Part shown: positions 1 to 64,000 of the stretch, one piece after another
How the letters are laid out: every line of letters starts with the position of its first letter
How positions within the stretch are numbered: position 1 is the stretch's first letter
Notes under the pieces: model-generated
The model's input: the letters and a program-made list of their open reading frames with translations, nothing else
Told to the model about the DNA's origin: nothing
Database searches by the model: none
Program-made: the position numbers and the translations under genes
Source of the DNA: Malacoraja senta
Lineage: Eukaryota
Direction: 5' to 3'
NCBI GenBank assembly: GCA_038087875.1
Contig: CM075985.1
Span: forward strand, 12,462,001-12,526,000
Length of the DNA stretch: 64,000 nucleotides

Positions 1-541
1 TACAAAATCCAGTTTGAGAAAAAAAAATCACCTGAAGTTGCAGTGGCAGTTAGCAGCTATGACATCACAATGGGATCTCATTTACATAAACTGCCCGAGA
101 GCAGTGCTTCACCCCACAATGAGATCTCATTTACATTTTTTTTTTAAAAGCAAAATTTAACTTTTCACTGTAAAAAATCCAATTCCAACTTGCCGCCCAA
201 AACATTGTAACAGGCAGGGCAGGGAATTGGATTTTTTTTAAAGTTTAAAAAGAGGGAAGGTGAAGAGGAGGGGGAGGGAGTGCTGGTGGATGAGGGGAAA
301 TGAGCCCGCCTGTGCAGTTGGGGCTATGGATGAGTGGTGGAATATTGCATTAGGGAAGTGGGTTGCGTTGGGGGAACGGGTGAGTGATGGAATATGGAGT
401 TGGGGAATGGGTTGCGTTGGGGGACCAGGCCTCCAGTGGGGGCTATGGGTGAGTGGTGGAATATTGCATTGGGGAAACGTGTTGCATTGGGGGACCAGGC
501 CTCCCGTGTAACAGGGACCCAACGGGTCCCACTTGGTCCAG
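1..541 (+). mobile_element. Probable non-autonomous Helitron 3' portion
   Basis: Perfect hairpin GGGACCC-AAC-GGGTCCC (514-530), then CCAG|T (canonical end is CTRR|T); internal G-rich direct repeats at 320-505. Confidence 0.5.
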
Positions 542-1210
542 TTAATTAAACTATAAAAACATGCCCTCTTAGCAGGCCATCAACAAAATGCTCCCCATCT
601 CAAAACTGCCCAGAAACCAACATCCCTTTCTCCTAATACCCCTAGATTTTACACGTTAAAATATACCACAAAGGGGCCTCTTGCTCACACCAAAGGAATG
701 TATGATCCGGGGAAGCTTCAGCAACAGTCACTGCTGTAACAAAAGCTAAGAGCCCGTCAACAGACAGAGGGGAATATGATCCCGTGGAAGGACTGTTCCA
801 CGTTAAGCCGTGATCACATCTAGGCAAATCATCTCCTCAACATTTCTCAAGACCTTTGCTTGCAAAGTTAAAAAAGATATCCCTCATCTTCACTTGGAAG
901 AGAGCAGGGAATCTTGCAACACAAGGGAGGAAAGGTAGGGCAAGATCCTTTTATTAGCAATCAAAACATGAAACAACAAATGTAGGAGTCAGGGACCAGT
1001 CCCCAATATCAGGATGACAGAGACTGGGTCATCTTTTCTGCAAGCCCATTAACTTTCACCACAAATGCCCCACATCCCTACAGGTTTGCAAAAGGCTGGT
1101 GGGGTTACTTCACCAGAAATGGAACTACAAATGACTGGGAAACTAACAGGACTGTTCAAGAAAATAGGCAACATGTAAAACTTCAAACAGATACGGCAAG
1201 CATCACTCAC

Positions 1211-1383
1211 CATCTCATAGGCCGTGTACTCCACAAGATATGTGCCATCAACATTGTCTTTGATGTAACTGTCAGTCATGGCTCCAGAAGGATTAACTAT
1301 ACGAATCTTGATGTGGTTCCCACCAGTCTTGTTGATAGATCGACAGTCCACAGTAAATTCCGTGGTGACCTCCCGGAGTACCC
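1211..1383 (-). CDS. FLNC: FLNC exon 22 (1-nt deletion)
   Basis: 173 nt versus 174 expected; [14 protein letters not shown]...LVEYTAYE; donor G|GTGAGT. Confidence 0.88.
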
Positions 1384-4300
1384 CTGAAAATGAGAGTCAA
1401 AATGGATTAAACCTTCTTTACCCCCACCACAGCAGTGATCCTGTTCTTCTGACCATTTCCACGACAGGTCCTCAACACCTACTAACAACCCCAGCAATCC
1501 CCCCACACCCACAAATTCCTTGATTTCATTTCATTGAATAGTTACAGACACTCCCCACAGAGGACAGCTCTCCACCAAAAGACTCTCCCAACCTCAGAGA
1601 TCAGCTCCCCATCTGGACCTTTCCCCCCCCCCCCCCCCCCCCCCCAGCCACTGGCAAATCTTGGAATCAGTAAAATGAAACCAATTCTGCAAACAATTTA
1701 ATTTCCTGTTTATTCTATCACTGTCTCAAAGATAGCATTCTCCCAAATCTAGCTTCTACTGCAGGATCCACACACAGCAACAGTAGGTGCGGGTGTAGAT
1801 TGACTTACCACGAGGCTCCACTCCTGGTCCAAACACCTTCACTCCTGCTGTGTCAATTGCTGGATCGACCCTGACACGAGCTGGGAACTTGGGTACGGCA
1901 TGCCCACCGTACTTGATGGTAATGGTGTACATCCCATGGAACGGTGGGATATAGGTGATGGTATAGGTGCCGTCGCTGTTATTCTGAATGTGAACCTCCG
2001 CCTTCACACCAGTCTCGGAGATGATCTCAATCGTCAGCTCAGCCTCCCCAGCCTTGGAACAATCCACAGTGAACGTTCCTGCCTCATCAACCTTGCCGTG
2101 CTCGAGTCCAGGTCCGCTGGCAGTGACCTTGCTTGGGTCAAAGACAGGCTTGATGTCCGCCTTGAAGGGGGAGCCAGGAATATGGGCTTCAGCAAACAGG
2201 ATGTTGACTGTGTATTCACCTGGCTCAGTTGGTAGGTACGAGACGGAGCAGGAGCCATCACCATTATCTTGGCACTCAATTTTAGCTTCACAAGGACCTT
2301 CCACAGTCAATCCAAGACCACCGTGCCAGCACCCTTGGTATCAATGGCAAAGGGAGCTGCTTTTCCAACCACACCACCTTTGAGACCTGGCCCATAGGCC
2401 CGCACCTAAAATACAATCAAAATGCCTCATTTAACTCCCTCAGACCCATGCAGTCATGTGTGGTCCATACAGAATGTCAAACTGCAATTGCTCTGACAGA
2501 ACTGTCATCTCTGGAAAGTTTTATTCAAATATTACACATGCTCAGGACACTCCACGATGTCTTTACTGCTAATCGAGTATTTTTGGCCATGTGGTTAGGA
2601 TCATTTGGACTTGTGTGTGGTTCTCATCACTGCCGCATTACAGGAATAATGTGGAGGCTTTGGAGAGGGTGCAGAAGAGCATCACCCTGATGTGGCCTGG
2701 ATCGCAGAATATTAGTTTTATTAAGGACCAATTGAGCAATCATGCATTGCTTTAGCTGGAACAGAGGATGAGGACGAATGTTTAAAAAGATCATTTGCAA
2801 GTCGGGTTTTTATAAAATATCTAGTGGTACAGAGATGGTTGAGGCTTGGAGCACACGGCCAGGGGTGGTGCTGGAACCACGTACAAGAACATTTAAGAGG
2901 CAGGGATATGAATGGGCAGCGGATGGAGGGATATAGACCATGTCCAGGCCAACAGGATCAGTTTAAATGGCATCATGGTGAGCAGAGATGTGGTGGGCTG
3001 AAGGACCTGTTCCTAGGCTACACCGTTCTAAATGCTACGACACAAGAAAGGTCATGTACTGTAAATCAAGCTCTCACAGAGTGGAAAGTAATAATGATCT
3101 CTTTGTTTCTGTGATATTGACAGAGAACGAATATTGGTCAGGACCTGCCTCTTTGGGACGGGAACACAGGAGAATTGCCGGGGGGGGGGGGGGGGGGGGG
3201 GGGGGGTGGGTTGCAGGACAGATAGAGCATTATTAATTCCATATCAGAATGAACAGGAAATTAGAGTCAATATGGTTGATAATTTCAGGGTTGGTGGGTT
3301 GGGAGCAGAAAACATTTTTAGTTCCACAAGCACACAGGATATCCAACCCCGAGCCTCCAGTGTTAGACAGAGCTCCTGCAATGCAGTGAGCCACTGCTGC
3401 ATTGGTGTCCTCACCTTGGTGGGGTCAGGAGGCATGACTCCCTCCACAGTGAAGGGGCTTCCAGGAACTGGATGTCCATCGTAGCCAACGTCCACCTTGT
3501 ATGGTCCCTCCTCAGGCGGCATGTACTTGACCGAGTAAACATCGCTGGTAGGTCCCGTCTCCACCTTGCACGGGATGGGACGGCGGGATGGAGATGTGAT
3601 CTTCACGTCAACCTTCCCCTGACCCCCTGCACCTCGAGTATTGACACTGAATTCCTGATCCTTCCCCACATCAACTTCTGCAACACAAACACACAAGATG
3701 AGGGTGCCTTTAGCAGAGTAGCATATCCTGCGGCACTTTAAAAGATGAATTATTTTACAAAAGACTAAGCTGAACCACGGAATGCAACATCAAAGGGCAG
3801 AAATCGGAAGCCTCTGTTCAGATATTGAACTCCCAGCCCTCACTTGTGATCAGAGCTGTGGTAATGCTGCCAGTCAAAGAGGCACATTTGGAAGCAAAAA
3901 GCAGAACACAGCAGAGATTTTAAGATACATTTCTAGAACTCTGGATCTCTGCAGCTGAAGAAATCACCAGCAACAGCGGAGCAATTAAAAAATGGAGAAT
4001 TAGTTAGATGCCAGATTTGCAGCACGCCATCAGATGACAGGCTGGAAGGGCCATGGTGATGCAAGGATCAAGGCACAATGGGTGAAAAGGCAAAACACAA
4101 GGAATTACACACTAATACTTAGCAGTGGGTGGAGAGGAGAATGAGCAGCAGGACAGACCAACTGCAGTTTCTGATATATACAAAGCAGAGACTGCTTACT
4201 GTGGAAGAGGGTCATGCCGAGATAACTTGGATACATTCCTACTAGCCTCAACTGATACAAGCCAATAGTTTCTAAGCATGATGACAAAAGATATTCACCA

Positions 4301-7300
4301 AGTGTTCATGCTTACTGTTATTTAGTCCCTGAACCTTGACCTTGTTCAGGTCAAGAGGCGGAGCCACATTAACGGTGAATGGACTCTTTGGAACCTGGTC
4401 GCCTCCATAGGTCACCGTCACCATCATGTTGCCCTGCAACAAGACCACAGCCCAATGATTGTTAAAAGAGACTTCAGTAAACTTTTGGTCAGTGCATGCA
4501 ATGCCCAACTCCAAGCTCGTTTCACTAACCAAACCCAGACATTTGCCACAGAAGATAACCAACTCCACCCATCAGTGCACAACTCCCTTCTCCCAACCCA
4601 AGTCACAGGATACAACTTGCCACTGGACTCAAACACTATCCCCCTGGGTGCAAACCCCAACCCCATCTCAACTTTCAGCCCATCATCATTCCCCCACCTG
4701 CTGCACAGCAGTGTATTTCACAGTGTAGGAGTAGTCATGGTTATCGATGATCTCAAAGTCACGAACAGCCTCTCCCTTCGCGGCTCCAGTGAACTGCACA
4801 TCCAGTGTGGCTTTGCCAGCCCCTTTGGTGTTGACCGTGAAATGAGTGGGTTTCCCGACCTCGACACCTGTAAACAACATGGTTTATTCAGAGTTCAGTA
4901 CAGAGCCATAAACTCTGACATCTGCAACCACCCCATCTCTCACACTTATCACACTGCTTTTATCAATATACCCACACAAACCTGTATCCATGACACCAGC
5001 CCCACTCCCAACTATGCCACACCTCAAAGTGAGGGTCAGTACGTTAACACAGGCCTTAAGCACTGGGCTCAGTCTGTACATGACAGTCAGGTTTAGAATT
5101 AGACATCGAGGCCTCTCGCCAATTGAACCTGCACTGTCACTGACCAAACGGTTTGGGATGATATGGTTTTGAGAATTAAATTTCTTACAATTGACAGCCC
5201 TCAGTAAATAACATCTACGGAAGAGACAATAGCATTGATAGCCCTCAGTAAATAACATCTGTGTGGGAGATGTTATTTACTGGTAAGTCCAGGATTGTCC
5301 TGGAGGATTGGTGACCCACTAAATGATCACATCTCTCACAGTCGATCAGATTTGCCTCACCTGTCCGGCTCAGTCCAGGACCTTCAGCCTTGACCTTTCC
5401 AGCGTCGTGGGATGGCTCAACTTTAATGCAGAATGGGCTGATGGGAATTTCCTGTAAATAAATTGGACAGACTATGATTGGGATAGATACAAATGCCATG
5501 GATGGTAGTTTTTTTTTTGGGGGGGGGGGGGGGCGTTGGTTGATGAATAAAAATGCATGCGCCAAAACAGGGACAACGGAGGTTAAAACGGGCAATGCAC
5601 TGCATTGTTCTATTAAATACAGTAAATGCTGCCTTACTGTATCTCAGACAATACTTTGACAATGAATTAACCAGGCTCTGCCACCCTCTATCCATGCCAC
5701 CCATGCCTCTCAAAAGGAACATACCCATGAGGAACAGTGGCCTCCTTATTCCCTTGATGCTGCCCTGCCATTCATTGACCAATCATTCATCATTTATGTC
5801 CAATTAGATTGCAACCTTAAGTCCACAGTCCCTCCTACCCACTAATCTTTCACACTTCCACTTCTCAAAAATATCCAAACACTCCCTTTTAATTACCCAT
5901 CCATGTATTGTTCCAAAGATTCACAACACTTCGAGACACTATGTTGCCCCAGCTCCTCCTCGGAAAAGACCCCTTCTTTCTAAACAGTGACCTCCTATTT
6001 CTAGATTCTCCTAAAGGAATCACATCACACCCCACATGGAGCAAAATGTCCAACTATTATTTAAACTAGGGAATTAACAAGGGTAGACAAAAATGCTGGA
6101 GAAACTCAGCGGGTGAGGCAGCATCTATGGAGCGAAGGAATAGGTGACATTTTGGGTCGAGACCCTTCTTCAGAATTAACGGGTGCCTTTTGTCGGCAAT
6201 GGTCACCGTAATTACACAGCAAGATCCCATGTGCAGTAATGAGCATAATGAACACAACCTTAATAATGTGGGCTCCAGTTACATTGGTTGCAAGTGTCTA
6301 GAGGAGTAGCTGATAGGTCCCCGCACAGCCTCTGAGCAACCATCATGCTCCCCAAACACTACGCAGTGTTGAGCTCAATGGGCTCAAGTTAAATGCATAC
6401 ACCCATACACGAGGCAACATTCTTACTCCATCATGCCAAACTGCTCGAAGGATTTACTCTTTTTATAGGAATCTTAAACTTCGAACTAGGGAGTCCAAGG
6501 GAGATGACAGGAAGCAGTCTTCATCCTGGTTTGTGGAAGTCTGCAACAGTTCCACAAAAAGCAAGAAGTTGGAGATTTCAGAGTTGTGCTGATGAATTTT
6601 GGTGGAAATGGACCATAGGTAGGTAAACCATCGGGGCAAGACTTGATCAAATTCAAGAGGTTGTCCAGCTACTGCACAACCCTTCGAGGTTTACCAACAA
6701 CCTAGTAAAGAGTGCTTATTTTAACCCCATAATCACGTCATTAATTGCACAATCATCCACCTTCATTTTCTACCTGACACACAATCCTCAATCACGAGTC
6801 TTTACCCGTCTACAGAACAAATACCAGACTGATCCCTCACTTCACTCCACCCACAGATTCTTCCTGTTTACCCCCAATACCAGGTAGAGCAGAGATCGAG
6901 AATCACAGGTTTTAATGAACTGAGAAGGACAAACAGCTTGCATCTCCTTTGGGAGATGCAATCACCAACCCATAGTCCTCAGAGGGCAAGCAAGGAACTC
7001 CTAGCAATGGTGCAACAGAGTCAAAGTATCATTATGTACCTGGTCAGCAAACAGCACCATGATGGTGTAGCGCCCAGCAGCTGGGGGAGTGTACTTCACT
7101 GTGAAAGTGTCATTGTCATTCTTGATGATGTCGAAATCGATGTCAGCCTCAGCTGGTCCCACAACCCCTGGTGCACACTTGATGCCAATGCTCACATCAC
7201 CTGTTGGAGAAGAGGTCACAGGTCAACCCAGCATTCACCCAAGCCTATATTATGGTTTGTAATATTGAGGACCATGCTGTTACACATCTACAGTGATAGA

Positions 7301-10300
7301 CCATATTTATCAGCATCTCAGAATTAACAGCTTACAAGAGGTCTGGATCTAAAGAAAGGTCTCGACCCAAAATGTCAGTCTGAAGAAAGTGCTTGACCAA
7401 AACGTCACCTATCCAGTTTCTCCAGAGATGCTTCCTGACTTGCTAGTTGATCCAGCACTTTGTGAGCTTGTGTATTAAACACCATCTGCAGATCTTTGTT
7501 TCTATCCTCCATTACTTGTTCTTCAAATCCCTTTGCATTCCTTTGCCACACAAAGCATCCTATCCAGATGTATCACAGCTTGATTTGGCAACTACTCTGC
7601 TTAAAACCACAAATTGCAGAGAGTTGTAGATGCAGCCCAGTTCATTAAACAAACCGGCCTCAACCCTCACCACTACACCAAAACAGACTCCAACCACAAG
7701 TCACATTGCCTTGGGAAAGCAGTCAACATAGAGGACCATTCACACCCCCAACCACTCTCTCTGCTCTCCCCTCATTGGGCAGAAGAAGCAAAAGGAAGAC
7801 CACATACCACCAGATTCATGAAAAGCTTTTCCCCCCACTATTATCAGATTCTTGATCTAACCCTCATTTGATAGGCATGGATTCCTGATCTCCAATCCAC
7901 CTCACTGCAACATGGTCTATTACTGCAACCCCTGCACCTTTTTTGTATATTGACACTTTCTCTGTAGCTGCAACACAACATTCTAACAACATTCTAACAG
8001 TTTCCTTTCTCATCTGCATTACCTGTTGTACTCATGTGGAGAGCAATTTGTCCATAGTACACACAAAACAAGGTTTTTCACCGTTTCCCAGTAACCACAA
8101 CAATAATGAACCAATACCTAGCCTTCTTCCATGCTGTGACTGGTTCTGATACCTATGACGTAGCAATTTCTCCATATCCATAACATCATCCCTTATTAAC
8201 TGGTTCTCCCCCCCCCCCCCACCCCCCCACCCCCAAAAAAAGGTCAGCATTTCGTTTGTAATTTGGTTGCTACTCTGAAAAACAACGGCAGGACCTGGGT
8301 GGAGGATACCCCAGGGACTCACCTTGACCAGCTTCACTGCAGTCCACTGTGAAGTAAGTGGGTTCATTGGCTTTTAGTCCAGTTTTTTCTACACCTGGTC
8401 CATACACCTTCACCTTCTGTGGATGACACCCTTCACCCACAGATACCTGCGGCACATGCAAAATGCTAAAGTTACCACACAGTTAACTCAGGGCATAATC
8501 CACTGCAATGCACAGGCTGGAAAGTGAGAAGCACGGGACCAGTAGCAGAGTGTTTAATAAATCAGTCTGTTGCAGACCCAGTTAAACTCAATATGCAGTA
8601 CCAAGTCCAGCTGCATCTCTCCATCCCCACTATTTACATCCCTTTGTGCTGCTTATTGATTCATCACTCTCCCCTTCGTACCCATCACTATCACACAGGC
8701 CCATCCCATTCCCTCTCCTGATCGTCACTGCACCCACCAATTTATCATCTTACTGGCCCAACCCCACTGATTTAATTGACCATCATCACCCATGTGTACG
8801 TCAAGACCAGTCACCTGGTTTCTAGATCGTGCCTCCATCTCTATGGCCCCCCTTTGGTGCGATGGACCCTTCATACCGCCACCTGCCCCTGCACACCCTC
8901 CCTCTCCCCACTTACTCTGAAGGGACTGTTCGGGACATTGACCGAGCCCCAGCTGATTATGATCGTGTGTTTGATGGGCTTCTGTGGCACATACACGCAG
9001 AGGAACGTGTTGTCCCGGTTATCTTTGATCTTGATGTCGATAGGAACACCCTCTGCATCCTTGAGAGAAACAAACAGAAATCATGGCAAGCTATTGCTGA
9101 GAATCCTAAAACACTCGAGTAAACACTCATGAAACCTATTCAAATAGAAAATTCCCACTACTTCTCCAACATGCTGACACCTGCTTCAGTTTGTAGATAT
9201 TGTTCAGCAAGTCCACTCCCACATCTCTGCCCACCTCCCTGACCCCCACTGGCATTCACCAAGACTTCACGTCATTACCTGTGCATAGATCTTGAGTTCA
9301 CCCTTGCCAGCTGCCCGAGCATCAATAGTAAACTCAGCCGGTTTGTTCACAATGCAGCCAGTTGGTTCCAGACCGGGCCAAAAGCCTTTACCTGAGAGCA
9401 AGATTGGCAAAATATTATTAACAGTTACGTCACCCACCAAAAAGCCATGTTAAAAGGAAAACAGGAACTAATCCACATGGTTAAAGAGACTACAGATGCT
9501 GGAATCTGGAGCAAAATAAAACACTCATCAGGAAGCATCCGGAAGGAAGTGGATAGTTGACAGGACGCATGGTCTCGATCCTAAATGCTAACTGTGCTTT
9601 GGTCTCCATGGATGCTGCTTAACCCCAAGTTCCTCCAGCAGTTTGTATTTTGCAACCATGGGGTTTGTCAGCTAGATGTGGTATTCTCATACAATAAGTA
9701 TTCAAACCAAGGGAAACACCTCTAACTTTCACCTTTAAGTCCTGAGCACATTATCCATCTTGACAATTCAGTGCCCAGCTGAGGACCTACAAGTGCAAGT
9801 GCAGGGAATTGTAGCACTAAGTATACATAGCCACAACCTGCAGTTAACGCTATACAACAAGGCCCTGTTGGTCATCTTAGGTGGAAGCATTATAATCTAC
9901 TGCTGGCAGATGACACAGGATCCCCAGTTTTAAGGTTATGCTCTTACACGACACACCCAGATTGGCAGATATTTCTCTTCACTTTTTGTGCAAAATGTTA
10001 CCAAATCCAATCTTCTCATTCTAGTTTATGCAAATTCCCCTCTTGAATTTAACAGTGGTCATGTCTGTGGGATGTGTGCTCTTGTCCACAGTCAACAGGT
10101 TGAGATTTATTATCCCAAAATATTTCACTCACTCATTTTTTGAATTGTTTGTAAACTTCAAAATGTGCTCCCTGCACCAAATTCCAAAGTCTCAAGAGAG
10201 TAATCACACCACCGACCCAGTCGATCCCCAGGCCCCTGCCCATGCCACACATTTGCTCTACACTCACCTTCTCTGGGAAGCTTTCATTGTTTGCCGGCAG

Positions 10301-13300
10301 GATGTGAGCCATGAAAGGACTATCTTTAATATCTTCATCATCACAAATTACATGCACTGCATAATCACCGGGCTCAGTGGGCCAGTATCTCACATCACAC
10401 GACCCGTCTCCTTTATCATCACACTCGATCTTGGCCTGTGAGGGACCTTCAATGGAGAAACCTGGACAAAGAAAGATACAACCAATCGTTCACAGAGATA
10501 AGAGGCCACAAGCCGTTAGACATTCACACAAACAAGACACGCACGCCAAGACAGGCAAGGCACAGAAAGCTCATCCTGATGTATTTCTAAGTCTCATTAT
10601 TGCATTCAATTGAATGCGGATTGAACAGGGAGGAAATGCAGCAAATACATTGGTTTCAAACCAGTGTTGACCTTAAAAGGGAAGCCTCTCCAGTATCTCA
10701 GGAAGCGACAACACTTACCTAAAGTCCCAACTTCAGTCCCAATGGCCTCCACTACAAAATCTGCTGACTTGCCCACAACGCCAGTCTCCAGTCCGGGTCC
10801 CCAGGCTCGCACCTTCTGGGCACCAGCTTCAGGTCCAACCTGCACCTCGAAGGGGCTGGAGGGCAACACATAGATCAGTGAACGCACTTCCAGCACAACA
10901 TCTCCTGGTACTGCATATTCACTTAGCATTGGTACAAAAGATTCCTGAAATTATACTGAAAACACAAACATGGAATCTCCCCTAGTGTTATGCCAAACAT
11001 TTATTTGTGTTGTCAAATTCTTTGAAACTGAAAGATTGACTCAAGGTCCCAGAGGAAGACAGACAAACAGAGATGGAGCCAGGGATGGGGAGAGGCCTTT
11101 CTGTGGATGTTAAGCAAAAATGTAACACTATTCATTTGATGTCCGAATTGAATGAACCACATGTTTGGTTAAGTATGACTCACCTTCTTGGAATAGCATA
11201 ACCGCCCCAGGTGATGGTCACCACATATTTGCCTCCAATCATCGGATGATATTCACATTCATAGATACCCTCGCCAATGTCACGAACCTTCACGGGTTCC
11301 TCTGTGCCTTCTGGAAAGAAGGATACGAGACCAGTGAGAGACTTTGGCCAATTGCTGCATTGCCCACAGGTGTCCCAATTCTTCTGCCTCAGCCCTGGTG
11401 CATTGCAAATCATTCACCAAGACAGTGACTCGGCATACAATCCAAGGACAAAAGCAAAATGCACAGGCGAGGTGTGGAGCAAAATAAAGAGAATGTCCAC
11501 AGCAGACTGGAACCAACCCGAAGTTAAAACAGGGAACACTTATTCCATCACTTACCACACACCCTCATCCCCCAACCACATTCTTCCATAACACATGCCA
11601 GGATATGCACGTCTCCACCACCAAACAATACAATGGCCCTGAAGTTCCAATGTCCAAAAAGCCTGCTAAGATGCACAGTCCCTACAAGCCAACTTACTGG
11701 GTCCTTTGACGACAACCTTCAGTTCCCCCGTGCCAGCTCCTTTGGTGAAGACTTTGAAGTCGGTCACTTCCTTGACTCGCACCCCTTTGGGCTGCAGGCC
11801 TCTCCCCGAGGCTCGACACGCATTGGGATTGCATGCTGCAAGAAACACGCGAGGCAGGTTAATGTCAACCCATCAAATGCACAGAATGCCCACCCAGAGC
11901 CTACAGTCCCATCACAGTAACCACATCTACCAGCATTCCAGATACAGGAGGAATCAAACCACCTGCTGGCTCAGCAAGCGAATAAACCAGCCGTGTGCAC
12001 TCCAAGACTGTCCCTCAGACTACACACACTAATCTCAGAGGGATATCAAGGCACCCACTCAGTACCCAGAACACTGGTAATACAGCAAGGATTGCCATTC
12101 ATGATCAATGGACCAGGAGAGAGAGAGGGCCCGACCTCTCCACGCACAGATGACAAAGCACCTACCTGTCCGCAAAAGAACCAGAACCGAGCAAGATTTT
12201 AATCACGTCTCGATCATACAAAAAGAGCAACCAGAAACAGTGGGAGGAAAAGTAATTTTGGAAAAGTATTCCCAAAGTTAACCAGTAATCTACAACCCAT
12301 TCCATTCAAGGCCTGGCAGGAGCAGAGCCATTCCAGCAGAACACGGCAGCCAACGTGCCCACCTAGAACCACAGCACAGCAGCTGATGACCAAGTTAGTA
12401 ACGACCAGGAACAGGCAGCACTAACCACCCTCTACCCTCAGAGGACTTGCACTGACTCGGAGCCAGTGACATCCAGGGCCTGAACTGGCCTCGGAGCCAG
12501 TACCCTCATGCACAGAGCAGGCAAAACCACCATCCCCCAAGCAGCCCCTTGGACAGACACGGTGTTTACAGATATCATGACCACTCATACAGACAAGCCC
12601 AACCAGCGTCCCCTTGTACAGACACAAGCAGAGGCAGCCCCTCAGTTCAGGCCAATACTAACGTGCTCGTTTGGGTTTGGGAGGAGGGGGCGGCGCTTTC
12701 TTCGCCCTGTCTGCCGGCGGGGTGTGGATGGACTGAGGAACGATCATAATTGGAGCTGGTGTAGCAGCCTGGGCCAGAGGGGGGGATCCTGAGGTCAGTC
12801 CGAGCACAGAGGAAGAGCATCATGAGGAAGAGAAGGAGGTAAAAAGGTGTGAATGGCAAAATCCAGACTCTTTCCTGCAGCACAGTGGGATGTGGCAACA
12901 TGGAGCTCCCTCCAAGCTGACAAATCCGCAAAACAGTCCCATTCTCAGTGGCCCAAACGCCACCCAATCTCAGTTTTACTACAACACTTTCACAGCCCTG
13001 GCTCTCAAATCACCACCATGGCCTCAACCTCCAAATGTCCACCAACACAGTGGACCCAGCTCCAGGCAGCCATGGTCCAAGCATTCTTGCAGCTTCACTA
13101 TTGTCCCATGCGAAACAGCCCAAACCTAACTTTCCTTCTTAAACAGCCATTCGCGTGCTAATTCAACAACTACGCACTAGCCATTTCTAACTTTCAGGAC
13201 CATCACGTTTTGTTAATCTTGTGTCCCCCCCACAACCAGGGGAGCAACTGCAAAGGTTTGATTTAAAAATGAGAGCCTGAGAAAGTAGGATCAACCACTC

Positions 13301-16300
13301 AGACCAGATTGTCAGATTCTTCTATCTTTCCAAAACCAACAATGAAGGCAGCTATTCCACAAAACAAAGGTGGTTTTATTTTCCTTAATATACACGAGTA
13401 AATTGATAACAGCTTCCCAATGAGATGCATCTGTTCATCACTAAAGTAATTTGTTGGCTGTTCTTGGCAGGCTTCATCGGACAAGATAACAGTCCAAGTT
13501 AACTGGTCAACTCTTGGAGAATAAAAACATATGCTCTCTCATTCTGCAGTCCTCAACCTTGCCCAAATGCCAAGTGCTTAATAGATAATGTCTGGAAATG
13601 AAGCTAGTCAATTGACATGGAAGCAGGCAGCATTTTCACGTCTGTTTAACCAAATCTCCAGCCGGGCGCAAGTAATTAATTTTTAACTCCAGCCCCCACC
13701 GTAATCATTTAATGAATGTTGACATGACTCAATTATTCTAGGAAATTAACACCTTATAAACTGAATCTGTATGGATAGCAAAGCAAGATTCCTCCCCAGA
13801 ATACTATATCTTAAATCATTTGGCTTGGTAACAGTGCTGAAGAGTCATGCAATTAGGGTCTAACCATAGAGACAAAACTGATACCACAGGATCAGATCAC
13901 CAATGGAACATTTCAATTAAATTATTGAACTGAAGAGTCATTGCCCAGGACAACAACACTGCCTATTCCCAGTCATATAATAACTTCAGGTTCCACATTA
14001 AAAGCCACCCTCATTCCCAAGAATATAAAATGTTTGACAGCACTGTTAGAAAACCAGCATTCTCATCAGGTGTTCAGGTTGATATTTTAACTCCCTCAGC
14101 TTCATATACAAAAAATATTAGTTATGCTGTGCACAGATGATCTTTTCGCAAAAGAGAAATAATAAATACACAATTAATGGTATTTCTGACATTAATACAA
14201 GGATCAAATACAATGTCAGTTTTCAAAGCGTCAGCCTTCAATTGCTCCCATCCTCCCTCACAGCCCACCTGCGCTCCTGATTTCTCGCTACTTTCACAAA
14301 TCCTACAATTCATAAACTCCATCATGCCAGGATACAAACCCCCTCCAACAAAAACTCACTCTCCCTGCCTCACCTCAGAGCATCATTCTCGTTCCTCTCT
14401 GTTCCCAAACATTCACCCTCCTTCACTCTCCCTGCATTATGTTATCTTTAATCCATCCCCATCTCTTAACCTCTCCTTTGGTTTCTTACCCCATCTGTCA
14501 CCCTTTGCTTGCTCGTCTCTTAGGGAGAGAAAGAGTAGAGGATAGGGGATGAATGAAAGGCAAAGGCTTCTTATACATGCAGTGTGTGGACCTTACCTTC
14601 AGAGATATTCACAGTGAAGGGGCTTTTGGGTATTGGTGCTCCAGCAAAAGTAACATGGACAGTGTGAGGACCTTCAAGCAGAGGTTTGTATGTGCAGCGG
14701 AGAACATTGTCTCCTTTATCCTCCAGAATCACCTCCACTATATCCCTCCGTCCCTGGGGATCAACAATGACCACTCCAACATCTCCTGACCCAGCACCTG
14801 AGGGGGGGAAAAAGGGCCATCATCAGTACAGTGACAGCAACAGCACACTGGCATCCCCATAGAGAAAGGAATTCATCCTTCACTCCGAGTCAAAATTAAA
14901 ATGCAATGCAATCAGGGGAGGGAGCCTAGATACATCTGGTCACTCAACACAACCCCTCTCCAGCCTCAACCTTTTCATCACAAAGGGGATACTAAACGCA
15001 AGAACACAACACCCTGGTGAAACAGTACAGATCTCTGCAGAATTAAGGGAGGCTTTCGAAGAGAAGTACAGATCCAAGAACTGGGCCAGAGGTCTTTTTG
15101 TTTGCAATATCACTTTTCAATTCTGACAGAGAACATTTATTCCAAAAAGTTGGTTTTAAATTTACTTTCAGATGTCATTTAATTGACATTCTGAATAAAA
15201 ACTTCAAATGTTGTCTGAGAAATTCCAAAGATGGCCACCCCACCTCTCCTAAGCTACAAACCTTTCTTCCCTCCCACCTCACCACGATTTCCAGTGGAGA
15301 TCCACACATCACTTTATTCCTCACCTGCCGTGTAAATGTCAAAGTACGTTGGCTTGTTGGCCACATTCCCATTCAGCTCCAGACCAGGGCCTTGAGCAGT
15401 CACCTTGTTGGCATCACCCAGAGCCATACCAATCTGGACTTTGAAAGGGCTTTTGTCAATTTGCTGTCCAGCAAATAAAACTGTTACCTGGAATCAAGCA
15501 CAAAGGTAACAGTATTAGAGCAAAAAAATTGACTGCTGTATACCAGTGGCTCCAATCTCCCCCCAAAAACGTCAAATTCCCCACATAGCCACGTGCACCA
15601 TTTTCATGCAGTGCACAAATCAATGAATGCAATCCGACTCGAGTGGTTGTGTTGTCAGGTTTGGAAGATTAAATGGCAATTTGATAGAGCTTGTGATAAT
15701 TCAGGAAGTCAGCGAGGTATTTGGAAACTATTTCCTCCAATTTGGTGGGAAGAGGAAATGCGGAAACAAACCTGCAAACCCTCCCAGCAAACCACAAAAC
15801 AAAAACATTTGGATTCTGGGTGCAAAATAGATCTTCAAAGACAAGATTGATAGTTTCCCATCCCCAGTTATAATCTAAGAACAGGGAGCAGAAATGAGAT
15901 GCAGATCAACCATTCGAGCAACAGAACTATTTCCTTAGGAACCCATGACAAAGGGTGGGGGCAATCGCAGTGCTCATTTCATCGAATAGCTTCTGACATG
16001 TAGTTCCCACACAGCCCCATTTGGTGATGAAAACATGGAAGGAATACCAGATCTACGGGTCAATGCACAAGCAAACCTACAAATGGTGCATTTTATACAC
16101 AGTGCAAAATGATGGGACCTGTGAAGATGGAGCCAAAGCTCATTCTGACTGAACTGGTATTTGGAATGATCAAAGACTTACCTTATGAAGGCCAGCAACT
16201 TTGGGTATGTAGGAAACAGAGTATGTGCGGTTCTTGTCATTGTTTGCAGTCACACGTGCCTATACAAAGAAAACAAAATGGTCATTCTATACTGCAACTG

Positions 16301-19300
16301 GTTACTCCCACCAGCCCATTGAACAAAACAGGCAGCAGAAAATTCAGCTCACACAAGAAGTGCATACATTATAATTCTAACCCAATGATGCTTGCTCCCT
16401 CTGGAACACACCAGTCTGTATCAATGGTGCTCAAGTGGAGATAGCTCCAGGTTCTAGGTGTAAATATCACCAGCAATCTATCCTAGTCCAACCACATGAA
16501 TGGTATGGATAGGAAAGCAGACTTTCCAATCCACATCATTGCAACCCATGCATTTTTAAAACCTGTACTTTCTATGTAGCTGCCACACTGTATTCTGCTC
16601 TTTTTCACTACCTGATGTACTCGTGTACGGAATGATTTGCTTGGACACCACTTTCTCGGATTGGATTCCTTGGATTTCTCTACGTTGGTACATGTAGCAA
16701 TAATAAGTGTACCACAAGTAGAGATGAGCATTAAATGATGATCTTCTAAACAATATTTACATGCTGGAACTAATAACAAAGAAAGCATGGCCCATTCCCA
16801 CACACCCAGTACCTCTTCAGTGTGGCCCTCAGGATCCTCCACAAAGACCAGGACCTCTCCAAGACCAGCATTGATCGTCTCTACTGTGAACGCTGCTGGC
16901 TTTAGGACTACATTACCCTGTGGCTCGATACCTAGAAGCAAACACAAGGGACATTTAAATATATCACAATAACTTTGCTACGAGGTCAAAGGACATCATC
17001 ATCCCTCAAAATATTCACAAAGTGTTGGAGTAACTCAGCAGGTCAGGCAGCATCTCTGGAGAACAAGGATGGGTGACGTTTCAAGTCGTAACCCTTCTTC
17101 AGAATGGACGACATCATCCCTCAAACCAGGTTTAAGGCCATGGTCAAGCTGACACACCAGTAAGCATTACCCCAGGTCAAAGAGCTTCCACAGAACCATC
17201 ATCATCTGCTGCTCCTTAACCTAGCTGATAGGACAGACAGCGGACAGAAAACTATCCCATATTCTAGGTTAAAGAGGGTATTCTCAGACTAAGACCACAT
17301 CTTATCCTTGGAAACATGATATGTACTGGATAATACAATAATACAATACTATTTATTTGTTGTCATTTGAACCTCATTGAAGTTCAAACAAAATTTGGTT
17401 TCTATTTATATGTACTGGATAGTCAGTGGGCCAAGTTTTGGGCAACACTTGAAGGGATTGTCCTTATAAGCTCGAGCTTTCTTGGGGTTGAGTTTTGTCC
17501 TGAGGGGAGCACCAGGCTTGAGCTTCGCCTTTGGGAACTGGGAGAGGTAGGTCATCACCGAGTGCTCATCTACGTTGGGGTCCACAATCTCCTCTGGGGC
17601 AATCACCTGCAGAGTGGACAAAGGAGGTCAGGGGTGAGCGCTGGGAAAGGGTTAAATGTGGCAGACACACATGGATAAGCAAGGACGAGGATAAATGTGA
17701 GGATCGGAGTAAGAATCAGCGAGGTCGGGATTCCAAGAGCTCGTGCACAGTGGAGCCTAGCGTTGATTGAGAAAAGAGGGAGAGATTCCAAGGACATTAT
17801 TTCACCAGATTTTGTTGTGCATGACAATGGAGACACTCACCTGAGGAACCCCCAGCCAATCATCAGCTTGTTGCATGGCCTCACGAGCATTCCCCACGGG
17901 TTGATTCGGGTCCCAGTCCTGCCAGTCAGGGCACAGACCTGTAGGCGCAATGAACACCTTTCAAACAAAGGGACAATGAAGTTGGAATCCCTGCATCAGG
18001 CAGGGAGAAAACCCACGCAAACAAAATCTACAAAAGGATTTGCTCCGCTTAGCTCTGGGTAGCTTTATAATTGCTCAAGATCTTTAATGCAGAACAACTT
18101 TGGACCAGAAACTTGGAAGCTGCAGTTAACAGTGAGCTTTTATTGAAGTCGATCACTTGTAGATTCATTGATCAGCAATCGCCCCAACTACACAGTGCAC
18201 ACCCAACCAGCTCCCATGCTCCTGTTTATGCCTAATAATGTAGCAGGAGCTGAGACAGTGCCAGCCCTGCTCACATCTGGTTCTGTTCAGCTTTAATTGT
18301 ATACAGCTCTGTTAAGCATTTCCAACATTGCCAATTCAGCATTTTCAAATCCACCCCTGTGCTTTGCAAAGTCTTGGTGTGCCCCTCTCCTCAACCAGTA
18401 CCACGATCACAGCACTACTATCATCACACAGACGGTGACGGTCACCTTCATCAACTGGTTCATTCTGGAAATAGTGACCCCTATGCAGCTACACATCTGA
18501 TAACCCCATGGCCCTATTGATACTGTCAATTTTGCCAGCTACCTCAAACATGTAATACAACCACCCCTCCACTCAAAAGAAACCTTGCAGCAATTCACTC
18601 AGGTTTAAACCCAGTCCTTCTCCTTCCCCTCTCATTTATCCCACTGCACTCTCCCTCACTGCCGAGCTCTTACCTGGTGCACAGTTGTCCACCAATGCAC
18701 CCAGTGCCTTGCCGTCCTGCCAGTCCCGGTGAAAGTTGGTGATAGGCAGCTGTGGGATCTTGTTCTGGATCCATCCCAACAATCTCTGCTTGGGAGTCTG
18801 CTTCTTAACATCTTCATCATCCTCATCCTCCCACATAGGCATGGAGATGGAGTAATGGAGGATAAGGGTCCAGATCAGTCCCAAGATAAGCTTCAGGTTC
18901 CCATCCACAATAGCCTTGCTATCTGCGAATTACAAACCAGGCCTTGGGTTAGAACCCAACAGTGAAGCATTCATTCAGCATGACAGTAATAATCCTTCAT
19001 GAGGCAGAGACACAAGGCAGGGAGAGACAGATGGGAACTTACGAATGGGGTGACACAGTCAAATAAAATAGGACCTCAAGGAAAGTATTCGGAAAGATCT
19101 GCAAAAAGAGTGACTAACCAATTAAAATCCCAGCCCAGCAACTCTAGTCAGTGGCTTGCCAAGTGTATGTAGGATCTGCATTCGGTGTGTTGACGAGATG
19201 GTGGAAAGTGCGTTTTAGTCTGTAACTTACCAATAATGTGCCTGCCCACCAAACAAATATAATTCAAGATTCATTCCCCAACTTCCATGCATGGCAGTGG

Positions 19301-22300
19301 TAGGGAAATGCTAGAAACTATTTTGAGGAAGTGGTAACAGGACACCTAGAAAATATTAACAGGATTGAACAGTCAACATGGATTTATGAAAGTGAATTCA
19401 GTTTTGGCAAATTTTGCAGAGTGCATTTTGAGAACTTAAATAGTAGAGGAGACAAAGATAAGCCAGTTGATGCTGTGTAGCAGTCAGAAGGCTTTTATTA
19501 AGAGTTCACACTATTGTGGATAACATACTGGGATGCATCAAGGATTGGTGAATGGACAGAAAAAACGGAATCAATTGATTGTTTGGTAGTAATGCTGCAG
19601 GAATCGGTGTCTTTGCTCAGTTGAATCCACAATGATGCGAAATCAAATACAAATCCAAGTTTACTAACAATAGAAAGTTTGGTAGCAGTGTGTGCCGTCA
19701 GGCTTTCAGAGGATATGAAAAGATAAGGACATGGCGAAGGAAGCATGGGGAAAAAAGATTCAGTTTGGTTGCAAAAAAAATATAGAAAGTGGGTTTTTTT
19801 TCCCAAATGGCAAGAAAGCCCAAAAGATCTGACAGGAATTACTGAAAATTAATATGCAGGAACAACAAGCAATAAAGTTGGCTAATGGCATGGTTTGGTG
19901 GGTTTGTTATGCAAAGCAGGATGAAGTAGACTGGCTCTGTACTCAAGTTTGGAAGAAGAAAACGTGACCCATAAAATTCTCACATGGTTTAACAACAGCG
20001 ATGGAGTGTCTGGAAGCAGTGGTCAGTGTCAGAATAAAGGATCATCTGTTCAGGACAGACAAGAAATGTTGCCTCCCGGGAGGTCGAGTAAATCTTTGGA
20101 ATTCTCTGCAAGAAGACTGTGGAAGGTCAACATATTCAAGGCAGAGATCAATATTTTTAGAACTTATGGTAATTCAAGCCTTTGGGTGAGTACAGGAAAG
20201 TAGCACCAAGGGAAAGGATCAGCCTTGATCTGAAGAAATGGCCGAGCAGCCAACTTAATCAGATCCTTGTGGCTCTCAATAATCAAGTATTATTCACAGG
20301 AAAATGACTGCATTGAAGGAAATCAAAAAGGAACTCTCTGGTCAGTGATTGTCCAAGGCTTGATCAAAACAAGTGCTGGAACCAGCCCCCACCATGAGTA
20401 ATTCTCTCCCTGTGAGCCACAACTTCCCAGCTGTTGCAGAGATCACTCTCACTCATCTGGGAATTGCTGGCTGGGGCCACAGCCAGTGATATTTTCAGCA
20501 ACGTTCCAGTGTAACCAGGCAGCAGATCCCGAAAGATTTCAGAGCTAGTGTTTCCTCCGCCTCTCAATGCAGAATCAGAAGGATTTCCTCCAACACCGTA
20601 CCCGGATTGGCAGGGATCCCAGTGAGCCCACAGCCAGTCCAGAAAGAGTACTGCTGTCAGAGATTCCACTCGCGCTTAACCCCCCCCCCCCCTAAAGTTC
20701 CAATGCACAGCCCTCATCCAGATCAGATCAGCCACAAACTTCCAACTCGCTGCATTCCTAACTAATCCCTCCTCACACTCCACTACGAGTGTGGCAAGCA
20801 CTGACTACCAACGAATGGGAGCGAGAGAGACACAGCGAGTGTACCAGTCTGCTGCATGCATTCTGCGTAGATAGAAGGTGATGTAAAGTCCAAACTATTT
20901 GTTCAGACATAAGCTGACACAGGAGCTCATCTGGCTTGACTGAAGATTCATTCATACTTTACCATGAAAGGATACAGACACACAAGAGTTACCTTTCCAA
21001 ACAACTGAAACATTAGCAACTCTTCCCTGCTGCACGGTGAATAACCCGTACCCTAAATTAACAGTGACTCCATTCTGTATGCAGGGCAAGAATAATTTGT
21101 TTAAACCATGTGCCTAGAGACAATGGACAATCCCTACCCTGAGTGAACAAGGTATGTACAGTTACACCATATAGCCGTTACCCTGAATAAACTGTTGACT
21201 CTAAGTTACATTGAATAACCGGTACCCTGTATAAACACCATACAGAGGGTCTGACTGTCAAAGAATGACAGTCCAGTGAGATGTTAGTGATCTTTACCCT
21301 GAACAACAGTGACTGTATGGTTTGGGCAAATCATACAATGCAGGCAGTTTAGCCCTTCATGCTGCACCCGTGCTTAAAAGAGCAGCCAATATGTCTCATT
21401 TCCCTCACACCGTATTTTTTTCCCTTTCAATTGTTTATCCAATTCTTATCTGAAGTTGCAGCTGGATTCGTTTCCATACCTTTTCAGACAGGGCAATTCA
21501 GATAACTTTCTGCACGATGGAATGGAATACTTTATTGTCACATGTGACAAGGCACAGTGAAATTCTTTGCTTGCATACCCAAGGTATACAAAGAGTCGCC
21601 ACATACGGTGCTGACAAAGTTACAAAGTACCCCCCCCCCGGGCTCCTCCTTTATTCTTCTCCCCCCCACCCCACCCTACCACCCCACCCCCCCCCCCCAG
21701 CTCCTCCTTTATTCTTCTCCCCCCCCCTCCCTCCCTCCCTCCCCCATCCCAGTGGACCCCCACTCCAGGTCCTCCATTGTTCATCCAGTGGTGCAGCCAG
21801 TAGATTTGCCGTCTTAAAGCACCACAGACCCAGGTTCGATCCTGACTCTGGGTGTTTCTGTATGGAGTTTGTACATTCTCCCTGTGACAGTGGGGATTTT
21901 CTTTGGGTGCTCCATTTTCCTCCCACATCTCCAAAGACATGGAGGTTAATTGGCTTCTGTAAATTGCCACTAATGTGTAGAATAGAACTAATGTACGGGT
22001 GATTGTTGGTTGGCACAGATTCGGGAGGCTCAAGAGCCCGTTTCCACACTGTGTCTCCACACTATATTATATTCTACCCTGCCCCCCAAAAAGCCTTCCA
22101 TGATTTTGAAAACCTGCATCAAATCTTCCTTAATCCTCTGCTCCAGTTCTCAGCTTTGATTCTTTCCATACAAGATTCCTCATCACAGGAAACTGTACTA
22201 AACCCCCTATAGACACCTCATCATAACTCTGCCATCTAATAATGTGTGAAACACAACCCACTAATCCAGAGAGCATATATGCTTAATAAACTTTAAATTA

Positions 22301-25300
22301 AAAAAAATCTAATATATTGCATTCCATGTATTACACAAACAAATTCCCGTCCATCTCACATTTTACCTTTGATGATTATATATGCATTCAAAATTAATGT
22401 TCCATAAAATGTGATCATTTAGCTCATGAAATCTGTACTCCAAAATGTACCACTTCAATGCATAAATATCATCTGCCCACCATTTACCCATTTCTATTCT
22501 TTACTGTTGATTGTTTGTGTTTTGTGGCATCTGCAAACTTTAAAATGACGAACTCTAGAGATGTCATCATTAAAGCGACTCTTATATTAACCCCGATATC
22601 ACCATTCTAGACTTCTCGATGCTCCAGAAAAACACTATTTAATCAGGCTACACTGCTTTACTATTCACACCGCTGTCGTTTCTTCAGCTTTGCTCAGCAG
22701 TGGTTATTTTGTCGATTGCCTTTTGAAAGGAAAACATATGCAAACCATACAACCCTCAATACTTCAAATTAGCCACAAAATCATTTCAACATGCAGGTAG
22801 ACTGGGAAAATCAGGTTGGTACTGGACCCCAAGAAAGGCAGTTTGTGGAGTGCCTCCAAGATGGTTTCTTAGAACAGCTTGTACTGGAGCCTACCAGAGA
22901 GAAGGCAATTCAGGATTTAGTGTTGTGTAATGAACCGGATTTGATAAAGGGAACTTGAGGTTAAGGAGCCATTAGGAGGTAGTGACCATAATATGGTAAG
23001 TTTTAATCTACAATTTGAGAGGGAGAAGGGTAAATCAGAGGTGTCAGTGTTACAGTTGAACAATGGAGCCATGAGGGAGGAGCTGGCCAAAGTTGACTGG
23101 AAAGATACCCCAGCAGGGATGACAGTGGAACAACAATGGCAGGTATTTCTGGGAATAATACAGAAGGTGCAGGATCAGTTCATTCCAAAGAGGAAGAAAG
23201 ATTCCAAGGGCAGTAAGGGGCGACTGTGGCTGACAAGGGAAGTCAGGGACAGTATAAAAATAAAAGAGAAAAGTACAAAGCTGAGCTGAAAGCAAGAGGA
23301 TTGGGTAATGTTTCAAGAGCAACAGAAGATAACTAAAAAGGCAATACAGGGAGAAAAGATGAGGTAAGCTAGCCAAGAATATAAAGGAGGATGGTAAAAG
23401 CTTCTTTAGGTATGTGAAGAGGAAAAAATTAGTTAAGACCAAAGTTGGACCCTTGAAGATTGAAAAAGGTGAATTTATTATGGGGAACAAGGCAATGGCA
23501 GATGAGTTGAACAGGTACTTTGGATCCATCTTCACTAAGGAGGACACAAACAACCTTCCTGATGTACTAGTGGCCAGAGGATCTGCGATGACGGAGGAAC
23601 TGAAGGAAATCCACATTAGGCAGGAAATGGTGTTGGGTAGACTGATGGGACTGAAGGCTGATAAATCCCCAGGGCCTGATGCTCTGCATCCCAGGGTACT
23701 TAAGGAAGTGGCTCTAGAAATCGTGGACACATTGGTGATAATTTTCCAATGTTCTATAGATTCAGGATCGGTTCCTGTGGATTGGAGGGTAGCTAATGTT
23801 ATCCCAACTTTTAAGAAAGGCGGGAGAGAGAAAACAGGGAATTATAGACCAGCTAGCCTGACATCAGTGGTGGGGAAGATGCTGGAGTCAATCATAAAAG
23901 ATGAAATAGCAGCACATTTGGATAGCAGTAGCAGGATCGGTCCGAGTTAGCATGGATTTATGAAGGGGAAAGCATGCTTGACTAATCTTCTGGAATTTTT
24001 TGAGGATGTAAATGGACAAGGGAGAGCCAGTGGATGTAGTGTACCTGGACTTTCAGAAAGCATTTGATAAGGTCCCACATAGGAGATTAGTGGGCAAAAT
24101 TAGGGCACATGGTATTGGGGGTAGAGTGCTGACATGGATAGAAAATTGGTTGGAAGATAGGAAACAAAGAGTAGGGATTAACAGGTCCCTTTCAGAATGA
24201 CAGGCAGTGACTAGTGGGGTACCGCAAGGCTTGGTGCTGGGACCGCAGCTATTTACAATATACCTCAATGATTTAGATGATGGGATTCAAAGTAACATTA
24301 GCAAATTTGCAGATGACACAAAGCTGTGTGGCAGTGTGAACTGTGAGGAGGATGCTATGTGAATGCAGGGTGACTTGGATAGCTTGGGTGAGTGGGCAGA
24401 TGCAGTTTAATGTGGACAAATGTGAGGTTATCCACTTTGGTAGCAAAAACAGGAAGGCAGATTATTATCTAAATGGTGTCAAGTTGGGAAAAGGGGAAGT
24501 ACAACGGGATCTGGGGGTCCTTGTTCATCAAGTCAATGAAAGTAAGCATGCAGGTACAGCAAGCAGTGAAGAAAGCGAATGGCATGTTGGCCTTCATAAC
24601 AAGAGGAGTTGAGTATAAGAGCAAAGAGGTCCTTCTGCAGTTGTACAGGACCCTAGTGAGACCACACCTGGAGTATTGTGTACAGTTTTGGTCCCCTAAT
24701 TTGAGGAAGGACATTCTTGCTATTCAGTGAATACAGTGTAGGTTCACAAGGTTAATCCCCAGGATAGCGGCACTATCATATGCTGAGAAAATGGAGCGGC
24801 TGGGCTTGTATTCACTGGAATTTAGAAGGATGAGAGGGAATCTTATTGAAACATATAAGGTTAAGGGTTTGGACACGCTAGAGGCAGGAAACATGTTCCC
24901 GATGTTGGAAAGAGCTGAGTAGATGAGGAAACACTATTTCACACAGAGAGTTGTGAGTCTGTGGAATTCTCTGCCTCAGAGGGCGGTGGAGGCCGGTTCT
25001 CTGGATACTTTCAAGCGAGAGCTTGATAGGGCTCTTAAAGATAGCAGAGTCAGGGGATATGGGGAGAAGGCAGGAACGCGTTACTGATTGTGGATGATCA
25101 GCCATGATCACATTGAATGGCGGTGCTGGCTCGAAGGGCCGAATGGCCTACTCCTGCACCTATTGTCCATAACGCATTTGCCTTCCATTGATTAACCCAT
25201 AATTCTATTGCCAATCAGTTACATGCCAGATTATCCAAGGAGGTTCCACACCGCAGACATTAAACTCACTGGGTTGAACAAACAGCAATACAGCACATGG

Positions 25301-28300
25301 CCTTTAACCTGAAAAGAATCAGATGGAAACACACGCTGACCCAGTAATCTGGGTGGACCTTTCTTGACCAGCAGGGATGCAATGCATCACTATTGATGCC
25401 TGTGTTTTTAATCTGGTTCTGATTTCATGTGCTGTGTATCTGTTTGTTCAACCCAGTGAGTTTGACATCTGCAGTGTGTAACCTCTTCGAATAACCTTGG
25501 GTCTAATTGAAAGTTGCCAAATGAAGTATGAACAAAGAAATGGAAGGTAAACATGTTAAAAATGGCTTGTAGTTCTGGAGAAACCCAAGGGTAAACATGT
25601 TAAAATTGAATCTGTGGCTAATTTACAGTAACAAGAGCATTGATGAAGTTGGCTTGGTTAGCATTTGTTTACCGTGCTGCATGACAACGTCTATAATCCC
25701 ATTTACTAGCCTAGGCCCATAAAACTACCTAGGCAATGCAACAAGATATTTACCAACCCCAGTTAAAAAATATATTTTATGCTCCTTTTAATCTTTTTTA
25801 TCGATGAAATTCAATCTTTGCCCCTGGTTCTTAATCTCATCACCAAGGGAAATATGCTCTTCCTATTAACTCTCTTTTATACACCACACTCAAGACCCCT
25901 CCAGTCTTCCCTGCTCTAAATAAATCAACCATTGCATGTTCAATTTTATTTCATAGCAAAAATTACCCGGTCCTTGCAAATCTCCTCTGTACCCTCTCCA
26001 GTACAAGCAGCTCCTTCCTGCAAATGTGGTGACCAGAACTGTATGCAGTATTCAGGTTGTGGTCTAGTGTTGCATACAGTTTTGGCATCACCTCCCTGCT
26101 CTTAGATTCGGTCTTAGTTAATAAAAGAATCACATATGGCTTTTTAACCACTACCTTGAAGTATTTGCAGCCATACTTCTCAATTTTCTCCTGTTTATTG
26201 GGTATTCTCTTCCCCTGCTCCAATTGCATTACCTCACTATTTTGGATCAAACTTAATTGGCAATATCCAATTAACTAAACCATCTACATCTTTCAATTTT
26301 ATTCCCCCCTCCTTCTCTACCTTCCAAACCTACATTTAATCTCATATCTACCTGACAAGATGGCTTCAAACCTCCCCAAATCCATTGCAAACCCAGTGGG
26401 TGGCACCAAAAGCACTGTTTTCTTCAAAGTCTACCTGCTGGACACCCTCGATCCTGTACTCAATCCAACATGGAAACATAGAAAATAGGTGCAGGAGTAG
26501 GCCATTCGGCCCTTTGAGCCAGCACTGCCATTCAATATGATCATGGCTGATCACCCAAAATCAGTACCCCAGTCCTGCTTTCTCCCCATATCCCTTGATT
26601 CCGTTCATCCCAAGAACTATTTCTAACTCTCTCTTGAAAACATCTAGTGAATTAGCCTCCACTACCTTCTGTGGCAGAGAATTCCACAGAGAATTCCACA
26701 GATTCACAACTATCTGGGTGAAAAGATTTCTTTTCAGGGTTTGGTACAAATATGGAACACGTCCCTTGGCTACTCAGCCTCCCACTTTTTCAGCAGCCAC
26801 TCATTGGTATTCTAGCCCTGGCACCAGGGTGGCAATATTCCATCCTGGAATCACATCTACAAGTATGGAAGCATTGCCCAGTGAAATCCCCTATTACTGC
26901 TGCTCTCCTCTCCGCAGAGTCGACTCTCCCGTGAGATCATGACATTGACCGTCTGCACTACAGAGGGGAAGCCTCACCCTGTCAGTTCTCAGAAACAAGC
27001 ACTGATTAGAGAGCATACCCCTTGGGTTTCTCCAGAACTACAAGCCAGGTTTTGGTTTGAGGAGTCTGGCAATCATCCAGTCCCTCAAGCTGTGGGACGA
27101 TCATTCTCTACAATGTGCTAGCCACAAACACTCAAACGGACTGCAGCAACGTTAGCAGTCAAGGTCCAAACCCCCAGACCTCAAGCTCTCCCAGCTGACA
27201 ACACTCCCAGCACCCGTGTTTCTCCAAAACACAGGAATTGTCCCAGAGTTTCCATACGACACAGGATGCACATCCCATAGGTCAAAGGTGGCCTGCTTCA
27301 ATTTATTAGATGAACTCACCAAGCAGAAATAAAACCCGTTTAATAACAAAAGGCACCCACCAACCAGCACCTCTACTCACATTCGGAACCCAGCCCAACA
27401 CTACCATTTCTTGCTTCCTCATAGGCCACTCCTTTTCTTTTCAGAGGAGAACACTGACCAATATTATTTCCACTTCTCCCAACATGCACTGAAACAACAG
27501 TCCAAAACACAAGCTAATTACAGAGAAATGAATCAGTCTGAAGAAGGGTCTCGACCCTAAACGTCATAGAAACATAGAAAATAGGTGCAGGAGTAGGCCA
27601 TTCGGCCCTTCGAGCCTGCACCGCCATTCAATATGATCATGGCTGATCATCCAACTCAGTATCCCATACCTGCCTTCTCTCCATACCCCCTGATCCCCTT
27701 AGGCACAAGGGCCACATCTAACTCCCTCTTAAATATAGCCAATGAACTGGCCTCAACTACTTTCTGTGGCAGAGAATTCCAGAGATTCACCACTCTGTGT
27801 GAAAAATGTTTTTCTCATCTCGGTCCTAAAAGACTTCCCCCTTATCCTTAAACTGTGACCCCTTGTTTTGGACTTCCACAACATTGGGAACAATCTTCCT
27901 GCATCTAGCCTGTCCAACCCCTTAAGAACTTTGTAAGTCTATAAGATCCCCCCTCAATCTTCTAAATTCTAGCGAGTACAAGCCGAGTCTATCCAGTCTT
28001 TCATGACTTCTGAATCATCCGAGTCATCCATGACTTCTCTCCAAAGATACTGCCAGCATCAAAATCCAAGTATGGATCGAGCATCTTGGACAATACAGCT
28101 CACCTCCTCCATGACACACTGGTCAACCTGAGGAGCACCTTCAGAAACAGACTGATGCCACCAAGATGCAGCACAGAACACCACAGGAGATCTTTTTTTC
28201 TCTGTGGCTATCAAACTGTACAACTCCTCCCCCTCTACCATGGGGTGGACAGACTCCCCCCTCTCCAATCTTTGCATATCCTCAATCCTTTCCACTTGTC

Positions 28301-31300
28301 ACTTTAATTCCATGTTTCATGTATCTTGTGTGTTATGACTGTTGGCAGACCAATTTCCCTCCTGGGATAAATAAAGTTCTATCGCATCACTTTTCAGTCT
28401 TTCCCTATCAAGACAAGGAGACCCTAGGCATGCTCATTCTTTTGTTTTTCCTGGTATCATTCAAATACTTTCTCTGGTGCCATTTTGTTACCTATCAACC
28501 CCCACCTCCCCCCCCTCCCCCCAAATCTATGTACCTCACATCTACCAATTCCTCCAAAATAACCTCACATGTAACAACCACGTCCATCTCAATTCGCAGA
28601 AGTTTCACATAAAATCACTAATCCTCTCCACAGTTGGCTATCGCGGGCTCCTTGCTGCCAGCGAGTCAATCTCAAGAGGCAGCTAAGACCAGAGTTGGAT
28701 GGGAACCCCAAGGTAAAATGGATCACATGTACGGAGGTGGTCACTATACTGAGTGAATGACAATTAACAACAACAGAAGCGTAAAGAATACAAGCAGACA
28801 TTGTACATTTGGCCTTTTTGTAACAGTGGTTGTAGCCAACCATTCACTTCAGTAACCATTTAATAATTTGATCTCCACTGCTTACTGTGGCAGAGAATTT
28901 CTGCAGGTTCACCACCCTGGATTGCATACGATCAACTGCATCTTCCCTGTCAAATGAGAGATACCATTCCGGGAATCAGTTTAGTAAAACTTGGTTGCAC
29001 TCCCTCACCAGTTCCAAGCCGCACACTAAACACCAGATATGGTCTCCAAGCCCAGGGTAGCTGTCGCTAGACATCCCTGCCCCTGAACTGATGTAAATGT
29101 GCCACTTGGCTTCCTGGTTACTTATTTTCAGCAACTGATATGGCAGGACACTCAGTTCATATTGCATCTTCCAGTTTCATCCAATCTATCACCATTGTGG
29201 TAATAATCTCTATTCATTTTTTGGGGAACCTAAATAGATAATGTCAAACTTTATCTGCCAAACATTAGCCCAATCACAGAACTAGTCTAAGTCACAGTGG
29301 AGCCCTTTTTGCCTGCTACTCAGTCACCCCATCTCCCCCAGTCATACACAGACTTGAGGCAACTAAATGCAACATCTCTCATCTAAAGTCATTGAGTTAC
29401 ATTAAGATCCAAACAGCAAATCCCTGTGGTACTCCATTAGTCATTGCCCATGTTTATTCCTGCTCCATTTCCTGACAAACTCTCAATCTTCGTCAGACTA
29501 TTGACCTCAATCCCATGCACTTTAAATTTGTACACTAATCTTATCATTTTATCAAAAGCCTACTAAAAAATGAAATTGACCACTACCGGTCCTACCTTAA
29601 CTAATCTGTAAACTAAATTCTCATACAAAATTCCATTAAATTTGTTAAGCATGATTTCGCCTTCATAAACCCTTGCCAACTATGTCCAATCTTGTTAATG
29701 TTTTCCAAGTATTCTGCTGTTGTAACTGATGCCAGCACTTTCTCAACTGGCATTTACTTTTACTGGTCTGTAATTCCCTCTTTTTCCACTGCCTTTCCTT
29801 TCTTTTAAAAAGACCTCCACACTGCAGCAATTGCTCCAGTATAAAGAATTCTAGATGATGACCACTATTTCCAGGGCCATTTCCTTTAGTACTCTGGTAT
29901 GTAGATTATCAGGGCCTGGTAATCTATCATCTTTTAGTGCAAGTGAAATTAAACAGAAGTATTTCCTAACAAATACAGGCAGTGTCCAACTCCCTCTAGG
30001 GCTTGGTTTTCTCACCCATCTGTGAGGTTATCCGTGTCCTGTGTGGAGATAGAACCAAAGAATGCAGTTAATTGTTCTTCTACTTTGTTCCAAATATAAC
30101 TCCCCCCATTTCTGACAGCAGAACACCTACATTTGCCTTCACTGACCTTAATCTCTTCAAATAGTCAAAGCAGATTTTACAGTCCAGTTTTTATCACTTG
30201 TGCAAGCTTACTCCACTTCCCTTTCAAAACATACACGTTCTTTTTTGCAAGGAACATTAGCTTAGATTAGAGATACTGCACAGAAACGGGCCCTTTAGCC
30301 CACCAAGTACACTCTGATCAGCGATGCTCACATACTAACTCATACCGACACACACCATGACAATTAGCCTACAAACCTGTACATTTTTGGAGTGTGGGAG
30401 GAAACCGCAGCATCTAGAGAAAACCCACGAAGGTCACATGGGGAACGTACAAACTCCGTACGGACAGCACCCGGATCGAACCTGGGTCTCTGGCGCTGTA
30501 AGGCAGCAACTCTACTGCTGTGCCACGATGCGCCCATTCAGAATGAACGGTCTGCATATAATCACAGCAAGTCCAGTTTTCTTTCCCAAGATGTTGCCCA
30601 ACTTACTGACCATTCCCGACATGTTCTCTTACTTCACTGTTCAAACCCTGGATAAGACTGCAAACCTCCAGTGGTCTGGAATAATCAAAATGAATTGTGT
30701 GCAACAAAGCAGTAATCGATTAATGGCGCAACACAGCAGGAACTTCAGCACATTCACTAACAGAAGCATGGAAATTGAGCTTGTTCAGCCATGAGGTGAA
30801 TAGCAACAGTGATTCTGGAAAAAGGTGAATGTCAGACAGCAAATGGAGGAAGTTTCTCATTTTCAACAAAACAAAATCACAAAATTAATTAGACTGAATG
30901 GAAAGAATTTTTGGCATGGTGTTGAAATGATGTGGGAGGCACAAGGAGGTACAGAAGGATTAAAATCTCAGGGAGGAAGGGAACACCTAGCTGGAATTAA
31001 AACCGACACCAAAGGGAAAGAGCCAGGGGAAGAGCAACAGCCAGGAACCACAGGAAACCGCAACACTCTGGGATGGGGCCAGTCACCACAGGACCAGGCT
31101 ACAGCTCAGCCACTACTGGCACCAAAACCATTGGCAATGAAGGAGTACAAATCCACAGATAGACACAAAAAGCTGGAGTAACTCAGCGGGATAGGCAGCC
31201 TCTCTGGAGAGAAGGAATGGGCAACGTTTTGGGTCGAGACCTTTCTTCAGGACCACAGCCAGGTTGTTGTCTGGACCTGGTTATGCCAGCTAATTTGGCC

Positions 31301-34296
31301 TTTTTGACATTTAACAACTTAATTGACACTCCTGATGCAGTTGGCCATGCAGGAGTCTGTAACCCTCTAAAGTCTCCCATTTCACACTAAAGCTGCTTCA
31401 ATACAGGTGGGGCAGGCCGGGCCCTTGGGTATTTGACAGTCATGCAAACCCTACAGGCAGGCTCTTGCAAGGAGCGGCGCTGGGGGACAGCCGGGACATG
31501 GCATGCTGTCAGACTCCAAGGTTATCACTGACACATTCCTGCCAGCTGCCCGAGCAGCTGTATATAGCTCGAGCTCTGCACAGGGTGGGGGAAGGGGGCA
31601 AGGAGAGCGACTTGGGACAGGCGTGACTTTGCAAATGTGTGGGGAATATTCTGGAAGGGCAACCCGTTGAACCACAGCACCGCAAGACAGCTGGAGCCCG
31701 ACAGCTACCAACAGGAATGACTTCCTGAATGGATGTCTGGGTGGAGGGCGGGTGAAGGGGGAAATGAAAGGAAAATTGGAAACAAAAAGGACAGAAAACA
31801 AATTACTGCAGACTGAACCTTGTTATTTCACTGATCAAACTGATTCAAGGGGCCAAGTAAGTTCATGGCTGATCATTTGTTGCTGTCTCCTGGACAGGGG
31901 CCAAGACGGTTTTAACTCCAGACCAAGATTAAATGAGCAACCAAGACAAAGGGTTGAAGGTTGGGAGCTACTCCCCTTATATTCACAATTCAGAGATTGA
32001 AATATTGATCCAAAAGATGAATTTAGGTACAGTAAATGCAAGGATCACTTTCATGTGACAGGATACATGAACATGGAACACAGGATACATATCCTGTACA
32101 AAAATGTACAGGATATGTACATTTTTCTACCCCAAACACTAGGAGAAAAATCACTAATGTGTGGGCATGCAGATGAAAGCTTTCAGATCCCAATTGGTAA
32201 TTTCCAATTAGTGTAGGAGAGATTAAGGAGAGATACTGTAACAAGCACACCCACTAACTTCACAGTAGCACAAGAGCATGTGACTCATGCCAGGACTCAC
32301 TATCATCCCTTCTCGCAATTTAATCCCCTTAGACTCATCAGCTGCTACTAGTAACTATGAAACAAGAATGTGGAGGAAAACGGAAAACATTTTCCAACCA
32401 ACCCTGGCCTTACAACAACAACTTGCAGGTCGTAGCATCTTCAATGTAGCAAAGTTCCCCCAGGGATCTCCATAGGATCAGTTACCAGACAAAAACTGAC
32501 ATCATGCGACAGATGACAAAATGTTTGGTCAACGAGGTAGTAGTGGAGAGGTAGAGAGGTCGGGAACCAAATGACAAACTACAGAACGCCATGGTCCAGG
32601 TCAGTCTCACTGTCTGAGATGCTGTGGTGAAGATAAGAGTTATTGAAGTTTCCTTATCCACTCAAAAGTACTATAAATGGGGTTTTTTTTAAGACTGGCC
32701 CTTTCACATCCTTATAATGCCCAAACCACTTGCCAGCGACCATATTGAGGAAGTGATTTGTTGCATTTCAGGAAACACGGCAAGTAGTTTATCTGGAACA
32801 CAATTCCAACATCATTAATCGTGATCAATCATTTAATCACCTGCATCGGTGAAGATGGTTGAAATATAAGTATCAGTCAGAACACTGGGCAAAATCTCCA
32901 CTACTCTTGGGTTGGGGGACAATCTCATCTCCTGGGACTTGGGTTCAATTCTGACCTCAGGTGCTATCTGTGTGGGGTTTTCACATTCCCTCAATAACAA
33001 CATAGGTTTCATCCCGTGCTCCCACATCCCAAACACCTGCTGATACTACTACTACTCGCTACTGTGAGCTACCCCTCAGTGTACGTAAATAGCAAAAATA
33101 ACGTTAAAAAGTGTGTTTTGCAAGGCTAGGAATAGGAGGTAGAATTGCACTGTTGGGAGATGGTGTGGAATCAATAGGCTGAACCTGCTCCTGGGTCAGA
33201 ATGCAAGCACTTTTCCAACAGTGCTGTTGGATTTAACAATGCCCATGGATTCACAGCACAGCATCATCAGATGACCTTCTGGGTCAGGGCAATGGGTCCC
33301 TTTATCCACACACACTCATTGCCAAATTGCTAATTTTAGCTACAGCAGTACTAGCCGTTATAAGACATGATAAGATTCTGTATAAATAGAAATTTGTCCA
33401 GATTTAGTGTATTACGGAATTCAGAGAACGATCCAGGATAGAAGGCAGAAATTGGAAGCAGTTTGCCTCATTTCCTCCAAACAGTTCACGCCCTCCCTTC
33501 AAATCCCATTCGCTGCCAAAAGTTACAACAAAATAAGCTGCTTGCCCGGACCTTCCGGACTCCATCTCAGATCGTAAAAGTACATCTGAACCACGCTGGT
33601 GAACTTGTTCATCACCCCAACTGTGTCCCCAGTTACAAACCATTGTGCCGCTGGAGGAGATGTTTCTCCTTATTCTGCTGAAGCTATGGGTTCCCTCAAA
33701 GTATCGAAGGAACTGCCCCAGGAGTAGGCTGAAGGCAAGGGGGTTTAGTGTGGGTTCCCTGCTCCCCACAGGGTGAGCGTGTGGTCTTGGATCTGACACC
33801 TGGTTTGTCCCAGGCGCCCACTGTAAGCGAGACCCATTGTGAAGGCTGGGCGGGAGGGGATGGGAGAGGAGAGGGGGGGAGGGGGGGTATGGGCGGGGAA
33901 AGAGCGAGAGGAGGAGAACAAGGGGATCGATCACACGGCGGGGTACCTACCGATAGAGACTAGTTTAATCCTCTCTCGGTCTAGGAACTCCAGGGCCACC
34001 GAGACGTTCTCCAGCTTCATCTGACGGAAGTTGGGCCGCGAGTGGTACTTTCTGTACATCTTCTTCTGGCTGAGGACCTCGAGGAGCCCGATCAGCCTCA
34101 GGCCGTCGCCCAGGTCCTTCTGCAGGTCGCCGATGCGCTTGTTCATACACTTGAGGTGCTCGTTGCACCAACGGGTGAAGGTGTTCTGCTGGATCTTCTT
34201 CCAGGGCGCGTCCTCCGCCAGGTCCTTCTCGGTTGCCGGCATCTCGCCGTCGTCCTGCCCGTTGGCGGCAAGTCCTTGTTGATCCATGGAAGTCAT
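1211..34296 (-). CDS. FLNC: Filamin-C, 5' part (coding exons 1-22; gene continues past the left edge)
   Basis: 22 exons with AG/GT boundaries. Sizes match the recalled vertebrate filamin structure (249, 98, ~148, 119, 78, 163, 201, 138, 127, 137, 194, 114, 144, 124, 161, 91, 170, 118, 263, 598, 174) except exons 4, 13, 21 and 22 (see findings). FLNC-type peptides: [57 protein letters not shown]. Neighbouring CCDC136 supports FLNC over FLNA/FLNB. Confidence 0.93.
1809..2405 (-). CDS. FLNC: FLNC exon 21 (1-nt deletion)
   Basis: 597 nt versus 598 expected; [11 protein letters not shown]...GAG[T][17 protein letters not shown]...GPGVEPR. Confidence 0.9.
3415..3677 (-). CDS. FLNC: FLNC exon 20
   Basis: 263 nt, [21 protein letters not shown]...PPDPTK. 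Confidence 0.93.
4316..4433 (-). CDS. FLNC: FLNC exon 19
   Basis: 118 nt, [19 protein letters not shown]...VQGLNN. Confidence 0.93.
4698..4867 (-). CDS. FLNC: FLNC exon 18
   Basis: 170 nt, [11 protein letters not shown]...VKYTAVQQ. Confidence 0.93.
5361..5451 (-). CDS. FLNC: FLNC exon 17
   Basis: 91 nt, [30 protein letters not shown]. Confidence 0.92.
7040..7200 (-). CDS. FLNC: FLNC exon 16
   Basis: 161 nt, [32 protein letters not shown]...FADQ. Confidence 0.93.
7605..8110 (+). mobile_element. Rex1/L2-type LINE 3' fragment
   Basis: LQRVVDAAQ...DHSHP...TTRFMKSF. Confidence 0.6.
8323..8446 (-). CDS. FLNC: FLNC exon 15
   Basis: 124 nt, [41 protein letters not shown]. Confidence 0.93.
8916..9059 (-). 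CDS. FLNC: FLNC exon 14
   Basis: 144 nt, [10 protein letters not shown]...NVPNSPFR. Confidence 0.92.
9279..9391 (-). CDS. FLNC: FLNC exon 13 (1-nt deletion)
   Basis: 113 nt versus 114 expected; VKAFG[P][32 protein letters not shown]. Confidence 0.88.
10268..10461 (-). CDS. FLNC: FLNC exon 12
   Basis: 194 nt, [31 protein letters not shown]...FPEK. Confidence 0.93.
10719..10855 (-). CDS. FLNC: FLNC exon 11
   Basis: 137 nt, [23 protein letters not shown]...EVGTL. Confidence 0.93.
11184..11310 (-). CDS. FLNC: FLNC exon 10
   Basis: 127 nt, [10 protein letters not shown]...[10 protein letters not shown]. Confidence 0.93.
11698..11835 (-). CDS. FLNC: FLNC exon 9
   Basis: 138 nt, [23 protein letters not shown]...KGP. 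Confidence 0.93.
12663..12788 (-). CDS. FLNC: Putative FLNC cassette exon '8a', proline-rich 42-aa insert
   Basis: Polypyrimidine tract plus CTGACCTCAG acceptor; C|GTTAGT donor; 126 nt, phase 1-1, open in the FLNC frame: (G)[41 protein letters not shown]. Confidence 0.75.
14597..14797 (-). CDS. FLNC: FLNC exon 8
   Basis: 201 nt, [18 protein letters not shown]...[10 protein letters not shown]. Confidence 0.93.
15325..15487 (-). CDS. FLNC: FLNC exon 7
   Basis: 163 nt, [15 protein letters not shown]...PTYFDIYTA. Confidence 0.93.
16182..16259 (-). CDS. FLNC: FLNC exon 6
   Basis: 78 nt, [26 protein letters not shown]; TAG / GTAAGT. Confidence 0.92.
16813..16931 (-). CDS. FLNC: FLNC exon 5
   Basis: 119 nt, [18 protein letters not shown]...GHTEE. 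Confidence 0.93.
17465..17606 (-). CDS. FLNC: FLNC exon 4 (3' end and donor missing in this sequence)
   Basis: [47 protein letters not shown]. The expected GP-G and GT donor are absent, so the low coordinate is approximate. Confidence 0.85.
17841..17938 (-). CDS. FLNC: FLNC exon 3
   Basis: 98 nt, [32 protein letters not shown]; CAG / GTGAG. Confidence 0.93.
18674..18922 (-). CDS. FLNC: FLNC exon 2
   Basis: 249 nt, [24 protein letters not shown]...DNCAP; CAG acceptor, G|GTAAG donor. Confidence 0.95.
19290..20240 (+). mobile_element. Highly decayed CR1 LINE
   Basis: Residual similarity to CR1 RT (CAACATGGATTTATGAAA) and to the 3' end. Confidence 0.55.
21785..22050 (+). mobile_element. tRNA-derived V-SINE (HE1-like)
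   Basis: A box TGGTGCAGCCAGT, B box GGTTCGATCC, V-domain TGGAGTTTGTACATTCTCCC...TTCCTCCCACAT, CR1-like tail. Confidence 0.75.
22790..25170 (+). mobile_element. CR1-clade LINE (HER1-like), 5'-truncated, disrupted ORF2
   Basis: [57 protein letters not shown]; 3' UTR ending GGCCTACTCCTGCACCTATT. Confidence 0.93.
25229..25497. repeat. Fold-back / MITE-like inverted repeat (~70-bp arms)
   Basis: AAACTCACTGGGTTGAACAAACAG...CAGCACATG at 25230-25299 is mirrored at 25426-25497. Confidence 0.75.
26472..26730 (-). mobile_element. CR1 3'-end fragment
   Basis: Reverse complement of the CR1 3' UTR; tail reads CATAGAAA on the plus strand. Confidence 0.8.
27567..28000 (-). mobile_element. CR1 3'-end fragment
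   Basis: Reverse complement of the CR1 ORF2 end and 3' UTR, with (CATAGAAA)n tail. Confidence 0.82.
28075..28384 (+). mobile_element. Rex1-type LINE 3' fragment
   Basis: [13 protein letters not shown]...RRSFF; ends GGGATAAATAAAGTTCTATC. Confidence 0.65.
30265..30532 (-). mobile_element. V-SINE (HE1-like)
   Basis: Reverse complement of the same A box, B box and V domain. Confidence 0.75.
32930..33200 (+). mobile_element. Decayed V-SINE
   Basis: GGGTTCAATTCTGACC...TCCCACATCCCAAA. Confidence 0.5.
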
Positions 34297-34700
34297 GGCC
34301 GGGATGTGGCGGCGCTCAAACTTTGCTCAAACTTTGCGCGGGTCGGTGCACAAGCCGCGAGTCCGCGTTTGCCTCTGCCCCCAAACACCAAGCTGTGGTC
34401 CACTCCGCCCGAAGGCTGTTCTCCTCGGCTCCCTCTCGCCGAATGATCGCGCTCCCAGCCCAGCCGCACTTTTTAATCAGTGACGGCTGCTCCGAGTTCA
34501 CGTCAGAGCCCAGGATCGCCAGGAATCCCGAGGCCATGTCCATATAAACCCCGCACCGAATCAAGTGTTCGCGGCCCGCGGCGACCGCCCCTCCCCGCCC
34601 CCGGGGCTAATCATAGCCACCCGCTCATTGCGCAGCGCCGCTCACTCCGGCCTTATTTTTAGAACAGCAAACGACTCGAGGGCACGAATGGGTTAATCAG
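33880..34700 (-). promoter_or_regulatory. FLNC CpG-island promoter with MEF2 site, GC box and TATA-like element
   Basis: Markedly CpG-rich compared with the rest of the window. YTAWWWWTAR match TTATTTTTAG at 34653-34662; CCCCGCCC at ~34593-34600; CRE half-sites at ~34481-34505; minus-strand GATTAAAAAG at ~34469-34478. Confidence 0.7.
33951..34296 (-). CDS. FLNC: FLNC exon 1 (CH1)
   Basis: MTSMD...[32 protein letters not shown]...IKLVSI; donor G|GTAGGT; 346 nt, phase 1. Confidence 0.95.
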
Positions 34701-34848
34701 GTTCCTGCCTGGGTGTTCATCGATGAACTTTGCAGTAAAGGGAGAGGGAGAGGGGGAGGGGGAGAGGGGAGAGGGGGCTGTCCTGGTCCCCTCCCAGTTT
34801 ATTCTGTGGTTGAATTAACATCCAGCCACCCAAATGGGTTAACTTTTC

Positions 34849-35082
34849 GTGTTTAAGAAGGAACTGCAGATGCTGGAAAATCGAAGGTACACAAAAATGC
34901 TGGAGAAACTCAGCGGGTGCAGCAGCATCTATGGAGCGAAGGAGATAGGCAACGTTTCGGGCCGAAACCCCTCTTCAGAAACCCAGTCTGAAGAAGGGTT
35001 TCAGCCCGAAACGTTGCCTATCTCTTTCGCTCCATAGATGCTGCTGCACCCGCTGAGTTTCTCCAGCATTTTTGTGTACCTT
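34849..35082. mobile_element. Palindromic Penelope-type terminal-repeat element with hammerhead-like cores
   Basis: 96-bp inverted arms (34884-34979 / 34987-35082) with 3 mismatches; flanking direct repeat GGGTTAACYTTTC; CTGAAGA-stem-GAAAC-GTT in each arm. Confidence 0.8.
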
Positions 35083-36189
35083 GGGTTAACCTTTCCTCGT
35101 TAGGATGGTCTGTCAGCCTACACCACTCCCAGTGCATGAAGGGGTTAATTCACTAATCTTCAATTTACTTCCCCCGCCTTTGCCCCAAATCCACTCTTTC
35201 AAGTATTAACCTGTACCTCCCATTCAGTAGGTCAACTCCCCTGGAGAAGGGGCTCAAATGTTTTCATCGTATTTAAGATAAACGCTGCAGGAAAAGGTGT
35301 TGGTTACCCCTCCCCTCTTCCCCTGTATTCAATGGATTAATAATCCAGATTAGGGCAAATCTGCTTCACTTCCACCTCTATTCAAGTTAATCCTCGGAGG
35401 GTGAAATTAACCAATACTTCTGTCCCGCCGAATAGATAAATGCCCCTGAACATAATTCTCCCCATTTCTCTCTCTCTCTCTCTTCTCCCCCCCCCCCATT
35501 TCTCATTTCCTATTCTACAGATGTGGTTGGATTCCTGCAACAAAAAGCGACAGTATGGAAATCCAAAGGGAGCACCAAACACACTGAGCTCAGCTGCTAT
35601 TTCTGAATATCTTAGGACCAGTATTAAAATAAGAGACTAATTTTTACTCATTTATTTCTGCACCTCCTGCCTCCTTACAAGAATAGCTGTACGCATGTCC
35701 TCATTGATCACATTTAGCACAAGGCATCATTGCCAGGGGCTGGGCATCATCACTCAGCAATGTAACAACCCATTATCGAACGCTCCAGCAACACTGCCTT
35801 TCACTTTAATAAAGTAATTAAATATGTTTTTCTTCATACCTTAAAGGTGCCTCACAAGGCATCAGCTTCTGAATTAGTTGGGTGACCCGTGTGTGACATT
35901 CCTCATAGACCAATGCTGGGGTTTCTACTCATCTCCATTGCTCCTCTGGTCCCTGTTCAGGATCTGACTCGCATTTCCTATGCCAGATCTTTCTAACCTG
36001 TCTCCAAGACAGTAAATCTTTATGTTTGGACTAAGATCCGAGAACGGATGCTTCTCTCACATGTTTACCTGTTCTCTGATTTCTCACTATCACCTGCCTA
36101 TTAGCTCAGCAAAGTGACTGCTGTGTCTGTATGTGAGCACCTTGGGATAGTGACCATAATACTATTAGTTTTTAAATAGTTATGAGGAC

Positions 36190-37275
36190 AGATAGAACTG
36201 GTCCACAGGTTAAGGTCCTACATAGGGGCAGGTCAATTTTTGAGGCATTCAGCAGGAGCTTCCAGAAGTCCGTTGAATGAGACTGTTTGCAGGGAAAGCG
36301 ATGTCTGGTAAATGGGAGGATTTTAAAAGCGAAATAGCAATATTCATGGACAGCATGTTTGTGTTATGGTGAAAAGCAAGACGCATGTTTACGGAAATCT
36401 GGTGAGAGATATTGAGGCTCCAGTCAGGAGAAAAAATGCCTGTTTTTGGGCATCTGGATCAAGCACATCCCTCGACGAGTACACGTGTGAGAGTACATTT
36501 AAAATGGAAATCAGGAAGGCAAAAAAGGGCAAGGTAAAATAAAATCCCAAGTGATTCTTCAGGTATATTAGGAGTAAAACAGTAGCTGGGGAGAAATAGA
36601 TCCCCTTAAAGATCAGCTTGGTCATCTATGTGTAGAGTCACAGGAGATGGATGAGATTTTTTATAAGTAATTCTTAACGGTTTTTACTGTGGAATAGATC
36701 GGTCAGGGTACAAGAAGTTGGAAAGTTATGTTGCAGTTGTACAAGATATTGGTGAGGTCACATTTGGAGTATTGTGTACAGTTGTGGTTACCTTGCTATT
36801 CGAAAGATGCCATTAAGCTGGAAAGAGAGCAAAGAAGATTTACGAGAATATTGCCAGGACTCGAAGGCTTGTATTATAATGAGAAGTTGAGTAAGCTAGG
36901 AATTTATTTCTTGGAGCATATGAAACTGAAGGGTAACTTTATAGAGATGTGTAAAATCATGATGGACATAGATAAGATGAATCCACACAGTCTTTTTCCC
37001 AGGGAAAGGAAATCAAAAACTAGATGTCATTGGTTTAGGATGAAAGGGGACAGACTTATAAGAAGCAACATCTTCACTCAGAGGGTGATTCATATATTGG
37101 AACAAGCTGCCAGAGGAAGTGGTTGACGCAGGTACAATAACATCTAAAAAACATTTGGAAGGTTCAAGGTTTAGAGGGGTATGGGTGAAACATGAGCAAA
37201 TGAAACTAGCTTAGATGAGCCTCTAGGTCCACGTGGATAAGTTGAAGGGCCTGTTTCTGTGTTGTATACTCCATG
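36190..37275 (+). mobile_element. Degenerate CR1 LINE
   Basis: LQLYKILVRSHLEYCVQLW...RFTRILPGL. Confidence 0.75.
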
Positions 37276-40200
37276 TCCTTTCAGAATTAAACTCCTTTGA
37301 TTATAGGATCACTATTCTCAGATATTATCAGGTTGAATTTCCTTGATTATCCAGGAGTAATGGATCCTCAATGTCCTTCATGACACAGAAATATGAATCA
37401 TTTGATCAATTTCAAATATATTTAATATTAAAACATTGATAAGCCAAATACATTCCACAGCTCCAACAATAAATGAACAGAGCCTTATTATCTGATAACA
37501 AAGTACAGCAGCAGTGAGACATTGCTAAGGGGCCAGAACCTTTGTACCTCATCTCTGGTTGATATTTGTAGACTCTCTATACCATCCATGCAATTCATGT
37601 TGCCTTGGTATCCTACATCTATGGGTGGATTAGGGAGAATGGATACAACCCTGCCAAGAGCCAAATTTTCGGGAATTTAAGCTCAGAGGTGAGCAGAACT
37701 TGTGGGTCCCATCTCTAGGGAATCCTGGGTTAGCTGGGTCCCATCTCTGAGGTGCGGACAGGAATCCAATTGACCTCAACTATGATCTTGTGAAGAAGAA
37801 GGCAGGGATGTACAGGACTCAAGGAGAATTTGTCTCTGATGCATGCAAGACGAGGTTCAAAGATCCCATCTGGCCTGGATCATCTCAATAATGGTTAGGT
37901 CATTATGAAACCTCATCACTGGGGGAGACACAAAAACATATTTTCTCCTGGGATTCGGGATTCTGCTGGACCCCATCACTGGACCGTTTTACTTTACAAG
38001 ACCCTATGTCTCAAGGGCCCGGACAGTCAAGAAATCCTATGCTTGAGGAACAGAGCAGCAGGATCTCCTGGTCTCCATTTCTGGTGTGTGAGAGGTCAGT
38101 ATTCCCCAGAGACTTGATGAGGAACCACTGCTGCACTGGACCACATCTGCAGACAGAGGTAGGGACTGGAGTCCTGTATTCCCAAGGACCCATCACAAGC
38201 CTCCCTGGAACTTCATCTCTTCCTGACAATTGGGTTTCAAGTACAGATGGTGCAGTTTGCTCCCAACCAATGTAATTTCCTGCATGACAGCAGATCACAG
38301 ATTACTATCATCTTTGTGGCAAGCTTGGCCCCAAGAAAGCAATAAAGGGAAATCTGTGCATCTAAAGGTATCCTTCAGTTCTGGCCGAAAGGGTGTGAGG
38401 CTAGGTGCACAGGTTAATGTTAACACATGAAAGTGAAAACAAAGGTGGAAAGAAGGCAAGCCGGTGCTGGACACAGCTAATCTTCTCATTCCTCCCTTAG
38501 TTCGATCCACTCCCAGAGCAGCTGACCAAGAGTATGTCTATAAATGAGTAAAGGGCTCATCTGATAATGCCACAAGGGCGTGCAATGTAAAGAAAAAAGA
38601 CCCTCAAATGCAGGTCCTCAATCCAATAATTCACTTTACAAGAAAATTGTTTCTTACTTACATTCAGTACCAATGAAATTACCAGCAGAAATAGTTATAC
38701 AACATTTATAACCATGAGACAGATGGCAGCTGGGTGAGTCAGTGATCAGAGGCAAAGAATGAACATCAATCATCTTGAACCTGCTCCATCCCTGCACCCC
38801 TCCTAAATCTCTACATTCCCCCAGTCCCAATTGTTTTGACCATATTATTAATCGCAGCCATAATCTACAGTACTTGGCCGCAATCTCTGGAATTTGTTCC
38901 TCTACCTATTTCTGTAAGACAACCCTTAAAACAACTTATTTGATCAATCTTTTAAACTTCTATTTTCTTATTCAAGCAGCTTGTAATCAAACATTTGTTT
39001 GATAATGCTCCTGCAAAGTGCCAAGGGATATTCTACTACTTTAAAGACACTATATTAAAGCAGGCATTTGTAGATGTCTATGCTCAAGCATTGGATCAAA
39101 TATCAAGCAGACTTTAGAGGTATATTTTATTAGTTTTCAAAAACTACGTTTTTCCAAAATGTAAGTAGTTCAACATAAACTGAGTGTTGCCATTCCTTAT
39201 TTCTGTGGCACAGTAGAACCAGAAACATGGGATCAACAAAACACACATCCATTAATTGAAATTTACAGCACAAGCTGGTATTCCATGTCAGTATCAGCTT
39301 CCTAGAGCAAACCCAACCTAATCTTTTGCTCTTTCCACCTCCCTATCGTCCTTTATTAATTTAAAATTAATCCCACTGCCTCATTCTCGTCACTGCCTTC
39401 TATCATCCCAAACTAATCCCATTATCCTGCTCTTTCCCCAAAATCCTTCATCAAAGTAATACAAATCCTATTATTCTACACTCAATATTGTCTCATATCC
39501 ATCCCTGTGGTCTATCCTGTCACTATAATCGTGTCTCAATTCCAAGTTCGTTAAACTGTCTCGGTGAATTCATCATCCTTGATTCCAAATTATTCTTACG
39601 GACTCTCCACAGTCTCATATCAACCCAAAGTACTTGCTGTATTCTACTCTTTTGTTTATCCAATATCAACACCACTATCCCACCATCTCACCCCTCACTC
39701 TCTCCATAATGCCCAACCAAACTGAGCAGAACACAGGTGTTGCCAGGAAAACAACAAGTACATGTCTGGAACGTCAGCTCACTTCCTCTCCAGATATTGA
39801 GCTCAAGAATTCCATTCTGAAAGATGAATAGATCCAGACCACCAGTGATTGCAGAGTCATTGGGCAATTTAAGGCATCTCTTGCATTTGGGAACAGAAGC
39901 GGTGCTCAGGAACTGAACAATTAACAGCATTCTTCTTCACTGCCTAACAGGCTTTAAGCTACTATCTAATAATTTAACAGATCAAGATGTAAAATTGGAA
40001 GTGAACTTCATAATGTTGGAAGCAAATTTCACAATGTCACCCCGAATGAATGCTGGCAACTGGTGTGAGCAAAAGATAAAAGTGATATCTATCTGAATAG
40101 TGACGTGCTCGATTGTCTAACATTCCCCAAGCAACCACATTCCCACCTCCAACTCTACTTGAAGACAACTTACCAGGATAGCACCTGGATAGAAAATTAA

Positions 40201-41569
40201 CTATTCACAAAGAACTACCTGGGTATATTCCCCTACATTGCAGAGCCAGCTCCATTATAGAAGCCTCTAGCTAAGATTTACCTCTTACAAAATTCTTTGT
40301 TTTTGAGGGTGATTACATAGAATTGATTCAGAATATACTAAAGGAAAGGAATTGGAAACCAGAATCTCTGGGGTTTTGCAGGAATCAATGATTTGGATTA
40401 TGTACCATGTAGTGTTAAGGGCTTCTTCTCAATGCTTGTATGTTGTTAGATGTAATGTAACAGCATTGCTCGAAGAGAAACCTTCTTTGTGCTCTGTGTC
40501 AAATGTTCCAGGTGAGCAGAGCAGTTGCAAAGGATGATTGACTACTCAATACCCCAAACTGCTGCCACTGAAGCTGTTGGTTACTGCAGTACATCCCCTG
40601 CCATTTTATTTTTCTGAGAGAATTCATGCTGCTCTTTCAGATGCATTCATCTTCCCATGGGAGACTGTACTGCATCTGAACATTATCAGCAAAACTTTGG
40701 CAGCAGCATTTAGAATATTCATCAGCACACACAATGGTGGATCAGGTAGAGCACTATTTCTGTGATGTCCACTGTCTGCTGCAGGAGAAAGAATTATCTC
40801 AGGTCACAGCTACTACTAGTATCCCAGGCCAAACCTAGACTCATTCAGGTTCCTGGAATTGTCAACAGAGCAACAGACCAACTCAAAATGAAAATATTCT
40901 ACATACTTCCGGAAAATTCCCATTGGTCTGCGTATTCTTATAATCTTTCTACACAAAATGCACTCATTCTTATAACTTCTCATGTAGCTGGGTTTATTAC
41001 TTACGTACATTATTTTACATGTTGTGCATTTTATACCACATCATGTGTTATTGCATATAAGGTTCAGGTATACTGTACAGTAAACTGAGTTAGCAGGTAT
41101 GACATAATGTATGTAATATTTAAATAACATGCATACATTATTGTGTATAATGTTTCTATACTGACAACTAGATTGTAATAATGTTCATTTTGAACATCTG
41201 GATCTGGGGATCACAAGTACACTGCCGGAAGTGTTAGATGATTCTGGAGATAGACAAATTAAAGGAATTCTAAGGGTATTTGAAAATTGGGCAGACAAGT
41301 AGCAGGTGCAATTCATTGCAGAAAATGTAAACTGCTTCACGGAGACAAAACTTTAAAGAGACTTCACTGGAAAGAAACTAATGTGCATAAAAACTGAAAG
41401 CAAATTGTGAAAAATTATTTCAGAGCTAAGAGCGAAGTAAATCAAGTGCCGTGATGTAGTCAATGATGTCATAAAACAGCAAGGCTCTCCTGCTTCTCCA
41501 TTGATTATTTTCCCACCTACTTTAAGTGATAAATCATCTCAGTACCAAAGAATAGCTTGGTAAGTGTAC

Positions 41570-43020
41570 CTTAAGGACTACCGTCCAGTGGCTCAAAAAT
41601 CTACCATCATGAAGCGCTTCGAGAGGCTGTCACGGCACAAGTCAACTCCGGTCTCACGAACAGCCATGATCCATGGTACTTTGTCCACTGCTGTAATAGA
41701 TCCATGGCAGATGCCTTCTCCTTGAGCCTACACTTACCTCTGGAATATCTGAATAGCAAGGATATCTACGTCAGACTCCAATTTATTGGCTATAGCTCCA
41801 TCTTCAACACCATAACTCCAATATAACATCTCCAAACCTCCGGTCCTAGGACTCACCACTCCCATCTGCAACTGGATCCTCAACTTACTGACCCATAGAC
41901 AGCATTCAGTATGGATAAGTGACAAACATCTTCAATAATTCTCAGCTTCAGTGCCCCATAAGGTTGTATCCTCAGCCCCTTATTACACTCCCTATGCCCT
42001 CAGGACTATGCAGCCAATTCTGCCCTAACTCATTTATAAGTTTGTAGATGACACCACTGCATGGGCTGGATCTGAACAATGAACAGGAAGGAGATGGAGT
42101 GTTTAGTAACATGGTGTCAAGACTACAACCTCTCCCTCAATGTCAGCAAAATGAAGGAGCTTATCATCAAAGTCAGGAAACAGGTGGAATACATACCGCA
42201 GTCTGAATCAATGGTGCTGAAGTGGAGGTGGTCAATAGTTTCAAGTTCCTAGGTGGAAGTGTTTCCATCAATTTGTCCTGGTCTGAATAACCACACCAGC
42301 ACATCTCCGAAGACTAAAGAAAATTTGTCATGTATCCAATGCCTCTTACCAATTTCTACAGATGTACCATAGAAACATAGGTGCAGGAGTAGGCCATTCG
42401 GCCCTTTTAGCCATTCAATATGATTATGGCTGATCATCCAAAATCAGTACCCCGTTCCTGCTTTTTCCCCATATCCCTTGATTCCGTTAGCCCTAAGAGC
42501 CAAATCTACTGTAACTCTCTCTTGAAAACACCATAACCAGCATCATCACAGCTTGGTATGGCAACGGCTCTGACCAAGAGGACAAGAAATTGCAGAGTTG
42601 CAAACACAGCCCGGTCCATCATATATTGATTCCACCTATACTTCATGCTGCCTCAGGATGTGGGCAACAGAATAAGGACCATTCACACCCCGCTTAGTCT
42701 CTCTGCTCTCCTCTCCTGTTGGGCAGATTATACCAAAGCTTGAAAACACGTACCACCAAATTGAAGAACAGCTTCTTCGCTGCTGATATCAGTCTCTTGC
42801 ACGGACCTCTCACACACTGGGGAATGTCCCAATTTTCCAATCGACCTTATTGCTGCCCTTGCACTTTAAAAAAAATCTTTACTTTCTCTGTAGATGTTGA
42901 ACTATATTCTGCACTCTGTTTATTTTCTCTTTTTGGACTATCTGATGAGCTCTTACATTGTATGCTTTTTCTGGATAGCACACAATGTTTTTTACTGTAC
43001 ACGTGACAATAATAAACCCA
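41570..43020 (+). mobile_element. Decayed Rex1/L2-type LINE with a small minus-strand CR1 insert (~42370-42530)
   Basis: DYRPVA, MKRFERL, KFVDDTT, LNVSKMKEL motifs; AATAATAAA near the 3' end. Confidence 0.7.
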
Positions 43021-43469
43021 TACTAGATTATTGGTACAACCCCATTTAGAAGATTGTGACCATTTTTCATCAACATAATGAAAAATGGTGTCAAAAATAT
43101 AAAGAGAAGAGTTACCAGGATAACTGAGGGGATGGTGGGATTGGATTATGAGGAGCAATTATATAAACGGTACATGTTCTCACAAAGAAGGGAAGCTTAA
43201 AAGTGATATGATTACTGGTTTTATTTTCATATAAGCTACAGCGTAATATTGTTGGTGCAAGTGATGTTGCAAGTAGAGCCCAACTGGACCATAACTCCAT
43301 CTGTAATACTCTGTATCTGTGAATTACCAGGATTCACAGTTAGCTCACAGTAGCAATCTTTAAAGTGCTACCAACATACCCAAACTGTAAAACACCAACT
43401 ACCAAAGGAGCACCACCAAGAACAAAGTCGCCCAGGGCAATCCAAAGTCCAGCAATCAGGTGATAACCA

Positions 43470-46400
43470 CCCAGAGCACTCACTGGGTAAAGTAGAAGAA
43501 CCTCGGCCATGGAGAATCACTCACTCACTCTGTCCAGGTCAATCACTCGCCAAGGGTTGGCCAATTATTGAGGCCAGTTAATCGCAGAGGATCAGCATCA
43601 GTCAACAGCTGATAGTTGACCACTGGCCGAGAGTCAGTCACTCATCGAAGGTTTGCTCACTCAGGATCGCCGAGCGTCAGGGCATGGTCTTAGGATTGGT
43701 CACCCGCCAAGGGCTGTTCATTTGCCGATGATCAGTTACTCATGGAGGGATGTTCACTCAAGATCGCCGAGTGTCAGGCCATAGTCATAGAGCGGATCAC
43801 TCACCGAGGGCTGCTCATTCACCGAGATCCAGTCTTTCTGGATCCGTCACTCACTGCGAACTGTTCACTCACTGAGGATCAGTATTCACTGAGAATTAGT
43901 CATTTAATGAGAATCGATCACTCGCTGAGGACTGGCCACTTGCTCAGGATTCATGATTCACTGAGGGTTTGTTCACTCAGTCAGGATCAGTCACTCACTG
44001 AGAATTGGTCATTCACTGAGCATCAGTCACTCACTGATGTTCAGTCATTCACTGGGGATCAGTTACTCGCTGAGAATCGGTCAAATGCCTGGAATGGTCA
44101 CTCACTGAGGGTCAGTATCCACTGAGAATTGGTCACTTACTGACCACCAGTCACAGTCATAGTCCTACAGCATGGAAACAGGCCCTTCAGGATAACTTGT
44201 CCATGCAGACCAAGCTACCCATCTAAGCTCGTCCCATTTGCCCGTAATTGGCCCCATCAGTCAAAACCTTTTTCCTATCTATGTACCTGTCCATGTGTCT
44301 TTTAAATGTTGTACTGTACCTGCCTCAACTACCTGTCCTGACAGCTCATTCCATGTACCCACCATCCTATGTGTGATGAATCTGCCCCTCAAGTTCTTAT
44401 TAAATCTTTCCAATGTCACTTTAAGCCTATGCCCTCTGGCTCTTGATTCCCCAACTCTGGGGGGAAATACTTTGTGCATTCACACGATCTATTCCCCTCA
44501 TGATGTATGCACCTCTATAAGACCATCCCACACCCTCTTTGTTTTAAGGAATAAAGTCCTGGCCTGCACAACATTTTCCAATAGCTCAGGCCCTTGAATC
44601 CTGGCAACGTCCTTGTATTTCTTCTCAGCACTCTTTCCACCTTAATGGATCTTTCCCAATAGCAGGGTGACCAAATCTGAACACAATACTCAAAGTTCAC
44701 CCTCATCCTCTCCACTCAATTCCGACTGATGAAGGCTAATGTGCCTAAAGCATTCTTCACCACCCGATCTACCCGTGAATTATGTACCTGTACTCCTAGA
44801 TCCTTCTGCTCTACAATACTCCCCAGTGCCCTACCATTCACTGCGAAGGTCCTGCGCTGGTAGGACTTCCCAAAATGTAACACCTCACGCTTATCCGAAT
44901 TAAACTACATTTGCAATTCCTTGGCCCACTTAACCAGCTGATTAAGATTCCACTGTAATTCTAGATAAATAGTTTCACAGTCTACTATACCACCTATATT
45001 AGTGTCATCTACAAACTTACTAGACATTCATACACAAATCATTAGATATGGATGACAAATAGCAATGGGTCCAGCACCAATCCATGAGGCACACCACTGG
45101 TCATATGCCTCCAGTCATAAATCTTCTACCACAACTCGCTACTTCCTACCATGAAGCTGATTCTAGATCCAGTTCGCTAGCTCTCCCCAGATCTTGCTGA
45201 GGATCAGTGACTGGTTGAGGGACAGCCACTGGTTAATATCACGTCATAAGGGTGGCCACCGATAAATGGTGTTCATTCACCAAGGTCAGTCAATCGCTGA
45301 GGGTCACCCAATTACTGAGGATCGGTCACTTATGAAGACTGGTCACTGGCTGAGGGCCACCTGTTCTCTGGGATTGATAGCACGGAGGACTGGACATTTA
45401 TTTTGGATAGGCCACTTGCAGAGGATCAGCCATTTACTGAGGATGTCAGTCATTGTGCGTTGTGACCTGCTGAGGGCAAGTCACTCATTGAGGTAAGTTG
45501 TTGGGGAATGATTATATTGTGAGGGTCTGTCATTCGCTGAGGATATCAATTATTGAGTGGATTTCTCAACGTACAAGGATTCTCTTTGGTCTGACAAGAT
45601 TGAGTATCATCCCCAAGGGTCCTCACACATCAGGGTGATTTACACACCAGGGATCAGTCTACTTGATGGTCCTGACTCACTGAGTATCAGTCTCTCCGAG
45701 GTTCACGCACTCACCAAGGCTCAGTCTCCCCGAGTCTCTCACTCACTGAAGGTCAGTCTCTATGGAGGTCCCAGGGTCCTCACCCATTGAGGATTAGTCT
45801 CTAAGAGTCACTCACTCATTGAGATTCAAACTCACTGAGGTCACTCACCCACTGAGGATCAGTCTCAAGGAGTAACTCACTCATTGAGATTTAAACTCAC
45901 TGTCGCTCACTCACTGAGGATCAGTCTCTATGAGTCACGCACTCACAGAGATTAGAAGTCATTGAGGGTCCTCACTCATTGACGTTTGATCCTCATTGAG
46001 GGTCCTCACTCACTGAGATACAAACTCTGAGTATCATTCATTCACTGAGGATCAGTCTCTCTAAGGGTCCTCACCCACTGAGAATCTTTCTGAGGGTCGC
46101 TCACTTACTGAGGATCAGTCTCTGATTGAGATTCAATCATTTGCTTATGGTTACACTTGCTGAAGGTGAATGACTCCGCCTGTCAGCCGTTGAGATCAGT
46201 TGATCATTGAAGATTGGATCTCTCAGAACCTCAGCCGCTCGCTGGGGGTGTCATTCAATTGCTGGGAGCTATTCACTCACTGAGAGCCAGACACTTGCTC
46301 AGTGTTGATCACTCTCTGAGAATCAGTCACTTTCTAAAAGTCAATCACGGGGTCAATCACTGAGGACCAGTTACTCACTGAGGTAGGGATCAGTCTCCTC

Positions 46401-47150
46401 AAAGCTCACCCAGTCAATGAAGATCAGTCACTTGTTGAAATTCAGTGACTTACTGGGATTTATTTGTTTAATGGGACTCATTTTTTGTTGAGGGTTAGTT
46501 ACTCTCCAGGGGCTGGGACTCACCAGTCAATCACTGATCCAATAAATGCTGATGCCAGTTATTCACTGAAGGATAATCATTCACTGACGCTAGTTAATTG
46601 CTGATGATTCATCACTTGCTGAGAATCCGTCACTCCCAAAAAGATCAGTCACTTGCTACGAGTTGGTCAATGATTGAGGGTGGTCACTCTCCGAGGATCA
46701 GCCACTCACAGACCCTTGGGGAAAATCTGTCACTTGCTGAGGATTTCAATCACAAAGGTCAATATTCCACTGACCATCAGTTACTCAGTTTAGTGATTTG
46801 CTGATAATTGCTCACTTGTTGAGGGTCATCCAGTCAGTTAGTGAAGTTGGTTAATGGCTGGGGCCAAGTCACTTGCTGCGTTTGGATGCTCCCTAAAGGT
46901 CAGTCATGCTCCGAGGATTGGTCACTCCCTGACCTCAATCAGTCAGTCACTGGGTTTGGTCACTGACCTTTGACTGAAGATCAATCACTCACTCAAATTT
47001 AGTCAATCATTGAGATTTGGTCACTCACTGATAGACTGCCATTGACAATCAATCGATCAATCATCGTGTGTCAGGCACTGGTTGAGGATCAGTTGGTGTC
47101 AGATATTCAGAAAGTGAAGCATAATCCACTAATCATCGAGGGTCAATTGA
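43470..47150. repeat. Degenerate ~18-bp minisatellite (consensus approx. CACTCACTGAGGATCAGT), split by a CR1
   Basis: Recurring ACTCACTGAG / GGATCAGTC; 6-aa periodicity (HSLRI-like) in overlapping ORFs. Confidence 0.8.
44155..45190 (-). mobile_element. CR1 LINE fragment inserted in the minisatellite
   Basis: EYCVQIWSP, FPPRVGESRARGHRLKV...WNEL peptides on the minus strand. Confidence 0.8.
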
Positions 47151-47539
47151 TCATAATGTGGGAATCCAAACCAGATTAATGGCCAAAACTCCACCAGGAA
47201 ATGCAGCAGATCATCAATATATAAGGTGGTGTCATTGAAGAATTGGTCTTTCTACACGCGGGAGGCCATCAAAAGATCTGAACATTCTGAGAGCCCTGGT
47301 TCTAACCTCAATAATTAAGTTTCTGTTAATTCACACATATGATCTCTGACTCCACCCAGCTCTGGAGTGCCTCATTGGCAGCTGCTCTTCATTTCATTAT
47401 ATGTTTCGAGAGAAGCTTTTGTGCAAAATTGCCAGAGAAAACAGATACAGATCACTGTGCAGTGCACTTATGGGTTCAGATATTCCAGATGAGCCGGTAT
47501 GTACAGCAGCATTCCCAGGACAGCAGGATGACAGGACAC

Positions 47540-48290
47540 TGAGAGAAAGAGCAGGCAATCTTAAAACTAATGGGAAAATGGAAGGGAATATTGAAGGGAC
47601 AAAATGTAGCATAGGCAGAAGATGTAAGGTGAAAGAAGTGAGGGGAAGAGTGAGAAAGAGGCAAGAGAGGTGAGGGGGGAGAAGTGATGGGGAAAGACGT
47701 GGACAGAAGAGGTGAATGGACAAGGTGAGGATGAGGCAGGCAGGTGGGTGGGGCAAAGAGGTAGGGAGACAAGGTGGAGGCACAGGGGGAAAAATGTGGG
47801 TGGAAGTGTGAGAAGGCAGGAGAAGAGATAAAAGTGAGGTGAAGAATAAGAGAGCGAGGAAGGAGTGGAAAGATAATGGGGAAAGAGGTGAGGAGGTGGG
47901 GAGGCCAAGAATGGCAGGATAAACATGGATAGAGAGGACAAGAATAAGCTAATGGATACAAGTAAGGGGATGGGGAGGGGATTGTGAGGAAGAAAATCAG
48001 AGGAAAGAGAATTAGGAGAGGGAGAGAATAAGATAGGGAAGAGAAAAGGTGAAGTGGGGAGATGGTAGAAGGGGAGGAGAAGCAGGAAGAGGAAAGAATA
48101 GGGTGTGGGTGAAAGTAGAAGAGAGGACGATGTTAGAAGAAAAGGACAAGAGAAATGAAGAAGTGAGAAGGAAGAAAGCAATGAGAGAGTATGGTGAAAT
48201 GAGGAGATTATGAGGGTTGGGGAATGTGAGAGGGTGTAGGAAGGTGGGGATAGGAAGAGAAGAGGGAAAGGAGGAAAAGGAACAACCAAA
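47540..48290. repeat. Purine-rich low-complexity tract
   Basis: ~750 bp strongly G/A-biased on the plus strand. Confidence 0.8.
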
Positions 48291-49683
48291 TTGTGGCAGT
48301 TGAGAAGTCAGGAGTGAGGCTGAGATATGGAAGAATGATCAGCTCTAATGGAATCCACACTCCAGTTCGACTCTGTGCAGGAAAGAAAGCAGCAAAAGGT
48401 CACAGATAAATTCCAGCTGTAACCCTAACTGTCTCTGTGCTGCCTGCCACTCCTCCCCCCCCCCCCCTCTCTATCAATAGTACCCCTCCCTCGCACACTG
48501 CTATACAATGCAGATTATTTTTCAGGGCTCTCCCTTTGATATGGTTTGGTGATTTTTTCAACATTATATTCCCAGTCAATTCTGTACCTTCCCCGTGATC
48601 TACACCCAACCACCACCCCTCATTCCCCCTCCTCCCCTGACTATGGCTATGCTACCCACAAGCCTCCCTAGACCCTTCCTGCATTTCTGGGGGAGGGGGG
48701 ACTAGTCATTTTCTTAAACTTCCTCTTGCCTTCCTCACTATAAACTCTCCCCTCCCCCCTTTGCATGGGATTCTTCCCCCAGTCCACGAGGCTCTCCTTC
48801 CCCTCTACAACAACCCTATTCCGTTTCCCAGAGAGGACTCTGCGGAATTCCCAAATCCCCAACCTCAGGGAAGATGGGGAACTTGCCCCTGGTGAATTGA
48901 AGCCACAAATCAGCTTTGTGGAGAAAGTCACTGCACTTCTCTTGCCATACTTCTGGCAGAGAAGGGGCAAACTGGCAGTGTTGGAGAGGTTTCTTTCACA
49001 AAGTTATAAATCAGGCAGAGAGACAGCGATATGCTTTAATCTCAAACAGCTGTCACAACATGATACGCAGCACAATCACTACACGATGGCAATGAAGGAG
49101 GCCGAGCGAGTGCACAAGGGGTCTAGGCAGAAGTAAACTTTTACAGCACTGCAATCCCACTTTAATCTGTCGCATCTGTCACAGGGCTGTTGAGCCCAAG
49201 TACAGCAGTAGGGTCACCACCGTCTCTGGGTTAGAGGTGAAGACAGGCAGGGTCTCTTTTGTAAATCTTTGCCCTGAGATGACTCGGTTAGAGAAATGAC
49301 TAATCGACCAACGTTTCTGCTCCAGAATCCTGCTGCACAGAAAAGGGAAATCACCCAGAGTTGTTGTTTCTGATCATTGCCCTGTGTGTCCTCGATTAGG
49401 ATAGGAAGAGGAATGACCCACAAATCCTGTTCCTAAGTTGCCTTAATTGGTTCACAACTAGCATTAAATTTCACCCAACTGAATAATGTGTAGAGAATAA
49501 TGTGTTTTCCCTTGTCAGCCCCAATTTGTAACTTGTTTAACTCCACACTGTATCTTACTCGGTTGCAGACTTTGACCTGCTCTAATCGATCTCTGTCCCC
49601 ATGGCTGCCAAACTGTGACCCACCAAACCTAATCTTGCTAATATTTTCATAAAGATAATAAAATATGAAACGTCAGTACCTGG

Positions 49684-50058
<375 letters not shown>

Positions 50059-50477
50059 TCACATGCCAGAGCAAATACATAGACAAAAGCAGATGCACAT
50101 ACAAACGTGCACATATCCCAATGAACACAAGTGCAGGCACACACAAACATATATAAGCATAATGCATACATGGGGTAACAAAACACAGGCCGAAGTGCAC
50201 GTGCACACAAACATACACAGAGCACCAAGGCATGCACAAAGGAGCACACAAACAGATGCACACGTGTACATGTTCATGTATGAATGGAAAATAAATATAA
50301 AGAGAGACAAAAACAGACAGGGATGGCAAGGTGACAGTAACATTGGAATCAGACAGGGAAAGAGATGGGCAGGGAGGAAACCAAATAAAAGCAGATGAAA
50401 AAATAATTGTGAAGTCAAAGGATGTTGGTGCAAATAAACAGAAAAAGGGAAGAAGAAAACAATTCCAATAGATAAAT

Positions 50478-50750
50478 GGAGAGGAAGAGGGAGAGGGAGA
50501 GGGGGAGAGAGAGGGGGGGAGAGAGGGGGGGAGAGAGAGGGGGGGAGAGAGAGGGGGGGAGAGAGAGGGGGGGAGAGAGAGGGGGGGAGAGAGAGGNNNN
50601 NNNNNNNNNNNNNNNNNNNNNNNNNNNNNNNNNNNNNNNNNNNNNNNNNNNNNNNNNNNNNNNNNNNNNNNNNNNNNNNNNNNNNNNNNNNNNNNNNNNN
50701 NNNNNNNNNNNNNNNNNNNNNNNNNNNNNNNNNNNNNNNNNNNNNNNNNN
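50478..50750. other. (GAGAGAGGGGGG)n repeat followed by an assembly gap (N at 50597-50750)
   Basis: Directly visible in the sequence. Confidence 0.97.
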
Positions 50751-51479
50751 TTTGTGGATATTTATGAATGAGATTTAAAGAAATAAAAGAAAAATAAGCA
50801 GTAAGAAAAAAGACAGTCAAATCAGAAAAAAGGAATGGAAAGTGATTGAAAAAATAATGAAAATGAAGAGGAAAAAGTTGAGTATAGTGGGGATGAAGAG
50901 GGGGGGTGGAGTGAGAAGGAATAGGGATCACATGAGTAAAGGTAAAAGGTAAAAGTAAGAGACAATTGGGGAAAGGGAAAGAACAGGGAAAGAGCATTGT
51001 TAACACTTCAAATATTGAAGCATGCTGAGATTTAACAGACATTTCATTCCAGCAAAGACAAGCAGACATAATTCAGTAAAGGCAGCAACAGAATTCTTCA
51101 ACACTAATATCACAGATTAAAATTTAAAATGGATCAACTCATAGATAATTAAGAGCATTTAGATCATCCCTCTAAAGCAAGCTACATTCCTCGCCATCTC
51201 ATTTTCTAATTGGCCCTCGAGTTATTCCAGAAACTTCGGGCCAAATTTCCTATCTACAACCCAATGTATGTGAAGTAATAGACCATGTCCTCTTACACTG
51301 CAAACATTACTTCATTTTAGATTCAAGATTAACCTTTGCTATTATACCCATTCGAATTTGTATATCCTCTGGAAGGATCCTTTACAAAAGCCCTCAACAT
51401 TTGAGTGATCCTCAACAATACTGATCCTTTATTCGCCTGTCAAGGAAACGTTCTCATTCCCTACCGCTTTTAGAAATAT

Positions 51480-52120
51480 AATTTGCCTTCATCAGTCAGA
51501 GTATTGAGTATAGAAGTCGGGAGGTCATGTTGCAGTTGTATAAGACGTTGGTGAGGCCACATTGTGAGTATTGTGTTCATTTCTGGGCACCACGTTATAG
51601 GAAAAATGTTATCAAGCTGGGAAGGGTACAGAGAAGATTTACGAGGATGTTGCTAGGACTAGAGTGTCTGAGCTAGAGTGAGAGGTTGAGTAGGCTGGGA
51701 CACTATTCCTTGGAGCACAGGAGGATTAGGGGTGATCTTATAGAGGTGTGTAAAATCATGAGAGGAATAGATGCACAGAATCTCTTGTCCAGAGTAGATG
51801 AATCGAGGACCAGAGGACATAGGTTTAAGGTAAAGGGGAAAAGATTTAATAGGAATCTGAGGGTTAACATTTTCACACAAAGGGTGGTGTGTGTATGGAA
51901 CAAGCTGCCAGAGGATGTAGTTGAGGCAGGAACTATCCCAATGTTTAAGAAACAATTAGATAGGTACATGTATAGGACAGTTTGGAGGGATATGGCCCAA
52001 ATGCGGGCAGGTGGGACCAGTGTTGGTCAGACACGTTGTGGGCAAGTTGGACCGAAGGGCATGTTTCCACACTGTATCACTCTAGGGCTCTAGGACGCTG
52101 GGACGCTGGGACGCTAGGAT
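51480..52120 (+). mobile_element. CR1 LINE 3' fragment
   Basis: YSLEHRRIRGDLIEVCKIMRG...TRGHRFK...WNKLPE; 8-bp repeat tail. Confidence 0.82.
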
Positions 52121-53760
52121 TCTGTTGTGCTGCAGCAAGTAAGAATTTCATTGTTCCTTCCGGGACATATGACAATAAAACACTCTTGACTTTCTTGACT
52201 CCACGGCTCTAGGACTATGGCTCTAGGACTCTAACCAATTCAGCCCCTTTTTTTTAAGGAGGATCCCCTATTTATTTAGGCTCCCTTCCCATTTATTTTT
52301 TCACTAAAGGATTGTTTTTAATTAAGGAGTCCACCCTTTGTTGACAGTCCCTTGGATACCTCCCAGGAAGCCTCTTTTCAGCTTCCCTAGGTTTGGCAAC
52401 AAGTCAGATCAAGCAAGTAACAGGTCTGGGAGGCAACTGACAACCAGGTCCTGATATGGAATGGTGTATTAATTGTTGTTTTAATACCAATCTGGTAATC
52501 ATTTGCTTTGGATACTTTACTCCCAGGCAAAACAACACTCTGTAAACAGTCTCTGAGTTGGAGTTGACTATCTACACTAATTGCCCATAACTCCATCCTT
52601 TAAGGTCTCTTCAATTAAAGGTGTCTAAAGTCAAGTTTCGCCAAACTCTTAAATTAGTTTTGAAGATGGTTCTGGGAAGATTAGATTTGTAGACAAGCCA
52701 GACAGTTACAACAAGTGAAGAACTTTAGACACAGTTTTGCCAAAAGCAAAGAATCAATTAAGAGTAATAATTGAAAGATTAATAATTTTATCAGCAGAAG
52801 TTAAACATAGTAAAAACAGAAAATGCTCAAATGTTCAGCCAGTCAAGCAGTGTCTATGGAGGAAGAAACAGTCAACATTTCAGGTCGATAACTTTTCATC
52901 AAAACTAGAAAAAGATAGAAATCAGACATGGTTTAAGATGCAGCAAAAGGGGAGAGGAGGTCAGAACAAAGGGAACGTCTATGAAAGGGTGAAGAAAGGT
53001 TGATATAATTAGCAATGATGCTGGCTGAGACAGGGTGGCGATGGTTTGTTAACTGTAGTTGATCTTTCTCGATAAGATGTATATAAAAATAAAGATGTAT
53101 AAGATGAATGAAAACAGAACAGAGAATAAAATAAACTGTGGAACGTTGAGATACAAAATATTACAGCTGCTGGAAATCTGAAATAAGGGAATTGAAATAC
53201 TCAACAGATTAGGCAACATCTGTGGAGAGAGAAAAACAAAGAAAGGGCTAATGATTTTTCACCAGACCTGGCTACTTCAGTACAAATTAAAAAGGATGGT
53301 TATCTGAAATTGATGAATTCAGTGTGAAGTCCTGAGGGCCAAATTTTGTCTCATAGCAGAGTGGGAATGAAATAGAGAATTAAAGTGAAAAGTGACTGGT
53401 CACCTTATGGAGATAATATAAATCTTCTGCAAAGCTGTCAATTAATCTGCATTTCTCCAACCTACAGGAGACAACATTGTGATTGTCTAAGGTACGACTC
53501 TAAATTGAAAACAGAACAAATGGAATAGATTTTGCAACTGGAAGGAGTATTTGGCTTACTGTTGGGCTTAAAGAGAAAAGTTAAAAGGGCAACTTTCATG
53601 GGATGGTTCTACAAGAAAGGAAGTGATTGATAGAAATGGGAGAGTATCCAGAGGTTTGTAGAAGGAACATTTACTTCTGAATGCTTTAAGGAGAGGGGAG
53701 TGGAAGATGCATCTGACAATGGCATTCTATTGAAGATCAAGTCAAGTCAAGTCAACTTTA

Positions 53761-55353
53761 CAGTAGCTTGCAAAAGTTTTCATCCCCTTGAACTTTTCCA
53801 CATTTTGTCACGTTACAACCACAAACGTAAATGTATTTTATTGGGATTTTATGTGATAGACCAACACAAAGTGGTGCATAATTGTGAAGTGGAAGGAAAA
53901 TGATACATGGTTTTCAAATTTGTTTACAAATAAAAAACTGAAAAGTGTCGCGTGCAAAAGTATTCAGCCCCCCTGAGTCAATACTTTGTAGAACCACCTT
54001 TCGCTGCAATTACAGCTGCAAGTCTTTTGGGGTATGTCTCTACCAGCTTTGCACATCTAGAGACTGAAACTTTTGCCCATTCTTCTTTGCAAAATAGCTC
54101 AAGCTCAGTCAGATTGGATGGAGAGCGTCTGAGAACAGCAATTTTCAAGTCTTGCCAGAGATTCTCAATTGGATTTAGGTCTGGACTTTGACTGGGCCAT
54201 TCTAACACTTGAATATGCTTTGATCTAAACCATTCTATTGTAGCTCTGGCTGTATGTTTAGGGTCATTGTCCTGCTGGAAGGTGAACCTCCGCCCCAGTC
54301 TTTTGCAGACTCTAACAGGTTTTCTTCCAAGATTGCCCTGTATTTGGCTCCATCCATCTTCCCATCAACTCTGACCAGCTTCCCTGTCCCTGCTGAAGAA
54401 AAGCATCCCCACAGCATGATGCTTCCACCACAATGTTTCACAGTGGGGATGGTGTGTTCAGGGTGATGTGCAGTGTTAGGTTTCCACCGCACATAGCATT
54501 TTGCATTTAGGCCAAAAACTTCAATTTTGGTCTCATCTGACCAGAACACCTTCCTCCACATGTTTGCTGTCTCCCCCACATGGCTTGTGGCAAACTGCAA
54601 ACGGGACTTCTTATGGCTTTTTTTCAACAATGGCTTTCTTTTTGCCACTCTTCCATAAAGGCCCGATTTGTGGAGTGCACGACTAATAGTTGTCCTGTGG
54701 ACAGATTCTCCCACCTGAGCTGTGGATCTCTGCAGCTCCTCCAGAGTTACCATGGGCCTCTTGGCTGCTTCTCTGATCAATGCTCTCCTTGCCCGGCCTG
54801 TCAGTTTAGGTGGACAGCCATGTCTTGGTAGGTTTGCAGTTGTGCCATACTCTTTCCATTTTCGGTGCTCCGTGAGATGTTCAAAGCTTGGGATATTTTT
54901 TTATAACCTAACCCTGCTTTAAACTTCTCCACAACTTTATCCCTGACCTGTCTGGTGTGTTCCTTGGGCTTCATGATGCTGTTTGTTCACTAATGTTCTC
55001 TAACAAACCTCTGAGGCCTTCACAGAACAGCTGTATTTATACTGAGATTAGATTACACACAAGTGGACTCTATTTACTAATTAGGTGACTTCTGAAGGCA
55101 ATTGGTTGCACTGGATTTTATTTAGGGGTATCAGAGTAAAGGGGGCTGAATACTTTTGCACGCGACACTTTTCAGTTTTTTATTTGTAAACAAATTTGAA
55201 AACCATGTATCATTTTCCTTCCACTTCACAATTATGCGCCACTTTGTGTTGGTCTATCACATAAAATCCCAATAAAATACATTTACGTTTGTGGTTGTAA
55301 CGTGACAAAATGTGGAAAAGTACAAGGGGTATGAATACTTTTGCAAGCCACTG
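53761..55353 (-). mobile_element. Tc1 (Passport-like, DD34E) transposon, near full length, frameshifted transposase (54974-53978)
   Basis: TA duplications at 53759-60 and 55354-55; ~210-bp near-identical TIRs starting CAGT; MKPKEHTRQVRDKVVEK...WSDETK...QQDNDPKH...WPSQSPDLNPIENLW...KGGSTKY. Confidence 0.95.
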
Positions 55354-56115
55354 TATTTGTCACATGCACATACAAGATGTGCAGTGAAATGAAAGTGCCA
55401 GTGCCTGCGGATTGTGCAAAAACAACAGAACAGAATAGAACAGAACCAGTATTTACATTTTAGGAAAAAAAAATTAAAAAGACACAACACAACAGTAAAT
55501 TAGTCCCCGGTGAGATAAGAGTTTACCGTCCTGATGGACTGTGGGAAGAAACTCCATCTCATCCTCTCTGTTTTCACAGCGTGACAGCGGAGGCGTTTGC
55601 CTGACCGTAGCAGCTGGAACAGTCCATTGCTGGGGTGGAAGGGGTCCCTCATTATGTTGCTGGCTCTGGATCTGCACCTCCTGGTGTGTAGATCCTGCAG
55701 GGGGGTGAGTGTAGTTCCCATAGTGCGTTCGGCCGAACGCACTACTCTCTGCAGAGCCTTCTTGTCCTGGGCAGAACTGTTCCCAAACCAGATTGAGATG
55801 TTGCCGGACAAGATGCTTTCTACAGCCCCAGAGTAGAAGCACTGAAGGATTCTCAGAGAGACTCTGAATTTCCTCAGCTGCCTGAGGTGGTAAAGGCGCT
55901 GCCTTGCCTTACTCACCAGTGTGGCAGTGTGTGTTGTCCATGTCAGATCCTCTGCGATGTGGACTCCCAGGTATTTAAAGCTGCTCACCCTATCCACAGT
56001 AGTCCCATTTATCTCCTGTGGCATGTACATCCTCGGATGTTGAGCCCTTCTAAAGTCCACAATCAGCTCCTTAGTTTTTGTGACATTCAAGAGGAGGCTG
56101 TTGTCCTGACACCAG
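55354..56115 (-). mobile_element. Rex1/Babar-type LINE, 5'-truncated; its (TTGAC)n tail lies on the far side of the Tc1 at ~53738-53760
   Basis: ORF LNVTKTKELIVDFRR...SFKYLGVHIAEDLTW...QRLYHLRQLRKF, typical of the RT C-terminus. Confidence 0.85.
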
Positions 56116-57358
56116 ATGTGGATATTACAGGGAATGATCCATTGAACATGGAAGATGGAAGGGAGGAAGAAAGGAAACTTTTCTGGGAGGAGAGAGGGAG
56201 GAGAGAGGGTGAGAGCAGAAGTATGGGTAAGGGAACAGTAGGTGAAGGGAAATTGTGTTTTATGGAGAAAGGAGGCTTGGAAAGCATCATCATCAGAACA
56301 GATACAACTGAGCTGTAGAAACTGGGAAAATGGAATGTACTCTATACAGGAAATAGGTTTAGAGGAGGTATAGTCATAGATAGTTGTGTGAGACCGTAGG
56401 CGTGTAAAGAATACTGGTCAACAATCTATCCCCTGAATTGGGAAATTGAGAAAGGTAAGGGAAATCAAAGATGGATCATGTGAAAGCGAGACCAGGGTGG
56501 AAACTATCAGCAAAATGAAGGTGATAGAATTCATTCAGGTGGGGTATAAGTGATAAAGTTGAGGCTTTAGCTAAAGACTGATCATTTAAGATCAGAGGAG
56601 AAAATGTCAGAAGGGATAGTGAAAACATGATAATGAACAAGATGAGGGAGAGAGTTGAGAAAGTGGTGGAAGATCCAGAGGCAGAATGGAATTCTATAAT
56701 TGTTAACCATTTGCAATCTCTGATGCCTTTGATAAAGAAAGGAAAGAAGTCTTCTGAATTATGCCACAGCTACTGGATAATAGCACAACAGGGGTATGGT
56801 AAAATGCAGAAAAATTATATTATTATGATGTTAATTACATACACATATCATTAATGGAAGTTAACTATAGACTTAACACAGACGTTCTATGAGAAGTGAT
56901 ATATCCCAGAGAAAGATATACTAATCCACTAGTGTAGGGGTCCAACCTAGTGAGGTAGGGTTGTTCGTATTGTCATGAAACAAATGAAAATATGAACATA
57001 AATGTTAAAAATAGATCTGTTAAATCAGACTGTGTTCCTTTCACGAATCTGCACTATTACACCATAATTAAAACAAATTATTTAACACCAAAATGTTAAA
57101 TTATCATCTCTAATTTAAAATCTGCTTATTTATAATTTCTGGCTTAATAACTATTATAATCCTGTCAATCACACAACCCACCTTTGTGTGCTCAAGACTA
57201 GGTATCTCATCAAAACTCCCAAAAGCCAGAACAATAAATGCATTATCAGAGGCTGTTCTCTTCCTGACTTCCATGTTGGCTCAACCACGACAAAAAACAG
57301 ACATTCCACTGAAACAGAGCCATGTTTTGAACTTCTCTAATTTGATATTATTTCCTTA

Positions 57359-57892
57359 AGGGGCTGTCCCACTGCGGCGACCTAATTGGCGAGTTTAGAA
57401 GAGTTTGCCCTTGACTCATACTCGCAGCATGGTCGATACGAGGTCCTAGGAGGTCTTTGTAACTCTCCTTCATGCTCGAGAGTAGCCCCCGCGTACTCGA
57501 GGCCTCAGCTAGGTTGTGGCGTATTTTTCAACATGTTGAAAAATGCCCGTGAGTAAAAAAAAGGTCGCCGTGGAATAAAATCGATATTTTTTTTACTTGC
57601 AGGTTTAGTCGAAGTAGGTCGGCATGTTATTCGTAGGTAATCGTGGGTAGTCGAAGGTAGTCATAGATAGTCTTCAACATAATCGAAGGGAGGTCGAAGG
57701 AGATCGAAGGAGGTCGTCTTCACTCTCCACTATTCGGTGTACAATTTTCCCGAAGCTAGTCTTCAACATAGTCCAAGGAGGTCGAAGGAGGTCTTCTACA
57801 TAGTCGATGGAGGTCTTCAACATGACTCTTTTTCAAACACTCCTAAACTCTTCTAAACTCGCCAATTAGGTCGCCGCAGAGGGACAGCCCCT
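57359..57892. mobile_element. PIF/Harbinger-type non-autonomous element (MITE), 534 bp
   Basis: ~50-bp TIRs AGGGGCTGTCCC(A/T)CTGCGGCGACCTAATTGGCGAGTTTAGAAGAGTTT; TTA duplication on both sides; CpG-rich interior. Confidence 0.85.
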
Positions 57893-58956
57893 TTATCCTC
57901 AACAATAAGTACTTCACGCCCTTCCTTACCCCACCTCTGTGCAATGCAGTCCCCTCGTACTGGCTCCTTGTGCATGAGATCTCAATCTCTCTCAATTTTA
58001 TTCCTGTACTCTAGAATTCCCCCAGTTCTCCAAAATTCTTTATAAAGTTTTCCACTTAAACATTTTCCACTCCTGCATTTTCTCCCTCCAATAACCTAAT
58101 CTGTATTTTCTCCTCAAGTTAGTGCCACAGACATGGTCTCAAAATCTCGTCAAAATGCTCAAGGTTCCACAGGTGGATTTAGGATGTTACATCAGCCCTG
58201 CTGCAAAATGAAGGTCTGACTGGGCAGAAAACGTTATTCTTTCCACAAATCCTCACACTCTCACACAAGTCTTTACACAGTGCTAAGTATTTCTAGCATC
58301 TCCTGTTTAAATCTCTAGATATCCATCAGTTTCAATACTTTGATATCAGAGACTGTTATTGTCAATTGTTAAGTTAATAAGACTTAGTTCTTTTACATTT
58401 GCTGTCAGAACTATCTGTCTCAATCTCTTCTACATTTCTATATCTATACAGAGAATCTATCTGGCATAGTTGAGGGTCAATGCAGAGCACCAACTTGTCC
58501 ACAATGCTGGGTCAAATTTTGATCCAACTCCAACACGTGATAATGTGCTGCAAGCACTGGTGGGAAATCACTCCAAACTAGCCAGAAATGGAAGACCTCT
58601 CAATACAAGACTTGTTAATGTGCAGGACAATTCCTTAAATAAATGATGATTCATTCACAGTTTCATTCAATCCAATAATGATTTGCAAGGCACTGTTCTC
58701 CTCCAGTTGGTGTCACTAGTTTATTAAGGGAAAAACAAAATGTATTGATTGTCCTGTAGTGTATTGGATGGTACGTGCTGCCTTTGCTGCCATCCTGATG
58801 AGGATCAGGTCTCTTCCTTCAACTGCAGATGAATGAGATGTGGCCATTTCACTAGGGGTTGACTGAGGGTGGCAAGGATGAGCAGATTAACTATAGTTGG
58901 CGTTGTCTTTCTGTTTTAAAACTTTCTATTCCCCCACCTACCTCTCACCAACTTAC

Positions 58957-59091
58957 CTGACAAGGCACCCCTTTCAGTTTGTGGACTTCCTCCTTGAATT
59001 GCCTGAGCTGTAACTCCAGCTGGCTGCGCTCCTCTTGGCTGTTCCTGTATCTTTCCTCTAGCGCTCTCAGATCAGTGATTAATCCTTCGCA
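58957..59091 (-). CDS. CCDC136: CCDC136-like coiled-coil exon
   Basis: 135 nt, phase 0-0, CEGLITDLRALEERYRNSQEERSQLELQLRQFKEEVHKLKGVPCQ; CAG acceptor, CAG|GTAAGT donor. Confidence 0.75.
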
Positions 59092-60707
59092 CTGGGCACA
59101 CAACAGAAAGAATCGCTTGTTAGCAAAGCACGACTTGTTGACACAGTATCAGACGTGTGTGTGTGTGAGGCACTGGATTCTGCATAAGATAATAGAGAAA
59201 CCCATCCTTGTACAAATGCACTGAACAGGTGAGACTATGAATGGCCTGTCTGGAGTTGAAGCTCTCCACCTAACCTCTGGGGCTTTGAGTCTTTGGACTA
59301 AGTTTATACCTCCAGTACAATGGAAATGTGCAGTGCTAGTGCAGCTCTGGAAAGGATACAACAGCTTTTCAAATGTGATGAGAAGGAAAAAGAAAAGAAC
59401 CAGTACAGTAATGATGCATTGATATAATTGAACCTCATCACACAGACAATTTACACACCCCACATACCTTGCACTCAAACCGATTTGACCAAAGGTCCCA
59501 TTTTGAAAGACCCATTGCCCTCACCAGCTCTGCACAATGACCTAACTCTTATACACAGACCTAACTTCTCATCTCTATGCAAATACAATACACAGACTCA
59601 TTCCACACACACAGGTGCTTGACATATGTAGACCCACTCCTCTCACAGGGATTGTATAAAGCAGCCAACAGCAAGAGGCAGTCAGACAGCCTTTAACAAA
59701 GAAACGTTCCCATTCTGCTTCATTCTGGAGCAAGATAAAATGAGCAGTGAGCTAACAAAGAAAGGAAAGATTTCTAGGAATCATAAACTTTACAAATGAA
59801 AACATTACAGAAGGGACGCAGGTGGAAAGACAAAGTACAGAGTCTGACGATCAAAGATGGAAAAAGGTAGGCAACAAGATGGATATACAAAGAATTGAAT
59901 CCATGGAGAGATTTAAACAGGGTGAGAATGTTTAGGTTGAGACAGTAGTATGACTATGTAGCCTTGCTGTGGGTTAACATTTTTGGAGCCAAGTTTTAAA
60001 TGAGATGAAATGCAGTCAAAGCAAAAATAAGGAAGAGCTCTAGAATAGGTAGATAAGGAGGTGACAAAGCCATTAAAGAGCATTCCTGTAGCAGATGTCC
60101 TGAGGCATATTATTGGTGATAATAACAGTGGTCGATATAGAGCATACGTCCCAATGTTTAGTTGGAAGAAACTACAATTCTTGGGGTACGGTGGAAGGAG
60201 GTGGAGGATTGCAATTAAAAGAGATCCAAAGAAGTGACTGGAGACAGCTTTACTGGCGACCATGAGTGAAATAGTAGAAATGCAAAGGGTTTTGATGACA
60301 GGGGGCATGGGAATTGAATGAATGAAAATGAATTGTTCAAAACAAGTGAAGACTGGATGATAACTTGGTGAAGTCTTCAGTTGGGACTGGTAGATGGATG
60401 AGAGCAAACAAAGATTTTAAAGGAAGAATGGAAGAAGATGCAAAGCCAAAAAGAGGAAGTGACAGAATTAAGGGGAAAAAACAAAGTGTGTATGAGTGTG
60501 CAAAGAGCTTATAAGGGCCATACATCTTCACAGGACTAGTAACAGAAAGTCTAGTATGTGTGAAGGCTTCCATAAGGGTGTATCAGTCAGAAAGAATTAT
60601 CTAATTCTACTGCTCTCCACTTATTTAAAAGAAAAAAAGAGTTTCTCAAAGCCCACTATTTTGCTCTGTACTGAAAGATGGAGATAACTTTGCACACTCA
60701 TACACAC

Positions 60708-61158
60708 TTTGTTGTTTCTCATTACCTCATGCTGCACTATCAGTGCTTTCTCTTCTGCCTGTAGCAGTCGATGTTTTAAATCTAATTCTTCAAACTGTCC
60801 TTTCTCTTCTGCCCTCTGGAGAGCTCTAGGATCTAGCTTAGGGCTTTTTATCTTCTGGGCAGATGTTGTACCATCACCCTTGCTTCCATCCTCATGTCCT
60901 CTAACCTGCCGCCCATCTTCAAGCTGCTCTCTTGCAGAAGCTCGGCCGCTTGCAGCTACTTTATCAGCCGACTTCTCCTGGCATTGTCTCAGCTCCTCCT
61001 TCTGAGGGAGCTTCCGTTCCTCCTGGCAGTTTAGTCCTGTCTCTTTGAAGCCATTTGGTTTTCTGGATGGATTCTCAGACAATATCTCAGCCTCTGCACC
61101 CTGCTGCTGACAATGGCTTTCAGATCCTGGAGTGTCCACTTTAAATCCGTCAACTGAT
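60708..61158 (-). CDS. CCDC136: CCDC136-like E/K/Q-rich exon
   Basis: 451-nt open frame with a polypyrimidine TTTTAG acceptor; ends in coiled-coil-like FEELDLKHRLLQAEEKALIVQHEVMRNNK; weaker donor AAA|GTGTGT. May be alternatively spliced. Confidence 0.6.
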
Positions 61159-61294
61159 CTAAAAGGAAAACAGGAAATATATGCTTCTCTTTGACTCTTT
61201 AAAATCAAACAAGTCCTTTAAAAATAATCAATTTCCCAAATTGACTATGAATCTTTGAAGTCTTCAACACAATGGCTAATTAGGCATGAATGCT

Positions 61295-61930
61295 CCCATG
61301 GCACTGCCCCATCAAAGGCTCACAGCCAGGGTACAGTACAAGTTGGATACAGAGTAAAGCTCCTCTACACTGTCCCATCAAACATCCACCCATCAGGTAT
61401 GACATGGATTAGAAACATAGCCAAGTTAATACTCCAGGACGGATAGAACATAAACTAGATAGAGAATAAAGTTGAGGTACAATGAACTGCAGATGCTGGA
61501 ATCTTGAGAAAAACAAAGTGCTGGAGTAACTCAATGGGTCAGGCAACGAATAGGCAACGTTTCAGGTCTGGACCCCTCTTCAGACGCCACCTGATCCACT
61601 GAGTAATTCCATTATTCTGTATTTTGCTGGAGAATAATGTTCCCTCCACACTGTTCCATCAAACACTCCAAGGGGAGGTGCAGCACAGAATAAATGCAGA
61701 CTAAAATTCCCTCTATACTCTGTCATCAAACACAGTAAACCCCAATAAATTAAGAGTAAAAAAATCCCACTATACCATCCCATCAAATACTGAGTGAAGA
61801 TACAGCACATTTGGATACAGTGTAAAACTCCCCCTACACTGTCCCATCTAACACTCCCAATAGAGATAGAACACACATGGGTCAGAGTGAAAGTTCCTTT
61901 ATACAACCCAGTAAACATTTCCAAAGTTAG
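61295..61930. repeat. Degenerate ~65-bp tandem repeat
   Basis: Repeated GAGTAAAGCTCC..TACACTGTCCCATCAAACACTCCCA units. Confidence 0.7.
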
Positions 61931-63057
61931 AAACGGGGTAAATCATCCTGTAAACAGTGAGTTTATAGGATGCTTTACACGGTTTCTAATTCAGCGAGTG
62001 TATCAGTGACTGAGTATGTGAGCATAAGACTATGTATAAGTAAGTGCAAGTTAGTGGCTGTAAAATTCAGCTCCATGTTTCCTGTTGTTGCAGTTGCAAA
62101 TTGATTCTAGCATGGTGAACAAAATGTGCAAGCATATTTGTTGCATACGCTGCACCAAGAGACATGTTGGTAAGGACATTAGTGCTGGTGACGATAATGC
62201 CCACTGGCAGTATACAGTGTCGGCAGATGACAATATCACTCAGTATGCAACACTGATTTGACACCAGCTCTGCTAAATCAGAGTTCAATGCTTCAGTTCT
62301 CTTATTCTAGGATAGCTGAACATGCACTCAGCAGCAGAAAGCAACCTCCACCCGCATTAATAGTAGGAATCATCAACAATGTGTTTGGCACGGTCGAGTT
62401 GGGCCAAACGGCCAGTTTCCACATGTGGATAAATGACTCTAAAACTTGCAGGTTAATAATCTATTGGTTTCTAGTGGTCATTATAATTCAAAAGATTTCA
62501 TAAAGTCTACAAGGAGCGGTTTGCAAGTGGCTGAATAACATTCACCTGATGTCAAGGCTTCTGGGCAAATCTGTTGATCCCAGTTACGGGTGCATGGATA
62601 TTCTCCTTGGGGGATAACCAAGAGAATAAGCAGAGGGTACTCAGAGCAGAACAGAAGTGGGACAACAGAAGAGGAATAGGGGCATTGGCGTTCGGCAAGA
62701 GACTACATTCACCCAGAGTTTTCAGGGAATAATTCTCCCACCTGAATTATTGAGAGGAACCATGCATGAGAAGGAGGCATGGTAAGGATGTCCTTATTGA
62801 AATGTGTCTTGTTCCAATTGTAACCTCAGAGCCTAGTGAGGATTGCTTTTCCACCGGCTGTCAAGGTGATTGTGGTCATGAACTTTTATGCTTTGGGCTG
62901 CCTCCAGGCTGGAGATATTTAAAATGTCTTGAAATGTGATCCATACTTTTCCAAGTGGACTGAGTATCTCTTTTTCTCTCTCAACAGAAAGTTACAACCG
63001 GAATGGAGTTATGAAGATTATAGATTTTCCCATGCTATAGGATGCATCTCATGTGGG

Positions 63058-64000
63058 ACCTTTGATAAGGTCCCACATAGGAGATTAGTTGGCAAAATTA
63101 GAGCACATGATATTGGGGGTAGGGTACTGACATGGATAGAAAATTGGTTGGCAGACAGGAAACAAAGAGTAGGGATTAACGGGTCCCTTTCAGTATGGCA
63201 GGCAGTGACTAGTGGGGTACCACAAGGCTCGGTGCTGGGTCCGCAGCTATTTACAATAAACATTAATGATTTAGATGAAGGGATTAAAAGTAACATTAGC
63301 AAATTTGCAGATGACACAAAGCTGGGTGGCAGGGTGAACTGTGAGGAGGATGCTATGAGGATGCAGGGTGACTTGGACAGGTTGGGAGAGTGGGCAGATG
63401 CATGGCAGATGCAGTTTAATGTGGATAAATATGAGGTTATCCACTTTGGTGGCAAAAACAGGAAGGCAGATTATTGTCTGAATGGTGTCAATTTGGGAAA
63501 ATGGGAAGTACAACGAGATCTGGGGGTCCTTGTTCATCAGTCACTGAAAGTAAGCATGCAGGTGCAGCAGGCAGTGAAGAAAGCTAATGGCATGTTGGCC
63601 TTCATAACAAGGGGAGTTGAGTATTGGAGTAAAGAGGTCCTTCTGCAGTTGTACAGGGCCTTGGTGAGACCACACATGGAGTATTGTGTGCAGTTTGGGT
63701 CTCCAAATTTGAGGAAGGTCATTCTTGCTATTGAGGGAGTGCAGCGTAGGTTCACGAGGTTAATTCCCGGGATGGCGGGACTGTCATATGTTGATTATTA
63801 AGGTATTGGACATGCTAGAGGCAGGAAACATGTTCCCAATGTTAGGGCAGTCCAGAACCAGGGGCCACAGTTTAAAGATATGGGATAGGCCATTTAGGAC
63901 GGAGATGAAGAAAAACGTTTTCACCCAGAGAGTTGTGAATCTGTAGAATTCTCTGTCTCAGAAGGCAGTGGAGGCCAATTCTCTGGATGCTTTCAAGAGA
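63058..64000 (+). mobile_element. CR1-clade LINE fragment, same family as 22790-25170
   Basis: FDKVPHRRL...GVPQGSVLGP...FADDTKL...RPHMEYCVQF in one frame; internal deletion near 63797. Confidence 0.92.

What the first reader, a model, noticed from the sequence alone, without database searches (positions are those of the whole stretch)
12663..12788. Extra in-frame proline-rich FLNC cassette exon between Ig repeats 2 and 3
Seen: a 126-nt phase-1/1 segment with a good acceptor and a GTTAGT donor, open only in the filamin frame and absent from the ORF track in that frame. It adds 42 aa, [41 protein letters not shown], between ...NISE and CNPNAC. Knowledge: the canonical human FLNC has no exon here as I recall, and PPxPxK/PxxPxR are SH3-ligand patterns. 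Inference: this is a switchable third hinge or adaptor-docking module in rod 1. The homologous intron of mammalian FLNA (after the 201-nt exon, c.1429) carries a PTBP1-repressed poison exon (recalled, should be verified), so this intron may be an ancient regulatory site of the filamin family. Similar inserts may already exist in predicted fish FLNC isoforms.
Basis: partly seen in the sequence, partly recalled or inferred. Interest (0 to 1): 0.78.

Follow-up and report, generated by a model that had tools for sequence, protein, structure and literature searches.

The report
Real optional proline-rich exon in FLNC
A 126-base stretch inside an intron of a skate's muscle filamin gene (FLNC) is a genuine optional exon, spliced into a third to a half of the transcripts in RNA from two related species, and it adds a floppy proline-rich 42-residue linker between the protein's second and third repeats; what the linker does is still untested.

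Summary
The segment 12788..12663 (minus strand) has an AG acceptor and a weak GTTAGT donor. It keeps the filamin frame and replaces one Ala with Gly + 41 residues + Pro.

The pattern alone is not significant: the same 2761-nt intron holds 109 frame-preserving AG..GT candidates. The RNA data settle it. A 186-nt contig from a related species joins 14597^12788 and 12663^11835 exactly, at a depth similar to the exon-skipping joint. A second species shows the acceptor-side joint at 30-60 times the intron background.

Ig4 and Ig5 exons match human filamin-C better than filamin-A. The downstream exon aligns to the first residues of the FLNA Ig3-5 crystal construct, so the insert sits exactly in the Ig2/Ig3 linker.

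The added peptide is 33% proline. It carries class I and II SH3-type motifs, an APPPPP run and three S/T-P sites.

The hinge or docking function is inferred only. The FLNA poison exon and its PTBP1 repression are confirmed from papers. Its position in the homologous intron could not be verified. Conservation beyond close relatives could not be tested.

The parts
14597..14797 (-). Constitutive 201-nt FLNC exon, the C-terminal part of Ig repeat 2. It ends ...SPFTVNISE plus the first base (G) of a split codon; donor GTAAGG.
   Evidence: Sequence. RNA contigs of X1 and X2 cover it at depth 68 and 564 and join it to 15325 upstream. It matches filamin Ig repeats in the PDB.
12663..12788 (-). Alternative cassette exon, 126 nt, phase 1/1. 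It encodes Gly + 41 residues + Pro in place of Ala: 14 of 43 residues are Pro and 4 are Lys, with SH3-type motifs, APPPPP and three S/T-P sites.
   Evidence: Translation. X1 contig of 186 nt (depth 59.9) is laid as 30 nt of upstream exon + the cassette + 30 nt of downstream exon. X2 contig (depth 184) joins the upstream exon to 12787..12722.
12789..12845 (-). Acceptor region: CU-rich tract (CCUUCUCUUCCUC..CUCUUCCUCUGUG, two UCUU) interrupted by purines just before the AG. This is a moderate acceptor and a candidate PTB-type binding tract.
   Evidence: Sequence. The acceptor is used in RNA. Protein binding is inferred only.
12657..12662 (-). Weak donor GTTAGT after exon end CAC, with mismatches to the U1 consensus at -1 and +3.
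   Evidence: Sequence. The joint 12663^11835 with GT..AG ends is seen in X1.
12507..12512 (-). Single UGCAUG (RBFOX-type hexamer) 151 nt downstream of the donor; a candidate enhancer only.
   Evidence: Motif scan. There are 3 in the whole intron, so one within 250 nt is not significant.
12534..12641 (-). Cluster of G-runs (five GGGG start positions within 250 nt downstream of the weak donor, against an intron mean of 1.45 per 250 nt); candidate intronic splicing enhancers.
   Evidence: Motif scan. Function is inferred.
11698..11835 (-). Constitutive exon that starts Ig repeat 3: (A/P)[17 protein letters not shown]...; donor GTAAGT.
   Evidence: Sequence. It aligns from residue 3 of the FLNA Ig3-5 crystal chain 4M9P. 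RNA joints link it to 14597, 12663 and 11310.

Best explanation
This is a genuine, regulated, protein-coding alternative cassette exon of the skate filamin-C gene. When it is included, the one-residue junction between Ig repeat 2 and Ig repeat 3 (..NISE-A-CNPNAC..) becomes a 43-residue, proline- and lysine-rich segment that is almost certainly unstructured.

Shown: the splice joints, the coexistence of included and skipped forms, the preserved frame, and the position at the domain boundary.

Inferred: the insert acts like the known filamin hinges. It would be a flexible spacer that loosens the link between the actin-binding head (ABD-Ig1-Ig2) and the rest of rod 1. Its [12 protein letters not shown] stretch and S/T-P sites may also give a docking or phosphorylation site (SH3 domains, profilin).

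Inclusion is probably set by a weak donor (CAC|GTTAGT), helped by downstream G-runs and a UGCAUG, and held back by the CU-rich tract upstream.
For: The RNA contig of X1 (186 nt, depth 59.9) carries both predicted joints with GT..AG ends. The skipping joint is in the same run at depth 53.3, so inclusion is roughly one half. In X2 the inclusion joint has depth 184 against about 560-625 for the constitutive exons and 3-6 for intron pieces.

X1 has no depth on any other part of the intron, so intron retention and DNA contamination are excluded.

Between the window and organism A the cassette has 3 substitutions in 125 nt and no indel: one synonymous, plus R>K and H>R. The neighbouring constitutive exon has 8 in 198.

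The related DNA run X4 keeps 0.47 of the sampled 31-mers in the cassette region against 0.40 in the constitutive exon, while its contig differs from the window at about 4.6% of bases plus many indels.

Other support: FLNC assignment, the Ig2/Ig3 boundary, composition and motifs, and no second copy of the region in the window, so no sign of a repeat element. A hinge that is alternatively spliced is a known filamin device: FLNC hinge 1.
Against: No RNA run of the window's own species was available; the evidence comes from two close relatives at 95-99% identity. In X2 only the acceptor-side joint is seen. Its contig stops at 12722, so the 3' part of the exon in that species is unresolved.

Many other RNA runs that hold the upstream exon did not hold cassette words. 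This could mean tissue specificity, low depth or divergence.

No conservation outside close relatives could be shown: both protein searches with the 41 residues were blank, but they were uninformative by design. The regulatory motifs are not statistically significant. No functional data exist for flexibility, binding or phosphorylation.
Confidence: 0.75

Rival explanations
1. Real splicing, but a young, lineage-restricted exonisation of intron sequence with no selected function. The C-rich stretch happens to be stop-free and is tolerated because it falls in an inter-domain linker.
For: The segment is open in two of three minus-strand frames because of its composition. Chance candidates abound in the intron. 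No hit outside close relatives. The species compared are too close for the 3 substitutions to prove constraint.
Against: Inclusion of about 25-50% in highly expressing samples of two species is far above splicing noise. There is no indel in the cassette, while the intron pieces of X2 and X4 carry many. The 31-mer retention equals that of a constitutive exon.
Confidence: 0.15
2. One reading: the insert is primarily an adaptor-docking module, an SH3 or WW ligand that recruits a signalling or Z-disc partner to rod 1, rather than a mechanical hinge.
For: Two class I ([KR]xxPxxP) and two class II (PxxPx[KR]) matches and an APPPPP run are packed into the last 14 residues.
Against: Such patterns arise automatically in any Pro/Lys-rich stretch. 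There is no PPxY or PPLP motif for WW domains and no [FWYL]PxxP for EVH1. No binding data exist and no partner is known for this position.
Confidence: 0.25
3. A dosage-regulating (poison-type) exon like FLNA exonN, whose inclusion lowers FLNC output through nonsense-mediated decay.
For: Filamin paralogues Flna and Flnb have PTBP1-repressed poison exons. A CU-rich tract lies upstream and a UGCAUG downstream here.
Against: The exon is 126 nt, keeps the frame and has no stop. The included form is as abundant as the skipped form in X1, which is not expected of a decay target.
Confidence: 0.02
4. Not an exon at all: a chance open stretch, with the apparent signal coming from DNA or unspliced RNA in the runs.
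For: The tool flags X2 as 'probably DNA', and the pattern alone is not significant.
Against: Contigs skip 1808 and 827 bases exactly at GT..AG. X1 has zero depth on the rest of the intron. In X2 the cassette depth is 30-60 times the intron pieces.
Confidence: 0.02

Closest known systems
Filamin hinge 1 cassette (human FLNC exon 31/32, between Ig15 and Ig16; also alternatively spliced in FLNB)
   Same: It is an optional exon of about 30-40 residues that lies exactly between two Ig repeats and encodes a non-Ig flexible segment. [quoted passage not shown]
   Different: The position is Ig2/Ig3 near the actin-binding head, not Ig15/16. The sequence is unrelated. Calpain sensitivity and any effect on flexibility are untested here. 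No such exon is listed among the two main human FLNC transcripts.
FLNA exonN (and the Flnb counterpart): PTBP1-repressed, RBFOX2-enhanced poison exon
   Same: It is an alternative exon hidden in an intron of a filamin paralogue in the 5' part of the gene. Here too a CU-rich tract lies upstream and a UGCAUG downstream. That is a phase-1 junction just before CNPSAC, which would be the same intron.
   Different: ExonN is 58 nt and brings a premature stop that triggers decay. This exon is 126 nt, in frame and coding. The shared intron position was not verified in any paper held, and no sequence comparison was possible.
Proline-rich SH3/profilin-binding linkers in cytoskeletal proteins (for example the XPPPPP motifs of Ena/VASP and formins; established knowledge)
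   Same: It has an APPPPP run flanked by basic residues, matches to class I and class II SH3 consensus, and a low-complexity, presumably polyproline-II-prone stretch.
   Different: There is only a single short run, with no repeated array as in formin FH1 or VASP. Binding is untested.

Membership tests
Frame-preserving alternative cassette exon | Both splice sites are used in mature RNA, with canonical GT..AG introns on each side | tested here: met
   The X1 contig joins 14597^12788 and 12663^11835, and the ends read CT..AC on the + strand. X2 shows the first joint only.
Frame-preserving alternative cassette exon | Included and skipped forms coexist | tested here: met
   In X1 inclusion has depth 59.9 and the skipping joint 14597^11835 has depth 53.3. 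In X2 the figures are 184 against about 600.
Frame-preserving alternative cassette exon | Length is a multiple of three and there is no stop in the gene's frame | tested here: met
   The exon is 126 nt and gives 43 codons without a stop when joined to the flanking split codon.
Frame-preserving alternative cassette exon | Frame-preserving conservation in other species | tested here: inconclusive
   In organism A the exon is intact, with 1 synonymous and 2 conservative changes and no indel. The species are only about 4% diverged. Deeper taxa could not be searched (searches were uninformative).
Filamin-C orthologue | Closer to FLNC than to FLNA/FLNB over orthologous domains | tested here: met
   For Ig4 the score is 137 bits to human FLNC against 127 to FLNA. 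For the first half of Ig5 the orthologous domain scores 61 against 33 bits. FLNB has no structure for these repeats, so it is excluded only indirectly.
Filamin-C orthologue | 82-residue insertion in Ig repeat 20 | not testable with these tools
   The 3' part of the gene lies beyond the start of the window.
Filamin hinge | Non-Ig segment placed exactly between two Ig repeats | tested here: met
   The upstream exon ends with the SPFxVxV-type last strand. The downstream exon aligns from residue 3 of the FLNA Ig3-5 crystal chain.
Filamin hinge | Confers flexibility and is calpain-sensitive | not testable with these tools
   This needs biophysics and protease assays. Only the composition (33% Pro) is known.
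SH3-domain ligand | Core motif [KR]xxPxxP or PxxPx[KR] | tested here: met
   KKAPPPP and KAPPPPP match class I; PPPPPK and PPKPKR match class II. The specificity of such matches in a Pro/Lys-rich stretch is low.
SH3-domain ligand | Demonstrated binding to an SH3 domain | not testable with these tools
   No experimental data exist.
Poison exon homologous to FLNA exonN | Introduces a premature stop or frameshift | tested here: not met
   The exon is in frame and has no stop.
Poison exon homologous to FLNA exonN | Lies in the orthologous intron | tested here: inconclusive
   No held paper states the intron of exonN. The original paper is not held.

The most novel reading that the evidence does not exclude
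The intron between the Ig2 and Ig3 exons is an ancient regulated splice site that predates the FLNA/FLNB/FLNC duplication. Under this reading, the coding proline-rich cassette of skate FLNC and the PTBP1/RBFOX-controlled poison exons of mammalian Flna and Flnb descend from one ancestral alternative exon. That exon was kept as a protein module in one paralogue and turned into a dosage switch in the others.
Probability: 0.12. Interest if true: 0.65.

Novelty: new member of a known kind. Interest (0 to 1): 0.45.

Why it matters
Filamin C is a major Z-disc and costamere crosslinker and a leading cardiomyopathy and myopathy gene. Its only recognised protein-level splice switch is hinge 1.

A second optional unstructured linker, placed two repeats from the actin-binding domain, would change the reach and angle of the head. 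It could also add a proline-rich docking or phospho-regulated site.

If the exon proves conserved beyond skates, or homologous to the FLNA/FLNB poison exons, it would show how a single alternative-splice site can serve either protein diversification or dosage control. It would also point to a place in the human FLNC intron worth inspecting for cryptic-exon variants. If it is confined to skates, it is an ordinary lineage-specific isoform.

Tried and rejected
1. Chance test. Counting AG..GT, frame-preserving, stop-free segments in the intron gave 109 candidates, so the sequence pattern alone cannot support the claim.

2. Word-indexed protein search with the 41 residues found nothing. Only proteins of 23-72 residues were eligible, so full-length isoforms could not be hit.

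3. Exhaustive phmmer search against 1.84 billion 50%-identity representatives gave 0 hits. Filamin isoforms collapse into a few representatives and the query is short and low in complexity, so this blank says nothing.

4. A full-length spliced query could not be given by reference, so annotated isoforms in other vertebrates could not be checked.

5. Self-BLAST of the cassette +-300 nt against the window found no second copy, so there is no sign of a repeat-element origin within 64 kb.

6. Splicing-factor motifs (UGCAUG, UCUU, YGCY, G-runs) are present but not significantly enriched.

7. The intron position of FLNA exonN could not be found. The original paper is not held, 'c.1429+182' occurs in no held paper, and reviews give no exon numbers.

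8. A literature search for any filamin insert between repeats 2 and 3 found nothing relevant.

9. Earlier notes of this scan hold nothing on filamin.

10. The bacterial promoter/terminator scan is irrelevant to this eukaryotic locus.

Full report
**What is in the sequence**

The gene runs on the minus strand.
- The 201-nt exon 14797..14597 ends ...SPFTVNISE plus a G, followed by GTAAGG.
- The next constitutive exon starts at 11835 with CA TGC AAT..., so the normal junction reads ..NISE-A-CNPNAC...
- In the 2761-nt intron between them, 12788..12663 is preceded by ...CTGACCTCAG and followed by GTTAGT. It is 126 nt long.

The coordinates, phase, splice dinucleotides and peptide are therefore all correct.

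One detail is wrong. The segment is not open only in the filamin frame. A second minus-strand frame and one plus-strand frame are also stop-free, because the segment is 44% C.

**Is it more than chance?**

On sequence alone it is not. Enumerating every AG..GT segment in this intron that is a multiple of three and stop-free in the required phase gives 109 candidates of 30 nt or more, and about 55 of 60 nt or more.

The donor is weak: CAC|GTTAGT mismatches the U1 consensus at -1 and +3. The acceptor tract is interrupted by purines. The case therefore rests on RNA and conservation.

**RNA evidence**

A 31-mer search with the cassette +-22 nt found:
- two runs labelled RNA, from two other organisms (X1 from organism A, X2 from organism B);
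- a run holding all the words (X3, organism C);
- runs of two more organisms (D and E) holding a third to a half of the words.

The upstream constitutive exon was held by many more RNA runs. These included three further runs of organism B that did not hold cassette words.

Laying X1-X4 on 11000-15600 gave the following.
- **X3** is one colinear contig at depth 34 with 2 differences. It is DNA of the window's own species.
- **X4** is one colinear contig at depth 4.7 and about 95% identity. It is DNA of a relative.
- **X1** covers only exons, with zero depth on the rest of the intron. It has a 186-nt contig (depth 59.9) laid as 14626..14596, then 12787..12663, then 11835..11806. That is the cassette spliced to both neighbours at exactly the predicted joints, with GT..AG ends. 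A 60-nt contig (depth 53.3) carries the skipping joint 14597^11835.
- **X2** carries the skipping path (contig depth 625) and a 96-nt contig (depth 184) that joins the upstream exon to 12787..12722.

The tool flags X2 as 'probably DNA'. However, its exon depth is 500-600 against 3-6 on three intron pieces, and it carries four spliced joints. It is RNA with a trace of unspliced material. The cassette lies 30-60 times above that trace.

Inclusion is thus roughly one half in X1 and a quarter to a third in X2. These contig depths are crude.

Caveats:
- No RNA run of the window's own species was available.
- In X2 the contig stops at 12722, so the donor side is unresolved in that species.

**Conservation**

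Organism A differs from the window at three places in the cassette, with no indel:
- 12694, synonymous;
- 12707, R>K;
- 12725, H>R.

The neighbouring constitutive exon differs at eight places in 198 nt.

The intron pieces of X2 and the X4 contig carry many indels. In organism D the cassette region keeps 0.47 of the sampled 31-mers against 0.40 for the constitutive exon. Its contig as a whole differs at about 4.6% of bases, which would leave about 0.2 of the words.

This is consistent with exon-like constraint. But the species are close and the word sample is small, so it is weak evidence.

Deeper conservation could not be tested. The word-indexed protein search admits only targets of 23-72 residues for this query and found none. 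The exhaustive search of 50%-identity representatives found none, which is expected for a short low-complexity query whose carriers cluster with ordinary filamins.

**Which gene, and where in the protein**

The window holds the 5' part of a filamin. It contains a first coding exon at about 34326..33934, calponin-homology exons and Ig repeats running down to position 1.

Where the PDB holds both paralogues, the match is better to human filamin-C than to filamin-A:
- Ig4: 137 against 127 bits.
- First half of Ig5: 61 against 33 bits for the orthologous domain, with 33 of 37 residues identical to FLNC.

The FLNC-specific insertion in Ig20 lies outside the window.

The downstream exon aligns from residue 3 of the FLNA Ig3-5 crystal chain. 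The upstream exon ends with the last-strand motif of an Ig repeat. The cassette therefore sits exactly in the Ig2/Ig3 linker.

**What it encodes**

Of the 43 residues, 14 are Pro, 8 Ala and 4 Lys. The last 14 residues hold:
- two class I SH3 patterns (KKAPPPP, KAPPPPP);
- two class II SH3 patterns (PPPPPK, PPKPKR);
- an APPPPP run.

There are three S/T-P sites. There is no PPxY, PPLP or EVH1-type motif. The region has no second copy in the window.

**How it most likely works**

Shown: optional inclusion lengthens the Ig2-Ig3 junction from one residue to 43.

Inferred: the insert is unstructured and acts like a filamin hinge. It would add slack between the actin-binding head and rod 1, with a possible docking or phosphorylation role for the basic polyproline end.

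The model is hinge 1 of FLNC, an optional inter-repeat exon that is removed during myogenesis and returns under cardiac stress.

Regulation is probably through:
- the weak donor;
- a cluster of downstream G-runs (five GGGG starts in 250 nt against a mean of 1.45);
- one UGCAUG 151 nt downstream;
- an upstream CU-rich tract with two UCUU.

None of these is statistically compelling.

**The FLNA parallel**

Held papers confirm the following.
- Mammalian Flna has a conserved poison exon (exonN). PTBP1 represses it in neural progenitors, it is included in neurons, and a deep intronic patient variant that raises its inclusion causes periventricular heterotopia.
- ExonN is 58 nt, and RBFOX2, PTBP1 and PTBP2 bind its flanks.
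- Flnb has a PTBP1-repressed poison exon too.

No held paper states which intron carries exonN, and the original paper is not held.

The arithmetic fits: c.1429 is the first base of codon 477, a phase-1 junction just before CNPSAC. This is recollection, not a test.

The present exon is not a poison exon, because it is in frame and abundant.

**Novelty**

A review lists only two main human FLNC transcripts, differing in hinge 1. Two literature searches found no description of an insert between repeats 2 and 3.

Earlier notes of this scan on the same genome (a skate) report similar hidden cassette exons in other genes that turned out to be real and already modelled by annotation pipelines. The same may hold here, but I could not check it.

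I rate it a new member of a known kind: an alternatively spliced, unstructured inter-domain linker. Interest is moderate. It would rise if the exon proves old or homologous to the FLNA/FLNB exons.

Noticed in passing
window 12722 (run X2): In organism B the cassette-containing contig ends at 12722, and no contig of that run was laid on 12663..12721. The donor side of the exon may differ there (polymorphism, an indel in the CCN-rich part, or another donor).
   Followed up: no
window 53981-54900, minus strand: Two adjoining open stretches (221 and 128 residues) look like a decayed Tc1/mariner-type transposase (helix-turn-helix part, then ...DNDPKHTA...SPDLNPIENLW...). They lie upstream of FLNC.
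   Followed up: no
window 19500-33400, both strands: FLNC intron 1 (about 15 kb, between the first coding exon near 33934 and the exon near 18929) is filled with fragments resembling LINE-type reverse transcriptase. Near-duplicate pieces occur at about 24050-24730 and about 63020-63790.
   Followed up: no
window 50597-50750 and flanks to about 49700: A 154-base N gap is bordered by a long simple repeat that reads as (LSPP)n / (SL)n in translation. The gap was left untouched.
   Followed up: no
window 58948-59148 and 60624-61217, minus strand: Open stretches with a coiled-coil-like, charged sequence (..LEERYRNSQEERSQLELQLRQFKEEVHKLKG..) lie upstream of FLNC. They may be exons of a neighbouring gene, which I did not identify.
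   Followed up: no
window 12630-12642, minus strand: A short GC-rich hairpin (5 pairs) lies 20-30 nt downstream of the weak donor. It was found by the terminator-like scan, and its relevance to splicing is unknown.
   Followed up: no
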